NCBI GenBank assembly: GCA_023382875.1
Contig: JAHDXH010000002.1
Coordinates: 5,724-69,723 of the forward strand
DNA from: Patescibacteria group bacterium
Lineage (GTDB): Bacteria > Patescibacteriota > Microgenomatia > UBA1400 > PJMF01
Direction: 5' to 3'
DNA length: 64,000 nt
The translations under genes and the position numbers were made by a program. The notes below the pieces were generated by a model. That model saw only the letters and a list, made by a program, of their open reading frames with translations, was not told where the DNA came from and did no database searches. Within the stretch, counting starts at the first letter, position 1. Every line of letters starts with the position of its first letter. Shown in pieces: positions 1-64,000 of this stretch.

Positions 1-2176
1 TGCTTTCAAAAGTCGAGTTTTAAGAGACGGCGTTTGGCAAACTATTGCCAGTAAAAAATTGGTGGTGGGCGATGTGGTTAAGTTAAGAATCGGCGATCTT
101 GTTCCAGCTGATATTTTGATGACTGAAGTTGATGGCCTATCTGCTAATGAAAGTACTCTGACCGGTGAATCAGTACCAGTAGAAAAAAGAGTTGAAGATA
201 AAATTTTCATGGGTACATCCGTAGCTAGTGGATTGGGTATCGGCGAAGTAGTGGCCACAGGTAAATCGACTAAATTAGGCGAGTTGTCAAAAGATTTAGA
301 GAAGAAAGCTCCGCAAACCGAGTTTCAAAAACAAACAAAAAATTTTTCTAAGTTAATTTTCCAAATGACGGCAGTAATGACGATTTTTGTTTTCATTGCT
401 TCGTCGCTAAATGAAAAAAGTTTCTTTGATGCATTCTTTTTTGCTGTGGCTTTGGCTGTCGGTATGGCTCCTGAGTTATTGCCAGCTATTGTAACCATTA
501 CTTTGTCTCATGGCGCGAGAGCAATGGTGAAGAAAAAAGTGATTGTTAAAAGATTGATTGCCGTAGAAAACTTAGGCAACGTGGATACGCTTTGTTCCGA
601 TAAAACCGGCACCCTGACTAGAGGTAGTTTTGCCTTGGTTGGCTATCGTTCCTTGAAGGTGGCGGGAGATGAACAATTGTTGATGAAGTCACTTCTTTGT
701 TCTGACAATTTTATCAATCAAAGTAGCGATGCATTGGCAACACCAGTCGATGAAGCTTTATGGAAGGCGGCGGCCTCCAAAAAACATCAGGCTCGTCTTA
801 AAACTTACAAAAAATTAGACCAAAACGAATTTGATTACGACCGCCGCCGCATGAGCGTTTTGGTCACTAACCGTAAGGAAAAAGTTTTAGTTGTTAAAGG
901 TGCGCCAAGTTCAATTTTAAGTTGTTCGGTTTTGGTAAAGGATGAGAACCGCATTGTCAAACTGACAGAAAAATTAAATAAGGAAATCAAAAATTTAGTC
1001 GCCGAATATGAAAAGCATGGTGTGAGAGTGATCGCAGTTGCTGAGCGCGATTTTCATCTTGATAAAACTACCGCCGCTGATGAAAAAAACTTAACCTTCT
1101 TAGGATTATTGTTATTTGAAGATCCAGTTAAGTCATCGGCCAAAGAAGCAATTGCGCAACTAAGATCACTTGGTGTCGAAATCAAAATCATTAGTGGCGA
1201 TTCTTTGCCAGTTACCCATGCTATAGCAAATCAAGCCGGTATCAAAGTTGGAACTTCTGAGGTTATTCACGGGGATGTTTTGGCTAAATTAACTGCCAAA
1301 GAGTTTGAGCAACATGTAATTAAATACAACGTTTTTGCCAGAGTGACACCAAGTCAAAAATATCAAATTGTCATGGCTCTCAATAGAAAGAAACATGTGG
1401 TGGCCTTCTTGGGCGACGGTGTAAATGATGCGCCCGCTCTTAAAGCTGCAGATGTTGGAATTAGCGTTGATACTGGCGCTCAAATCAGTAAGGAAGCTGC
1501 CGATATTATTTTGCTCAAAAAAGATTTGAAGTTTTTGGCCGATGGAATTGTTGAAGGTCGCAAAACCTTTGGCAATATCATGAAATATATTTTCAATACC
1601 ATTTCTGCTAACAACGGCAATATGTTAACAGTGACTTTAGCTTCGGCTTTTTTGAAATTTATTCCCATGTTGCCTTCACAAATCCTGCTCAATAACTTTA
1701 TTTCCGATATCCCGCTTTTGGCAGTAGCAACAGATAGAGTTGATCCTCATTTCACCAGCAAACCCAAGCGCTGGAACATGAAAAAAATTTGGATTTTTAT
1801 GATGGTTTTTGGCTTGCTTTCGACATTCTTTGATTTATTTTTACTTTTGCCAATGATTTTCGTTTGGAAAGTTTCGCCAGAAATTTTTAGAACTGCTTGG
1901 TTTATTGAATCTTCATTGTCGGAAATCTTAATTACTTTTTCAATTCGAACCAAGTTGGTTTTCTTTAAAAGTGTGCCAAGTTGGCTGCTAATTGGTTTGA
2001 GTCTTTTCTCTTCACTTTTAATTGTTGGTTTGCCCATTCTTGGCATCGGGCAAAAGATGTTCGAGTTTGTTGATATTCCTAGACAAATTTGGCTCTGGAT
2101 TGGTTTGGGATTAGCTCTATACTTCTTATGTGCGGAGTTTTTAAAAAGAATTTTCTACCGCTATTTTGAAGATTGA
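1..2176 (+). CDS. P-type cation-transporting ATPase (MgtA / Ca2+-ATPase-like); 5' end lies outside the window
   Basis: Reading frame open from base 2, so the track start at 59 is not the true start. TGES actuator motif, DKTGTLT phosphorylation motif, GDGVNDAPALKAADVGI hinge motif and hydrophobic C-terminal helices are visible in the translation. Confidence 0.9.
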   Translation, partial: AFKSRVLRDGVWQTIASKKLVVGDVVKLRIGDLVPADILMTEVDGLSANESTLTGESVPVEKRVEDKIFMGTSVASGLGIGEVVATGKSTKLGELSKDLEKKAPQTEFQKQTKNFSKLIFQMTAVMTIFVFIASSLNEKSFFDAFFFAVALAVGMAPELLPAIVTITLSHGARAMVKKKVIVKRLIAVENLGNVDTLCSDKTGTLTRGSFALVGYRSLKVAGDEQLLMKSLLCSDNFINQSSDALATPVDEALWKAAASKKHQARLKTYKKLDQNEFDYDRRRMSVLVTNRKEKVLVVKGAPSSILSCSVLVKDENRIVKLTEKLNKEIKNLVAEYEKHGVRVIAVAERDFHLDKTTAADEKNLTFLGLLLFEDPVKSSAKEAIAQLRSLGVEIKIISGDSLPVTHAIANQAGIKVGTSEVIHGDVLAKLTAKEFEQHVIKYNVFARVTPSQKYQIVMALNRKKHVVAFLGDGVNDAPALKAADVGISVDTGAQISKEAADIILLKKDLKFLADGIVEGRKTFGNIMKYIFNTISANNGNMLTVTLASAFLKFIPMLPSQILLNNFISDIPLLAVATDRVDPHFTSKPKRWNMKKIWIFMMVFGLLSTFFDLFLLLPMIFVWKVSPEIFRTAWFIESSLSEILITFSIRTKLVFFKSVPSWLLIGLSLFSSLLIVGLPILGIGQKMFEFVDIPRQIWLWIGLGLALYFLCAEFLKRIFYRYFED

Positions 2177-2212
2177 TATACTTTCCAGATTAATTTCAGA
2201 TTAAATTGACTA

Positions 2213-2241
2213 TTGATTTATACATATTGGCTGTGTATAAT
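2213..2241 (+). promoter_or_regulatory. sigma70-like promoter (TTGATT, 17 bp spacer, TATAAT) upstream of small ORF 2297..2458
   Basis: Near-consensus -35 and -10 hexamers with 17-bp spacing read directly from the sequence; GAGGTGA Shine-Dalgarno 7 nt before the ATG. Confidence 0.4.
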
Positions 2242-2296
2242 GTCGCTGTGCTTTCAAAAGCACAAAAACGACGATTTAGTGACGTGAGGTGATAAC

Positions 2297-2458
2297 ATGT
2301 CCAGTAAGCACGCTTTGGTAGACCGCAGTTGGAATCGCTGGCTTCAGAGCCACAACGGGCAACTCTTCTTAGCCAAGATGGCGAAGAAGGAAGACAAGTC
2401 GGCAACGACCCCAACCACGAATACCGCCAACGCCACATCGCCGGTTAAGAAGAGTTAG
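2297..2458 (+). CDS. small hypothetical protein (53 aa, basic, Thr-rich C-terminus)
   Basis: ATG with strong SD, own promoter and a downstream hairpin plus T-run. Below the 60-aa cutoff of the ORF track. Local G+C is higher than the flanks. Confidence 0.4.
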   Translation: MSSKHALVDRSWNRWLQSHNGQLFLAKMAKKEDKSATTPTTNTANATSPVKKS

Positions 2459-2493
2459 GTCAACTTATTCTTCTTACAAGCACCCAAAAGTGT

Positions 2494-2520
2494 CAGCCTT
2501 CAACCGCTGGCGCTTTTTTT
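2494..2520 (+). terminator. weak hairpin (CAGC..GCTG) followed by T7 run after the small ORF
   Basis: Short stem but a 7-T run; lies 36 nt after the stop of 2297..2458. Confidence 0.3.
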
Positions 2521-2545
2521 AGCCAAAAATCCAAATTTTAGATAA

Positions 2546-2581
2546 AAAATAAACCCCTCCAGTGACGAAGGGGCTTTTTGT
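2546..2581. terminator. bidirectional rho-independent terminator (CCCCT-loop-AGGGG, A-run before, T-run after)
   Basis: Hairpin flanked by an A-tract upstream and TTTTT downstream, placed between convergent small genes 2297..2458 (+) and 2601..2819 (-). Confidence 0.6.
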
Positions 2582-2600
2582 ATTTGGCTGCGGGCGGTGG

Positions 2601-2819
2601 TTAATCGCCACCGGGCCCGTTCCAATACTCATCCGAGTAAAGGGTAAGGCTTCCCACTAAAAAGAAGATGATGGTGATGAGGATAATGGGCCAGTCCCAG
2701 ACACCAATGAAGAACATAAAGCTCTCAACGATGACTGCAACTACCCCGATTAACGCACAATAAACCGCCCATCTCACATTGTGTGGTTGGCCACTCAGCC
2801 AGTTGGTCAGGTTTTGCAT
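2601..2819 (-). CDS. small membrane protein (72 aa, two predicted hydrophobic helices)
   Basis: ORF in track; hydrophobic stretches VAVIVESFMFFIGVW and IILITIIFFLVGSL; convergent with the preceding small ORF; GC-elevated. Confidence 0.5.
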   Translation of the reverse strand: MQNLTNWLSGQPHNVRWAVYCALIGVVAVIVESFMFFIGVWDWPIILITIIFFLVGSLTLYSDEYWNGPGGD

Positions 2820-2914
2820 GGCAAATCTCCTTTGCTCTAAACCATTTCCAAGTGGGTATCCTAGGTCTAATTACTTAATTTGTCAATGTTTTCTTGACTA
2901 AGAGTCCTATAGTA

Positions 2915-2943
2915 TTGACAAATCATATAAAAAATGTTATAAT
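2915..2943 (+). promoter_or_regulatory. consensus sigma70 promoter TTGACA, 17 bp spacer, TGtTATAAT (extended -10)
   Basis: Perfect -35 and -10 hexamers with TG extension. It lies inside the annotated 2894..3178 ORF, so the real start is downstream. Confidence 0.55.
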
Positions 2944-2995
2944 GATGTTGGTTGTTCGAACCAAAAGACAGATGACTAAGGAGATTTTTAACATC

Positions 2996-3178
2996 ATGAA
3001 GAAATTCCGGTATTGGTCGCGCACCAACAATCGCTTCATCCGTATCTACGCTGTGGTTGGGGAATTCGAGGTCGTTGTTTTTTACGAAGACCTGCAACCC
3101 TTCCATAAGGGCTATGAGATTGAAGACTGGAAAAATGCCATCCAGAACGGCGAGATAATCGCTGACTGGGACGAATAA
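2996..3178 (+). CDS. small hypothetical protein (about 60 aa; alternative start at 2972)
   Basis: AAGGAG SD at 2978 sits downstream of a strong promoter that is inside the longer track ORF. Followed by a clean terminator. Confidence 0.5.
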   Translation: MKKFRYWSRTNNRFIRIYAVVGEFEVVVFYEDLQPFHKGYEIEDWKNAIQNGEIIADWDE

Positions 3179-3192
3179 CCAACAAACAGAAG

Positions 3193-3220
3193 GCAGGGGA
3201 CTCAAAGACCCTGCTTTTTT
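3193..3220 (+). terminator. rho-independent terminator (GCAGGG-loop-CCCTGC plus T6)
   Basis: 6-bp GC stem followed by TTTTTT immediately after the stop at 3178. Confidence 0.7.
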
Positions 3221-3284
3221 GCGTCCATTTTTTGTTTTTTTCTGACTCGTTGAATTTTATCTGGCTAACTGATAGTTTTGAGGT

Positions 3285-4391
3285 ATGAATCCAAAGTTGA
3301 TGAACATCGGTTTTTTTAAAAGTATTGTTAAAAAACTAACTTGGCTATTTGGCTTGATTTTTATCTTTGGTGGCTTCTCTGAATTTTCTTCCAATAATTT
3401 TATTTTTGGATTAAGTGGTATTTTATTGGGCTTGAGTTTTTTGCCGATTTTTTGGTCATTTTTAAATAAAAAATTTAACTTATCGCCATCTATTTTCAAA
3501 AAAGCTGGAGTGGTGTTTGTCTTAATGTCGCTGTTCGGATACTTGGCACCACCAACAGAAAAAGTGCCTCAGACTTTGGTGCAAAATTCATTAGCGCCTA
3601 CACAAGAAGCAACAACTTCGGCTGAAAAACAGGTTGGAGTCGTTGTGGAGGAAATTGGTCAAGTGACTAGGGTGGTTGATGGTGATACTTTGGAAGTTTT
3701 GGTTGGTGGTCAGGCGATGAAAATTAGAGTGATTGGTATTAATACGCCAGAAACAGTTGATCCCAGAAAATCTGTAGAATGTTTTGGCCAGCAAGCTTCT
3801 AGTGAAGCGAAAAGATTATTGGAAAATCAGCAAGTTCGTTTAGAAATTGACCCAACTCAAGGTGATAAAGATAAATACGATCGCTATCTTAGATTTGTTT
3901 GGCTCGAAAATGGCAATTCTGATTATGGAAAACAGATGATTGCTAACGGTTTTGCTTTTGAATACACCTATCAAACACCTTATAAATATCAGGCAGAATA
4001 CAAATTAGCTCAACAAACAGCAGAAGCTGAGAAAAAAGGTTTGTGGGCTGATGATGCTTGTGTAATCACAGCCACTCCAACGCCTTCGCCGGCGGCATTG
4101 GTGGTGCCAACACCATCTCCTAAGCCAACATCAAAACCAACTGTTGCTCCAAAAATTAGTCCGTCACCAAAGCCAACTACAAGCGTTAAGTCAAATAACT
4201 CTGGTAGCACTAGCTCTGGAGGTTCGGCTGGAAGAAGTTGCACTGGCCCTGATTTGGATTGCAAAGACTTTGCTACACACGCTGAGGCACAAGCATTCTT
4301 TAATGGCTGTGGTTTTACGGCGACCAACGATCCAATGAAGTTGGATGGTACTGGCGTTGACGACGGAATTGCCTGCGAGGACAGGCCTTAG
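3285..4391 (+). CDS. membrane-anchored secreted thermonuclease (SNase/micrococcal nuclease fold) with Pro/Thr-rich linker and C-terminal Excalibur calcium-binding domain
   Basis: N-terminal hydrophobic helices; VVDGDTLEV...IRVIGINTPET SNase motif; PTPSP/KPT low-complexity linker; C-terminal DCKDF...DGTGVDDGIACE Excalibur-type DxDxDGxxCE motif. Confidence 0.85.
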   Translation: MNPKLMNIGFFKSIVKKLTWLFGLIFIFGGFSEFSSNNFIFGLSGILLGLSFLPIFWSFLNKKFNLSPSIFKKAGVVFVLMSLFGYLAPPTEKVPQTLVQNSLAPTQEATTSAEKQVGVVVEEIGQVTRVVDGDTLEVLVGGQAMKIRVIGINTPETVDPRKSVECFGQQASSEAKRLLENQQVRLEIDPTQGDKDKYDRYLRFVWLENGNSDYGKQMIANGFAFEYTYQTPYKYQAEYKLAQQTAEAEKKGLWADDACVITATPTPSPAALVVPTPSPKPTSKPTVAPKISPSPKPTTSVKSNNSGSTSSGGSAGRSCTGPDLDCKDFATHAEAQAFFNGCGFTATNDPMKLDGTGVDDGIACEDRP

Positions 4392-4393
4392 AG

Positions 4394-5581
4394 TTATTTC
4401 AAACTTTGGATAACTTTTTTGGTTAAGGTTTCCACTAAGTTTGGATAAAATGGTGAAACGATCACTTCTTCTGCAGTTGGGTTTGGTGTTAGTGAGGCCA
4501 AAGCATCAACCAAGGCAATTTTTACTTCAGGCGTAATTTGTTTCAAGTTTAATTTATGTGCGATATTGAAAATTGCCGGGAAAGCCAAAACGTTATTAAT
4601 TTGGTTTTTGAAATCACTTCTGCCAGTGGCAATTACATAGGCGCCAGCTTTTTTGGCCTCATCGGGCATAATCTCTGGATCTGGATTTGCCATAGCAAAA
4701 ATAATTGATTTTTTGGCCAGTTTTTTAACTAATTCTGGAGTAATACTGCCTGGTCCAGAAACACCCACCAAAACATCAAAGCCTCCCAGTGTTTCGAGTG
4801 GCGATCCTTGAATAAGGTCGTTGTTGCTGATGCCAGCAACAGCTTGCTTGTAAACATTCATTCCTGATCGACCTCTGTATAAAGCACCTTGGCGGTCAAA
4901 CACCACTACGTCTTTGACGCGTGGTAAGGCGTTAATAATTGAACAGTTGTCAAAATAACAAGTAGCTCCCAGAAGCATTTTAGCGATAGCTAGGCCAGCT
5001 GCGCCTGAGCCAATGATACCGACTCTTAGTGATTCGTAGGGTTTATCAACAACTTTGGCAGCATTACGAAGGGCGGCCGCAACGACGATGGCTGTGCCGT
5101 GTTGATCATCGTGGAAAACAGGAATGCCAATGTCTTGCAACGCCTCTTCAACTTCAAAGCAGTTGGGAGCAGTAATATCTTCAAGATTAATGGCAGAAAA
5201 AGTGGGGGCAACTTGCTCGACAAACCGGATTAATTCTCGTGGCTCTTTGGTATTTACGACTAAAGGAAATGAATCTAAACCTGAAAATCTTTTGATCAAT
5301 AAAGCTTTGCCCTCCATGACTGGTAAGGCAGCTTCTGGACCAATATTACCAAGACCAAGCACAGCCGAACCATCTGAGATGACGGCCACAGTGCGACCAC
5401 TTAAGGTAAGCTTTTTAGCAAGGTTTTTGTCTTTCGCCACTGCTCTGGAAACGGCACCAACGCCGGGGGTGTAAGCGAGGGATAAGTCGGTGGCGTTATT
5501 AATTTCTACTTTGGAAGTAATTTCCAATTTCCCTTGATGTTTGGCGTGTAAATCGATGGCTTGTTCTGAGATGTCTGGCAT
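4394..5581 (-). CDS. NAD(P)-dependent malic enzyme (short, YtsJ/MaeB N-domain type)
   Basis: DLSLAYTPGV, VAVISDGSAVLGLGNIGPEAALPVMEGKALL and the GIIGSGAAG Rossmann motif are typical of bacterial malic enzymes. Confidence 0.9.
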   Translation of the reverse strand: MPDISEQAIDLHAKHQGKLEITSKVEINNATDLSLAYTPGVGAVSRAVAKDKNLAKKLTLSGRTVAVISDGSAVLGLGNIGPEAALPVMEGKALLIKRFSGLDSFPLVVNTKEPRELIRFVEQVAPTFSAINLEDITAPNCFEVEEALQDIGIPVFHDDQHGTAIVVAAALRNAAKVVDKPYESLRVGIIGSGAAGLAIAKMLLGATCYFDNCSIINALPRVKDVVVFDRQGALYRGRSGMNVYKQAVAGISNNDLIQGSPLETLGGFDVLVGVSGPGSITPELVKKLAKKSIIFAMANPDPEIMPDEAKKAGAYVIATGRSDFKNQINNVLAFPAIFNIAHKLNLKQITPEVKIALVDALASLTPNPTAEEVIVSPFYPNLVETLTKKVIQSLK

Positions 5582-5620
5582 AAGTTAAAAAAGTATAGCA
5601 GGGTGGGGAAGAAAAGAGAA

Positions 5621-5650
5621 TGCAAAAAGGAGCGCTGGTTGAGGGCGCTC
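5621..5650 (-). terminator. rho-independent terminator for 5677..6303 (GGAGCGC-loop-GCGCTCC; T-run on minus strand)
   Basis: 7-bp GC stem; on the minus strand it is followed by TTTTTGC. Confidence 0.6.
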
Positions 5651-5676
5651 CTGTTTGTTGTTGAATAAATGAGAAA

Positions 5677-6303
5677 TTAATCTGGTTTCTCACTACCGAC
5701 TGATGCTTTGTAGATTTCGTGTGCAAGTTCTAGACGGCGAACAAGCTCTTGCCAAGATAGTTTATCAGTTGGGTCGTCAGTTTCTTCCATTTTACTTTGA
5801 GTATAAACTGACCGAATACGATAAATGGCATATACCTGTTTTGGAGTCTGTGGGGTAAAATCTTTAGCCACAGAATATCCTGTTAAGCCCAACCATTTAA
5901 ATGGATGGGTCAAATAGGAATCGCAGAGCATGTCTACAGGTCGTGGGTTGCGATTTGGGTCTTGAAGCTCACGAAGTCTCTTTTCAACTTCTTCTTCTTG
6001 TTGATTTAGCAGTCTTTTACTTTCTTCTTGAGCCACTTCAAATCCGTTATCTGTTCTTGAGCCAATAGCCAATCCTCCCAGATAAGAATTCCACTCAGAG
6101 GTCGATGGCGATTCAAGCCACTCATCATATAATGCAGCCATTTTGGCTTCACTTTTTTGAGCCAAATGAACTTCCAATGCTTCAACTGTAGGCAGCCAAG
6201 CATAAAGTAATCCGCTGTCCGACAGTTCATTTGGCAATACTGAACGCAATTTTTTGTACTCAGCACTTGCAACGAACATTTCCCACTTAGTTCTTTTTGC
6301 CAT
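5677..6303 (-). CDS. hypothetical protein (208 aa), no recognisable motif
   Basis: Long ORF with its own terminator; coding-like composition; no family recognised by eye. Confidence 0.6.
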   Translation of the reverse strand: MAKRTKWEMFVASAEYKKLRSVLPNELSDSGLLYAWLPTVEALEVHLAQKSEAKMAALYDEWLESPSTSEWNSYLGGLAIGSRTDNGFEVAQEESKRLLNQQEEEVEKRLRELQDPNRNPRPVDMLCDSYLTHPFKWLGLTGYSVAKDFTPQTPKQVYAIYRIRSVYTQSKMEETDDPTDKLSWQELVRRLELAHEIYKASVGSEKPD

Positions 6304-6396
6304 TTTTACACCTCCATGTGTATTGGCTGAAATCGTTTGTTAAATAACAACGAATTATATCACTATAGGATTTAAAAACTTTTTTTAAATAAAAAA

Positions 6397-6429
6397 AGAC
6401 TCGCATATGCAAGTCTAATTAATTTTTTT
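6397..6429. terminator. palindromic hairpin AGACTCGCATATGCAAGTCT flanked by A-run and T-run (bidirectional), downstream of tRNA-Asp
   Basis: Near-perfect 20-bp palindrome with A7 before and T7 after. Confidence 0.5.
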
Positions 6430-6434
6430 ATATC

Positions 6435-6511
6435 TGGCGACCCCAACCGGGCTCGAACCGGTGATCTTTTCCGTGACAGGGAAATATGTTAACCAACTAC
6501 ACCATGGGGCC
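6435..6511 (-). tRNA. tRNA-Asp (anticodon GTC)
   Basis: Reverse complement folds as a cloverleaf: 7-bp acceptor stem, TTCGAGC T-loop, anticodon loop CTGTCAC, 3' CCA encoded. Confidence 0.85.
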
Positions 6512-6524
6512 AGTTAGACAGCTA

Positions 6525-7073
6525 TTATACTTTAGACAGCTGGTTTTTGCCAAGTCTAATTTCTGAAGCTTCGCCAAGATCCCAAGTTTTCAAAGTGGTT
6601 TTTTTAGCTTCGGCTCTTTTTTTCAAGTAAAGGTAGCCATAACCAAAGACAAAATCAGCGATCAAGGTATTACGATAGAAAGGTAAAGCCAAGATATAGC
6701 AGGCTAAAAAGCCCTCTAAATTGTGAGGATACCAAAAGTACCATGAGCCAAAATTAGACAAAGCAAAAAAAGCAAATGAAGCGATAGGCAAGTATAAAGC
6801 TTGCTTGGTGGGGTTGTTTTTGGCAAGCTTTCCCAATAAATAATAAGCACCAAAGCCTAAATAGGTAAAGATGAAGCCTTTGTAAAAACCACCAACGGCA
6901 AGATCAAATAAAACGATTGAACCAAAGTAGAGCCAGAAGTTTTGGCCAAAAAAACCAAAACTGCCCAGTGGACTAAAATTGGCGGGTAAGAAGCCAAATC
7001 TAGAAATAAAGACGGCAAGAGTAGTGGTCCACTTTTTAAGGCGGACAAGTTTGCTAGAGTTCGATTTTTTCAT
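6525..7073 (-). CDS. integral membrane protein (5-6 helices), possible ECF-type substrate-capture (S) component
   Basis: Highly hydrophobic 182-aa ORF overlapping by 20 nt, so co-transcribed with the upstream DUF4430-like gene. The S-component assignment is inferred from this gene pairing only. Confidence 0.5.
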   Translation of the reverse strand: MKKSNSSKLVRLKKWTTTLAVFISRFGFLPANFSPLGSFGFFGQNFWLYFGSIVLFDLAVGGFYKGFIFTYLGFGAYYLLGKLAKNNPTKQALYLPIASFAFFALSNFGSWYFWYPHNLEGFLACYILALPFYRNTLIADFVFGYGYLYLKKRAEAKKTTLKTWDLGEASEIRLGKNQLSKV

Positions 7074-7569
7074 ATTTGAATTCGATCACTTCACCAGGAT
7101 TGACGACAACGGAGTCGGCTCCACTTTGAGATTTTTCACCGTTTAGGTAAAAAGCCCAGAAGTTTTCATTGTTACCTGGAAGATCGTTAATGCTTTCGAT
7201 AAAGAAACCAAAATCATATTTTTTATATTTAACCCCTGGAACACTCTCGACTAGATGGGAAAAAGCAGTTTTTCCGCTGATAGTGGCTTCAATGCGAACG
7301 TATTTTGGCTCGATGACGACAGGATTAGCGCTGTTGACTATGTCAGAAGCACTTGCATTTTGAAGACTGGCTGAGTCACTAGTTTGGAGTTTCTCCAGGT
7401 CACCCAACTCAAGAGGTAAATCCGCCATGTGTTCGTTTTGTGTGGAAGTTGCTTGGCCACGGTTGAAGATGCCGCTCAGGCTGCCACGTTGGGCGAGGAA
7501 GTTGGCAAAACCGAGTGCAGCTAAAATTAATCCGATAACTGCGTATGAAATAACTTGTTTGTTTTTCAT
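7054..7569 (-). CDS. secreted/membrane-anchored DUF4430-like protein (transcobalamin-like fold family)
   Basis: N-terminal signal/anchor helix; C-terminal FWAFYLNGEKSQSGADSVVVNPGEVIEFKY resembles the DUF4430 signature. Confidence 0.55.
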   Translation of the reverse strand: MKNKQVISYAVIGLILAALGFANFLAQRGSLSGIFNRGQATSTQNEHMADLPLELGDLEKLQTSDSASLQNASASDIVNSANPVVIEPKYVRIEATISGKTAFSHLVESVPGVKYKKYDFGFFIESINDLPGNNENFWAFYLNGEKSQSGADSVVVNPGEVIEFKYEKIEL

Positions 7570-7608
7570 GGAAAGATGATTCTAGCACAGTCGTGCTACT
7601 ATGGAATT

Positions 7609-8637
7609 ATGAAATTAAAACTCACAAAAACCATGACTAATGGCCAAATTGCCGAAGTCTTTAAGTTTATTTCTGAGATTTTGGGCTTGGAAGAGGGGAA
7701 TCTTTTTCGCACCAAAGCTTACCAAGAAGCTGCTGAAGTTATTGCACAGTGGAATGAACCACTGGTAGATATTTATGCTGATCATACTGACGAAGAAATT
7801 CTGCAAGTTTTTATTGATATGCCCGGAATTGGTGAAGGTATCGCTAAAAAATTGGTTGAGTTATTTTCAACTGGCAAGATTAAATCTTTTGCCAAATATG
7901 TAGAAGAATTGCCTGAAGGAATGTTTGAGCTTTGTCAGGTAGCGGGGATTGGTGCTAAAAAAGCTTATCGTATTTGTTCACAACTGCCAGTGCACGCCGA
8001 TAGGCCGCTGGCCGATGTGCTGGCATTAGCCAAAGAGGGACGAATTAGAAAACTAGAGGGTTTTGGTGAAAAGAGTGAAGCTGAGCTGATCAAAGCCATT
8101 GAAAATTATCAGGCCAGTGGTCGAATGCCTTATGAAGAAGCTAATCGTTTGGCTGAGGAAATTGTCTGGGAACTTAAAAAAGACGCAAATTTGGAAAAGA
8201 TAGAGGTTTTGGGATCATTAAGAAGAAAAAATTCCAGTATTGGCGATATTGATCTTGGGATTGTGACAAATAATTTGGCAGCAACCAAAGAGTTTGTTAA
8301 GAATTTTAAATTGGCTAAACGAAGTGTGATTTTGGGCGACGGCCTAATGAGATTACAACTAAAAAATGGCCATCAGGTTGATATTAAAGTTTCACCATTA
8401 AATGAGTGGGGTAGTTTTTTACAGCATTTTACGGGTAGCAAAGAACACAATATTAAATTGAGACGTTTTGCTTTGAGTAAAGGATTTTCTTTGTCAGAAC
8501 ATGGCATTTTGGTCAAGGCAACGGGTGAAGTTTTGACCTTTGCCAACGAAACTAAATTTTATAATCATTTGGGCTTAAACCTCATTCCGCCAGCAGAGAG
8601 GATCGGTGGTGATGAGATTGAGCGTTACCAGTTATAA
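7609..8637 (+). CDS. DNA polymerase X family (Pol beta-like; lyase domain plus nucleotidyltransferase domain, no PHP domain)
   Basis: N-terminal IAEVFKFISEILGL..FRTKAYQEAA 8-kDa domain signature; GSLRRKNSSIGDIDLGI nucleotidyltransferase GS..DxD motif. Start chosen at the ATG at 7609, not the track start at 7555. Confidence 0.8.
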   Translation: MKLKLTKTMTNGQIAEVFKFISEILGLEEGNLFRTKAYQEAAEVIAQWNEPLVDIYADHTDEEILQVFIDMPGIGEGIAKKLVELFSTGKIKSFAKYVEELPEGMFELCQVAGIGAKKAYRICSQLPVHADRPLADVLALAKEGRIRKLEGFGEKSEAELIKAIENYQASGRMPYEEANRLAEEIVWELKKDANLEKIEVLGSLRRKNSSIGDIDLGIVTNNLAATKEFVKNFKLAKRSVILGDGLMRLQLKNGHQVDIKVSPLNEWGSFLQHFTGSKEHNIKLRRFALSKGFSLSEHGILVKATGEVLTFANETKFYNHLGLNLIPPAERIGGDEIERYQL

Positions 8638-8643
8638 TAGGCT

Positions 8644-17898: not shown

Positions 17899-17926
17899 AG
17901 CCTCAGCTAAACACTGAGGCTTTTTG
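17899..17926. terminator. bidirectional rho-independent terminator (AGCCTCAG-loop-CTGAGGCT)
   Basis: 8-bp stem with an A-run before and T5 after; between convergent genes. Confidence 0.75.
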
Positions 17927-17939
17927 CTAATTACTTAGT

Positions 17940-20900
17940 TTATTTCTCTTCAAACAGAGATTTGCCAATTAGCTTAGCAGCTAATCCGGTTGCGATGGTA
18001 ATTCCAGCGAACCAATTATTAATTACATCTAAGCCTGAGCCTTGAGTAAAGCAGTCAGGGTTTCTGAGTAAGTAATAGAGTGGAATCATAGCCACAGTGA
18101 TAGCAATACTTGCTACAAATTTGCCTACGCCCGCATCTCTATTCAAGACTTCAACTGCTAAGAGCACTAAAAGTTGAGCCACCAATAAGATAATTGGTAA
18201 GTAACTTTCTAGGCCATTGCAGGTAGTTGCGCCAAGAACTGTACCTTCTGGTTGGTTGTTGGTTGTGTTTGATCCTTGATCAGAAGTTGTTGTGGCTTCA
18301 TCTTCATCAACTGAGGTTTGGGTGATGAATGGGGCGGTGCCGTTGGTTGTACTGGTGGTTGCGCCCAAAACAGATCCGCCTGTTGATGATTCGCTTGAGC
18401 CTGGTCCTGGACCAACTCTAAAGTCGATTTTCTTTTCGGTGAAATTGCCTGCGCTATCGACAGCTTGAACGGTAAGCGTCCAGAGGCCGTTGAATAATTT
18501 ATCGAGTTGGTGGGCAAAGTCATCTTTCCCAGTTTCTGCGTTATACTCGGTGCCATTTTCATGTCTCCAAACTACGCGATAGTGAGAAACGTCACTATCG
18601 TCGGTGGGTTTTTTCCAAGTGGCATCAGCGGTATTGCTGGTGACGTTGTCAACCTTGACCTCGAGGGGTTCACCAGCGGGGTTGGTTTTGTCATATTTAA
18701 CTTCTTTGATACCAAGTCCGGAAACATTGCCCACACTGTCAATTGATCGATAGTAAAGGATATTTTGTCCTTCGCCGGGAGTAACAAATGGACTTACGTA
18801 GGTAGTCCAACTACCGCTAGTTGAATTCCATTGATACTCAATATGATCTAAGTTGTAGTTATCACTTGCAGTCAAAGTGATGGTTGGTTTGGTATATCTG
18901 TACCAACCATTGTCACCATCTGGTGAGGTTGGGTTGATTGCCAAAGCGACCTCAGGAATTGTTTTGTCATAAACAATTCTAATGTTGTAAGTGTTTTCTA
19001 CATTGCCAGCGTTATCAACGGCATGGGAAGTAATGTTATAGATACCATTGGGAACATCAGTAAGTTGGTAATTCCAAACATTGGTGCCTGTGGCGCTAAA
19101 CATTGATTCGGTGGCCACCCAAGCAGAGGCAGTAGCATCCCAATAAGTGGTTTCACTTTCATCGGCACCAAAGTCTAGGTGAGAAATGCTAATTAAAACA
19201 TGGTTGATACCAGAGTTTAGGTCTGTTGCAGTACCTTCAATTAAGCCGGTAAATTCATTGGTTTCAATTGAACCGCCATCGGCTAGGTTATAGTTAGTGA
19301 TGATGCTGCTTGGCAAAACAGTGTCGTACTTTACATTAAGTGCATAGGCACTAGCTTCAATGTTTCCGGCAATATCAGTTCCAGAAACTTTGATGTCATA
19401 AGTACCGTTTTCGGCTGGTGACCAAAGGTAGCTAAAGTCAAAAAGTGTGGAATCAGTGTTATCTAAAGTGGTAATTTCTTGCCAGTTATTTTGACCAGCT
19501 TCGCTGTAATAGATTGTGACAAGGTCAACTCCGTTGAAGTCGTTACTTGTGCCTACAATATCGATTCCAGTGTTAGTAATAAAGTTATTAGTTGGACTAG
19601 TTAGCGTTGTTGTTGGAGTGGTCCAGTCTGCTGTAATGTCGCATGTATTAGACCAATCAGAATAGTTGCCTACGCTATCTTTAGCTCTGACTTTAATGCG
19701 GTGAAGACCCTCGTTGAGTGAACCACCGTATTGAGAATTAGCAAGGCTTGTTGACCAGACACCTCTACCTCCTCCGGGCAATGGATAGTCAATGTTGTAT
19801 TCATAAGTGACAGCACCATTGTTATCTACTGAATTAGACCAATCAACAGTAGTGTTGTGAATATTTGTAACTACTCCACAGCTTAGTGACGGATTTAAAA
19901 ATCCCAACACAGTTGGTGTTGTAGGATTTGAAATGTCGATTTTAACAGTATTAGCTGCTGTTTTAGTTGACTCAACATTTCCAGCGTTATCGATGGAGAA
20001 GTATTTGATGGTGTGAATACCATCAGTATTGAGCGTAACGCTATTTCCGGTTGCGGACGAAGTAGTTGGTTCAGATCCATCAACGGTGTAATAGGTGGTT
20101 TTGCAACCACTACCACTCACATCAGAACAGTTTAAAGTAACTGTGACTGGTGTGTTGTGCCAGTTGGCATCGGTTCCAGAGTCAGTGGTAACTGGAGGAA
20201 CCATTATGGTGGAATATTTCTGGTATGGATTGGCAGTCAATAAATTACCAGCCAAATCGTGAATATTTTGGACTCCCCAGAGTTGTTCTGGAGAAACATA
20301 CCAGTCTCCGTGAATAAAGGTAATAGTAGCGGTTTTAGATGTTTCATCGTAGGTGATAGTGGCATCACCAACCAAATCGCCACTACCGCCAGCACCTGGC
20401 CAGTTACTTAAATAGTAATTAGCTGGATTAGTGGCATCGGCAGGGTTAACAGCTTCACTAAATACAGCCTGGAAGCTTTTGAAGGCTGGACCTGTTCCAG
20501 AGAAGACTAAGTCTACACTTGGCTTAGAAGCATCATAATAATAGTGTCTCCAGTCACTCCAAGCACCTTCGTGACCATTGTTATCGAAAGCTTGAACTCT
20601 GAATTTAACACCACCTTGTTCACCGGTAGTTGGGGCATGATTTCTATAATTAACAGTTGTTTCTCGATATGGTGCACCAGAAAAGGTGTGTCCATCATCA
20701 TATTGGTATTCAATTCGATAGTGATTAATTCCTGAGGCATCAGAAGGAATTGTCCATTGGTTTAAGATAGGAGTAGTGGCGAAGTATTGGTCTTCATTTG
20801 GTGAAGTGATGATTGGTGCCTGTGGGCCCACTGTATCGAGGGTTACAGCCCAAATTTCACTCCACTCGCTATAGTTTCCAACATTATCTTTGGCTCTAAC

Positions 20901-22598
20901 CTGCCAATACCAAGTGCCATCTGGTGCACCAGAAGAATGAATCATGCTGGTGGGTAAAACTCCAGAATGCCAAAGACCGGTAGTTAAAACTCCATCAACT
21001 TGAGCAGGATTTAGTGATGATTGGAACTCATAAGTAATTGGCAAACTTGTGTCTGTAGAATCGTTCCATTCGAAGTCAAAATTGTTGGTGCTAAGTGTGG
21101 TGCTATTAGCAGGTGAAACTAAGGTCGGGGTAGTTGGGCCATCTGTGTCTGGAAGACTATCAACAAAATCATAAAAGTCTGTACCACCCATCTTTAGCGT
21201 AATACCATCGTAATAGTGTTCTTGGGTTCCGGTATTAGAATTGGATGAACCAGAAACAAGGACAATGCCCCCAATAAACCCATTGCCACCTAATCCACAT
21301 GTGACTAAATCAAGACAATGATTGGAAATATTCCAATTTCCATAATTATTCATCAAGTTTGTCCAGGAAATGTTTTGGCCATTATTGCCGTTAACTCTGA
21401 TTTGAATGCCAGTTGTTGAACTATTGAACGTTTCTTGCTCCCAAGTATTTGCAACAATGCTTGGGCTGTAAACTACAGTAGCTGTATCAAGACCTGTATT
21501 GCTGGTAATGAAGATATTGAGATAAGTATCGCTACCTGATTTTGTGTATCTATTCCATTTAACTTCTTCAATATCACTTAATTTCTTGCCTGTTGGATAG
21601 TAACCAAGGTAGGATCTGTTGGTACCGCCCCCACCTGGTCTGTTCATTTTAATAACGTCTGGACCAAAGTTAATTGGCACACCAGAGCTAGCGCTATCGG
21701 CTAATACAACATTGGCATTGCCACTTTTGGTTAATCTCCAGCCTTGCTGTGTAGCTGAAAAAATATTGCTTGGAATAATATCAGCAGGTACTACTACAAA
21801 CACCGTAAAGTGATCTAAGCCTTCGGCTTTAACTTGGTCATCGGAAACTACCTCGCTGGTAACTTCTTGAGCTTGAGCTAATTCAGATACACTTTCGGCA
21901 AAAACTACTTTTGTTTCACCTTCAATATTTTCTGGAACAGGCAAAGTTAGGTCATACTCAAAACTGCCATTTTCCATGTTAGAAGTAATGTCGTAGGCGA
22001 CGTTAGAAGCAGCACCAAGAGCTGTAACTTGTTCTTCATTTAAAAGAATTTCTTCAATCATTAAGTTGCCAACATTTTCTGGTAACTTGGTGAAAGTGAT
22101 AGTGACTTGGCTATTTTGTGGGGCGACGTAGGCCTTGCCAGTTTTCAAGTCTGTCGTTTTGAAAATGTTACCTTCTTTGAGCCAAAGTTGACCATCTTTA
22201 ATTTCAAAAGAAGCTTCGTAGCTAGTATTTTTGAAGTTTAAAGTACCTTTGGTAATTGTGTCTTTGGTACAGCTGTCATCAGTAGAACAGGTGCCAACAA
22301 AAAGATCAGTGCTAAATTTATTGTTTTCGAGATTGGTAAGTCCGGTAATTGCGTCAACTGGAGTGGTTTCATCGTTGTCGTCATAAGTAATTAAGTACTC
22401 TACAGGCTCAGCAGCTTCGCCACTCAAGGTTAGTTGATTGGATTCGCTATCGAAAGATAAAGCAACAGAATTGACACTGGTTTGAGCTTTTGCGGTTGGG
22501 ACTAAAAAGAAAAGAGGGGCTAAATTTTGGAAGAGTAAAAGGAAGATTGTAAAGAGAGCGTGAATTTGTTTTGATTTACGAGTTAAAAGCTTAAACAT
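17940..22598 (-). CDS. giant cell-surface protein (1552 aa): signal peptide, many Ig/FN3-like beta domains, Ser/Thr-rich stalk, C-terminal membrane anchor
   Basis: N-terminal signal (ends AKAQ); recurring about 90-100-aa beta-rich modules with conserved W/Y/G/N/D positions; low-complexity GSSESSTGGS..TTSTTNGT stalk; two C-terminal hydrophobic helices. Confidence 0.8.
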   Translation of the reverse strand: MFKLLTRKSKQIHALFTIFLLLFQNLAPLFFLVPTAKAQTSVNSVALSFDSESNQLTLSGEAAEPVEYLITYDDNDETTPVDAITGLTNLENNKFSTDLFVGTCSTDDSCTKDTITKGTLNFKNTSYEASFEIKDGQLWLKEGNIFKTTDLKTGKAYVAPQNSQVTITFTKLPENVGNLMIEEILLNEEQVTALGAASNVAYDITSNMENGSFEYDLTLPVPENIEGETKVVFAESVSELAQAQEVTSEVVSDDQVKAEGLDHFTVFVVVPADIIPSNIFSATQQGWRLTKSGNANVVLADSASSGVPINFGPDVIKMNRPGGGGTNRSYLGYYPTGKKLSDIEEVKWNRYTKSGSDTYLNIFITSNTGLDTATVVYSPSIVANTWEQETFNSSTTGIQIRVNGNNGQNISWTNLMNNYGNWNISNHCLDLVTCGLGGNGFIGGIVLVSGSSNSNTGTQEHYYDGITLKMGGTDFYDFVDSLPDTDGPTTPTLVSPANSTTLSTNNFDFEWNDSTDTSLPITYEFQSSLNPAQVDGVLTTGLWHSGVLPTSMIHSSGAPDGTWYWQVRAKDNVGNYSEWSEIWAVTLDTVGPQAPIITSPNEDQYFATTPILNQWTIPSDASGINHYRIEYQYDDGHTFSGAPYRETTVNYRNHAPTTGEQGGVKFRVQAFDNNGHEGAWSDWRHYYYDASKPSVDLVFSGTGPAFKSFQAVFSEAVNPADATNPANYYLSNWPGAGGSGDLVGDATITYDETSKTATITFIHGDWYVSPEQLWGVQNIHDLAGNLLTANPYQKYSTIMVPPVTTDSGTDANWHNTPVTVTLNCSDVSGSGCKTTYYTVDGSEPTTSSATGNSVTLNTDGIHTIKYFSIDNAGNVESTKTAANTVKIDISNPTTPTVLGFLNPSLSCGVVTNIHNTTVDWSNSVDNNGAVTYEYNIDYPLPGGGRGVWSTSLANSQYGGSLNEGLHRIKVRAKDSVGNYSDWSNTCDITADWTTPTTTLTSPTNNFITNTGIDIVGTSNDFNGVDLVTIYYSEAGQNNWQEITTLDNTDSTLFDFSYLWSPAENGTYDIKVSGTDIAGNIEASAYALNVKYDTVLPSSIITNYNLADGGSIETNEFTGLIEGTATDLNSGINHVLISISHLDFGADESETTYWDATASAWVATESMFSATGTNVWNYQLTDVPNGIYNITSHAVDNAGNVENTYNIRIVYDKTIPEVALAINPTSPDGDNGWYRYTKPTITLTASDNYNLDHIEYQWNSTSGSWTTYVSPFVTPGEGQNILYYRSIDSVGNVSGLGIKEVKYDKTNPAGEPLEVKVDNVTSNTADATWKKPTDDSDVSHYRVVWRHENGTEYNAETGKDDFAHQLDKLFNGLWTLTVQAVDSAGNFTEKKIDFRVGPGPGSSESSTGGSVLGATTSTTNGTAPFITQTSVDEDEATTTSDQGSNTTNNQPEGTVLGATTCNGLESYLPIILLVAQLLVLLAVEVLNRDAGVGKFVASIAITVAMIPLYYLLRNPDCFTQGSGLDVINNWFAGITIATGLAAKLIGKSLFEEK

Positions 22599-22651
22599 AG
22601 TTCAACAATAATACTACATCAAAATAGATCGAGCAAGATAGCTAAATCTGA

Positions 22652-24088
22652 TTAAATTAATTTTTTTAATTTTTGCCAAATTTCCACCATTGCCCAGGTA
22701 TCCATTTGGCAATACTCGAGTAAATCTTTTTTAATTTGTTCATGATCTAATTGAGATGAAGGGTGGCTTTTTCTTCCATAAACCATCTCAGCCCACATCA
22801 ACATGGCCACATCGCCCTTATTAATGTTTAAGTTTTCGTAGCTTAATTCCGGTACCAGAACAGGCAAAACATTTTTAATTGATGAGCTACCTCTAAATTT
22901 ATAATCAACGTAAGTAAGTTTGGAAAAAATTTCCATCAAATCAAAGGTTCTTTCGTTTAAAGAAAGTAGGCGATCTTTGAACTCTGGTTGTAACTGGGCA
23001 AGTTCTTTGTTGCGTGAGTTTTCAAAGCCTTTGTACCAAGAAATAATTGATCCCTTCTCGCCAATATGGCTAAACAAACTCTCACAAAAAGCTCGACTGG
23101 GTTCGTCAACAGTAGTATGTAAAAACTCTTTATGTAAAATTTTTCGATCGTTGGGTTTGGAAACAATATGGAGTGAATACTGGAAAACTAAGTTTTGATA
23201 AGGTTTGTAGCCATCATGCATGGGTACAGCTGGTCCAAAGGTTTCATAATCGAGAAAATAAAGTGGATATTTGAGTTGGCTGAGTTTTTGTTTGAGCTGG
23301 TTTTTTTCGATGATGGGACTATTTTTGATAAAAGACTCTAAGAACCTTCTTTGATGAGTGGTTAAGGGAAAATCTTTGGGAATAAAGCTTAAATCGCGAA
23401 TGTTTTGCGCTAATAAATCTTGATATTGAATTGATTGACGGTTGGTATCTGGGAGGTCAAAAATGGAAAACTTGGGCAAGTTATAATGACACAAATCCAA
23501 ACAAACACAACTTTTTGGGTCCAAACAGGTGTCGTTGCTTGGTGGAGTGGAGCTGGTAAGCAAATCTTTGGCTTGTTGTCTTAGTAACAAAACTTCGTCT
23601 TCATATTTTTTAATCTGCTCAGTCATGTCTTCAATGACAAAAAGTTTTTCCAAATTTAAAGCTCCTTTTCTCACATAACTATTATTAATGTGGACTAAGT
23701 AACATTTGCCAACGTTAAATTGCGATTTGGCCAACAAATATTGGAAAGTGATTTCATAGCCATGTTCTCTTTTGGCATGACTGGAGCTTTTGACTTCATA
23801 GAGATCATAAGTGTCTGTTTCAGCATTATGAATGACAACGTCGATAACAGCTTCATAATTGCCATCTTTGAGCTGTTGTTGAAATTTTAGTGAACTGCCT
23901 TTGGGATAATTGGTATTCATCTTTTCTACCAACATTTGTTCGGCCAAATCTTCAACTTTATATCCTTGTCTGCCAAGGTGTTGTAAAAAAACACTTTTTT
24001 TAACAGGGTCAAGCAATTTATTTACCTCAGCCCAAAGGTGCATAGGGCAGTCTAAATACGTTTTGAATTGCGATTTTGTCAAAGCCAT
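22652..24088 (-). CDS. PD-(D/E)xK (RecB/Cas4-like) nuclease fused to a DUF2779-like C-terminal domain
   Basis: N-terminus MALTKSQFKTYLDCPMHLW matches the S/T..S....CP..W start of the TM0106/RecB-family nucleases; the C-terminal half (YFLDYETF..PYQNLVFQYSLH) resembles DUF2779. Start moved to Met17. Confidence 0.6.
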   Translation of the reverse strand: MALTKSQFKTYLDCPMHLWAEVNKLLDPVKKSVFLQHLGRQGYKVEDLAEQMLVEKMNTNYPKGSSLKFQQQLKDGNYEAVIDVVIHNAETDTYDLYEVKSSSHAKREHGYEITFQYLLAKSQFNVGKCYLVHINNSYVRKGALNLEKLFVIEDMTEQIKKYEDEVLLLRQQAKDLLTSSTPPSNDTCLDPKSCVCLDLCHYNLPKFSIFDLPDTNRQSIQYQDLLAQNIRDLSFIPKDFPLTTHQRRFLESFIKNSPIIEKNQLKQKLSQLKYPLYFLDYETFGPAVPMHDGYKPYQNLVFQYSLHIVSKPNDRKILHKEFLHTTVDEPSRAFCESLFSHIGEKGSIISWYKGFENSRNKELAQLQPEFKDRLLSLNERTFDLMEIFSKLTYVDYKFRGSSSIKNVLPVLVPELSYENLNINKGDVAMLMWAEMVYGRKSHPSSQLDHEQIKKDLLEYCQMDTWAMVEIWQKLKKLI

Positions 24089-24269
24089 AAAAATTATTAT
24101 AGATGAAAAATTTATGTTATACTCGCCTTGATGCAATTAGCAAACAGACTTCACCAAATTTGGTATTTCACCTTCAAAGGAGGGTCTGTTTTTGTTGCAT
24201 AAAGAATAAATAAAAAGCAAAAACCAACCTCCTTAATCAGGAGGTTTTTTTATGTAAAGAAAGGAAAAA

Positions 24270-24674
24270 ATGAAAAAAATTCTTTTTGTCTGTCAAGCTA
24301 ATATTGGTCGAAGTCAAATGGCTGAAGCATTTTTCAATCACATGACTAACTCTAATCTTGCTACGAGTGCGGCTTGCGAGGATTTTAGAGAGAAATATGA
24401 TGGCAAAATTACCAGTGAAATTATTGAAACTATGGACGCAGTAGGTATTGATTTGCGAGACAAACAAATAAAGTTGTTGACACCAGAAATGGTAAAAAAA
24501 GCTGATAAGGTAGTGGTTTTGTGTGACCAAAAGTATTGCCCGGATTTTCTGCTTAATGCTGGTGAAAAACTGACGATCAAAACTCTTGAAGATCCGCACA
24601 GTAAAGATGCTCAAACAATTGCTCAAATTCGTGATCAAATAAAAAGTATCGTGAAAGATTTAATCGCATGCTAA
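24270..24674 (+). CDS. low-molecular-weight protein-tyrosine phosphatase / ArsC-like family
   Basis: LFVCQANIGRSQMAE contains the CX5R(S) P-loop. Confidence 0.8.
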   Translation: MKKILFVCQANIGRSQMAEAFFNHMTNSNLATSAACEDFREKYDGKITSEIIETMDAVGIDLRDKQIKLLTPEMVKKADKVVVLCDQKYCPDFLLNAGEKLTIKTLEDPHSKDAQTIAQIRDQIKSIVKDLIAC

Positions 24675-25765
24675 AAAAAGAAGAATTAATCAAACAATTA
24701 GATCAATTGGTCAGGTTGCCAACCTTGCCAGGTAATTTTGCCGAAAATCAAAAAGCTTTGGATTTAGTGGTGTCGTGGTTAGCAAAATCAGCACAGATTG
24801 TTCGTTTGGAAAATAAAGGTACTGAGATTTTGTTGGCTAGCAATCAGAAAACCATGACTCCAGATTTTGGTTATATGGTACACATGGATGTGGTTGCTGC
24901 GCCTGATTCAATGTTTAAGGTCAGTGTTGATGGAGATAAGTTGTTGGGCCGAGGGGTTTCAGATATGAAATTTTCTGTACCGCTAGGTGTGGCTTTGCTT
25001 AATGAGTTAATTGAACAAAAAAGTGATCTTAGTTTTACTTTATGCATTACTACTGATGAAGAAGTGGGTGGCTATGCCGGTGGTGCGTGGTTGGCTACAG
25101 AGTATGGCTGGAACCCCAGAACCTTGATTGTTCCCGATGGTGGAGACAATTTAAGATTTGTTGAAAAAGGCAAGGGTGTTTGTCAGCTTCAAGTAACTTC
25201 GACCGGTGTGGCGACGCACGCTTCCAGAGTTTGGGAGGGTAAAAATGCCATTCCGTCTTTGGCCAAACTAACTGTTGAGTTAGATAAACTTTTTGGTAAA
25301 AACAATCAAAGTGAAACTTGGAAAACTACTCTTAATTTTGGTCAATTTAATGCTGGAATTTCCGTCAATCAGGTTTGTGATTTGGCTGTTTTGAGATTGG
25401 ATTTTCGTTTTCCAGAAACCAGTTCGGTCGAAGAAATTGAAGCAATGGTAAAAAAGTTGGCTAAAGCTATCGATCCGGAATTAAAAGTTGAAAGAATGTC
25501 GACAGGTTTGCCAACTTTTACTGACATCAGTTTGCCAGTGGTTAAAGATTTCTTTGTCGCAATGGAGATGGAAGTTGGACAAAAACTTGAAACTATGGGA
25601 GCTTATGGTGCATCTGATGCCCGTCACTTCGCACACTTAAAAACTCCAGTCTTAATGCTCAAGCCAATGGGTGGAGATATCCACGCATTAACAGAATGGA
25701 TTAGTTTATCTTCAACCATGCAGTTTTATCAGGGCCTAAGAAGATTTTTTGGTCTCAAAAGTTAG
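24668..25765 (+). CDS. M20-family metallopeptidase (ArgE/DapE-like)
   Basis: GVSDMK, TTDEEVGG and HMDVV metal-ligand motifs; start overlaps the stop of the preceding gene. Confidence 0.8.
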   Translation: MLKKEELIKQLDQLVRLPTLPGNFAENQKALDLVVSWLAKSAQIVRLENKGTEILLASNQKTMTPDFGYMVHMDVVAAPDSMFKVSVDGDKLLGRGVSDMKFSVPLGVALLNELIEQKSDLSFTLCITTDEEVGGYAGGAWLATEYGWNPRTLIVPDGGDNLRFVEKGKGVCQLQVTSTGVATHASRVWEGKNAIPSLAKLTVELDKLFGKNNQSETWKTTLNFGQFNAGISVNQVCDLAVLRLDFRFPETSSVEEIEAMVKKLAKAIDPELKVERMSTGLPTFTDISLPVVKDFFVAMEMEVGQKLETMGAYGASDARHFAHLKTPVLMLKPMGGDIHALTEWISLSSTMQFYQGLRRFFGLKS

Positions 25766-25778
25766 GCTGGCGATGTGG

Positions 25779-26495
25779 TTAAAGTAGTGACAGAGTGTAG
25801 CTAAATACTTTTATTGCTTCTGAATTTATTTTTGGCGCCTGAATGGCAAAATTCTCCGGAGCTGGTGGCATGACCTGAATAGGCTCAACGCAAATAAAGT
25901 TTGCATCTGGTTGCGACCACTGGGCAAAAGCTTCATAACCTGTAATTGCCATTTTGATAATACCAACTTCTGGTATTTCAATAACGTGTTCGTTTTTGGA
26001 CCAAGAATTAAATTCAGCTTCACCAACTAGTCCAGTTTTAGAAAAAGGCAAGCCGTTAACTTTAACCTGAGATCTTTTTTCTGGTGAACAAACAAAGTAG
26101 TGATGCTCTGCGATGTTGATCGGCAAAGAAACTGGGGAGATATTTTTAATAGTAGTAGTAACTGTCAGACTCTGATCGCCAAGTAAAAATTCGCGTTGAG
26201 CTTCGATTCCGGATGGATAAATACCTGGAATTTCACTCATTTTCCAGGTCCAGCTGCTATCAGTTTCTTTGGTCCAGGTTTCTTTGCGGGCTGGGCCATG
26301 ATTGGGTAGGTTTTCAGCCAGATTAAAGTTGGGAATGCAGGGATGGGTAAAACCTTTTCCACCGTCAGGTCTAATACCAGTCCAGATTATTTGTTTACCA
26401 TTCAACCAAACTTCTCCTAAGCCACAACCAACAGGATCGACCTGACAGGTAGTACTAGGATTAGTAATCGAAGTGAGAGTAACAATTTCTGACAT
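25779..26495 (-). CDS. aldose 1-epimerase family protein (glucose-6-phosphate 1-epimerase / YeaD-like)
   Basis: HPCIPNF..HG.AR and beta-rich composition typical of the galactose-mutarotase superfamily. Confidence 0.7.
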   Translation of the reverse strand: MSEIVTLTSITNPSTTCQVDPVGCGLGEVWLNGKQIIWTGIRPDGGKGFTHPCIPNFNLAENLPNHGPARKETWTKETDSSWTWKMSEIPGIYPSGIEAQREFLLGDQSLTVTTTIKNISPVSLPINIAEHHYFVCSPEKRSQVKVNGLPFSKTGLVGEAEFNSWSKNEHVIEIPEVGIIKMAITGYEAFAQWSQPDANFICVEPIQVMPPAPENFAIQAPKINSEAIKVFSYTLSLL

Positions 26496-26532
26496 GATTT
26501 GAGATTATCACGCCAAAAGTATGATGTCTTGA

Positions 26533-26703
26533 TTAACCAATTTTGAAAAACTTCAATAAATGGTAGACCAAATAAGCTGGCCAGACCAAAGCCTTCAAAA
26601 CACCAAGTAACTTTTCGCCAAAAGTTGGTGAGGTAGTAATAAAGTAAATTAGCGCTCCGATCACGCCAAAGCCATAAACGGCATCAGAAGATTGTGTAGA
26701 CAT
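26533..26703 (-). CDS. possible small membrane protein (56 aa), absent from the ORF track
   Basis: ATG..TAA ORF with two hydrophobic helices in an otherwise unexplained 260-bp gap. Confidence 0.35.
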   Translation of the reverse strand: MSTQSSDAVYGFGVIGALIYFITTSPTFGEKLLGVLKALVWPAYLVYHLLKFFKIG

Positions 26704-26759
26704 ATCTAGATTTTACGCCTTTTCGAACAATATTTCTGTAGGTATATAATCCCGTTAAC

Positions 26760-27218
26760 ATGCCAAGTATTACTTCTAAGGAATTAGCAAAAAATTTGTT
26801 GGACCAAAGAATCATTGATATTTCGGATGGCTTTCCAGTCGTTACACCAGAAGATTATATGGATTTGGCTAGTGTTCTCTTTCATGCTGGAGTGTTTAGA
26901 GTTCCAATTGTAGGTTTTAAAACTGTCGAACAAATTACAACTTTGGCTTTGGTTAGTACTGAAATTCAAGAGCACCGAGAACTGGCAAAGATAGCTCAGC
27001 TTGATAAAACAAAGATACTTTTTACAGCTTCTCTGGAAGGTTATCCCTTTTCCGATTTTGATCCTTTTTATGCTTATTTAAAAATAATTTTGTCTAAAGG
27101 TGAGGTTTATCAGCGCGTTGGTCGTGGTTCTGACTACTTTTCACCACCTTTATCAGGCGTGGGTGTTGGGGAGTTGTCGAGAATTTTTGCCAAGATCGGC
27201 ACGCTCATGAATGTTTAA
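26760..27218 (+). CDS. hypothetical protein (152 aa)
   Basis: ORF with a TATAAT box about 25 nt upstream; no recognisable motif. Confidence 0.6.
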   Translation: MPSITSKELAKNLLDQRIIDISDGFPVVTPEDYMDLASVLFHAGVFRVPIVGFKTVEQITTLALVSTEIQEHRELAKIAQLDKTKILFTASLEGYPFSDFDPFYAYLKIILSKGEVYQRVGRGSDYFSPPLSGVGVGELSRIFAKIGTLMNV

Positions 27219-27386
27219 ATTTTTTATCCCATAATATTTATACCTCTGGTAATGGTGGAAACTTTGTGATATAATATTACCCATATATAGGGAAAAATTA
27301 ATAAATCTACCCTTATTCTTGATGAAAAGTTGCAACTTTTTCAACAGAGATTATTGCCAAAGCTTTAAAGAGAGCTGAGTTTTTTA

Positions 27387-28238
27387 TTGCCTAACCGCTT
27401 ACTCTTTCTTCTAGGGAGTGGGAGCGGTTTTTTGCATCCCAATTTTATGGACAAGCAACGTTTTTTACATCACTATCTCAATCTTCAACTCGGTATTTTG
27501 TTTGATCAAATTAAGCCGGTCGCTGATTCATGGTTTTGTTCTAATGCCTCTGGCGAAACACCTTTTTGGAATCAGGCTGTAGCTTTTGAACCATTAACCG
27601 ATGTCCAAATAGATCGAATTGAAGCCGAGTTTGAAAAGATCAAGAGAACACCAGCTTTTTACTTACCACAACAAGATAATTTGGCAGATTTTTCTTTGGC
27701 ACTTAAAAATCAGGGTTATGAAACTAAAACCAGCGAAGTTTTTATGTTCCATGATGGCAAAAATGTACCTGTTTTGAACTTTGATTCTTTAAAAAAAGTT
27801 AGTTCAGAGACCGAACTCGAAACTTTTATGAAAATTTTTGATGATTGTTATCGTAGTGAAGACGAAAAAGCGGGTCGAGGTAGTGGCTTTAATCAATGTT
27901 TACAATCCACCAAGGATGATTGGTATCGTTTTCACAAAAACAACCGCGTCGAGTTTTTCATTTTATACTTTGAAAATAAACCCGTTGGAATTATTTCCTT
28001 AACCAATTATGAAGATATGGGCTATATCTCTAATATCGGTGTTTTACCAGCTTATAGAGGTTTGGGTCTTGGTAAACAAATTACACTCTTTGGAGTAGAG
28101 ATGTCCAAAAAACATGGCAACCAAACGCATTTTTTAATTGCAGAGCAAGGTGCTGCGCCAGAAAAAATCTACGAAAAAATTGGTTTTGAATCGAAGTTGG
28201 TTTGTGACTTGTTAGTTAAAGAAAAATTAGCAGTCTAA
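27387..28238 (+). CDS. GNAT-family N-acetyltransferase (true start possibly Met21 at 27447)
   Basis: C-terminal ISNIGVLPAYRGLGLGKQ acetyl-CoA-binding motif. Confidence 0.7.
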   Translation: MPNRLLFLLGSGSGFLHPNFMDKQRFLHHYLNLQLGILFDQIKPVADSWFCSNASGETPFWNQAVAFEPLTDVQIDRIEAEFEKIKRTPAFYLPQQDNLADFSLALKNQGYETKTSEVFMFHDGKNVPVLNFDSLKKVSSETELETFMKIFDDCYRSEDEKAGRGSGFNQCLQSTKDDWYRFHKNNRVEFFILYFENKPVGIISLTNYEDMGYISNIGVLPAYRGLGLGKQITLFGVEMSKKHGNQTHFLIAEQGAAPEKIYEKIGFESKLVCDLLVKEKLAV

Positions 28239-28319
28239 GCCGGTGATTGACAAAATTTCATCTTTTTAGTAAAAAAGTAGTTGATTATTAATTAACCTTA
28301 ATAGAAAGGAAACATTGAT

Positions 28320-28733
28320 ATGTCAATTACAAGTTTAACTCCTGTTTTAAGTTCTTTGGGTAGATGGCCTAGCTTCTGGGACGATGATTTTTCATCGTTG
28401 ATGACCACCGCGTCTAACAACCTCGATATTTACGAAACCGAAAAAGAAGTGGTGGTCAAAGCTAATGTTGCCGGCGTGCCTTCAGATAAAATAGACGTCA
28501 CCTTTGAGAAAGGTGTGCTGTGGATTAAGGCCGACCAAGTTAAAGAGGAAGATGACGAAAAGAAAAAACACTACTCACGTTCTTCTTGGAGCTATTCATA
28601 TAAGATAGCTGTTCCTGGTAGACTTGATCCAAACGCTGAGCCAGATGCAGCGGTGGAAAATGGTGTTATGACTGTCACTTTCAAAAAAGCTGAAGAAGTC
28701 TTGCCAAAGAAACTCAATGTGAGGACAAAATAA
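28320..28733 (+). CDS. Hsp20/alpha-crystallin small heat-shock protein
   Basis: alpha-crystallin domain (DIYETEKEVVVKANVAGV...VENGVMTVTFKK). Confidence 0.85.
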   Translation: MSITSLTPVLSSLGRWPSFWDDDFSSLMTTASNNLDIYETEKEVVVKANVAGVPSDKIDVTFEKGVLWIKADQVKEEDDEKKKHYSRSSWSYSYKIAVPGRLDPNAEPDAAVENGVMTVTFKKAEEVLPKKLNVRTK

Positions 28734-28762
28734 AAACTAAGTATTTGACTTAGATCTTAAAA

Positions 28763-28787
28763 AGCGCCCATTGTTGGGCGCTTTTTG
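28763..28787 (+). terminator. rho-independent terminator (AGCGCCCA-ttgt-TGGGCGCT plus T5)
   Basis: 8-bp GC-rich stem followed by a T-run after hsp20. Confidence 0.7.
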
Positions 28788-28829
28788 GTATAATTACCAA
28801 ATCGCTCGCATTGTTTTAAGGACAAAATC

Positions 28830-29072
28830 ATGAAACAAGCAGAGATATTTGGTGGTTTGTCTGGAGTTTCGCTGATGATTATGATTGTTTGCTTCGCTCT
28901 TTTGGGTATGAAGCAACCAATAACTCTGGGCAATGTGGTGCTGGGAATGATAATTCTTTCCGGCGGCAGTGTTTTAATTGGTGGTGGACTGTTTGTCGTT
29001 TTGGTAATTTGCTTTGGTCTCCTCAGGAGGGAACCGGCTCAAAACGAAGTGGTAGAAGATTACTACTACTAA
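28830..29072 (+). CDS. small membrane protein (80 aa, two helices, acidic DYYY tail)
   Basis: Hydrophobic ORF with a terminator immediately downstream. Confidence 0.5.
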   Translation: MKQAEIFGGLSGVSLMIMIVCFALLGMKQPITLGNVVLGMIILSGGSVLIGGGLFVVLVICFGLLRREPAQNEVVEDYYY

Positions 29073-29102
29073 AAAGATAGTTTCGCCATCGTATCAAAAA
29101 AG

Positions 29103-29132
29103 AAACCGGCTCGATCAAACAGCCGGTTTTTT
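29103..29132. terminator. bidirectional terminator (AAACCGGCT-loop-AGCCGGTTT) overlapping the stop of 29115..29768
   Basis: 9-bp stem with A-run and T-run flanks. Confidence 0.7.
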
Positions 29133-29768
29133 GTTGGCTCGAAATTGACGGAACAGGAAAACAACCCAAGAAACAGCTTCTAGGACTAGATAAACACCAG
29201 CTGGCATCCACCAACTGCTTTGGGCATCAAAAACATGGAACATAATGGCTAGGGCAGCGACATAAGTCAATCTTTGCAAAAGTTTCCAAACACCACCTAG
29301 CATTTTCATGGAAAAATTATTAGAAATTACCCATAACAAAAAGAAAATACTAATCGCAGCGAAGCCTGTTTGGTTGTAGACAAAAAGTGAAGGAATGACG
29401 CTTTTACCAGTTGAAATTAGACTGATTAAACTGGTAAATCCTGAATGAAGTATGGCGGTGAAAAAAGCAGTAATGCCGATTTGTCTTCTAAAAATAAGCA
29501 GGAGTGACTCAATTTGTCTAAAAATTCCCAAGCGCTTGAGAATACCGGGAGTCATACTAGCTAGGAGCAAAACAACGGAAATTTCGCCAAATTTGCTGCC
29601 AATTTCACCAAACATCGGTCTAAGACTTGGATAGTTGGGATAAACCCAAAGTCCAACAATATACATTGCCACCATGGCAATATAACCAATAAAAAATATT
29701 TTTTTGACAATTTTTTGATGTTTGGCTAAAAACAGGTAAAGATCTTTTAGAAATTTCATGAATATCAT
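29115..29768 (-). CDS. ferric-reductase-like transmembrane domain protein (MsrQ/YedZ-like haem-binding membrane subunit)
   Basis: Six helices with conserved His pairs (ILHSGF and MFHVFD), as in the FRD/MsrQ family. Confidence 0.6.
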   Translation of the reverse strand: MIFMKFLKDLYLFLAKHQKIVKKIFFIGYIAMVAMYIVGLWVYPNYPSLRPMFGEIGSKFGEISVVLLLASMTPGILKRLGIFRQIESLLLIFRRQIGITAFFTAILHSGFTSLISLISTGKSVIPSLFVYNQTGFAAISIFFLLWVISNNFSMKMLGGVWKLLQRLTYVAALAIMFHVFDAQSSWWMPAGVYLVLEAVSWVVFLFRQFRANKKPAV

Positions 29769-29788
29769 TATTCCCCACTTTTGCTTTT

Positions 29789-30487
29789 TTAGGAATAGTC
29801 TCCCCTTAATTCGAGTGGCAAGATCCTAGCTAGCTGACTCATGTAGTAATTAGTAGCTTCAATAAGTGAGCCAGCAGATGATGGTCTAATGGTTTCACCA
29901 ACTTTCAAATTGGTTTGTCCATTAGTGTGAGTTAAAGCCATGGGAATGGCTGGAAGTTGTCTACCATGAGCCAGTTTGGCAAAACTAGAATTAACTTTGC
30001 TTGAATCTAGGGTGTGAGCTCTAGTACCCATGGGAGCAATACCATAAAGGTTTCCGGGTTGAGATAAATAATGATCAGTTTTTTGTGCCAATTCTCTGAA
30101 GAGGTGAGTTTTCTCTTCATCAGAAAACCTAGCCTCATCTTTCTTTCTAATTACAGGAATGGGTACTGAACCGGTAAGTTGGCCAATCATGTCTAGGCCG
30201 ATTTTTTGCCAGCCTTGGTAGTGACTAATAGCTACAGGACCAAGCATCTTGCCTAGATTAGGAAGTTCGTTTCTCATGGCTACAGGCATAATGACAGCAT
30301 CAGATAGGCCGGAATGATAAATGAAAAGAATGGCAGAAGTAGTTAGCAGCTCTTGATTTAGTTGAGAAAGGTTTTCCTTATCTTCATCAGCTACACGTAG
30401 ATTGGCGCCGATTTTAATCAGCCAATAGGCTAGTTTTAAAATGGTATTGTTGTGGCTATTCTCCGCCGTTGGTCTCTGAATTTCCAT
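29789..30487 (-). CDS. lysophospholipid acyltransferase (PlsC-like)
   Basis: HSGLSD (HX4D) motif I and APMGTR (FPEGTR-like) motif III. Start moved to Met30, giving a 32-nt overlap with the upstream gene instead of a long out-of-frame overlap. Confidence 0.6.
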   Translation of the reverse strand: MEIQRPTAENSHNNTILKLAYWLIKIGANLRVADEDKENLSQLNQELLTTSAILFIYHSGLSDAVIMPVAMRNELPNLGKMLGPVAISHYQGWQKIGLDMIGQLTGSVPIPVIRKKDEARFSDEEKTHLFRELAQKTDHYLSQPGNLYGIAPMGTRAHTLDSSKVNSSFAKLAHGRQLPAIPMALTHTNGQTNLKVGETIRPSSAGSLIEATNYYMSQLARILPLELRGDYS

Positions 30488-31367
30488 TAGCTTGTCCTTG
30501 GCCGTTATTTTCGTTTTGCTGGCTGTTGTCGTTGCTATTGCCATTGCCTTGTCCTTGGCCGTTGTTTCTGCCATTGTTTTCCTGTTGAGGTCGCTCTTGT
30601 TGTTGAGGGGGTTCTGATTCTTGTGGTTGGCTTTCTACGCTGGTTGTATTGGGAATGTTTTGAGCTTCTTGCTCTAGTTCCTCAATAACTTGATCAATTT
30701 CTTCTTGGGTATCATTAATATTTTCTACAACATCTGGCTGAATAATTTCTTCCTCTGGAGGTTGAGCGGTTGGTGTGACTGGAGAATTAGTGGGATTTGT
30801 AGTCGGAATAGCAGGTTGTTGAGTAGCTGTGGGCTGAGTTGTAATAGGTTGGGTGGTGGTTGGTCTTGTATTGGTGTTGCCGCCAGTCGCCGGTGGGTTT
30901 TGGTAGTAATAATTATTTGTAACATTATTTACGACAGGGCGAGTTGTTTGGGGTTGGGTGGTGGTTGGGGTGGTAGTTGTTTGTCTGGGGTTAACGATTT
31001 TGTAGCTGGTTGTAGTTTTTTGTTGGGGTGGTAAATAAGAAATAGCTCGGTTAACTTTTTGTTCTTCAAGTTGGGTAGTAACCTGGTGAAGTGTTTCGAT
31101 ATATTTGGCGATAGCTTCTTTTTTGGCTTGTTCGTCGGTGATGCCTGATAAAGACTTACGTGTAGCCTCAATCTGCATGGTTAGATTATCCAAACTTTCT
31201 TTGGCGTGAACTCCTGATAAAACTTTGGTTACTTCGCCCATGCGACGTTCAGTTAATTTGAAATTTGTTGTAGATTGAAGTTGACTTGATGGACTAATCG
31301 CAAGTAAAAGCACTTTTTCCATGGCTAGTTTCATGCCATATGTGCTATCACCAGGAACAGCATCCAA
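30456..31367 (-). CDS. low-complexity Thr/Pro/Gln/Asn-rich protein with structured N-terminal about 110 aa
   Basis: Long ORF; the C-terminal two thirds are TTTPTTTQPQTT / NGQGQGNGNS repeats. Confidence 0.55.
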   Translation of the reverse strand: MDAVPGDSTYGMKLAMEKVLLLAISPSSQLQSTTNFKLTERRMGEVTKVLSGVHAKESLDNLTMQIEATRKSLSGITDEQAKKEAIAKYIETLHQVTTQLEEQKVNRAISYLPPQQKTTTSYKIVNPRQTTTTPTTTQPQTTRPVVNNVTNNYYYQNPPATGGNTNTRPTTTQPITTQPTATQQPAIPTTNPTNSPVTPTAQPPEEEIIQPDVVENINDTQEEIDQVIEELEQEAQNIPNTTSVESQPQESEPPQQQERPQQENNGRNNGQGQGNGNSNDNSQQNENNGQGQANGNSETNGGE

Positions 31368-31494
31368 GATGCTAGTGCCATACCACTAGGAGCCATTAAA
31401 CTGAAAAAAACTATCCACAAGAAAATGTTTAAATTGCGATTCATTAATCTAAAAGTAGCAAGTTTGATAGGGGAATGTCAATCCAAAGCTAAAT

Positions 31495-33033
31495 TTAGTG
31501 CGGTTTTCTTAACATCATTTCGCCGCCAGAAGAAAGGCGTAAGGATTCTGCTCCCACTTTTTGTAGTCCAGCAATATCTCTGACATTCTGAAAAACGAGC
31601 GCCATGACACAGTCACCAATCAGTAAGTTCAGTTTTTGTAATATAGTAGGAATATTGCCACGACCATGTTCTAAGTGAGCTCTAGTACCTTCGCCTTCCA
31701 CATAAGGAATTAAACCAAAAGGTCCAATGCGATCGCCCATGGCTTTCATGCCGGCCGATGCTTCGCCTCGATATGGTTTCCATGGTCCTTTTCCATCATC
31801 TTCGTCTTCAAAGTACAAATATCCACCTGGCGACTCGATGGTGCCACCACCAACTGCTCTGGTGACACCAATGCCGGTGCTGCCCAAAGCAAGGGTTTGG
31901 GCCACATAATCACTGCCACCACCTTCTACTATAATAGGTATCCTAAGTTTGCCGCGCATTTCCCAAACAAGTTGAGGCCAGTTAATGCCAACTCCACTTC
32001 TTACTCCAGTGGTACAGCGTCCGCCTCCACCAATTCCTAGATAAATGCCATCTGCGCCAGCAGCTTCTAGAGCAAGTGCTTGATCTAAGTCCACGACTTG
32101 TCCCACAAAGATTTCAATTGGTTCCCAACCTTGTTTTTCTTCTAGTTGGCGTAGGGCTTGCAATGTTTCCAGTGGCCCAAGGCCTGGTTCTGGGGAATAG
32201 ATGCGGAAGGTTCTCACTCCGGTTTCATATAAAATTTTTGCTCTATCCAATGCTTTATCGCCATCTGCTTCAAGGACACCCATGACGTTGTGACGCCACA
32301 TATTGAGAAGTTTTTCCCTGGTTTCTTCGCTTTTTCCGATCAGAGCGGGGCTGTTTTCTAAAAAGGCAAACGCTTCACGAGCTAACTCGCTTTGTCGATG
32401 TGGGTCCGAGAAAAAACCATCTCTGGGGACGCCACAAAGGCTGTGTGACATGGCCATGCTGGCAATAGCAGCCGAGCTACCCCAGATATCTGGGTTGGCT
32501 GAGCCGACAAAAACATTGCGAGCTTGTCTACCAAGTTTGACAAAGGGTCCTTGTTTGAAGCGTTCAGTTCTTTTAGTTCGATCTTTATCTGCGCCAGTGG
32601 GTCTGAGGGCAAACTCATTAATACCAACTATTTCATTGGTTTTACTGTTTAGGAGCTGGTTATCGCTAGCAGCTGGTGGAATAAATTCTCCAGAATCAAC
32701 TAAGAATAGTTGTTCGATTCTTTCGGGGTGATTAAATAAATCGAGGTAATAGAGCCAAGCGCGCACAGTTAGGTTGAAAAGCTCGGGAGGTAGTTCAGTT
32801 GTTTTGAGTTTTTCTGAGTGTTCGTCGTAGTCAGTAATAACTAAGCCTTGATCTGGGTATGATTCATATGGGTCGGTAGTGCTGACTTTAGCAAAGTATT
32901 CGAGCAACCATGGCCAAAAACCTTCAGCCTGAAGAAATAAAACCAGATCTTCTATATATTGTTCGGCAACCTCTCTTTCTTTTAATAAAATTGAAAGATT
33001 TGGAATGTCAGGTTTTTTTAGCACAAAACTCAT
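31495..33033 (-). CDS. IMP dehydrogenase/GMP reductase-family TIM-barrel protein with long N-terminal extension (no CBS pair evident)
   Basis: GIYLGIGGGGRCTTGVRSGVGI matches the IMPDH catalytic-loop GxGxGSICTT signature, followed by IIVEGGG. Start set at Met23. Confidence 0.65.
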   Translation of the reverse strand: MSFVLKKPDIPNLSILLKEREVAEQYIEDLVLFLQAEGFWPWLLEYFAKVSTTDPYESYPDQGLVITDYDEHSEKLKTTELPPELFNLTVRAWLYYLDLFNHPERIEQLFLVDSGEFIPPAASDNQLLNSKTNEIVGINEFALRPTGADKDRTKRTERFKQGPFVKLGRQARNVFVGSANPDIWGSSAAIASMAMSHSLCGVPRDGFFSDPHRQSELAREAFAFLENSPALIGKSEETREKLLNMWRHNVMGVLEADGDKALDRAKILYETGVRTFRIYSPEPGLGPLETLQALRQLEEKQGWEPIEIFVGQVVDLDQALALEAAGADGIYLGIGGGGRCTTGVRSGVGINWPQLVWEMRGKLRIPIIVEGGGSDYVAQTLALGSTGIGVTRAVGGGTIESPGGYLYFEDEDDGKGPWKPYRGEASAGMKAMGDRIGPFGLIPYVEGEGTRAHLEHGRGNIPTILQKLNLLIGDCVMALVFQNVRDIAGLQKVGAESLRLSSGGEMMLRKPH

Positions 33034-33161
33034 TTTGCCAAAGAATGACTTTGATGTCAAAATATATATTAGTGACAAAAAAGCATCAAAAAGAGTCATT
33101 TTCTACTTTAGATAAAGTAAATATTTTCCTTTCTCCCGCCTTAGTTTTAGCTTCCTGGTAT

Positions 33162-33518
33162 ATGTATATAGTCACTAGGGAAGACCGTTATGCTTTTGGT
33201 TCATTGATCGGTGAACATGTTAGTAATTTTTTTGGATCAGCTATGGCTATGTATTTGGCTACGACTTTGACCACTACTATAGAGAATATGGCGGAATTTG
33301 ATGAAATTAAGAAGGTGGCTCAGTTTTTGCAAGTGGTGAGCGCTATTGCTCTTTTGGGTATAAATTTGAATTTTGAAGTGTGGGATGGGAACTCGCAGAT
33401 GGTGGGAGACCTGTTTTCGGCAGTGCTAGCTATTGTTATGGTTTGGGCTAGTACGAGGCGCGCTTTGACAAAATTGGAAGCAAAACCTACAACTCACTTT
33501 GAAGACGACTTGGGGTAA
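33162..33518 (+). CDS. small hypothetical membrane protein (118 aa)
   Basis: In-frame ATG that avoids overlap with the divergent IMPDH-like gene; two hydrophobic helices. Confidence 0.45.
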   Translation: MYIVTREDRYAFGSLIGEHVSNFFGSAMAMYLATTLTTTIENMAEFDEIKKVAQFLQVVSAIALLGINLNFEVWDGNSQMVGDLFSAVLAIVMVWASTRRALTKLEAKPTTHFEDDLG

Positions 33519-33664
33519 TTTTCAAGTTTTTTCCTTATCGATCGACTTTTTTTACCCTTTTACGTTATAATAAATTCCACCTTTGCAACGAGTAGATATA
33601 CCTGATATAATCACGTCCTGTTCTTCAAAAAAGAGCAGCAAAGAAATTAAAAATATAAATTAAT

Positions 33665-33991
33665 ATGGTGAATACAGATAAGAACTCATCTTACAACATC
33701 AGAGTTAGACTCAAGGCTTACGACCACAGAGTTATTGATGAGGCATCTAAAAAAATTCTGGAAACCGTGGTATCCACTGGTGCCAACGTTGTTGGTCCTG
33801 TGCCTTTGCCAACTCATCGCAAGGAGTTCACAGTTTTAACTTCACCACACACTGATAAAAACGCTCAAGAGCATTATCAGATTAAAACACACAAGAGGTT
33901 GATTGATATTATCAACCCAACCAGTAAGACTATTGATTCTTTGATGCACCTTGACCTCCCAGCGGGTGTAGACATTCAAATCAAAATGTAA
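33665..33991 (+). CDS. rpsJ: 30S ribosomal protein S10
   Basis: [14 protein letters not shown]...GPVPLPT. Confidence 0.9.
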
Positions 33992-34101
33992 TTTATACCT
34001 AAAAATTTTTTTAGGATACAGTCTGAAAACAAACGAAAAAACAACACTAAGAATCAAGTTGATGAAACTAAGATTCTCTGAAGTAGAGAACAATAACTTA
34101 T

Positions 34102-34845
34102 ATGTTAAACCAAGTATTTGCTACCAAACTCAAAATGAGCCAGGGTTGGACAACCACAGGCAAACGCGTGGCAATCACACGCTGCCGTGTTGAAAGTAAT
34201 CTTGTTGTAGCAGAAGTTAAGTCCCCAGAAACTGATTCTAAGAAGATTTTTGAAATTGGATATGGCACCAAAAAAGCCAAAAACATGTCTAAGCCGCTAA
34301 GAACTAAACTAGAGAAGAGCGGCTTTTCTAATGGTATTTTAGGTTTGCAAGGTGTTCATCATGAAGGTGAAGACGTGAAAGTTGGTGATTCCATCAATTT
34401 GGAGCAAGTGCTCGAAGTTGGTGACATCGTCAAGGTTCAAGGAACATCAAAAGGCCGAGGTTTCGGTGGTGTTATGAAACGCCACGGATTCAAAGGTGTT
34501 GGTGGTCGCACTCATGGTCAATCAGACAGACAAAGAGCACCAGGTTCTATTGGTTCTGGTACTACTCCAGGTCGTGTTCTCAAAGGTTTGAGAATGGCTG
34601 GTCACTATGGTGTCGAAACAATCAGTATTTCTAACTTGACTGTTTTACACATTGATAGTGTCAATCAAGAAGTTTGGTTGTCTGGTCCAGTTCCAGGCTC
34701 ATTCAACTCCATCGTTCGTATTGAAAAGATGGGTAAAAAGAAAAATATTGTTTTAGACAAAAAAGCTTCAGGAATCAAAGAAGCTCCAGTAGCTGTAGAA
34801 AAAGCAGAAGCTAGTGAAGTCGCTAGTGAAGCTCAAACAAACTAA
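34102..34845 (+). CDS. rplC: 50S ribosomal protein L3 (with C-terminal acidic/Ala-rich tail)
   Basis: Sequence identity to L3 family; operon position. Confidence 0.9.
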   Translation: MLNQVFATKLKMSQGWTTTGKRVAITRCRVESNLVVAEVKSPETDSKKIFEIGYGTKKAKNMSKPLRTKLEKSGFSNGILGLQGVHHEGEDVKVGDSINLEQVLEVGDIVKVQGTSKGRGFGGVMKRHGFKGVGGRTHGQSDRQRAPGSIGSGTTPGRVLKGLRMAGHYGVETISISNLTVLHIDSVNQEVWLSGPVPGSFNSIVRIEKMGKKKNIVLDKKASGIKEAPVAVEKAEASEVASEAQTN

Positions 34846-35552
34846 TGAAATTAACTAAAGTTAACTTAACCGGCGCCAATAGTTCCTTAACAGCAAGTGA
34901 TGCTGTCTTTGGCTCAGTAGTCAACGAAACCTTATTGGCTCAAGCTGTTAGGGTTTATCTTTCTAACAAACGCCAAGGTACTAGTTACACTAAAACCAGA
35001 AGTGAAGTTAATCGAACCAAGAAAAAATGGTACAAACAAAAAGGTACAGGTAACGCTCGCCACGGTGCGCGTTCAGCTAACATCTTTGTTGGCGGTGGTA
35101 CCGCTCATGGACCAAAAGGTAACACTGATTGGACCTTAAAATTGACTGCAGTTTTAAAGAAAAAGGCCATGATCTCTGCTTTATCAGCTCAAGCTAGTAA
35201 AGTGATCGTGTCTGATGACATCATGAACTTGTCCGGCAAAACCAAAGAGGCAGCTGCTTTAATTACTAAAGTTGCTCCAGAAGCTGGTAAAGTTTTAGTT
35301 GTCATTAACAAGAGTGAAGAAAATGTCTTAAAGAGTTTGAGAAACTTAGAAACTGTCTTAGTTGTCTCTGCTTCCAGAGTTAACACTTTGGAAATCGTTC
35401 TCGCTGACGCAGTTATTATGACTTCTGAAGCAGTCAAAGCTCTTGAAGCTAGATTATTGGGTGAAGTCAAAGAGGTTAAAGAAGAAAAGTCAGCTGTTAA
35501 AGCAACCGCTGTCAAAACAACCAAAAAAGTAGCCGCAAAGAAAGCTGCTTAA
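34845..35552 (+). CDS. rplD: 50S ribosomal protein L4 (with Lys/Ala-rich C-terminal extension)
   Basis: L4 signature and position after rplC. Confidence 0.9.
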   Translation: MKLTKVNLTGANSSLTASDAVFGSVVNETLLAQAVRVYLSNKRQGTSYTKTRSEVNRTKKKWYKQKGTGNARHGARSANIFVGGGTAHGPKGNTDWTLKLTAVLKKKAMISALSAQASKVIVSDDIMNLSGKTKEAAALITKVAPEAGKVLVVINKSEENVLKSLRNLETVLVVSASRVNTLEIVLADAVIMTSEAVKALEARLLGEVKEVKEEKSAVKATAVKTTKKVAAKKAA

Positions 35553-35557
35553 TTAAT

Positions 35558-35863
35558 ATGAACGCCTACATTATTAGAAAACCAATTATTACTGAAAGAT
35601 CTTTGAGTCTCGCTCAAATGGAAAACAAATATGTTTTCGAAGTGAGTCGTTTGGCTAATAAAGATCAAATCAAAGTAGCAGTTGAAGAGTTCTTTGGCGT
35701 TGAAGTTAAAGCTGTTAACACTATTAGAAGTAATCGTTCCACCAAGAAAACTGGTAGAAAACGACAAACTGTAGTGGTTCCAGCAACTAAAAAAGCAGTT
35801 GTTGAACTCAAAAAAGGTCACAAAATTGACATGTTTGATTTCAACCCTAACGAAGAGAAATAA
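35558..35863 (+). CDS. rplW: 50S ribosomal protein L23
   Basis: L23 family sequence. Confidence 0.9.
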   Translation: MNAYIIRKPIITERSLSLAQMENKYVFEVSRLANKDQIKVAVEEFFGVEVKAVNTIRSNRSTKKTGRKRQTVVVPATKKAVVELKKGHKIDMFDFNPNEEK

Positions 35864-35879
35864 ATAGATATAACTAACA

Positions 35880-36713
35880 ATGTTAAAAATCAGTAAAGCA
35901 ACCACACCAGGACGAAGACACTTAGTCAGTGTTGATCGTTCCGAACTTTACAAAGGTGAACCTGAAAAGTCACTCTTAGTTCCTGGTCACAAAAAACGAC
36001 AAGGCCGTGGTTTTAAAGGTCACGTCACTGTTCGTCATCGAGGTGGTGGTGTCAAAAAGAGACTTCGCATTATTGATTGGAAGAGAGATAAAAGAGATAT
36101 TGTTGGTCTCGTTGAAAGATTGGAATACGATCCAATGCGTTCAGCCAATATCGCTTTAGTTATCTACGCTGATGGTGAAAAAAGATATATGCTCGCACCA
36201 AACAACTTGAAAGCTGGCGACAGAGTCGTAGCTGGTCAACAAGTTGAACCAAGTGTTGGTAATGCTTTGCCCCTTAAAAACGTTCCTGTAGGTACCCCAA
36301 TTCACAATATTGAGTTGAGAATTGGTAAGGGTGGACAATTAGTTAGAGGCGCAGGTGTCTCAGCTATGGTCCAATCCAAAGAAGGTGCTTTCGTGGCTGT
36401 TTTAATGCCATCTAAGGAAATCAGATTGATAAATAGCGAATGTTTCGCTACAATCGGCCAGGTTGGAAACCTAGATCACAAAAATCAACAACTTGGTAAA
36501 GCAGGTCGCAAACGCATGATGGGTATCAGACCAACTGTTCGTGGTACTGCTCAACACCCAGATTCACATCCACACGGTGGTGGTGAAGGTAGAAGTGGTG
36601 TCGGTCTTAAATTCTCCAAAACTCCATGGGGTAGACCAGCAATGGGTAAGAAAACTCGTAAGAAGAATCATGTCAATAATAAATTCATTATTAGAGACAG
36701 AAGAAGTAAATAA
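35880..36713 (+). CDS. rplB: 50S ribosomal protein L2
   Basis: L2 family sequence ([16 protein letters not shown]...). Confidence 0.95.
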
Positions 36714-36715
36714 AT

Positions 36716-37000
36716 ATGTCAAGATCAAGTAAAAAAGGACCATACATTGACCCAAAATTGCTTAACAAAGTGCTTAAGCAAAAAGAGTCAGGCAAGAAAG
36801 CTCCAATCAAAACCTGGAGTAGAGGTTGTACTGTTGGTCCAGATTTCGTTGGTCATACATTCATGGTTCACAATGGCAGAATCTTTTCTGAAGTTTTTGT
36901 CAATGAAGCCATGGTTGGTCACAAATTAGGTGAGTTCTCTCCAACCAGAACCTTTAGAGGTCACGGTAAAATTGTGAAGAGAACATTGACTAAGACCTAA
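36716..37000 (+). CDS. rpsS: 30S ribosomal protein S19
   Basis: S19 sequence (KKGPYID...[10 protein letters not shown]). Confidence 0.95.
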
Positions 37001-37007
37001 GGTAAAA

Positions 37008-37478
37008 ATGCAATTTAAAGTAACACAAAAAAATACCAGACAAAGTCCAAGAAAAGTTAGATTAGTGGCCAACACCATTAAGAAACTTCCTTTGGAACAA
37101 GCAATCAAGCAATTGGCTGTTATTGAGAGAAAATCCACTGTGGTTTTACTCAAGACTATCATGCAAGCTATTGCTAACGCTAAGAACAACCACGGTGTCG
37201 ACGCTGATAAGTTGGCTATCAAAGAAATTTTGGTCAATGTTGGCCCAAGTTACAAGAGATACAACGCAGTTAGTCGTGGTCGAGGTCACAGTATTCTAAA
37301 GAGAACCTGTCATATCAGTGTCACTTTAGAAGAAAAGAAAGCTGAAGTTAAACCAGCAGCTAAGGCTGAAGTTAAGACTGAAGCCGTCAAAACAGTAGAG
37401 AGTAAAAAACCAGCTGCTAAAAAAGCAACTGCTGTTAAAACAGCAAAAAAAGCAGTCGCAAAAAAAGCTGAAAAATAA
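37008..37478 (+). CDS. rplV: 50S ribosomal protein L22 (Lys/Ala-rich C-terminal extension)
   Basis: L22 family plus AKAEVKTEAVK... tail. Confidence 0.9.
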   Translation: MQFKVTQKNTRQSPRKVRLVANTIKKLPLEQAIKQLAVIERKSTVVLLKTIMQAIANAKNNHGVDADKLAIKEILVNVGPSYKRYNAVSRGRGHSILKRTCHISVTLEEKKAEVKPAAKAEVKTEAVKTVESKKPAAKKATAVKTAKKAVAKKAEK

Positions 37479-37481
37479 AAT

Positions 37482-38138
37482 ATGGGACAAAAAGTAAATC
37501 CAACCGGCTTTAGAATTGGTAACACCTTCACTTGGAAATCAAGATGGTTTGCCAAGGCAGCAGACTACCAAAACGTAGTTTTGGAAGACAACGCTATCCG
37601 TACTTTCCTTAATGAAAAGTTGGCTAGTGCTGGCGTGGTTGCTATTGAACTCGAGAGATCTTTAACTTCAATTAAAGTGATCTTAGTTGTCTCAAGACCA
37701 GGTGTTGTCATTGGTAAAGGTGGCGAAAACTTGAAAAAAGTTCAAGCTGACCTCAACCGTTTGATCAACATTAAAAGAGAAAAAGGTCAAAAACTTAAGA
37801 TCAATCTTAAGGTTGATGAATTTAAGACACCAGATATTAGTGCAAAATTAGTTGCTCAAAGAATCGCAGAGCAATTGGAAAAAAGATTCCCACACCGCCG
37901 CGCTGTAATGCAAGCTATGGAAAAGGCTATGGCAGCTGGCGCAAAAGGTGTTAAAATTGCTCTTTCTGGAAGAATTGGTGGCGCCGAAATCGGACGCACC
38001 GAAAAGTACTTTGAAGGCAAAGTACCTACTCAAACTTTAAGAGCTAACATTGATTACCATCATGGTCCAGCTTTGACCAAGTCTGGTTTTGTTGGTATTA
38101 AAGTTTGGATTTATAAAGGCAATGTAGACGAGAAATAA
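37482..38138 (+). CDS. rpsC: 30S ribosomal protein S3
   Basis: MGQKVNPTGFRIG start typical of S3. Confidence 0.95.
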   Translation: MGQKVNPTGFRIGNTFTWKSRWFAKAADYQNVVLEDNAIRTFLNEKLASAGVVAIELERSLTSIKVILVVSRPGVVIGKGGENLKKVQADLNRLINIKREKGQKLKINLKVDEFKTPDISAKLVAQRIAEQLEKRFPHRRAVMQAMEKAMAAGAKGVKIALSGRIGGAEIGRTEKYFEGKVPTQTLRANIDYHHGPALTKSGFVGIKVWIYKGNVDEK

Positions 38139-38140
38139 GT

Positions 38141-38548
38141 ATGTTACAACCTAGAAAATCAAAATACCGAAAAGAGTTTAGAGGTTCCATGAAGGGCATT
38201 GCTACTCGTGGTAACACCGTTGCCTTTGGTGATTATGGTTTACAGGCAACTACTTGTGGTTGGGTCTCTGCTCGTGAATTAGAAGCTGCTCGTAAGAAAA
38301 TTACCTTCTCTACCAAAAGAGCTGGTAAATTCTGGTTGAGAGTTTTCCCTCACAAGCCAGTTACTAGTAAACCAGTTGGTGTCAAAATGGGTGCCGGTAA
38401 GGGTGAAATCGACCGCTACGTCTGTGTTGTCAAACCAGGAATGATTATTTACGAAATCGGTGGTGTTACCAAAGAAGTGGCACACTCAGCTTTGAAAAAA
38501 GCTGGTCACAAACTTTCAGTTCGTACTACCGTCGTGGAAAAAATCTAA
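38141..38548 (+). CDS. rplP: 50S ribosomal protein L16
   Basis: L16 family sequence. Confidence 0.95.
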   Translation: MLQPRKSKYRKEFRGSMKGIATRGNTVAFGDYGLQATTCGWVSARELEAARKKITFSTKRAGKFWLRVFPHKPVTSKPVGVKMGAGKGEIDRYVCVVKPGMIIYEIGGVTKEVAHSALKKAGHKLSVRTTVVEKI

Positions 38549-38754
38549 TGAAAAGAAACGATATTAAAGCACTAACCGAAAAAACCGTAGCTCAACTCGA
38601 AAAGCAACTCGGTCAATTACAAAATGAATTGGCTAAAGTTAGACTCGAAAAGAGAGCTATGAAATTAGCTAACATCAGTTTACCTCGTGTTTTGACTGAC
38701 GACATTGCTCGTGTCAAAACTGAGTTAAGAAGAAGAGAATTATTAAACAAATAA
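38548..38754 (+). CDS. rpmC: 50S ribosomal protein L29
   Basis: L29 family sequence. Confidence 0.9.
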   Translation: MKRNDIKALTEKTVAQLEKQLGQLQNELAKVRLEKRAMKLANISLPRVLTDDIARVKTELRRRELLNK

Positions 38755-38755
38755 T

Positions 38756-38989
38756 ATGAAAACTTTACAAGGAACCATCACATCTTTAAAGAATGCTAAG
38801 ACTGCGATTGTGACGGTAAGTAGTCGTAAACTTCATCCTTTGTATAAGAAGTACATGAAGAGTACCAAGAAATATGCTTGTCATTATGAAAATATGACCT
38901 TAGAGCTTGGACAAGAAGTGCAAATTAACGAAAGTAAACCAATTAGCAAAACAAAGAGATTTGTTGTCGCTAACGTAGTAGCAAAATAA
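38756..38989 (+). CDS. rpsQ: 30S ribosomal protein S17
   Basis: S17 family sequence. Confidence 0.9.
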   Translation: MKTLQGTITSLKNAKTAIVTVSSRKLHPLYKKYMKSTKKYACHYENMTLELGQEVQINESKPISKTKRFVVANVVAK

Positions 38990-38999
38990 ATAACCGACC

Positions 39000-39374
39000 A
39001 TGATTCAATTAAGATCAATCCTACACGTCGCTGATAACTCAGGTGCAAAACGCCTCAGAGTAATTCAAGTTCATGGTGGTTCCAAGAGAAAATTTGGTTC
39101 CATTGGTGATATTGTTGCTGCTTCAGTCATTGCTTCTGACACTAAAGGTTCTTTGAAAAAAGGCGAAAAAGTCAAAGCTGTGATTGTCAGAACACACAAA
39201 GAATTCAGAAGAGATAACGGCGAATACATCAGATTTGATGATAACGCTGCCGTCATTATTGAAGGTCGAGACAAAGTTGATCCAATCGGTACTCGTGTCT
39301 TTGGACCAGTAGCTCGGGAGATTAAAAACAAGGGATTCCACAAAATCGCTTCATTAGCTCCAGAAGTTTTATAA
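39000..39374 (+). CDS. rplN: 50S ribosomal protein L14
   Basis: [14 protein letters not shown]. Confidence 0.95.
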
Positions 39375-39378
39375 AACT

Positions 39379-39720
39379 ATGAAATTAAAAATCGGCGATC
39401 AAGTACTAGTAACAATCGGAAAAGACAAAGGCAGAAAAGGTGAAGTCATTAAGACTTTCCCTAAATCTGACCGCGTTGCTGTAAGAGGCATCAACCTTTT
39501 CACCAAACACATCAAGCCTTACGCAGGTAGAGCTGGTGAGAAAAAAGTTAGTGAAAGACCAATGTCTACCGCTAAAGTTGCGATTTTGAACGAAAAAGGT
39601 CAAGCTGATCGCGTTGGCTACAAAGTCAATGAAGATGGTTCTAAAGTGAGAATTTTTAAGAAAACCGGTAAGGCCATTGATTCCGCTAAAAAGGAAAAGG
39701 CTACTGCCAGTAAGAAATAA
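39379..39720 (+). CDS. rplX: 50S ribosomal protein L24
   Basis: KOW motif MKLKIGDQVLVTIGKDKGRKGEV. Confidence 0.9.
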   Translation: MKLKIGDQVLVTIGKDKGRKGEVIKTFPKSDRVAVRGINLFTKHIKPYAGRAGEKKVSERPMSTAKVAILNEKGQADRVGYKVNEDGSKVRIFKKTGKAIDSAKKEKATASKK

Positions 39721-39725
39721 TAACA

Positions 39726-40292
39726 ATGAATAGATTAAAACAGAGATACCAGACAGAGGTCGTACCACAACTCACTAAAGAGTTGGGTATTAAAAATGCT
39801 TTCTCAGTTCCAAAACTAGAAAAAGTAGTCTTGAACATGGGTGTGGTTGATATGCCACAAAATCCTCGTGCTCGTATGGCTATTATTGAAAACGTAGTTG
39901 AGCAATTCCAAGTCATCACCGGTCAGCACCCACAAATCACCAAAGCTAAAAAATCAATCGCTGGTTTCAAGCTTCGTGAGGGTGAACCACTCGGCGTTAT
40001 GGTAACATTACGCGGTGAGAGAATGTGGGAATTTGTCGATAAGCTTATTTCAACAGCATTACCACGTGTTAGAGACTTTACAGGTATTTCTCGTACCGCT
40101 TTCGACGGTCATGGTAATTACAATTTGGGCATTTCTGAACAAATTGTTTTCCCAGAAATCGTTTTTGATTCAATCGAAAGTGTCCGTGGGTTACAAATTA
40201 CTTTTGTGACTAACACAAACTCAAATGAGCAATCCTTCGCTTTACTCAAAGCTTTAGGTATGCCATTTGCTAAAGAAGAGGTTAAAGAATAA
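39726..40292 (+). CDS. rplE: 50S ribosomal protein L5
   Basis: L5 family sequence. Confidence 0.95.
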
Positions 40293-40297
40293 ATCAT

Positions 40298-40531
40298 ATG
40301 GCAGGAACAAAATCAAAAGTCCTAAAAGCTCAAAGATTGTTAGCCAAGCGCGAGGCATATGCTAAGTCTGGTGTTAAAAAACCAAACCGATTCTCGACTA
40401 GAGGTGAGAATAGGTGTAAAATGACTGGTCGTGCTGGAGGCTACATGCGCTACTTTGGTTTGAGTCGTATTGCCTTTAGAGAGTTAGCAATGAAGGGTGA
40501 ATTGCCCGGCGTGACGAAAGCAAGCAAATAA
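40298..40531 (+). CDS. rpsN: 30S ribosomal protein S14 (77 aa, single Cys; not the Cys4 zinc type)
   Basis: S14 family sequence and operon position between rplE and rpsH. Confidence 0.85.
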
Positions 40532-40532
40532 T

Positions 40533-40922
40533 ATGACAGATCCTATTGCAGACATGATCATCCGAGTAAAGAATGCTTTCTTAGCTAGTAGAGCTACTGT
40601 TAGTATTCCTCACTCAAAAATGAAAGAAGCCTTGGCTAAAATTCTCGAAGCCGAAGGTTATGTGGAAAGTTTTGAAGTCAAACCAACTGCTCCACAAAAA
40701 ACTATTGAAATTAAACTTAAATATATTGGTAAGATCCCTGCGATCACTGAAGTGAGAAGACTCTCTAAACCAGGACGCAGAATGTACGCTACTGTTGGAG
40801 AAATCCCACGATCCTTGGGTGGTTACGGCGTTACAATCGTTAGTACAAGTAAGGGAGTTATTACCGACAAAGATGCTCGTAAAATGAACATCGGCGGCGA
40901 AGTACTCTGTCAAATTTGGTAA
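40533..40922 (+). CDS. rpsH: 30S ribosomal protein S8
   Basis: S8 family sequence. Confidence 0.95.
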   Translation: MTDPIADMIIRVKNAFLASRATVSIPHSKMKEALAKILEAEGYVESFEVKPTAPQKTIEIKLKYIGKIPAITEVRRLSKPGRRMYATVGEIPRSLGGYGVTIVSTSKGVITDKDARKMNIGGEVLCQIW

Positions 40923-41464
40923 ATAATATGTCAAGAATCGGAAGAAAACCAGTTGCTCTTACTACCGGCGTCAAAGCTGAAGTAGTTGGCAACGAAGTAG
41001 TAGTCAGAGGCGCCAAAGGCGAACTCAAAGTTACTATTCCAGCTGGCATCGAAGTTAAGATTGAAGACAACAGTGTTGTTGTTTCCGCTCTTAACGAAGA
41101 AAATCAAACCAGAGCTTTCCACGGTTTAGTGAGAAGTTTGGTTGAAAATGCTAACGAAGGTGTTTCTACTGGTTACAAAAAAACATTGAAAATGATCGGT
41201 ACCGGTTATAGAGTTGCTCTCAAGGGTGCAGGTTTAGAATTAGCTGTTGGTTTTTCTCACAAAGTTGAAGTCAAGCCAAGAGTTGGTGTCAAATTCACCA
41301 TTGAAGGACAAGATACTATCCATGTTGAAGGTATTGATAAGCAAGTCGTTGGTCAACAAGCTGCTGAGATTAGAGCGATTAAACCACCAGAGCCTTACTT
41401 GGGCAAAGGTATTCGCTATGAAAATGAAGAAGTGATTAGAAAACAAGGTAAGACTGCCGCCTAA
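40916..41464 (+). CDS. rplF: 50S ribosomal protein L6
   Basis: L6 family sequence. Confidence 0.95.
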   Translation: MVNNMSRIGRKPVALTTGVKAEVVGNEVVVRGAKGELKVTIPAGIEVKIEDNSVVVSALNEENQTRAFHGLVRSLVENANEGVSTGYKKTLKMIGTGYRVALKGAGLELAVGFSHKVEVKPRVGVKFTIEGQDTIHVEGIDKQVVGQQAAEIRAIKPPEPYLGKGIRYENEEVIRKQGKTAA

Positions 41465-41465
41465 A

Positions 41466-41834
41466 ATGCAAAAAATTAAACAAAACTTAACCCTAGCTGA
41501 AAAAAGAGCTCGCAGAGTCAGAAGTAAAATTTCTGGTACTGCCGAGCGTCCAAGATTAACTGTTTTCAGATCAAACAAATACACTTACTTACAAGTGATT
41601 GATGATCAAGCTGGAAAAACATTGGCTGCTGCCAGTGACGTTTCAGTCAAAAAAGCAGGTGTTAAATTGGACGGCAAAAAGATGGAAAATGCTGTCGTAG
41701 TTGCTCAGGAATTGTTCAAGCAACTTAAAACTAAAAAGATCTCAGCAATCAGATTTGATCGCGGTTCTTACCGCTATCACGGCAGACTCAAGGCAGTCGC
41801 CGATGCATTGAGAGAAGCAGGTATTGAAGTCTAA
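41466..41834 (+). CDS. rplR: 50S ribosomal protein L18
   Basis: L18 family sequence. Confidence 0.9.
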   Translation: MQKIKQNLTLAEKRARRVRSKISGTAERPRLTVFRSNKYTYLQVIDDQAGKTLAAASDVSVKKAGVKLDGKKMENAVVVAQELFKQLKTKKISAIRFDRGSYRYHGRLKAVADALREAGIEV

Positions 41835-41839
41835 AATAT

Positions 41840-42532
41840 ATGGCATACAACAACGAAGATCAAAAAAACCAGAAACAAAAGAGAGAACCAAAGGAATTTG
41901 AAGAAAAAGTTATTCAAATTTCTAGAGTTTCCAAAAAAACCAAAGGTGGTAACAAATCCGGCTTTTCAGTTTTGATGGTTGTTGGTGACAAAAAAGGTCA
42001 GGTTGGCGTTGGTTTAGGTAAGGCAAGTGACGTTATTGGCGCGATCAAAAAGGGTATTAAAAAAGCCCGCAAAAAAATGATCACTATTCCACTTGATGGA
42101 ACAACAATTCCTTTCTCAGTTGAAGTTAAAAAAGGTGCTGGTGTAGTTATGCTTAAACCAGCTCCAAAAGGTTCAGGTGTTATCGCTGGTGGCCCAATTA
42201 GAGCTGTGGTCGAAGCTGCTGGTATTAGAGATATCTCTAGTAAAATTATGGGCAGTGAAAACAAAGCTTCTAGTGTTTACGCTACTTTTGAAGCCTTAAC
42301 TCAAATCACTAAATTAGTTAAAATCAAAAATATCAAATTAAGATCCATTGCTGAAATTGAAGCAGAAGAAAAGAAAAAAGCTGAAGAAATTCAAGCTAAA
42401 GACAAAAAAGCTGCTCAGGAAGCTAAAGCCAAAGAGGCTAGTGAAGCTAAGCCAGCTGCTAAAAAAGTTGTCAAAAAGCCAGTTGCAAAGAAACCAGCTG
42501 TTGCCAAAAAACCAGCTGCTAAGAAGGAATAA
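41840..42532 (+). CDS. rpsE: 30S ribosomal protein S5 (with about 70-aa Lys/Ala/Glu-rich C-terminal extension); L30 gene absent downstream
   Basis: S5 core plus KKKAEEIQAKDKKAAQEAKAK...AKKPA tail; the next gene is rplO directly. Confidence 0.95.
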   Translation: MAYNNEDQKNQKQKREPKEFEEKVIQISRVSKKTKGGNKSGFSVLMVVGDKKGQVGVGLGKASDVIGAIKKGIKKARKKMITIPLDGTTIPFSVEVKKGAGVVMLKPAPKGSGVIAGGPIRAVVEAAGIRDISSKIMGSENKASSVYATFEALTQITKLVKIKNIKLRSIAEIEAEEKKKAEEIQAKDKKAAQEAKAKEASEAKPAAKKVVKKPVAKKPAVAKKPAAKKE

Positions 42533-42534
42533 CC

Positions 42535-42972
42535 ATGTCATTACTTAACCAATTAACCAGTGTTACCAGTAGAGCCAAGAAACGCGTTGGTCGTGGTTAT
42601 GGCAGTGGTAAAGGTGGACACAATTCAGGTAAAGGTACCAAGGGTCAAAACGCCCGACGTGGTGGCGGTGTGGCTCAATGGTTTGAAGGTGGTCAATTAC
42701 CAATCATCAAGAGAATGCCAATGATGCGTGGTAAATCTAGACTCGAAATTGTCAATCCAACCGCTCAATTATCTCTCACAGAAATCGAAAACTTAAAAAC
42801 TGAAGTTATCACATTAGAGTCTCTCAAATTAGAGAAGGCTATTGATGGTAGATTCAAAAAAGCAAAGATTGTTGGAAACGGTAGTATCTCGAGAAAAGTA
42901 ACAGTTGAAGGTGTCGGTGTAACCGCTGGCGCTAAGGCTGCTATAGAAAAAGCAGGTGGCAAAGTGGTATAA
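42535..42972 (+). CDS. rplO: 50S ribosomal protein L15
   Basis: L15 family sequence. Confidence 0.95.
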   Translation: MSLLNQLTSVTSRAKKRVGRGYGSGKGGHNSGKGTKGQNARRGGGVAQWFEGGQLPIIKRMPMMRGKSRLEIVNPTAQLSLTEIENLKTEVITLESLKLEKAIDGRFKKAKIVGNGSISRKVTVEGVGVTAGAKAAIEKAGGKVV

Positions 42973-42981
42973 ACTTACTTT

Positions 42982-44265
42982 GTGAAAAAACTACAACAAA
43001 AACTTCAACAAATATTCCAAAATCAAGAGTTAAAAAAGAAACTCATCTTCACTGCAACCATTTTCTTTGTTTACCGGTTGCTCTCGCACATTCCTTTACC
43101 AGCTATTGATGTAGATAAGCTTTCTACTTTGTTTGCTTCAAGTCAATTTTTAAGTTTACTTAACATCTTTTCTGGTGGAACCTTGTCTAATTTTTCTATT
43201 GTCGCCGTTGGTATTAGTCCTTACATTACCGCTAGTATTATCTTGCAATTAGCAGCCATGGTTTTTCCTGCTTTGAAGGAAATGCAAAAAGATGGTCAAG
43301 CTGGTCAAGAAAAATATAATCAATACACAAGACTTTTGGCGGTACCACTGGGTGTGGTACAAAGTATTTCCGTTTTAGCATTGCTCAATTCTCAAGGATT
43401 GATGCAGGCTGGACACCCATTATTGTTGGTTGTTATGATTATGAGTTTGATTGCTGGTTCGATGATTGTGATGTGGTTTGGCGAATTGCTTTCTGAATAC
43501 GGTATTGGCAATGGTATTTCTATGATTTTGTTTGCCGGTATTATTTCTCAATTCCCACAAGCTGTTGCTCAAGCCTTGTCCGTTTCCACCAGTGACCAAT
43601 GGATGACTAATTTGGTCTTCGTTGCAGTCTTCGTGTTGATTATCGCTTTGGTGGTTTTCATGAATGAAGCCATTCGAAAGGTGCAAATTCAATACGCCAA
43701 AAGAATGCGTGGTGGTAGAGAAATGGGTGGCCAAATTACTCATTTGCCAATTCGCGTTAACGTTGCTGGCGTGATGCCAATCATCTTTGCGGTTTCTTTG
43801 ATGATGGCACCCTCATTTATTGGTAGACTTTTAATTTCTACGGGTAAAGAAACTTGGATTAATGTTGGTCAACAATTGAGTATTTGGTTCACTCAAACCA
43901 ACCCAATTTACATCATTACCTATTTCACAATTGTCTTTATTTTCACTTTCTTCTCAGCTTTGGTGTTCTTTAACGCAGAAGATATTAGTAAAGAATTGAA
44001 AAAGAGTGGTGCTTTTGTACCTGGTATTAGACCTGGTGGTCCAACTAAGAAATATCTCGAATTTGTGGTGACTAGAATCACTTTAGTTGGTGCTTTGTTC
44101 CTTGGTTTTATTGCCGTTATGCCATCACTAGCCCAGGTGTTTACCGGAGTTAGTTCCTTGGCTGTTGGTGGAACTAGTGTCTTGATCGTCGTCTCTGTGG
44201 TTTTAGAAACCACTAAACAAATAGAAAGTATGCTTGTTGGTCAAAATTACGACCAATATATTTAG
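42982..44265 (+). CDS. secY: preprotein translocase subunit SecY
   Basis: 10-helix SecY sequence and operon position. Confidence 0.95.
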   Translation: MKKLQQKLQQIFQNQELKKKLIFTATIFFVYRLLSHIPLPAIDVDKLSTLFASSQFLSLLNIFSGGTLSNFSIVAVGISPYITASIILQLAAMVFPALKEMQKDGQAGQEKYNQYTRLLAVPLGVVQSISVLALLNSQGLMQAGHPLLLVVMIMSLIAGSMIVMWFGELLSEYGIGNGISMILFAGIISQFPQAVAQALSVSTSDQWMTNLVFVAVFVLIIALVVFMNEAIRKVQIQYAKRMRGGREMGGQITHLPIRVNVAGVMPIIFAVSLMMAPSFIGRLLISTGKETWINVGQQLSIWFTQTNPIYIITYFTIVFIFTFFSALVFFNAEDISKELKKSGAFVPGIRPGGPTKKYLEFVVTRITLVGALFLGFIAVMPSLAQVFTGVSSLAVGGTSVLIVVSVVLETTKQIESMLVGQNYDQYI

Positions 44266-44286
44266 TAAATATTAAAAGAAAAAACT

Positions 44287-44829
44287 ATGAAAATTGTTTT
44301 GGTTGGTATCCAAGGTGCAGGCAAATCCACTCAGGGCAACTTACTCTCACAAGAGTTAAACGTTCCTTACCTTTCCTCGGGTCACATTTTTAGAGAAATG
44401 GCTAAAGAAAAAACTAAATTAGGCCGTTGGTTGAAAGAAACTCTTAATTCTGGAGCTTTAGTTCCTGATGAAACAACCATGGATATTATTTTTGAATACT
44501 TAGACAAGCCTGAGTACTCCAATGGCTATATTCTCGATGGTTTCCCACGCACTTTAGCTCAAGCAGAAGTTTTCACAGATCGAAAAGGTGTTGATAAAGT
44601 AGTTTTGATCGACGTTTCTGACAAAGAAGCTTTGTGGAGAATTTCTGGTAGAGTTGCAGACAGACAAGATGAAACTTTGCAAGCCATTAGAAAAAGAATC
44701 GCTCTTTTCCATGAATCTACCTCAGCCGTGGTTGAGTACTACCAAGATCGTGGTATGTTAGTTAGAGTCGATGGTGAAAAAGATGTCGATGACGTCTTCG
44801 CCGAAATTAAAAAGCATTTGGGAAGATAA
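44287..44829 (+). CDS. adk: adenylate kinase (short type without zinc lid)
   Basis: GIQGAGKST P-loop and operon position. Confidence 0.9.
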   Translation: MKIVLVGIQGAGKSTQGNLLSQELNVPYLSSGHIFREMAKEKTKLGRWLKETLNSGALVPDETTMDIIFEYLDKPEYSNGYILDGFPRTLAQAEVFTDRKGVDKVVLIDVSDKEALWRISGRVADRQDETLQAIRKRIALFHESTSAVVEYYQDRGMLVRVDGEKDVDDVFAEIKKHLGR

Positions 44830-44860
44830 ATTTAGTCAAATAATGGTATAATATAGGCCT

Positions 44861-45190
44861 ATGGGAAAAGTTCAAGCTCATAAAAGAGCAGCAAAAGCTA
44901 AAAGACAAGTTGATTTAACCTCTGAAAAATCTCAAGCGGTTGACCGTTTTGAGATCGAAGGCGAGGTTTTGCAATGCTTGCCTAATACCATGTTTAGAAT
45001 TGAAGTTACAAAGAGTGAAGTTGAGCCTATTATTGGCAAAACTTTATTAGGTACTTTGGCAGGAAAAATGCGATTGTATCGAATCAGGGTTATGCCTGGT
45101 GATTTAGTCAAAGGTTATGTCAGTAAATATGACCTCGGAAAGTGTAAAATCACCTATAGATCAACCAAAACTGATTCGCAGTCAATTTAA
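44861..45190 (+). CDS. infA: translation initiation factor IF-1 with about 25-aa N-terminal extension
   Basis: S1-like core (IEGEVLQCLPNTMFRIEV ... GKMR) preceded by a basic extension. Confidence 0.85.
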   Translation: MGKVQAHKRAAKAKRQVDLTSEKSQAVDRFEIEGEVLQCLPNTMFRIEVTKSEVEPIIGKTLLGTLAGKMRLYRIRVMPGDLVKGYVSKYDLGKCKITYRSTKTDSQSI

Positions 45191-45266
45191 TACTTGTCTA
45201 ATCTGGCCTCTTGAGGTATATTTCAAGTCTGTTAATTTTATTTTCGCAGTAAAAAGATAACAAAAG

Positions 45267-45380
45267 ATGAAAGTTAAAGCATCAGTCAAAAAAATCTGTA
45301 TTCATTGCAAGTCTGTAAAGCGCAAAGGCGTTTTACGTGTTATTTGTAAAAATAAGAAACATAAACAACGTCAAGGATAA
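45267..45380 (+). CDS. rpmJ: 50S ribosomal protein L36 (37 aa; below ORF-track cutoff)
   Basis: [37 protein letters not shown], zinc-ribbon C..C...C..H pattern. Confidence 0.9.
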
Positions 45381-45386
45381 AAGAAT

Positions 45387-45797
45387 ATGCCACGTATCGT
45401 CGGTGTCGACATTCCAGATAACAAGAAAGTTCTTTATTCACTCACAGCCGTTTATGGCGTGGGTCTTAAAGTATCAGAGAAAGTCTTAGCTCAGTCAGGT
45501 GTTGATCCAGACAAACGTGCTAGAGATTTGACCCAAGATGAAGTTGGTAAGATTAATAAAGTTTTAGAAAACTACATCAACGAAGGTAATCTTCGTCGCC
45601 AAGTTGCTGAGAACATTAATCGTTTAAAGAGAATCAGAGCTTATCGTGGTCTTCGCCACATTGCCAAACTCCCTGCTAGAGGTCAAAGAACCAAAACTAA
45701 CTCTCGTAACGCCCGCGGTGGTGCTAAGAGAAAGACTGTTGGTGCTCTTACCAAAGAGATGGCAGCTAAATTAGATGCAGCAAAAGCAAAGAAATAA
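45387..45797 (+). CDS. rpsM: 30S ribosomal protein S13
   Basis: S13 family sequence. Confidence 0.95.
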   Translation: MPRIVGVDIPDNKKVLYSLTAVYGVGLKVSEKVLAQSGVDPDKRARDLTQDEVGKINKVLENYINEGNLRRQVAENINRLKRIRAYRGLRHIAKLPARGQRTKTNSRNARGGAKRKTVGALTKEMAAKLDAAKAKK

Positions 45798-45807
45798 GAT
45801 TTGAACC

Positions 45808-46206
45808 ATGCAAAAAAGACAAGCCAATACTAGTAAAGTTAAAAAAGCACTTAGATCAGTACCTAATGGTAGAGTTTATATTACCGCTACTTTCAACAAC
45901 ACTTTAGTTAGTGTGACTGATGAGCAAGGTAATGTTCTCTGCTGGGCATCAACTGGTGGAGCAGGTTTCTCTGGTTCCAGAAAATCTACTCCATACGCAG
46001 CTACAGTGACCATGGAAAACGCTCTTAACAAAGCTAAAGTCTATGGAATGCACACTATTGATGTTTTCTTAAAGGGTCCAGGTCCAGGTAGAGATGTGGC
46101 TTTAAGAGTTATTAAGGCACAAGGTTTGAGAATTGGCATGATTGCCGATATGACCCCAATGCCACACAATGGTACTAGACCAAGAAAAGCTAAACACAAC
46201 AGATAA
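45808..46206 (+). CDS. rpsK: 30S ribosomal protein S11
   Basis: S11 family sequence. Confidence 0.95.
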   Translation: MQKRQANTSKVKKALRSVPNGRVYITATFNNTLVSVTDEQGNVLCWASTGGAGFSGSRKSTPYAATVTMENALNKAKVYGMHTIDVFLKGPGPGRDVALRVIKAQGLRIGMIADMTPMPHNGTRPRKAKHNR

Positions 46207-46217
46207 AACATAAAACT

Positions 46218-46823
46218 ATGGCAAGATATACAGGTCCAAAAAACAAACTAGCAAGAAAAATCGGTGAAGATTTGGGTTTAAAATCCAATTCATTGAAAGT
46301 TGCCAAAAGACTTTCTATTTTCCCAGGCCAACACGGCGTTAAAGGAAGAAGAAAAGTTTCTGATTACGGTAAACAGCTCAAGGAAAAGCAAAAAGTCAAA
46401 TTTATTTATGGCATTTTGGAAAAATACTTGCGCCGCCAATATGATGAAGCTGTGAAGAATCCATTGGCTACTGGTGCAACCATGCTTAGTTTGCTCGAAA
46501 GAAGATTAGACAATGTTGTTTACCGCTTAGGTTGGGCTGCTACTAGAGCTGCCGCTCGTCAATTAGTGACCCACAACCACATTTTGGTTAACAACAAAAA
46601 AATGAACATTGCTTCTTATCAGGTTCACACTGACGACGTTTTGACTATCCGTGAGGGTAGTATGAGATCTCACTTATTGGCTGAAAGAGTCAAAGAGGCC
46701 GTCCCAAGTGTTACTTGGTTGGAATCAAAAGCTCAAGTGGCTAAGGTTTCTCGCCTCCCACAAAGAGATGACGTATTAGAAAATATTGAGGAGCAACTCA
46801 TTGTTGAGTACTACTCAAGATAA
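46218..46823 (+). CDS. rpsD: 30S ribosomal protein S4
   Basis: S4 family sequence. Confidence 0.95.
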   Translation: MARYTGPKNKLARKIGEDLGLKSNSLKVAKRLSIFPGQHGVKGRRKVSDYGKQLKEKQKVKFIYGILEKYLRRQYDEAVKNPLATGATMLSLLERRLDNVVYRLGWAATRAAARQLVTHNHILVNNKKMNIASYQVHTDDVLTIREGSMRSHLLAERVKEAVPSVTWLESKAQVAKVSRLPQRDDVLENIEEQLIVEYYSR

Positions 46824-46858
46824 TAATTATCTGGAAAACGGACCTAGCAGAGCTAGGG

Positions 46859-47821
46859 ATGAAACAAAGGAAAAATATGAAAAAACTTGCACAATACCCA
46901 GTCATGAGCCCTGTCTTTGGTGTCAGTGAAGCTGCTACTACTGATAGACAAGCTACTATCGTGATTGAACCATTGGAAAATGGTTATGGTCACACTTTAG
47001 GTAATGCTTTGAGAAGAATTCTCTTAACTTCATTGCCAGGTGTCGCTGTTACTTCTGTCAGAATTGACGGTGTTGACCACCAATATTCTGGTCTTGAGGG
47101 TGTCAGTGAAGACGTCATTGAAATCATTTTGAACATTAAATCTTTGAGAATTAAATCAGAAACCAGTTCTGAATCTGGTATTTTGAGATTAAACGTTTCT
47201 GGTCCAGGTGAAATCACCGCTAAAGACATTAAATGTGATGCTGGTTTTGAAATCGTCAACCCAGATCAACACATTGCTGTTTTAGCTAAAGGCAAAACTT
47301 TGGACATCGAAATGACTGTCGAATCAGGTATTGGTTACGATATGTCTACCGGTAGAGAAACTAGTGTTGTTGGTGAAATTCCAGTTGACGCTTTGTTCTC
47401 ACCAGTCGTCAAAGTTTCTTACAAAGTCGAAGCTACTCGCGTCGGCCGAAGAACTGACTACGACAGAATCGTTTTCGACATTACTACTGACGGTACTATT
47501 AGTCCACTTGAAGCTTTAAAGCAAGCTGCTCAAGTTTTGGCTAAACAAGCTACTCAGGTTTTCAACCCAGTTCTTCCAGAAGTGGAAGTTAAGGAAGAAA
47601 TCTTAAGCCCTGAAGAAGCTGAAGTTTTGAAATTAACCGTAGAAGAATTGGATTTGCCAACTCGCATCGCTAACGCTTTGCGCAAAGGTGGATTCGAAAC
47701 CGTAGGCGACCTCCAAGGCGCTCCAAGAGATGTGATTGCTAAAGTCAAGAACTTGGGTGAAAAAAGTGTGGATGTCATCAACGACGCTCTTCTGAAAAAA
47801 GGAGTTAGTTTGGGTGAATAA
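46859..47821 (+). CDS. rpoA: DNA-directed RNA polymerase subunit alpha
   Basis: RpoA N-terminal domain plus C-terminal domain. Confidence 0.95.
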   Translation: MKQRKNMKKLAQYPVMSPVFGVSEAATTDRQATIVIEPLENGYGHTLGNALRRILLTSLPGVAVTSVRIDGVDHQYSGLEGVSEDVIEIILNIKSLRIKSETSSESGILRLNVSGPGEITAKDIKCDAGFEIVNPDQHIAVLAKGKTLDIEMTVESGIGYDMSTGRETSVVGEIPVDALFSPVVKVSYKVEATRVGRRTDYDRIVFDITTDGTISPLEALKQAAQVLAKQATQVFNPVLPEVEVKEEILSPEEAEVLKLTVEELDLPTRIANALRKGGFETVGDLQGAPRDVIAKVKNLGEKSVDVINDALLKKGVSLGE

Positions 47822-47826
47822 ATAAT

Positions 47827-48312
47827 ATGAGACATCGAGTTCAAAAAAACCATTTTAATCGCAATACAAACGAACGCAAAGCTTTACTCAAAAGTTTGCT
47901 GAGAAATTTGATCGAACAAGGTGAGATCGTCACTACTGACGGCAAAGCCAAAGAGATCAAAAGACTGATGGACAAATTGGTCTATAAAGCTAAAACTGAC
48001 ACAGTCGAAAACCGTCGTTTATTGCACAGAGTGTTTGGTCGACGCGATGTCGTTAACACTTTGTTTGTACGTGTTGCTCCAGCTATGAAAGAAAGAGTTT
48101 CCGGATTTACTTCTATTAGTAAAAACGGTTCTCGCCGAGGTGACAGTGCTCAAATGGTCACTTTGAAATTTGTTGCTGAGTATGATCGCACTGGAACTTT
48201 GAGTTCTGGCAAGACCTACGAAGCCAAAGCTGAAGCTAAGCCAGTGGCCAAAAAAGCACCTGCTAAAAAAGCTGAAGCACAAAAAGCGACAAAGAAAGTA
48301 GAGAAGAAATAA
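47827..48312 (+). CDS. rplQ: 50S ribosomal protein L17 (Lys/Ala-rich tail)
   Basis: L17 family sequence. Confidence 0.9.
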   Translation: MRHRVQKNHFNRNTNERKALLKSLLRNLIEQGEIVTTDGKAKEIKRLMDKLVYKAKTDTVENRRLLHRVFGRRDVVNTLFVRVAPAMKERVSGFTSISKNGSRRGDSAQMVTLKFVAEYDRTGTLSSGKTYEAKAEAKPVAKKAPAKKAEAQKATKKVEKK

Positions 48313-48313
48313 G

Positions 48314-48733
48314 ATGCAAAAAACCTACATGCAAAAAACAGCTGAGGTCAAGAGAGATTGGCATCTCATGGATGCTGAAGGTCAAATTCTTGGTCGCTTA
48401 GCTACTCAAATCGCAACCAAATTAATGGGTAAAAATAAACCAACCTACACCCCTCACATTGACGGTGGAGATTTTGTAGTTGTGATTAACGCTAGTAAAA
48501 TTGCTGTTACCGGTAAAAAAGAAACAGACAAAGAATACTTTAGATATTCAGGTTACCCAGGTGGTTTAAGAAGTTTGCCTTTAGGTAAACTCAGAGACAC
48601 CTACCCAACCAGAATCATCGAAGCTGCTGTTTATAATATGTTGCCTGACAACAAATTAAGATCTGGTCGTATGAATAGATTGAAAATCTATGCAGATGCC
48701 AATCACAAACACGAAAGTCAGCTTAAGAAATAA
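48314..48733 (+). CDS. rplM: 50S ribosomal protein L13
   Basis: L13 family sequence. Confidence 0.95.
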   Translation: MQKTYMQKTAEVKRDWHLMDAEGQILGRLATQIATKLMGKNKPTYTPHIDGGDFVVVINASKIAVTGKKETDKEYFRYSGYPGGLRSLPLGKLRDTYPTRIIEAAVYNMLPDNKLRSGRMNRLKIYADANHKHESQLKK

Positions 48734-48741
48734 TTCAAACT

Positions 48742-49254
48742 ATGGCAGTTAAATTAAGAAAAAACACTACAAAACAAAAAGTTGTCAAAAAAGTTCAGCC
48801 AACTAAAGTCAAAGTTGCTGGCAAAGCTGGTCAAGTTGCTCGATCAATGAAGACCCCAGCTGGCAATTACTTCGAAGGTATTGGTCGCCGCAAGGTTGCT
48901 ATTGCTAGAGTTCGTCTTTATGTCACTAAAGGTGATTTCTTGATCAATGGTTTGGCCGCTGGTCAATATTTTGATGAAGTGCCAAATGCATCTGCTTTAT
49001 ATAACAGACCATTGGTTGCCGCTAATCTTTTAGGTAATGTTTCTTTGACTGTTAAAGTTTCTGGCTCAGGTATTCGCTCTCAATTAGACGCTGTAGTTTT
49101 AGGTATTGCTCGTGCTTTGGTCAAATATGACCCAGAGCTCAAGACAGTTCTTAAGGCTGAAGGTCTGATGACTAGAGACGACAGAATGAAAGAAACCCGC
49201 AAAGTCGGTATGGGTGGTAAAGCCAGAAGATCTAGACAATCACCAAAACGTTAA
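48742..49254 (+). CDS. rpsI: 30S ribosomal protein S9 (with N-terminal basic extension)
   Basis: S9 core ending in ..KRSRQSPKR. Confidence 0.9.
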   Translation: MAVKLRKNTTKQKVVKKVQPTKVKVAGKAGQVARSMKTPAGNYFEGIGRRKVAIARVRLYVTKGDFLINGLAAGQYFDEVPNASALYNRPLVAANLLGNVSLTVKVSGSGIRSQLDAVVLGIARALVKYDPELKTVLKAEGLMTRDDRMKETRKVGMGGKARRSRQSPKR

Positions 49255-49277
49255 AACTAAGTTTAGAAAAAATGAAA

Positions 49278-49305
49278 TCCCAAGCCCAAAAGGCTTGGGA
49301 TTTTT
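49278..49305 (+). terminator. rho-independent terminator after rpsI (TCCCAAGCC-loop-GGCTTGGGA plus T5)
   Basis: 9-bp stem plus T-run. Confidence 0.75.
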
Positions 49306-49324
49306 GGTTCGTGTTATAATGAGT

Positions 49325-49492
49325 ATTGAAGTGGACAAAAATCAGTCATGGCAAATTGATTCCACTTTGTTAATTCGAAAAGAGGCAATGATTGTTCACA
49401 CAATTTTGCAAGTAGGGTGGAACCGCCCAAGAAGGGTCCCTACAAGGTATAAAAGTTATACTTTGTAGAGACTCTTTTTTTATTACTCTACA
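49325..49492 (+). promoter_or_regulatory. putative glycine T-box riboswitch leader of glyQS
   Basis: TGTTATAAT promoter (49313-49321). Stem-I-like hairpin with a GGC-A specifier (tcatGGCAaat). T-box-like element AGGGTGGAACCGCC. Long terminator hairpin (GTCCCTACAAGGTATA...TATACTTTGTAGAGAC) plus T7 just before the glyQS start. Confidence 0.55.
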
Positions 49493-49496
49493 CAGT

Positions 49497-50909
49497 GTGA
49501 AAGGTAAAATGTCTGAAGCAAAAATGCCGACTCTTGATGAAATTTCCGCTTTGGCTAAGCGCAGGGGATTTGTTTTTCCCACCTCAGAAATTTATGGTGG
49601 TTTAACTAGTTCCTACGACTATGGTCCAATGGGGAGTGAGCTTCTGAAAAACATCAAAGATTTGTGGTGGAAAAATTTCATTACTTTGAGATCTGATATG
49701 GTAGGTATTGATAGTCAGATCATGTTACACCCCCAAACTTGGGTAGCTTCTGGTCACGTCGGTTCTTTTGCTGATCCAATGGTCGAAGATTTGATTACCC
49801 ACAAAAGATTTAGAGCCGATCATTTGATTGAAGCGTTCATTGAGGGCAAGTCAGAATTTTCACAATTGGTAGTCGAAGATTTGACCATTGATGAAATGGC
49901 GAGCTTCTTAAGCGATAACAAAGTTAAAAGTCCAGATGGCAATCCACTAAGTGAGCCTAAAGCTTTTAACTTGCTTTTTGAAACTCAAATTGGTTCAGTG
50001 GCTGGAGAAAAAGCTAAAGTTTATTTGCGCGGTGAAACAGCACAGGGTATTTTTTCTAACTTCAAACAAGTTTTGAACTCAACCAGATTGCAATTGCCAT
50101 TTGGTATTGGTCAGGTTGGTAAAAGTTTTAGAAATGAGATCACAACTGGTCAATTTATTTTTAGAACATTGGAGTTCGAACAAGGTGAAATTGAATACTT
50201 TTTCAATCCAAATCAATCTAACTGGGAAGAGTTGTTCGAAAAATGGCAAGACGATATGATGAGTTTTTTGACCGATACCCTTGGTTTCAAGTCAGAAAAC
50301 TTACGTTGGCGTCGTCACACTGATAAAGAACGCTCTTTCTATTCTAAAGATACTTATGACATTGATTTTAATTTCCCCTTTGGTTGGAAAGAACTGTGGG
50401 GATTGGCTTATCGTACCGATTACGATTTGAAACAGCATATTCAGCACTCGGGTGAGGCTTTGGATTACACCGACCCACACACTGGTGAAAAAATTGTACC
50501 TCACGTGATCGAACCAGCGGTTGGTATTAATCGTTTGGTTTTGGCTGCCTTAATCAATGCTTACTGGTTTGATGAGGCAAATAATCGCACTGTTTTGAGA
50601 TTAAACCCACGTTTGGCTCCATATAAGGCTGCAATTTTCCCGTTGCTCAAAAATAAGCCAGAATTAGTGGCAAAAGCTAAAGAGGTCTTTGATAAATTGG
50701 CCAAAAAATATGCTGTGACTTGGGATGATCGGGGCAATATTGGTAAAAGATATTTGTACCAGGATGAAATTGGTACCCCATTCTGTTTAACTATCGATTT
50801 TGAATCACTTGAGGATGAGGCTGTGACAGTGCGCAATCGCGACACCACTACTCAAGAAAGAATCAAGATTGCTGACCTTGAGAGTTATCTCGCGAATGTG
50901 TTAAATTAA
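49497..50909 (+). CDS. glyQS: glycyl-tRNA synthetase, homodimeric archaeal/eukaryal-like class II type
   Basis: RRGFVFPTSEIYGG..YDYGP N-terminal signature and class II motifs. Confidence 0.9.
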   Translation: MKGKMSEAKMPTLDEISALAKRRGFVFPTSEIYGGLTSSYDYGPMGSELLKNIKDLWWKNFITLRSDMVGIDSQIMLHPQTWVASGHVGSFADPMVEDLITHKRFRADHLIEAFIEGKSEFSQLVVEDLTIDEMASFLSDNKVKSPDGNPLSEPKAFNLLFETQIGSVAGEKAKVYLRGETAQGIFSNFKQVLNSTRLQLPFGIGQVGKSFRNEITTGQFIFRTLEFEQGEIEYFFNPNQSNWEELFEKWQDDMMSFLTDTLGFKSENLRWRRHTDKERSFYSKDTYDIDFNFPFGWKELWGLAYRTDYDLKQHIQHSGEALDYTDPHTGEKIVPHVIEPAVGINRLVLAALINAYWFDEANNRTVLRLNPRLAPYKAAIFPLLKNKPELVAKAKEVFDKLAKKYAVTWDDRGNIGKRYLYQDEIGTPFCLTIDFESLEDEAVTVRNRDTTTQERIKIADLESYLANVLN

Positions 50910-50928
50910 GGAGTACATTTTTAATCCT

Positions 50929-51726
50929 ATGAAAAACAAAAAATTCTTGATTATCGGCGCTATTGTTTTACTTTTGGTGGTTGGCGGAGTTTTTGCTATG
51001 AAAATGACAAGCAAAAAACCAACAACTGATCAAACCACACAAAAAAAGAAAACAGTTTTGGAGCCAAAAAACATCCTTGAGTTTGCACTCAGACCTTATA
51101 TTAAGCTGACTCCAACTGCAGATGGTCACAACTTAGAAATTGCTATCGTCGATGTCAAAAAGCCAGCCACCGAAGTTGAGTATGAATTGGAATATCAATC
51201 AGGAACTTTGTTGCAGGGTTTCCAAGAAGTGATCAAGCTTGATAGCTTGCCAGCTAAAACTACCAAATTATTTGGTTCTAAGTCTGCTGGTGGTGCTGTT
51301 ACTTATCATGAAGATATCAAGGGTGGAAGTTTGCAGGCTCGCTTTATTGGTCAGGAAAATTACGTTTTAAAGCAAGATTGGCGTTACTTTGATAATAAAG
51401 ATAAGGCCACTGAATTTTCATCAAAGGATGCAAAGTTCCAAATTACTTCTCTTGATTTGAAAACTAATCGTTTGTTGATTGTTTACAATACACCTGGTAT
51501 TCCAGCTGGTTTGGACAAAACACCAGTTTCTGATCCGTATTCATTGACTTCAGCTACCACTCTCAAAGGTGAGGCCACTGTTAGTATCAGAGCTAATGAA
51601 GAGGGCGAGTTGGCAATTTGGGGCTTTGATGGCACTAAATGGACCAATCTAGGTGGTCAAGTTGATGGTAAGTTAGTAACAGTCAATAAAGCTCCTTTGA
51701 TGGAACTCTATATTGTAGCTAGGTAA
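50929..51726 (+). CDS. membrane-anchored hypothetical protein (265 aa, beta-rich ectodomain)
   Basis: N-terminal TM anchor; no recognised motif. Confidence 0.6.
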   Translation: MKNKKFLIIGAIVLLLVVGGVFAMKMTSKKPTTDQTTQKKKTVLEPKNILEFALRPYIKLTPTADGHNLEIAIVDVKKPATEVEYELEYQSGTLLQGFQEVIKLDSLPAKTTKLFGSKSAGGAVTYHEDIKGGSLQARFIGQENYVLKQDWRYFDNKDKATEFSSKDAKFQITSLDLKTNRLLIVYNTPGIPAGLDKTPVSDPYSLTSATTLKGEATVSIRANEEGELAIWGFDGTKWTNLGGQVDGKLVTVNKAPLMELYIVAR

Positions 51727-51730
51727 AAAT

Positions 51731-52306
51731 ATGAGCAGAGGTATTCGTAAAATCGGTGAGTTTTTTTTGGACATCATTGAAACAGTAGTGATCGCTTTGT
51801 CAATTTTCTTGGTTGTCTATTTGTTTTTTATGCAACCACACCAAGTGAATGGTCAATCGATGGTGCCAAATTTCCAAAGCGGCGAATATGTTTTGACTGA
51901 CAAAGTTTCATATAAAATGAGAAATCCAGATAAGGGTGAAGTAGTGGTTTTCCACGCCCCTAAAGCCGCACACTGCCCAGAGGGCACGGGCTGTGACTAC
52001 ATCAAAAGAGTCATTGCTTTGCCAGGAGAAACTATTTCTTTGAGTGATAGTACTTATTACGTTAATGGAGAACCTGTCAAAGAAAGTTATATTCCTAGTG
52101 ACTTCGAAACTTTGCCAGGTGATTTTATTAGAGGTAGAACTGTCACTTTGGGTCCCGATGAATACTTTGTTTCTGGCGATAATAGACCATACTCCAGTGA
52201 TTCAAGAGCTTGGGGTCCAATCAGCAAATCAGATATTGTAGGTAGAGCATTCTTTAGATATTGGCCACCACAAAAGTCTGGTCCAATCAACAAAGCTACC
52301 TACTAA
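51731..52306 (+). CDS. lepB: signal peptidase I
   Basis: GQSMVP (catalytic Ser box) and YFVSGDNRPYSSDSRAWGPI (box E) motifs. Confidence 0.85.
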   Translation: MSRGIRKIGEFFLDIIETVVIALSIFLVVYLFFMQPHQVNGQSMVPNFQSGEYVLTDKVSYKMRNPDKGEVVVFHAPKAAHCPEGTGCDYIKRVIALPGETISLSDSTYYVNGEPVKESYIPSDFETLPGDFIRGRTVTLGPDEYFVSGDNRPYSSDSRAWGPISKSDIVGRAFFRYWPPQKSGPINKATY

Positions 52307-52308
52307 AT

Positions 52309-53535
52309 ATGGGATATACGCGCAACGCTATTGAAGGTTTTTCTTTTCAGACCTTTTTAAAAATTGCTACGGCGGTAGTGGCAATTGCGAAATGGGCGGT
52401 AATCGCGCGTGTTTTAACTCCAGAAACAATTGGTCTTTTTTCCTTGGTCACTATTAGTCTTGGCGTTACTGAAGCTACTACTCAAACCGGTGTTAACCTC
52501 ACTATTGTTCGGTCAAAGCAATCGGTTAAATACTTTCTTGACTCAGCTTGGGTAATTGCCATTATTCGCGGCTTGGTGATTGGTGTAGTCATGATCTTGT
52601 TAGGCTTTGTTTTAAGTAAATTTTTTGACCAACCTGAGCTATTGATTTTGGTTTGTTTGACTGCCTTAGTGCCCGTGATTAAAGGATTTATTAATCCAAG
52701 CATCATTGAATTGCAAAAGGAACTTAAATTTTTTCATGACGCGTCTTTTCGTTTATTGGTGACCTTAAGTGAAGCTGCTTTTTCTATTGTGGTGGCTTTA
52801 TTAACCAAATCAATTTTTGCTTTGATCGGTGCAATGGTTTTTTCTGCCTTAGTTGAAGTTGTGATTTCTTTCATTTTTTTCAAAAATCGTCCTCGATTTG
52901 TTTATCAAAAATCGCGAGCTGAGGAAATTCTTCACGGTGCTAAATGGCTTAGTTTTTCTGCACTTTTTGATTACTTGAATGAAAATTTGGACAATTTTTT
53001 AATCGGAAAACTGTCTGGTGTGAGGAATTTAGGTCTTTATCATAATGCTTATGCATTTGCACACCGTGTTAATTATGATCAAGCCAAGTCGGTAACGCAT
53101 GGAACTTTGCCTATTTACTCAAAGTTGCAAAATAATCCTTCAAGACTAATGCGGGCTTTTATGAAAGCCACTTTGAGCACAATGGTTTTTGTCACTGCTG
53201 TTTCTGTGCCACTGTTACTTTTCCCTGAATTCTTTGTTAATTTGTTGTTGGGCGAACAATGGCTGGAAATTTCTGGGTTTTTGCATTGGTTAGTTTTGGC
53301 CGGCATTATTCAAAGTTTTTCTGCCCTTTGTTACAGTTTAATGATGGCAAAAAAAGCCTATTCTATGGTCAATTTGCACTTAGCTAGTTCTGTTTTTCTG
53401 ATGGCAGTTTTGGTCTTTTTCATGAGCAAGAGCGGAGGGCTCTCTGGGGCTTCATTTGCAATATTTATATCAAGGCTTGTCAACGTTCCAATCTTAATTT
53501 GGCAAATTATTCAGATCAAAAATGAAAATCAGTAA
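52309..53535 (+). CDS. MOP-superfamily polysaccharide/oligosaccharide flippase (Wzx-like)
   Basis: 12-14 predicted helices and flippase-like composition; start moved to the ATG at 52309. Confidence 0.65.
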   Translation: MGYTRNAIEGFSFQTFLKIATAVVAIAKWAVIARVLTPETIGLFSLVTISLGVTEATTQTGVNLTIVRSKQSVKYFLDSAWVIAIIRGLVIGVVMILLGFVLSKFFDQPELLILVCLTALVPVIKGFINPSIIELQKELKFFHDASFRLLVTLSEAAFSIVVALLTKSIFALIGAMVFSALVEVVISFIFFKNRPRFVYQKSRAEEILHGAKWLSFSALFDYLNENLDNFLIGKLSGVRNLGLYHNAYAFAHRVNYDQAKSVTHGTLPIYSKLQNNPSRLMRAFMKATLSTMVFVTAVSVPLLLFPEFFVNLLLGEQWLEISGFLHWLVLAGIIQSFSALCYSLMMAKKAYSMVNLHLASSVFLMAVLVFFMSKSGGLSGASFAIFISRLVNVPILIWQIIQIKNENQ

Positions 53536-54958
53536 ACTGATCAAAGACAATCTTCTCTTAATTTTAATTTTTTTAGTGGCCACAATCATTAGAACTTGGG
53601 ATTTATCCAACACGGCAATTTTTTTTGATGACGCTGGACACGATTTGTTGATTGCAGGGCGGTCATTGGAAGAAAAAAGCTTGCCTTTGCTCGGCATTGC
53701 TTCTAGCGTGCCTCGCTTCAAACAAGGTCCGATTACTATTTGGTACGAGATGTTTTTAATCAAAGTTTTTGGAGAAAATTTGACTTTAATTACCCTTGGT
53801 TTCGTGGCTTTATCTCTAATAAGCTTGGTGTTGGTTTATGAATTTTGTGACCGTTATTTGAGTAAGAGAATTTCTATGATTGCAACATATTTAATGGCAC
53901 TTTCACCATTTGCCATTGCTCAAGCTCGTATGCCATATCATACCAATCCAATTCCTTTGGCTACGGTTTTATTTTTGTTTTCACTGGTTAGACTTTATCA
54001 AAAAAAAGAACACTCTTTGTTTTGGGCTGTTTTGGCATGGGCGTTTTTATTCCAATTTGAGCTAGCAGTTTTTCCCACTTTATTAGTTATTCCTTGGGTG
54101 TTGTATCGAACCAAACAGTTAGGTTTTTCATGGGCAAAAATTCGTCAGGTAGTTTTTGGTATTTTTATTGGCCTTTTGCCACAAATTATTTATGATTTGA
54201 CTCATCGTTTTTCTCAACTGGGGTTATTTATAGTTTGGGTGGGTTATAGACTAGTCAGCTTATTTGGAGGTGAGCACAGTTTTTCTGGCGACAAGGTGGT
54301 TGGAACGCTAACGAGTTTCGCTAAGTACGGAGGTAGAATTTTTTCTACAGATAATTTGCTGATTGGTTTGATAGCGTTAGGTTTAATAATTTATGCTGTA
54401 GTAGTTTTGGTTAAGCAATTTAAAAAGAAAAAAATTGAACCAGCTATGGAGGTGATTTTAGTTTTTGGTTCGGTTTTGTGTTTGGGCTACTTTTTGCACG
54501 GCAGTCCATCAGAAGCCTACTTTCCACCGCTAATTGTGGTTTTGCCACTTTTGGTGTCGTTTATTCTTAATCATATTTTCAAAAATAAAAGTGCATTTTT
54601 AACAGCAGTACTTTTGGTTTGGGGTTTAATCAATATTCGCTCAGTTTTTGCTCATCGTTTGTTTGTTAGCAATTCACAATCATTTTCATATGGTTGCTCG
54701 ATTAAAAATCAGCGCCAGATGGTTGATTTTATTACCAATCAATCACATGGTGATTTTAAATTTGATACAACTAGAGATATGAGAAAATTCGCTGCAACCT
54801 TTGACAATTTACGTTGGTTGGCAAAAGAAAATTCTGCATCAGAGAATAGTCAGTCTAAAAAAGTTTTTTACATTGAAGGTAATAATTCGCCATTGCTTTT
54901 GGAAACTGAAATCAAAGTGAGGCATTTTGGTTGTAGTGATATTTACTTCTATGAGTAG
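53522..54958 (+). CDS. GT-C-fold membrane glycosyltransferase (ArnT/PMT-like)
   Basis: Polytopic N-terminus with an FFDDAGHD acidic loop motif near TM1 and a large C-terminal soluble region. Confidence 0.65.
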   Translation: MKISKLIKDNLLLILIFLVATIIRTWDLSNTAIFFDDAGHDLLIAGRSLEEKSLPLLGIASSVPRFKQGPITIWYEMFLIKVFGENLTLITLGFVALSLISLVLVYEFCDRYLSKRISMIATYLMALSPFAIAQARMPYHTNPIPLATVLFLFSLVRLYQKKEHSLFWAVLAWAFLFQFELAVFPTLLVIPWVLYRTKQLGFSWAKIRQVVFGIFIGLLPQIIYDLTHRFSQLGLFIVWVGYRLVSLFGGEHSFSGDKVVGTLTSFAKYGGRIFSTDNLLIGLIALGLIIYAVVVLVKQFKKKKIEPAMEVILVFGSVLCLGYFLHGSPSEAYFPPLIVVLPLLVSFILNHIFKNKSAFLTAVLLVWGLINIRSVFAHRLFVSNSQSFSYGCSIKNQRQMVDFITNQSHGDFKFDTTRDMRKFAATFDNLRWLAKENSASENSQSKKVFYIEGNNSPLLLETEIKVRHFGCSDIYFYE

Positions 54959-55676
54959 CAAATTACCTTTGAGTGCAATTGTCATTGCCAATAGAAAAGG
55001 AAATAATCCAGTTTTACCTAAAGTTTTGGATTCACTCTCCCAAGCAGAACAAATTATTGTTTTTGATACCGGTGATCAGCCAATTGAAGATTTTGCCAAA
55101 GTTAGAAATGAAGCCTTGCTTAAAGCCAACCAAGAATATGTTTTGTTTGTTGATTCCGATGAGGTTTTAACTAAATCATCTTGGACAGAAATTAAAAAAA
55201 TTGTGTCTGATCAGCAAGCTGATTTAGTCAGTATTTTGAGATCTGATATTTTTTTGGGTAAAGAATTATTGGGTGGTGAGGCTGCCAATCAAAGATTAGT
55301 GAGAATGGGTAAGAAAGATAAAATAAAGTTTATTAGGCCAGTTCACGAGATCGTAGTTGTAGACAAAGATGCTCAGTTGTTAACTAGTAATATAAAATTA
55401 TTGCACCACTCTCACCCTGATATTTTCTCTTTTTTTCAAAAAGTTTCTTTTTACTCTTTTATTGATGCGGTAGTGAGAAAAGAAAATGATGATTTTTATT
55501 TGATTAGTTCGATGCTTTTTTTCCCACCTTTGAAATTTATCTTTAACTGGACGGTGATGGGTGGTTATAAAGATGGGATGAGGGGTTTGGTGTATGTGGT
55601 TTTGATGTCACTTCATTCCTTTTTTGTGCGGGTCAATGGTTGGGAGCTAAGACATCGCCAAAAAATGGTAAGATAA
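54951..55676 (+). CDS. GT2-like glycosyltransferase (short)
   Basis: IIVFDTGD and VDSDE (DxD) motifs; ATGAGTAG start/stop overlap with the preceding gene. Confidence 0.55.
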   Translation: MSSKLPLSAIVIANRKGNNPVLPKVLDSLSQAEQIIVFDTGDQPIEDFAKVRNEALLKANQEYVLFVDSDEVLTKSSWTEIKKIVSDQQADLVSILRSDIFLGKELLGGEAANQRLVRMGKKDKIKFIRPVHEIVVVDKDAQLLTSNIKLLHHSHPDIFSFFQKVSFYSFIDAVVRKENDDFYLISSMLFFPPLKFIFNWTVMGGYKDGMRGLVYVVLMSLHSFFVRVNGWELRHRQKMVR

Positions 55677-55679
55677 ATT

Positions 55680-56246
55680 ATGGCTCTACTTAAGAGAAAA
55701 ACAGTTTTGGCCTTACTTTTTGTTTTAGCTATTTTAGTCGGACTTGGAATTTCCTTTTTACCTAGTTTATTTGTCAAAACAGTTAATTCTCAAAAACAAC
55801 TTGAAATAGTAACAATTGATTATCACAGCAGTTTGGACTTTGGCTTGGCCAACCAAAAGAAATTAGATGAATTGATGAATGTTTTCTCTGATCTTATTTT
55901 CAACCATGGTTACCATAAAATTAGCATTATTTTTACCGATGCAACTCAACCCAATAAAATCTTTTGGATGAATAAAAAAAATAAGATGATTAACCATCTT
56001 GGGTATGGTGTTCAAGTTAATGGCACGAGTTTGGACATTTATCTTTACAACAATTGGAGCGCGTTGAGCGAAAGTGGCTGGGGAGCTGAAAAAATCCAGC
56101 GTGAAAATGAATTGCTTTTGATAAGGGCGTTGTTAAGCCATAGGTTGCAAACACCAAAGGTTCCCACACAACAAATTAAAGACACATATTTAGTTTTGCA
56201 CAAATCATATCCAGAGCCATTATTTTATTTAAACTATGCGTTATAA
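55680..56246 (+). CDS. membrane-anchored hypothetical protein (188 aa)
   Basis: N-terminal TM helix; no recognised motif. Confidence 0.5.
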   Translation: MALLKRKTVLALLFVLAILVGLGISFLPSLFVKTVNSQKQLEIVTIDYHSSLDFGLANQKKLDELMNVFSDLIFNHGYHKISIIFTDATQPNKIFWMNKKNKMINHLGYGVQVNGTSLDIYLYNNWSALSESGWGAEKIQRENELLLIRALLSHRLQTPKVPTQQIKDTYLVLHKSYPEPLFYLNYAL

Positions 56247-57564
56247 AGCTTTTCAACTATCGCTATTTTTCTTTTTAGGAGGGTGGTTTTTGACTAATGT
56301 TACAAGTGTGCAAGCTGTTTGTAACAACCAAATAACAATTTATTATCCAACGGGTTGTGAATCTATTTGTTTACCAGAAGATGGGGAAAGCTGCGTTGAA
56401 TGCAGTACATATGAGGCTTGTATTGGTGATGATGATGAGCCGCCTGCCAATTATGATGGCTATTGTTATAGTGAAGGTGGTTGTGCTTGCGCTGACGGAT
56501 CGGTTGTTACCTACAACCAATATTGTGCCGACCCAGACCCAAATAGTTGTGGCAATGGTCTTTGTGATAGCAGCGAAAGTTGCGGTGACTGCTCGAGCGA
56601 CTGTGGAACTTGTAGCGAGTGGCCAGTTTGCGGTGATTCGATGTGTACTGGCTTTGAATCATGTTTAACTTGTCAGAATGACTGCGGTACGTGTGTCTTG
56701 GAAAGCGGGAGTTGGTGGCAGGTTCGAGGTGGTTTAGTTGGTTCTAACACTGAGTCTGGAATTGCGATCAAATCAAAAGTGCCTGTGCAAACTTGTACTC
56801 CTCCTGATTGTGACCCATCATTAATGGCAACAGATTGGAGTGGGCAGGCAGAAACAGCTGGCTATGTTTTGACTTTGGGTGGCTCATTAAAAGTTAATGG
56901 CGGTGTAACTAGCGGCTCAACTAATATTTTTTCTATTGGTACTGGTCAATCACGCTTTTATGAATATTATGAGTTTTTCTACCGTCTGGCAGATTTCGGC
57001 TTGAATCCGGAAGACAATTTTTATTCAAGCTATGCCAATGCTCAAAAACCTAATTACGATCCAAATAAAACAGCCTATTACCGTAATGGTGATTTGACTA
57101 TTAACTCACCATGGTCGGTGGCGAGTGATGAAAGTTATATTATTTTTGTAAATGGTGATTTGTATTTGAGTGATGGCAATGGCTTGAGCGATCACTTGAT
57201 TGATGTTGAGCCCGGTGGTTTTTTAGGCTTTATTGTCAAAAATAACTTATATGTTGAAGAAAGTTTGGGTAACTCTGACTTGAATAGTTTGACAGCCAAT
57301 GTTGAAGGTGTGTTTGTGGTAAATGGTCAAATCAACATCCAAAGTCGAGGCTCGTCTGCTGGTGGTGACGATCGTTTTATTGGCGAGGGCACATTCATTG
57401 GTTGGCAAGGTGTTAATTTGGAACGTGATTTCGATGATGGCGCTGGTAGGGCAGAAGAAAACAAAGATAAGCCTACCGAGTTGTTCGTTTATCGACCAGA
57501 CTTTATGGTAAACTTGCCCGACTTACTCAGAAATTCACCGCAAATATGGCAACAAGTGCAATAG
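56236..57564 (+). CDS. secreted cysteine-rich repeat protein with C-terminal beta-rich domain
   Basis: Signal peptide; tandem 22-aa modules CGNGLCDSSESCGDCSSDCGTC / CGDSMCTGFESCLTCQNDCGTC (six Cys each) preceded by another Cys-rich stretch. Confidence 0.6.
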   Translation: MRYKAFQLSLFFFLGGWFLTNVTSVQAVCNNQITIYYPTGCESICLPEDGESCVECSTYEACIGDDDEPPANYDGYCYSEGGCACADGSVVTYNQYCADPDPNSCGNGLCDSSESCGDCSSDCGTCSEWPVCGDSMCTGFESCLTCQNDCGTCVLESGSWWQVRGGLVGSNTESGIAIKSKVPVQTCTPPDCDPSLMATDWSGQAETAGYVLTLGGSLKVNGGVTSGSTNIFSIGTGQSRFYEYYEFFYRLADFGLNPEDNFYSSYANAQKPNYDPNKTAYYRNGDLTINSPWSVASDESYIIFVNGDLYLSDGNGLSDHLIDVEPGGFLGFIVKNNLYVEESLGNSDLNSLTANVEGVFVVNGQINIQSRGSSAGGDDRFIGEGTFIGWQGVNLERDFDDGAGRAEENKDKPTELFVYRPDFMVNLPDLLRNSPQIWQQVQ

Positions 57565-58694
57565 TTTTTTTTCTAGGCTTGGGTGGACTTGTGATTTTGG
57601 GACAATTACAAAGAGTTGAGATTTCACCTTGGCCAGCATTTTATTTGCATGACTTGTGGATGCTTTTTTGGGCTGGCTGGTTGACTATTGTTAATTCGGC
57701 CAAAATTAAGGCTGTTCTAAAAAAAATTTTTCAGAAAAAATATCTGTTGGTTGGTTTTTTATTGGTTTGGATTTTGGTGGGCTGGCTGGTTAATTTTTTG
57801 ATCGGTGATTTGTCGCTCAAAGCACTTTTTTATGCGATGAGATTTTTTACTTATGGTTTAGTATTTTTTTGGTTGGGAAAAGCTAAATATTTGAAGCCAT
57901 CATTGATTAAGTTTGGAATGTTGGGTTTTGGTTTTTGGATGTTGGTTTGGGGACTCGGCCAGTATTTGTTTTTGCCTGACATGCGTTTCCTGAGTATTTT
58001 GGGTTGGGATGATCATTATTTCCGTTTGGTGGGAACGCAGTTTGATCCTAATTTTATGGGAGTTATTTTTGTTTTATTATTCTTGTTGTCACAAACCTTG
58101 ACAGTCGAAAAAAAGACTAAAAAAATTGTCTTAGGATTGCAGGTTTTGCTTTTACTAGGATTGGCACTGACGTTTTCTCGTTCTGCATTTTTAAGCTTTT
58201 TTGTTTCGCAGGTTTTTTTCTGGCGATTACAAATAAAAAAATATTGGCCGATAGTTTTATTAACGATCTTAATTTTTTTGATTCCAAAGCCGGCAGGCGA
58301 AGGTGTGGTTTTAACCAGAACTGCAAGTATTGAAGCACGCTTGGAAAGTTCGCATCAAAGTGTAACCAACCTCAATGGTTGGCGCTGGTTAATGGGTAAG
58401 GGACTTTTTAATTCAACCAAAGATAGTTATGTCAATGAAATGTACACGAGAGCAGATCATGCGACTTTGCCTGACAACCTAGTTTTGATGATTCTGGAGG
58501 GCACAGGCATTGTTGGTTTGATGCTGACGCTGATAGTCGGGCTTCAAGTGTTTTTTTATCTTAATAAAAAACACCCCAAAGCTAATGTTTTTTTAGTGGC
58601 TGTTTTAGTTCACGCCATGTTTAACAACAGTCTTTTCCAACCATTTGTTTTTATTGTTTTGGGCTTGTCACTAATAAGCGAAATTGACAGTTAA
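57546..58694 (+). CDS. O-antigen ligase / Wzy-like polymerase family membrane protein
   Basis: RLVGTQFDPNFMG matches the Wzy_C R..G.f.nPN motif in a periplasmic loop between helices. Confidence 0.7.
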   Translation: MATSAIVFFLGLGGLVILGQLQRVEISPWPAFYLHDLWMLFWAGWLTIVNSAKIKAVLKKIFQKKYLLVGFLLVWILVGWLVNFLIGDLSLKALFYAMRFFTYGLVFFWLGKAKYLKPSLIKFGMLGFGFWMLVWGLGQYLFLPDMRFLSILGWDDHYFRLVGTQFDPNFMGVIFVLLFLLSQTLTVEKKTKKIVLGLQVLLLLGLALTFSRSAFLSFFVSQVFFWRLQIKKYWPIVLLTILIFLIPKPAGEGVVLTRTASIEARLESSHQSVTNLNGWRWLMGKGLFNSTKDSYVNEMYTRADHATLPDNLVLMILEGTGIVGLMLTLIVGLQVFFYLNKKHPKANVFLVAVLVHAMFNNSLFQPFVFIVLGLSLISEIDS

Positions 58695-59390
58695 TTCTTT
58701 TTCAGTTTGGTTGCCTGCTGCGTCAGTAGCTTTGATGATGATTTTGTTGTCACCTTCTTGGAGGTTATAGCTACCTTGGAAATTACCTTCAGCGTCAGCG
58801 AGAACCAATCTGCTGTCAATAAAGACTCGAGCTTTTGGTTCAGTTTTTCCTTTGATAGTGGTGATTTGATTTTTTCGCAAAGTAATGCGATCACCATCTT
58901 TGGGTGACTCGATTTCAATAGTTGGGGTCGTTACATCTAGGACAACTGTATATTTTTTGGATAAAACAGATTCATTTTGAGCTGCGTCTCTAGAAAAAGT
59001 AGCAAGACTATTTTCACCTTCAGTCAAAGTGACATCAAAACTAAAAGTGCCATCATCCGCAATAGTTTTTTTGTCAGCTTCGTTACCATTGAGAACTAAG
59101 ATGATTTCACTTTTAGCTTCGCCGTAACCACTCAAGTTAACTTGCGCAGAATAAGTTGCTTCTACTGGTGCAGCTAAAATTGGAACTTGAGGTGGAATTG
59201 TGTCTTCGGATTTGGCAATCGGGTCGGAGTCTAAAACGTTAAAAGCTATTCTGACAATATTGGGCAAAACGAAAAACAGAAAAGCTAAAATCAGAAAAAC
59301 TACTAAACCAAACATTAGTGCAGTTTGAGTAATCAATTTCTTTTGTTCTTTCTTGGCGAGGCGAGAGGTAACTGGTTTTTCGTATGTCAT
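58671..59390 (-). CDS. membrane-anchored protein with Ig-like beta domains
   Basis: N-terminal TM helix followed by a beta-rich ectodomain. Confidence 0.55.
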   Translation of the reverse strand: MTYEKPVTSRLAKKEQKKLITQTALMFGLVVFLILAFLFFVLPNIVRIAFNVLDSDPIAKSEDTIPPQVPILAAPVEATYSAQVNLSGYGEAKSEIILVLNGNEADKKTIADDGTFSFDVTLTEGENSLATFSRDAAQNESVLSKKYTVVLDVTTPTIEIESPKDGDRITLRKNQITTIKGKTEPKARVFIDSRLVLADAEGNFQGSYNLQEGDNKIIIKATDAAGNQTEKELTVNFAY

Positions 59391-59447
59391 AATAGCCTCA
59401 TTCTACATAATTGAGCTTAAAAAGCCAACTTTTTGCTATTAGTCTGA

Positions 59448-60614
59448 TTATTTCTCTAAAATCCAGTTTCGAAGTTGCTTTGACAAATTGACCATAAAAT
59501 AGACATTGTGAATTGAGGCAAGTCGATAATAGGTTAACTCATCAGTTTTAAAGAGATGTCGTAAATATGATCTGGAATAGCCATTCTGGCAAGTGCTACA
59601 ACCGCAGCTTTCTGAGATCGGCTTTTGATCATACTTAAATTCGCTATTACCAATTTGCATTCGACCTTTGTTATATGGTGAGACAAATTTGGGTTTATCT
59701 TCTGCAAAATCTAATTCACCAAAATAAATTGAACCATTGCGAGCTAATCTGGTTGGAGCAACGCAGTCAAACATGTCATAACCTGCCAAAACTGCATCAA
59801 CAATATTTTGTGGGTCGCGACCAAGACCCATCGCGTAACGAGGCTTATCTTCGGGTAGAATATCGCGTACCCAATCTAAAATTTGAGTTGTACCCTCCAT
59901 GTTATAGCCGACAGTTTCACCACCAAAAGCAATGCCGTCAAAATTGAGATCAATAATGGCTTGCAACGACTCTCTTCGTAGATCTTTATGCATAGCGCCT
60001 TGAACGATACCAAATAACGATTGATATTTGCCGTAAGCACTTTTACGCTCATTTTGTTCCCAGTAATCTCGACACTGTTTTGCCCAGCGGTGCGTTCTAT
60101 CTAATGCTTCTCTTGTATACTTTTCATCAGCTTGATCGGGAGTACATTCGTCGAAGGCCATGATGATATCAGCGCCAATTTGGCGTTGAATCTCAATTGA
60201 TTTTTCTGGAGTGAAAAAATGTTCGCTGCCGTCCAAGTGAGATTTAAACTTAACACCTTCATCGGTAATTTTGGCGATAGCTTCCTGACCTTTGCCTTCG
60301 GCTTGTTGGCCTAAGGAAAAAACTTGAAAGCCACCTGAGTCTGTTAGCATTGGACCCTGATGAAGCATGAAATTGTGGACGCCACCGGCTTTATTTAAAA
60401 CTTCAGTACCAGGTCGCAAATAAAGATGATAAGTGTTGGCTAAAATAATTTCTGGATTAGTAGCAGCAATATCTTGAGAGTCTAAGGCTTTAACCGTTGC
60501 TAGAGTGCCCACGGGCATGAAAATCGGAGTTTTGACGACGCCGTGCTCTGTGGTGAATTCACCAGCTCTGGCATTGCCTTTTTGCGAGTTTAATTTAAAA
60601 TTGAGTCCATTCAT
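59448..60614 (-). CDS. tgt: queuine tRNA-ribosyltransferase (tRNA-guanine transglycosylase)
   Basis: GVVKTPIFMPVGT N-terminus, catalytic Asp region and C-terminal zinc site CGCSTCQNGYSRSYLRHL. Start set at Met13 to match the family N-terminus. Confidence 0.85.
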   Translation of the reverse strand: MNGLNFKLNSQKGNARAGEFTTEHGVVKTPIFMPVGTLATVKALDSQDIAATNPEIILANTYHLYLRPGTEVLNKAGGVHNFMLHQGPMLTDSGGFQVFSLGQQAEGKGQEAIAKITDEGVKFKSHLDGSEHFFTPEKSIEIQRQIGADIIMAFDECTPDQADEKYTREALDRTHRWAKQCRDYWEQNERKSAYGKYQSLFGIVQGAMHKDLRRESLQAIIDLNFDGIAFGGETVGYNMEGTTQILDWVRDILPEDKPRYAMGLGRDPQNIVDAVLAGYDMFDCVAPTRLARNGSIYFGELDFAEDKPKFVSPYNKGRMQIGNSEFKYDQKPISESCGCSTCQNGYSRSYLRHLFKTDELTYYRLASIHNVYFMVNLSKQLRNWILEK

Positions 60615-60636
60615 AGCCTGTATTTTACCATTCATC

Positions 60637-61740
60637 GTGCTAAAGCTCACTGACTTTGACTACCATTTACCAGAAGAAAATATTGCTCAGATGCCAGCTG
60701 TGCCTCGTGACAGCTCAAAGCTGCTTTTGGTTGATCGACAAAGTGGTCAGATTTCACACCACCATTTTTTTGATTTGCCCAATCTACTTGATGATAGCTA
60801 TGTGATTGTGCGCAATAACACTAAGGTTATGCCGGCTCGAATCTTTGGGGAAAAAGCTACTGGGGGTAAAGTTGAATTGTTGCTCTTGAAAAGAGTTGGT
60901 ATCGGTGAGGCTGGTGAATTGTGGGAAGTTTTGTCAAAGCCCGGAGTGAAGGTTGGTCAAGTGATTACTTTTGGTTATGGTTTGATGACTGCTGAAGTTA
61001 AACAATTGGAAAACTACACCAGGTTAGTGGAATTTAGTTTGAAAGGCGAAGCATTATTTGCTGCCTTAGACCAAATTGGCCACACACCAATTCCACCTTA
61101 TATTGATTGGGCTGACGATGATGAAGCTCATCTCAGAGAAATTTATCAAACTATTTATGCTAAATTTTCTGGGTCAGCAGCAGCGCCAACGGCTGGTTTG
61201 CATTTTACTCAAGAAGTTGAGCAAAAATTAGCAAACAAGGGCATTGAAATAGAAGAGGTAACTTTGCACGTTGGTTTGGGAACTTTTTTACCAGTCAAAG
61301 TTGAAGATGTGGTGACTCATGAGATGCATAGCGAATCCTATATTTTGACAAAGGAAGTTGCAACAAAACTCAATCAAGCAAAGAAAAATGGGAAGAAAAT
61401 TTTGGCCATCGGTACAACTACCACTAGATTGTTGGAAGCTTGTACTAATGAGGCTGGTGAGTTGGTGGCGGGTCAAGCTGAGACTAACATTTATATTTTC
61501 CCACCCTACAAATTTAAATTTGTTGATGCTATGGTGACCAATTTTCACCTACCCAAGTCAACTTTGTTGATGATGATTTCTGCTTTTGTTTCTCAGCCAA
61601 ATACTGACGTGGAATTTGTAAATTTTGCCGATTCGTTGGTGGGCGAAGCCTATGAGGTTGCGATTAAAAATGGTTATCGTTTTTATAGTTTTGGTGATGC
61701 GATGTTAATTTTGGGCTATAATGAAATTAATGCCAATTAA
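60637..61740 (+). CDS. queA: S-adenosylmethionine:tRNA ribosyltransferase-isomerase
   Basis: LTDFDYHLPEENIAQ.P...RD.SKLL N-terminus typical of QueA. GTG start, because the long upstream extension in the track overlaps tgt. Confidence 0.8.
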   Translation: MLKLTDFDYHLPEENIAQMPAVPRDSSKLLLVDRQSGQISHHHFFDLPNLLDDSYVIVRNNTKVMPARIFGEKATGGKVELLLLKRVGIGEAGELWEVLSKPGVKVGQVITFGYGLMTAEVKQLENYTRLVEFSLKGEALFAALDQIGHTPIPPYIDWADDDEAHLREIYQTIYAKFSGSAAAPTAGLHFTQEVEQKLANKGIEIEEVTLHVGLGTFLPVKVEDVVTHEMHSESYILTKEVATKLNQAKKNGKKILAIGTTTTRLLEACTNEAGELVAGQAETNIYIFPPYKFKFVDAMVTNFHLPKSTLLMMISAFVSQPNTDVEFVNFADSLVGEAYEVAIKNGYRFYSFGDAMLILGYNEINAN

Positions 61741-62146
61741 AAAAAATAAGTATAATTTAGCTGTAGCTATTTTTCTTAGTTTAATCTTTCTTTTTTTGAC
61801 TTACTCAGCCTGGAAACAATTTAGCCGCCGCTTTATTATTAGACAAAGGGGTGGTGATATTCCTGTTTACGTGAGTTTGAAAGGTGAGTATGCTTGTCTT
61901 CCCAATAGGCCTACCGATGCTCCGGTGACATTAGAGTGCGCACTTGGTTTAAAGTCTAATAATGGAAGTTACTACGCCCTTGATATGACTGATCAAGATC
62001 CAACAATGAGTAGTGTTCTGCAGGCTGGCCAAAAAATGGAGGTGAGCGGGGGTATGCTTTATATTACAGATAAAAACTCTTGGGCGCTCAAAAAATACGA
62101 TATAAAGGGTGTTTTAAAAGTTGAGAAGCTTAAATTAGTGCATTAG
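61721..62146 (+). CDS. small secreted/anchored hypothetical protein (141 aa)
   Basis: N-terminal hydrophobic helix; no motif. Confidence 0.5.
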   Translation: MKLMPIKKNKYNLAVAIFLSLIFLFLTYSAWKQFSRRFIIRQRGGDIPVYVSLKGEYACLPNRPTDAPVTLECALGLKSNNGSYYALDMTDQDPTMSSVLQAGQKMEVSGGMLYITDKNSWALKKYDIKGVLKVEKLKLVH

Positions 62147-62268
62147 CACTAAAAGTTATAAGTAGCGACAACAGTCTTTAATTCTTTTTCCTTAAGTTTT
62201 TCTAATGCAAGTGGAATCAGCCAGGTTAAATTTGTCATGACATTTTTTGGTAAGTTTTTGGTGTTAAA

Positions 62269-62580
62269 TCATTCAACTGGTTGATCTTCATTGTTTGTGG
62301 CGTCTGCTTCTGGTCCTGAATAAATAGTGGCCATAACATCAACCGCAAACTTGCTTGAATGAAGTTGGGCATATTTTATCCAGCTTTTTGGATTGGTTGA
62401 AATATTTGTTTCTTCTTTGACTTCTCTAGTAATGCACTCCAGTGCTGATTCTTGGTTTTCAAATTTTCCACCCAAGCCATTAATCATGCCTTTTTGCCAA
62501 GTAGGTCTTTGTTTGTGAATAAGGAGTACTTTGGTCAGTTCTTTGTTGAAGAGAAAGCCGAGCGTGTATTTTTGAATCAT
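62269..62580 (-). CDS. NUDIX hydrolase (short, about 103 aa)
   Basis: Nudix box GGKFENQESALECITREVKEETNI. Start moved to Met13 because the track start overlaps tRNA-Gly. Confidence 0.7.
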   Translation of the reverse strand: MIQKYTLGFLFNKELTKVLLIHKQRPTWQKGMINGLGGKFENQESALECITREVKEETNISTNPKSWIKYAQLHSSKFAVDVMATIYSGPEADATNNEDQPVE

Positions 62581-62584
62581 AGTG

Positions 62585-62655
62585 AGCGGGTAAAGGGAGT
62601 CGAACCCTCTTCTCATCCTTGGGAAGGACGCATTCTACCGGTGAACCATACCCGC
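62585..62655 (-). tRNA. tRNA-Gly (anticodon CCC), discriminator U, CCA not encoded
   Basis: Perfect 7-bp acceptor stem GCGGGTA/TACCCGC, T-arm AGGG-TTCGACT-CCCT, anticodon loop TTCCCAA. Confidence 0.8.
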
Positions 62656-63741
62656 TTATTTAATATCCAAAACCATTTTTCGTTGTTCTCTTAAAATTAA
62701 GTTTTGGTTAATACCAAGCATTATACACAATGAAATTAGTGAACTACCGCCATAAGAAACAAAAGGTAGGGTAATGCCGGTAATAGGCAAGATGCCAATA
62801 TTCATACCGATATTTACGAAAGCTTGAAAAGCAACTGCTGTCATTGTGACTATTAGATAGTAAGAGGAAAATTTGTTGGGTAGTAAAAATGATTTGTAAA
62901 TTAAGTAAGTACATAAAATTAAATAAAGTGAGAGAAGTATTGTGACTCCAAAAAACCCCCATTCTTCTGCAAATGAAGCAAAGATAAAATCAGTTTGTCT
63001 TTCTGGTAAAAATCTTAAATGTGATTGACTACCCTGACCAATGCCCTTTCCATAAAGCTGTCCCGAACCTACGGCAATTTGGGCTTGAAAAGCATTGTAA
63101 TTAGTTTCATGGGTTTGGTCGGATTGCGCCACTAAAAAGCTGGTAACACGAGCTTTTTGGTAAGGCTTTAAGATAAAAAGCCAGGTAAAAATTCCAGCAA
63201 CTAGCCCAATCCCGGCTAATGACAATAATTGTTTTGTTTTAATTTCCGAAAGCCATAAAATTATGCCAACACTGACAACTAAATGCATGGTGGTGCCAAG
63301 GTCAGGTTCAATTAAAACCAATGCTGACGGGATGGCTAATAATGCCAAAAATCCTACTAAATATTTATTGCGACTAAGTGGGTAACGACTCGCAAAAAAT
63401 GCCAAGCTCATGCCTACTACTGGTACAGCGAGTTGTGATGGTTGGATAGCAAAAAAGTCACCAACTTTAAACCATCTCGTAGAACCTCTAGTAACTGTGC
63501 CATTAATTAAAACGGCGACGAGTAAAACATTTAAAACAATAAAAGCGAGCCAATGATTTCTTCTAAAGAATGATAATTTGATTTGAGAAAAAATCACAAA
63601 ACAAGTGATGCCAACCAGCCAGAAAATAAGTTGATCTGTAGCTAGACTAGGGGCAATACTTTTGAGCGTGACTAAGCTGATAAGCGCAAAGCTCAATAAA
63701 ATAGCTGGCAGTAAGAAATGCCTAATCGATGAAACTTCCAT
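62656..63741 (-). CDS. SEDS-family peptidoglycan glycosyltransferase (FtsW/RodA)
   Basis: Ten helices; SEDS motifs in FASFAEEWGFFG and GSGQLYGKGIG. Confidence 0.8.
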   Translation of the reverse strand: MEVSSIRHFLLPAILLSFALISLVTLKSIAPSLATDQLIFWLVGITCFVIFSQIKLSFFRRNHWLAFIVLNVLLVAVLINGTVTRGSTRWFKVGDFFAIQPSQLAVPVVGMSLAFFASRYPLSRNKYLVGFLALLAIPSALVLIEPDLGTTMHLVVSVGIILWLSEIKTKQLLSLAGIGLVAGIFTWLFILKPYQKARVTSFLVAQSDQTHETNYNAFQAQIAVGSGQLYGKGIGQGSQSHLRFLPERQTDFIFASFAEEWGFFGVTILLSLYLILCTYLIYKSFLLPNKFSSYYLIVTMTAVAFQAFVNIGMNIGILPITGITLPFVSYGGSSLISLCIMLGINQNLILREQRKMVLDIK

Positions 63742-63747
63742 GTTGGT

Positions 63748-64000
63748 TTAGTATAGCGATTCGAAAAACTTTGTCACTATGGTTGAGAGGCGATTTTTAA
63801 CTTCGCTGGATTCTAAAATAGCTTTGACTTCCTCGTGATTGGTGGCGTTGGTGCCATCTTTGGCTATTTTATTGGTGATGCATGACAAGCCAACGACTTT
63901 CATACCACGATTACGAGCGACTATAACTTCGGGAGTAGTGGACATGCCTACAGCATCAGCCTTAAGTCCGTCACGAAAAGCAATGCATTCCGCTTCTGTT
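63748..64000 (-). CDS. punA: purine nucleoside phosphorylase (PNP-I / PunA-like), C-terminal part; gene continues beyond the window end
   Basis: [32 protein letters not shown] closely matches the trimeric PNP C-terminal signature; frame open to base 64000. Confidence 0.75.

Follow-up and report, generated by a model that had tools for sequence, protein, structure and literature searches.

The interval between an MgtA-type P-type ATPase ORF, which ends at position 2176, and an SNase-family nuclease ORF, which starts at position 3285, contains three monocistronic genes and is neither junk nor one operon. These genes (ORF1, ORF2 and ORF3; Table 1) are part of the stable gene complement of a single narrow lineage of Patescibacteria. 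All three ORFs were intact and syntenic in eight related Patescibacteria lineages (L001-L012) with 76–92% nucleotide identity. Analyses covered 64,000 nt of contiguous DNA (referred to as the window), and positions 2190–3230 are referred to as the patch.

With somewhat better than even confidence, the locus is interpreted as three real orphan genes which, judging from their signals, would be strongly and independently expressed, carry G/C-rich codons that are kept or slowly decaying, and encode small accessory or binding proteins, not toxins. The finding is a well-documented orphan gene set and not a new system. Roughly half of Patescibacteria genes lack a known function, and among these the ones for small proteins have been studied least. 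The patch provides three evolution-backed small-protein candidates, one of which (ORF1) is unannotated and another (ORF3) is probably annotated with a wrong start and is replaced by an antisense frame in a second assembly. Two features stand out: gene-specific G/C-rich codons that ribosomal-protein genes do not share, and exchange of ORF3 as a cassette. If ORF2 modulates the magnesium pump, or if ORF3 is a specificity determinant, the locus would bear on ion handling or conflict in reduced symbionts.

Organization of the locus

Promoters and terminators were called as consensus matches and are sequence-based predictions. A sequence-only reading of the window had described three tiny ORFs between the ATPase and nuclease genes, each with its own promoter or Shine-Dalgarno sequence and its own terminator. 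The ORFs were recovered at 53, 72 and 60 aa, with a sigma-70-like promoter, a Shine-Dalgarno sequence and a hairpin for each. The ORF3 promoter was the only match with at most one mismatch to TTGACA-17-TATAAT in the 64 kb, and the number of promoter-like sites in the patch (6, versus 3.3 ± 1.9 in shuffled sequences) was not above chance.

Table 1. Predicted features of the patch, in window coordinates.
Feature	Position	Strand	Description
ORF1 promoter	2213..2241	+	TTGATT, 17-nt spacer, TATAAT; 10/12 matches; nearly invariant in seven relatives
ORF1 5' UTR	2248..2296	+	Hairpin GTGCTTT/AAAGCAC; Shine-Dalgarno GAGGTGA; conserved in relatives
ORF1 CDS	2297..2458	+	53-aa basic protein; conserved Trp-rich N-terminal 30 residues; variable Thr/Pro/Ala-rich tail ending KKS
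ORF1 intrinsic terminator	about 2486..2520	+	-16 kcal/mol hairpin and T7
Bidirectional hairpin	2551..2576	.	A-run, stem, T-run; ORF2 terminator and ORF1 back-up; 11 pairs on minus strand
ORF2 CDS	2601..2819	-	72-aa membrane protein, two predicted transmembrane helices; Shine-Dalgarno AAGGAG
ORF2 promoter	2858..2886	-	TTGACA, 17-nt spacer, TAGGAT; 10/12 matches; conserved in relatives
ORF3 promoter	2915..2943	+	TTGACA, 17-nt spacer, TGnTATAAT; 12/12 matches and extended -10 TG; back to back with ORF2 promoter
ORF3 cassette	2944..3180	+	5' UTR and coding sequence; unit swapped between lineages by recombination
ORF3 CDS	2996..3178	+	60-aa acidic, beta-rich soluble protein (predicted); Shine-Dalgarno AAGGAG
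ORF3 intrinsic terminator	about 3188..3225	+	-15.8 kcal/mol hairpin and T6; nearly invariant even in L011

ORF1 and ORF2 had been described as converging on one shared bidirectional terminator. The convergence stands, and the hairpin was calculated at -15.4 kcal/mol on the minus strand and -8.9 kcal/mol on the plus strand. Sole dependence of both genes on it was rejected, since the terminator of ORF1 itself precedes the hairpin. The stem of that terminator was kept in relatives, where a T.G pair becomes T-A through a G-to-A change; the loop differed in L011.

Annotation had been expected to miss genes of this size. This applies to ORF1, which appears to have been missed: its exact 53-aa sequence was absent from the protein collection, and NCBI accessions run consecutively for ORF2, ORF3 and the nuclease. 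Hypothetical-protein entries already exist for ORF2 (MCL4208181.1) and ORF3 (MCL4208182.1).

That the ORFs resemble no recognizable family was borne out by profile searches against Pfam, NCBIfam, PHROGs and PADLOC, in which the best E for the three ORFs was 0.095 or worse and far short of cut-offs, and by PDB sequence-profile searches, which returned chance matches only. Rfam covariance models yielded no hit with E ≤ 1 within positions 1500–4000, and in the whole window the Rfam scan found only three tRNAs. Paralogues of the three ORFs were not detected elsewhere in the 64-kb window.

Conservation and coding selection

Conservation of the reading frames and their substitution pattern had been proposed as checks on the three ORFs. 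The frames were kept in 8 of 8 relatives, and coding selection fitted ORF2, ORF3 and the N-terminal half of ORF1. For ORF2, dN/dS was 0.06–0.13 in frame versus about 1 or higher off frame, and variable columns were distributed over the three codon positions as 14/7/40. For ORF3, dN/dS was 0.05–0.11 in frame and exceeded 1.5 in both alternative frames, with variable columns distributed as 20/17/44. Both genes thus have a third-position excess, and their substitution patterns place them under clear purifying selection. Adjacency of ORF2 to the ATPase gene was kept in all relatives sampled, while the presence of two nearby ORFs of 286 aa (Fic-like) and 100 aa varied among them.

ORF3 family and gene model

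ORF3 relatives were collected by searching 1.84 billion representatives with a profile; E values ranged between 9e-35 and 6e-5. Family membership was defined by full-length alignment together with the pattern M-x-K-[FY]-R-Y-[WF]-S-x-T ... Y ... W ... G-W-[ED], which is present in ORF3; residues M1, Y6, S8, T10, Y18, V26 and W58 were invariant. The search yielded 7 proteins of 58–62 aa (representatives at 50% identity) and one 116-aa tandem fusion (P0026). Two more copies were found as tandem paralogues in another genome (L017). All contexts recovered were Patescibacteria-like metagenome contigs. Profile and motif place ORF3 in a rare family whose members have about 60 aa, and its product is read as an acidic, beta-rich protein of the cytoplasm.

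The ORF3 start codon was assigned to the ATG at 2996, not 2998. A 94-aa form starting at TTG and the annotators' 78- and 87-aa forms were rejected as upstream extensions that are not conserved; the database entry carries the 87-aa start, which is probably wrong. A 112-aa antisense ORF (2867–3205, minus strand), called in the second assembly of the same genome (L002), was likewise discarded, since it is the ORF3 frame that is under selection and since annotation of relatives places the gene on the ORF3 strand.

The AlphaFold model of ORF3 (pLDDT 81) has four strands, a helix and a strand. Foldseek searches with this model gave no significant match: the best PDB hits were Tudor-/PH-like (E = 0.9 or worse), and the best BFVD hits were uncharacterised phage proteins (E = 0.047 or worse). 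ORF3 resembles cold-shock proteins of the CspA family in its size (about 60–70 aa), its beta structure, its very strong promoter and the occurrence of paralogues, but has neither a Pfam CSD match nor an RNP motif, carries an acidic net charge and lacks a significant Foldseek match. A shared operator was considered and rejected: TCCTATAGTATTGAC beside the ORF3 -35 box resembles CCYATARYTATTGAC upstream of both L017 paralogues, with no other above-chance copy in the window.

ORF3 alleles and cassette exchange

ORF3 occurred in four allele classes with 61–75% nucleotide identity, whose distribution was incongruent with flanks that were 90–100% identical. Breakpoints were located at about 2940 and about 3164, and the edges of the exchanged unit are the conserved promoter on the left and the conserved terminator on the right. 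Promoter-to-terminator exchange extended to lineages differing by about 20% in the flanks. As judged from these alignments, lineages exchange ORF3 together with its 5' UTR by homologous recombination, for which the conserved promoter and terminator serve as anchors. The ORF3 product would most plausibly be a binding partner made in abundance, with variants that can replace one another across strains.

An alternative is that ORF3 is an immunity- or antitoxin-like inhibitor of a polymorphic partner; candidates for this partner are the Fic-like protein encoded downstream, the nuclease and a toxin arriving from outside. Such a function would explain the allelic cassettes, the tandem paralogues, the acidity and a presumed strong constitutive expression. 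It is consistent with four old allele classes exchanged between lineages, with the tandem and fused copies in L017 and P0026, with the acidic C-terminal half, with the nuclease downstream of ORF3 in this window, and with the 286-aa ORF directly downstream in five relatives, which has a weak Fic/DOC match (E = 0.004; Pfam score 18.4 versus a cut-off of 24). We nevertheless regard it as unlikely. Positive selection was not found in ORF3 (pN/pS 0.2–0.27 overall and 0.27–0.6 in the variable centre), a conserved terminator lies between ORF3 and the next gene, and the L017 paralogues adjoin neither a Fic gene nor a nuclease. ORF3 was moreover kept in three lineages without the Fic-like gene, and its alleles did not co-vary with the presence of that gene.

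Class I Fic antitoxins (VbhA, FicA) are encoded upstream of Fic toxins; similarly, ORF3, about 60 aa long, directly precedes a Fic-like ORF in five related lineages. This class is defined by the inhibitory helix motif (S/T)xxxE(G/N) and by co-transcription with a Fic toxin bearing HxFx(D/E)GNGRxxR. ORF3 falls outside it: its alleles are without the motif, its model is beta-rich and not helical, a terminator lies between the genes, and the neighbour carries a degenerate Fic motif (HPFEAVNQSLA). With polymorphic-toxin immunity proteins ORF3 shares small size, acidity, tandem paralogues and divergent alleles exchanged between strains, but no toxin gene adjoins it, it matches no family and shows no positive selection, and each copy comes with a promoter and terminator of its own.

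Third codon positions

The reported elevation of local G+C above the flanks was reproduced. G+C was 0.49 at 2301–2600 versus 0.34–0.35 in the flanks (window mean 0.397), which is the 96th percentile of 300-nt windows; the sole richer stretch of similar size in the window was one 865-aa ORF. Within the patch, the rise is a third-codon-position effect confined to ORF1, ORF2 and ORF3, with third-position G+C of 0.72, 0.62 and 0.64, respectively, versus 0.328 ± 0.031 in 50 long ORFs, among them those of ribosomal proteins. The excess was present in all orthologues, where neighbouring genes had values of 0.24–0.39 except for two accessory ORFs (0.44–0.48). The distant L017 paralogues of ORF3 were enriched as well (0.47–0.49, versus 0.18–0.34 for most neighbours).

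The patch had been called compositionally foreign. Taken as recent acquisition, this is not supported: the patch is syntenic in all relatives, and the G/C-rich third positions persist at synonymous divergence of 0.3–0.8. Because the excess is found in every relative, recent foreign origin is unlikely. Third-position changes comprised 70 strong-to-weak and 36 weak-to-strong substitutions, which is compatible with slow decay. In a flux test, equilibrium was rejected (p = 0.001) and neutral decay at the neighbour's rates was not (p = 0.06), so an old G/C-rich origin of the patch with slow loss is possible.

Two simple causes of the excess were rejected. Whole transcripts folded better than shuffled sequences (z = -3.4 to -4.3), mostly owing to the terminators, and the coding parts alone gave z = -1.6 to -2.6 versus a control mean of -0.9 (range -2.6 to +1.0); mRNA structure is thus not the cause. 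Codon bias of highly expressed genes in its simple form was dismissed because the ribosomal-protein genes of the window (33.6–49.3 kb) have third-position G+C of only 0.24–0.43. The G-ending codons AAG and GAG were also raised in the small ORFs. Persistence or slow decay of the G/C-rich codons might be brought about by synonymous-site constraint or by recombination-associated G/C bias.

Codons and cassette exchange could be joined in one proposal, in which the locus would be a recombination hotspot. A very strongly expressed ORF3 would exist as ancient interchangeable alleles moving between species-level lineages of an episymbiont and would act as a specificity or immunity-type determinant, for example towards an effector from a host or a competitor. 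The three genes would then owe their G/C-rich codons to G/C-biased repair at the hotspot, or to selection for extreme expression, as a side effect. We consider this proposal improbable. If true, small 'cassette' genes of this kind would be a new class in Patescibacteria.

ORF2 and the adjacent ATPase

The AlphaFold model of ORF2 (pLDDT 72) has helices at residues 2–10, 13–38 and 43–66, and the product is accordingly modelled as a helical-hairpin membrane protein. Invariant motifs were QPHNVRW, E32 within helix 1, a WDWP turn and the tail YSDEYWNGPGGD. Orthologues had 76–96% protein identity and were carried by close relatives only; a profile scan of the genome collection revealed no further copies. 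The most plausible site of action of the product would be inside the membrane.

Small membrane proteins that tune P-type ATPases inside the membrane are a known theme. ORF2, possibly with ORF1, might be an accessory or regulatory subunit of the adjacent magnesium pump, in the manner of MgtS, MgtR, KdpF or the eukaryotic sarcolipin and phospholamban, with which it shares the character of a conserved small integral membrane protein. The neighbour was assigned to the magnesium-translocating P-type ATPases by TIGR01524 (646 bits, cut-off 610.75), ORF2 has an invariant acidic residue in helix 1, and the two genes are adjacent in all relatives. This adjacency is drawn from close relatives only, however, in which synteny is trivial, and no distant ORF2 homologue was found; a query of the genome collection with the ATPase matched only unrelated P-type ATPases of 25–30% identity. 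ORF2 further lies on the opposite strand to the ATPase gene under its own promoter, has no sequence similarity to the known regulators, and with 72 aa and two helices differs from MgtS, MgtR and KdpF, which have about 30 aa and one helix. A role as pump subunit is accordingly held at low probability, and ORF2 is treated here as an orphan membrane protein.

Coding potential of ORF1

ORF1 is probably coding and is the weakest case of the three. In 8 of 8 lineages its frame was open, both the ATG and the Shine-Dalgarno sequence were conserved, and every indel was a multiple of 3. In the N-terminal part, dN/dS was 0.12–0.20, versus 1.1–2.1 for other frames in 3 of 4 comparisons. Product length across lineages was 52–56 aa. 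The tail is fast-evolving, and its low complexity suggests disorder. Only one related protein cluster was found, and a PDB match at E = 5e-4 was rejected as chance (a designed helical repeat protein, with no stretch passing alone).

The transcript at 2248–2520 might instead remain untranslated and be a small regulatory RNA, or the frame might be open by chance in G/C-rich DNA. Over the whole frame, dN/dS was about 0.5 and variable columns were distributed flatly over codon positions (20/19/23); in the comparison of the window with L012, 0 synonymous and 12 non-synonymous changes were counted. The 273-nt transcript folds better than shuffled sequences (z = -3.4), contains the complementary segments 2361–2374/2443–2456 and 2446–2458/2464–2476, and has the single related protein cluster mentioned above. 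By folding, the 5' UTR hairpin was kept in L003 and L011. Against an RNA stand the open frame with its indels in multiples of three and the low N-terminal dN/dS. The coding part alone gave z = -1.9, which is inside the range of control gene pieces; the whole-transcript score is mostly terminator, and the 5' UTR, like the rest of the transcript, had no match in Rfam. We find an untranslated ORF1 very doubtful and retain the protein-coding assignment.

Comparison with toxin systems

A toxin or immunity role of the three genes is unsupported. The patch might be pictured as a horizontally acquired islet in which ORF2 would be a small toxin or membrane-active peptide and ORF1 and ORF3 its immunity or antitoxin partners, given its distinct composition, the small hydrophobic ORF2 convergent with ORF1, the variable surroundings in which the Fic-like and 100-aa ORFs are gained or lost, and the recombination evidence at ORF3; but this is improbable in view of synteny in 8 of 8 lineages sampled, the lasting third-position excess, the absence of PADLOC, PHROG, Pfam and NCBIfam matches, the strong conservation of ORF2 (dN/dS about 0.1) with two membrane helices in 72 aa, and three separate transcription units with no co-transcribed pair. 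Flanking direct repeats, integrase, tRNA and mobility genes were not seen around the patch, and tblastn against phages and plasmids and scans of IMG/VR viral contigs gave no relatives of the three ORFs.

Typical type I toxins are single-helix peptides of 30–50 aa. ORF2 shares with those of the Hok, TisB, Fst and Ibs types a small hydrophobic product, a strong promoter and convergence with an adjacent transcript, but differs in its two helices, long conserved soluble ends, strong purifying selection and stable synteny. With type I systems taken as an overlapping or adjacent antisense RNA together with a single-helix toxic peptide of <60 aa, ORF2 lies outside the class: no overlapping antisense RNA is evident, PADLOC and Pfam gave no match, and terminators part the ORF1 and ORF2 transcripts. 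The ORF1 transcript is predicted to end ahead of ORF2, at its own terminator and, as a back-up, at the bidirectional hairpin.

Organisation of the patch

The patch, the 1-kb gap at window 2190-3230 between the ATPase and nuclease genes of an uncultured Patescibacteria genome, was found to hold all three small ORFs that a sequence-only reading had described there, the start of ORF3 being moved by 2 nt. Exact matches were NCBI proteins MCL4208181-184. Coordinates are listed in the feature table. As that reading had claimed, sequence matches to a sigma-70-like promoter, a Shine-Dalgarno sequence and a terminator (predicted hairpin, then T-run) were located for each ORF. The ORF3 promoter was the sole match to TTGACA-17-TATAAT with one mismatch or fewer in the 64 kb. 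The bidirectional hairpin on which ORF1 and ORF2 were said to converge was present, but ORF1 also has its own terminator upstream of it. The best-supported interpretation is that ORF1-ORF3 are small-protein genes restricted to the lineage, each strongly promoted and transcribed separately, and kept by purifying selection.

Features of the patch, the remaining window and related loci (window coordinates unless a locus is named)
Feature	Position	Strand	Remarks
MgtA-type P-type ATPase ORF	ends 2176		TIGR01524, 646 bits, above model cut-off
ORF1 promoter	2213-2241	+	10/12 consensus matches
ORF1	2297-2458	+	53 aa
ORF1 3' pairing segments	2361-2374 / 2443-2456 / 2464-2476		
ORF1 own terminator	about 2486-2518		hairpin + T-run
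A-run/hairpin/T-run element	2551-2576		terminator of ORF2, possible back-up for ORF1
ORF2	2601-2819	-	72 aa
ORF2 promoter	2886-2858	-	10/12 consensus matches
ORF3 promoter	2915-2943	+	12/12 consensus matches, extended -10 TG
ORF3	2996-3178	+	60 aa
Nuclease ORF	starts 3285		SNase family, membrane-anchored
Malic-enzyme and nuclease genes, tail to tail	4391-4394		no space for 100-aa ORF
tRNA gene	11550-11621		
865-aa ORF	11775-14372	-	likely true start ATG at 14264
Ribosomal-protein operon	33665-49254	+	highly-expressed control, identified by translated sequence
Tandem ORF3-family paralogues	L017 4927-5521 (and L018)		TTGAC(T/A)-17-TATAAT promoter and hairpin terminator each
286-287-aa Fic-like ORF	L001 3671-4531	-	also L007, L008, L009, L011
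100-aa ORF	L003 3122-3424, L007 2261-2563, L011 738-1040		between malic-enzyme and nuclease genes

Coding status and selection

Syntenic loci (L001-L012, n = 12) were found by exact-sequence look-up of ORF2 and close variants; L002 comes from another assembly of the window's genome. Eight distinct lineages were analysed, the window and seven of the other loci (76-92% nucleotide identity to the window). Gene order was common to all (ATPase, ORF1, ORF2, ORF3, in some a 286-aa ORF, nuclease), and the three frames were open in 8/8 lineages. dN/dS was compared between the window and four relatives, with the C-terminus of the ATPase (0.02-0.06) as yardstick.

Substitution patterns in annotated and other frames
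Gene	dN/dS, annotated frame	dN/dS, other frames	Variable columns at codon positions 1/2/3
ORF2	0.06-0.13	≥ ~0.7	14/7/40
ORF3	0.05-0.11	>1.5	20/17/44
ORF1, whole	~0.5	not distinct	20/19/23
ORF1, first 30 codons	0.12-0.20 (3/4 comparisons)	1.1-2.1 (3/4)	9/9/16

The substitution check proposed with the sequence-only reading thus gave low dN/dS in ORF2 and ORF3 and a weaker signal in ORF1. Coding is regarded as certain for ORF2 and ORF3 and as very probable for ORF1. The Thr/Pro/Ala-rich tail of ORF1 changes rapidly, but its indels are all in-frame, 3 or 6 nt long, and KKS is retained at the C-terminus. That ORF1 is an sRNA instead of a protein gene is very unlikely. A 112-aa antisense frame over ORF3, called in L002, was rejected because selection acts on another frame.

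At the ORF1 stop codon, TAAGAAGAG could pair with CTCTTCTTA inside ORF1 (codons 22-26) or with TTCTTCTTA just downstream, and the downstream pairing is retained in L011 despite a loop shortened by 6 nt. Judged from these complementarities, an alternative structure is possible.

Composition and codon usage

G+C of the patch was above that of its flanks, as had been noted (0.49 vs 0.35; 96th percentile among 300-nt windows), and the rise was due entirely to third codon positions. Third-position G+C was 0.72 in ORF1, 0.62 in ORF2 and 0.64 in ORF3, vs 0.328 ± 0.031 (range 0.24-0.41) in 50 long ORFs of the window. The excess equals 9-13 SD of these ORFs, and by a hand estimate still about 5-6 SD with the binomial sampling error of 53-72 codons. 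Raised codons were C-ending and G-ending, AAG and GAG among them.

Ordinary codon bias of highly expressed genes was rejected as cause, since the ribosomal-protein genes of the window reach 0.24-0.43. Their operon starts with S10, L3, L4, L23, L2, S19, L22, S3 and L16 and continues to SecY, adenylate kinase, IF-1, S13, S11, S4, RpoA, L17, L13 and S9. Likewise rejected was mRNA structure; coding parts folded only marginally better than controls.

Third-position G+C was 0.54-0.75 in every orthologue, vs 0.24-0.39 in most neighbours. Variable accessory ORFs of 286, 100 and 140 aa fell within the neighbours' range, and only those of 178 and 258 aa were somewhat above it (0.44-0.48). Two distant ORF3-family paralogues at locus L017 had 0.47-0.49, vs 0.18-0.34 in most neighbours. 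Because the excess is found in all orthologues and in both paralogues, recent import is unlikely, and the foreign origin initially proposed was not borne out.

In a crude polarised count, 70 third-position changes were strong-to-weak (G/C to A/T) and 36 weak-to-strong. Equilibrium was thereby rejected (p = 0.001), whereas decay at the rates of the neighbour was compatible with the counts (p = 0.06). The excess may reflect an old G/C-rich state slowly being lost, weak selection at synonymous sites or a G/C bias associated with recombination. This gene-specific codon usage is worth further study, as is the promoter-to-terminator cassette exchange of ORF3.

Exchange of ORF3 alleles

For cassette analysis, identity matrices per segment and sliding windows were used. 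ORF3 fell into four allele classes of only 61-75% mutual identity (class 1, the window; class 2, L012, L001, L010 and L003; class 3, L007 and L009; class 4, L011), in conflict with flank relationships. L010 and L007 shared 64% identity in ORF3 vs 99-100% across ORF1, ORF2 and terminator; the window and L001, 72% vs 94-97% in the flanks. Conversely, L003 and L001 were 97% identical in ORF3, vs about 80% in the ATPase and 72% downstream; the tract imported into L003 seems to span about 2626 to about 3130. Breakpoints lay at about 2940 (transcription start) and about 3164 (stop codon/terminator), and the conserved promoter and terminator therefore serve as recombination anchors. The same pairings of allele and backbone recur in assemblies made independently, evidence against chimeric assembly.

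Synonymous divergence between alleles was saturated (0.65-0.84). With pN/pS of 0.2-0.27 overall and 0.27-0.6 in the variable centre, there was no sign of positive selection in either. The alleles are old, under purifying selection and exchanged between lineages.

Relatives and possible functions

In a word-indexed search of 5.8 billion proteins, ORF2 and ORF3 each matched only 4 clusters (at 76-100% identity for ORF2), and ORF1 a single one. Exhaustive profile search with ORF3 gave 7 representatives of 58-62 aa and one 116-aa tandem fusion (E 9e-35 to 6e-5); ORF3 belongs to a rare, unnamed protein family. Novelty is modest: these are orphan small proteins, one in a rare family, and two of the three, said to be of a kind usually missed by annotation, were already annotated as hypothetical.

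On L017 (1.05-Mb metagenome contig, G+C 0.36), the tandem paralogues (58 and 61 aa) adjoin CsoR-like, thioredoxin and thioredoxin-reductase genes, identified by translated sequence. No ORF1, ORF2, ATPase or nuclease was found near them, so ORF1-ORF3 are not an obligate module. Both share the upstream motif CCYATARYTATTGAC, which is similar to TCCTATAGTATTGAC at the ORF3 promoter of the window, though one base longer; the window holds no further copy of the ORF3 motif.

The AlphaFold model of ORF3 (pLDDT 81) has four strands, a helix and a short strand, and gave no significant Foldseek match. The N-terminal half is basic, the C-terminal half acidic. ORF2 is a predicted membrane hairpin (AlphaFold, pLDDT 72; short N-terminal helix, then long helices 13-38 and 43-66) with invariant QPHNVRW, E32 within helix 1, WDWP turn and acidic YSDEYWNGPGGD tail. 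ORF1 is basic, with a conserved Trp-rich N-terminus of 30 residues and a low-complexity tail.

The products probably serve as accessory or binding proteins and not as toxins. An immunity-like or antitoxin-like binder would suit the divergent alleles, tandem copies and acidity of ORF3 and the Fic-like ORF downstream in five relatives, but a terminator separates the two genes, they do not co-vary, the inhibitory motif is missing and the L017 context is unrelated; this role is unlikely. By analogy with the small regulators MgtS, MgtR or KdpF, ORF2 might regulate the magnesium pump, to which it is adjacent, though we consider this quite unlikely. The sequence-only interpretation is thus supported in part, as far as real, small genes with independent promoters are concerned. 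The foreign toxin islet originally proposed is improbable: no links of ORF1-ORF3 to toxins, phages, plasmids or defence systems, and no repeats or mobility genes flanking the patch, were found.

Variable neighbourhood

The 286-287-aa ORF, which follows the ORF3 terminator and precedes the nuclease, has a weak, below-threshold Fic/DOC match (E = 0.004) with a degenerate motif, HPFEAVNQSLA. The window (at about 3285), L012 and L003 lack it. In the window and L012, the nuclease begins at the site that in relatives provides the Fic-like ORF with its start codon and ribosome-binding site, and has a different N-terminus (MNPKLMNIGFF...), which suggests a deletion that fused the starts of both genes. 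The 100-aa ORF is conserved in relatives, and ORFs of 140, 178, 208 and 258 aa upstream of the malic-enzyme gene vary between lineages; gene content of the whole neighbourhood is therefore variable.

The strongest compositional outlier of the window is the 865-aa ORF (G+C 0.52; third-position G+C 0.60 vs 0.33 in other genes), which shares the C-ending codon preference of ORF1-ORF3. It is not rRNA and had no PDB sequence, PHROG or NCBIfam match; its only two Pfam matches, both sub-threshold, were Major Vault Protein repeat families (Vault_3, E = 0.047; Vault, E = 0.052). Bacterial MVP-like proteins are described from Cyanobacteria, Myxococcales and Cytophagales, with no mention of CPR (bioRxiv 10.1101/872010), and a vault-like nature is only a lead. 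The ORF adjoins a tRNA gene and has an extended -10 promoter, TGaTATAAT, ~130 nt upstream of its likely start.
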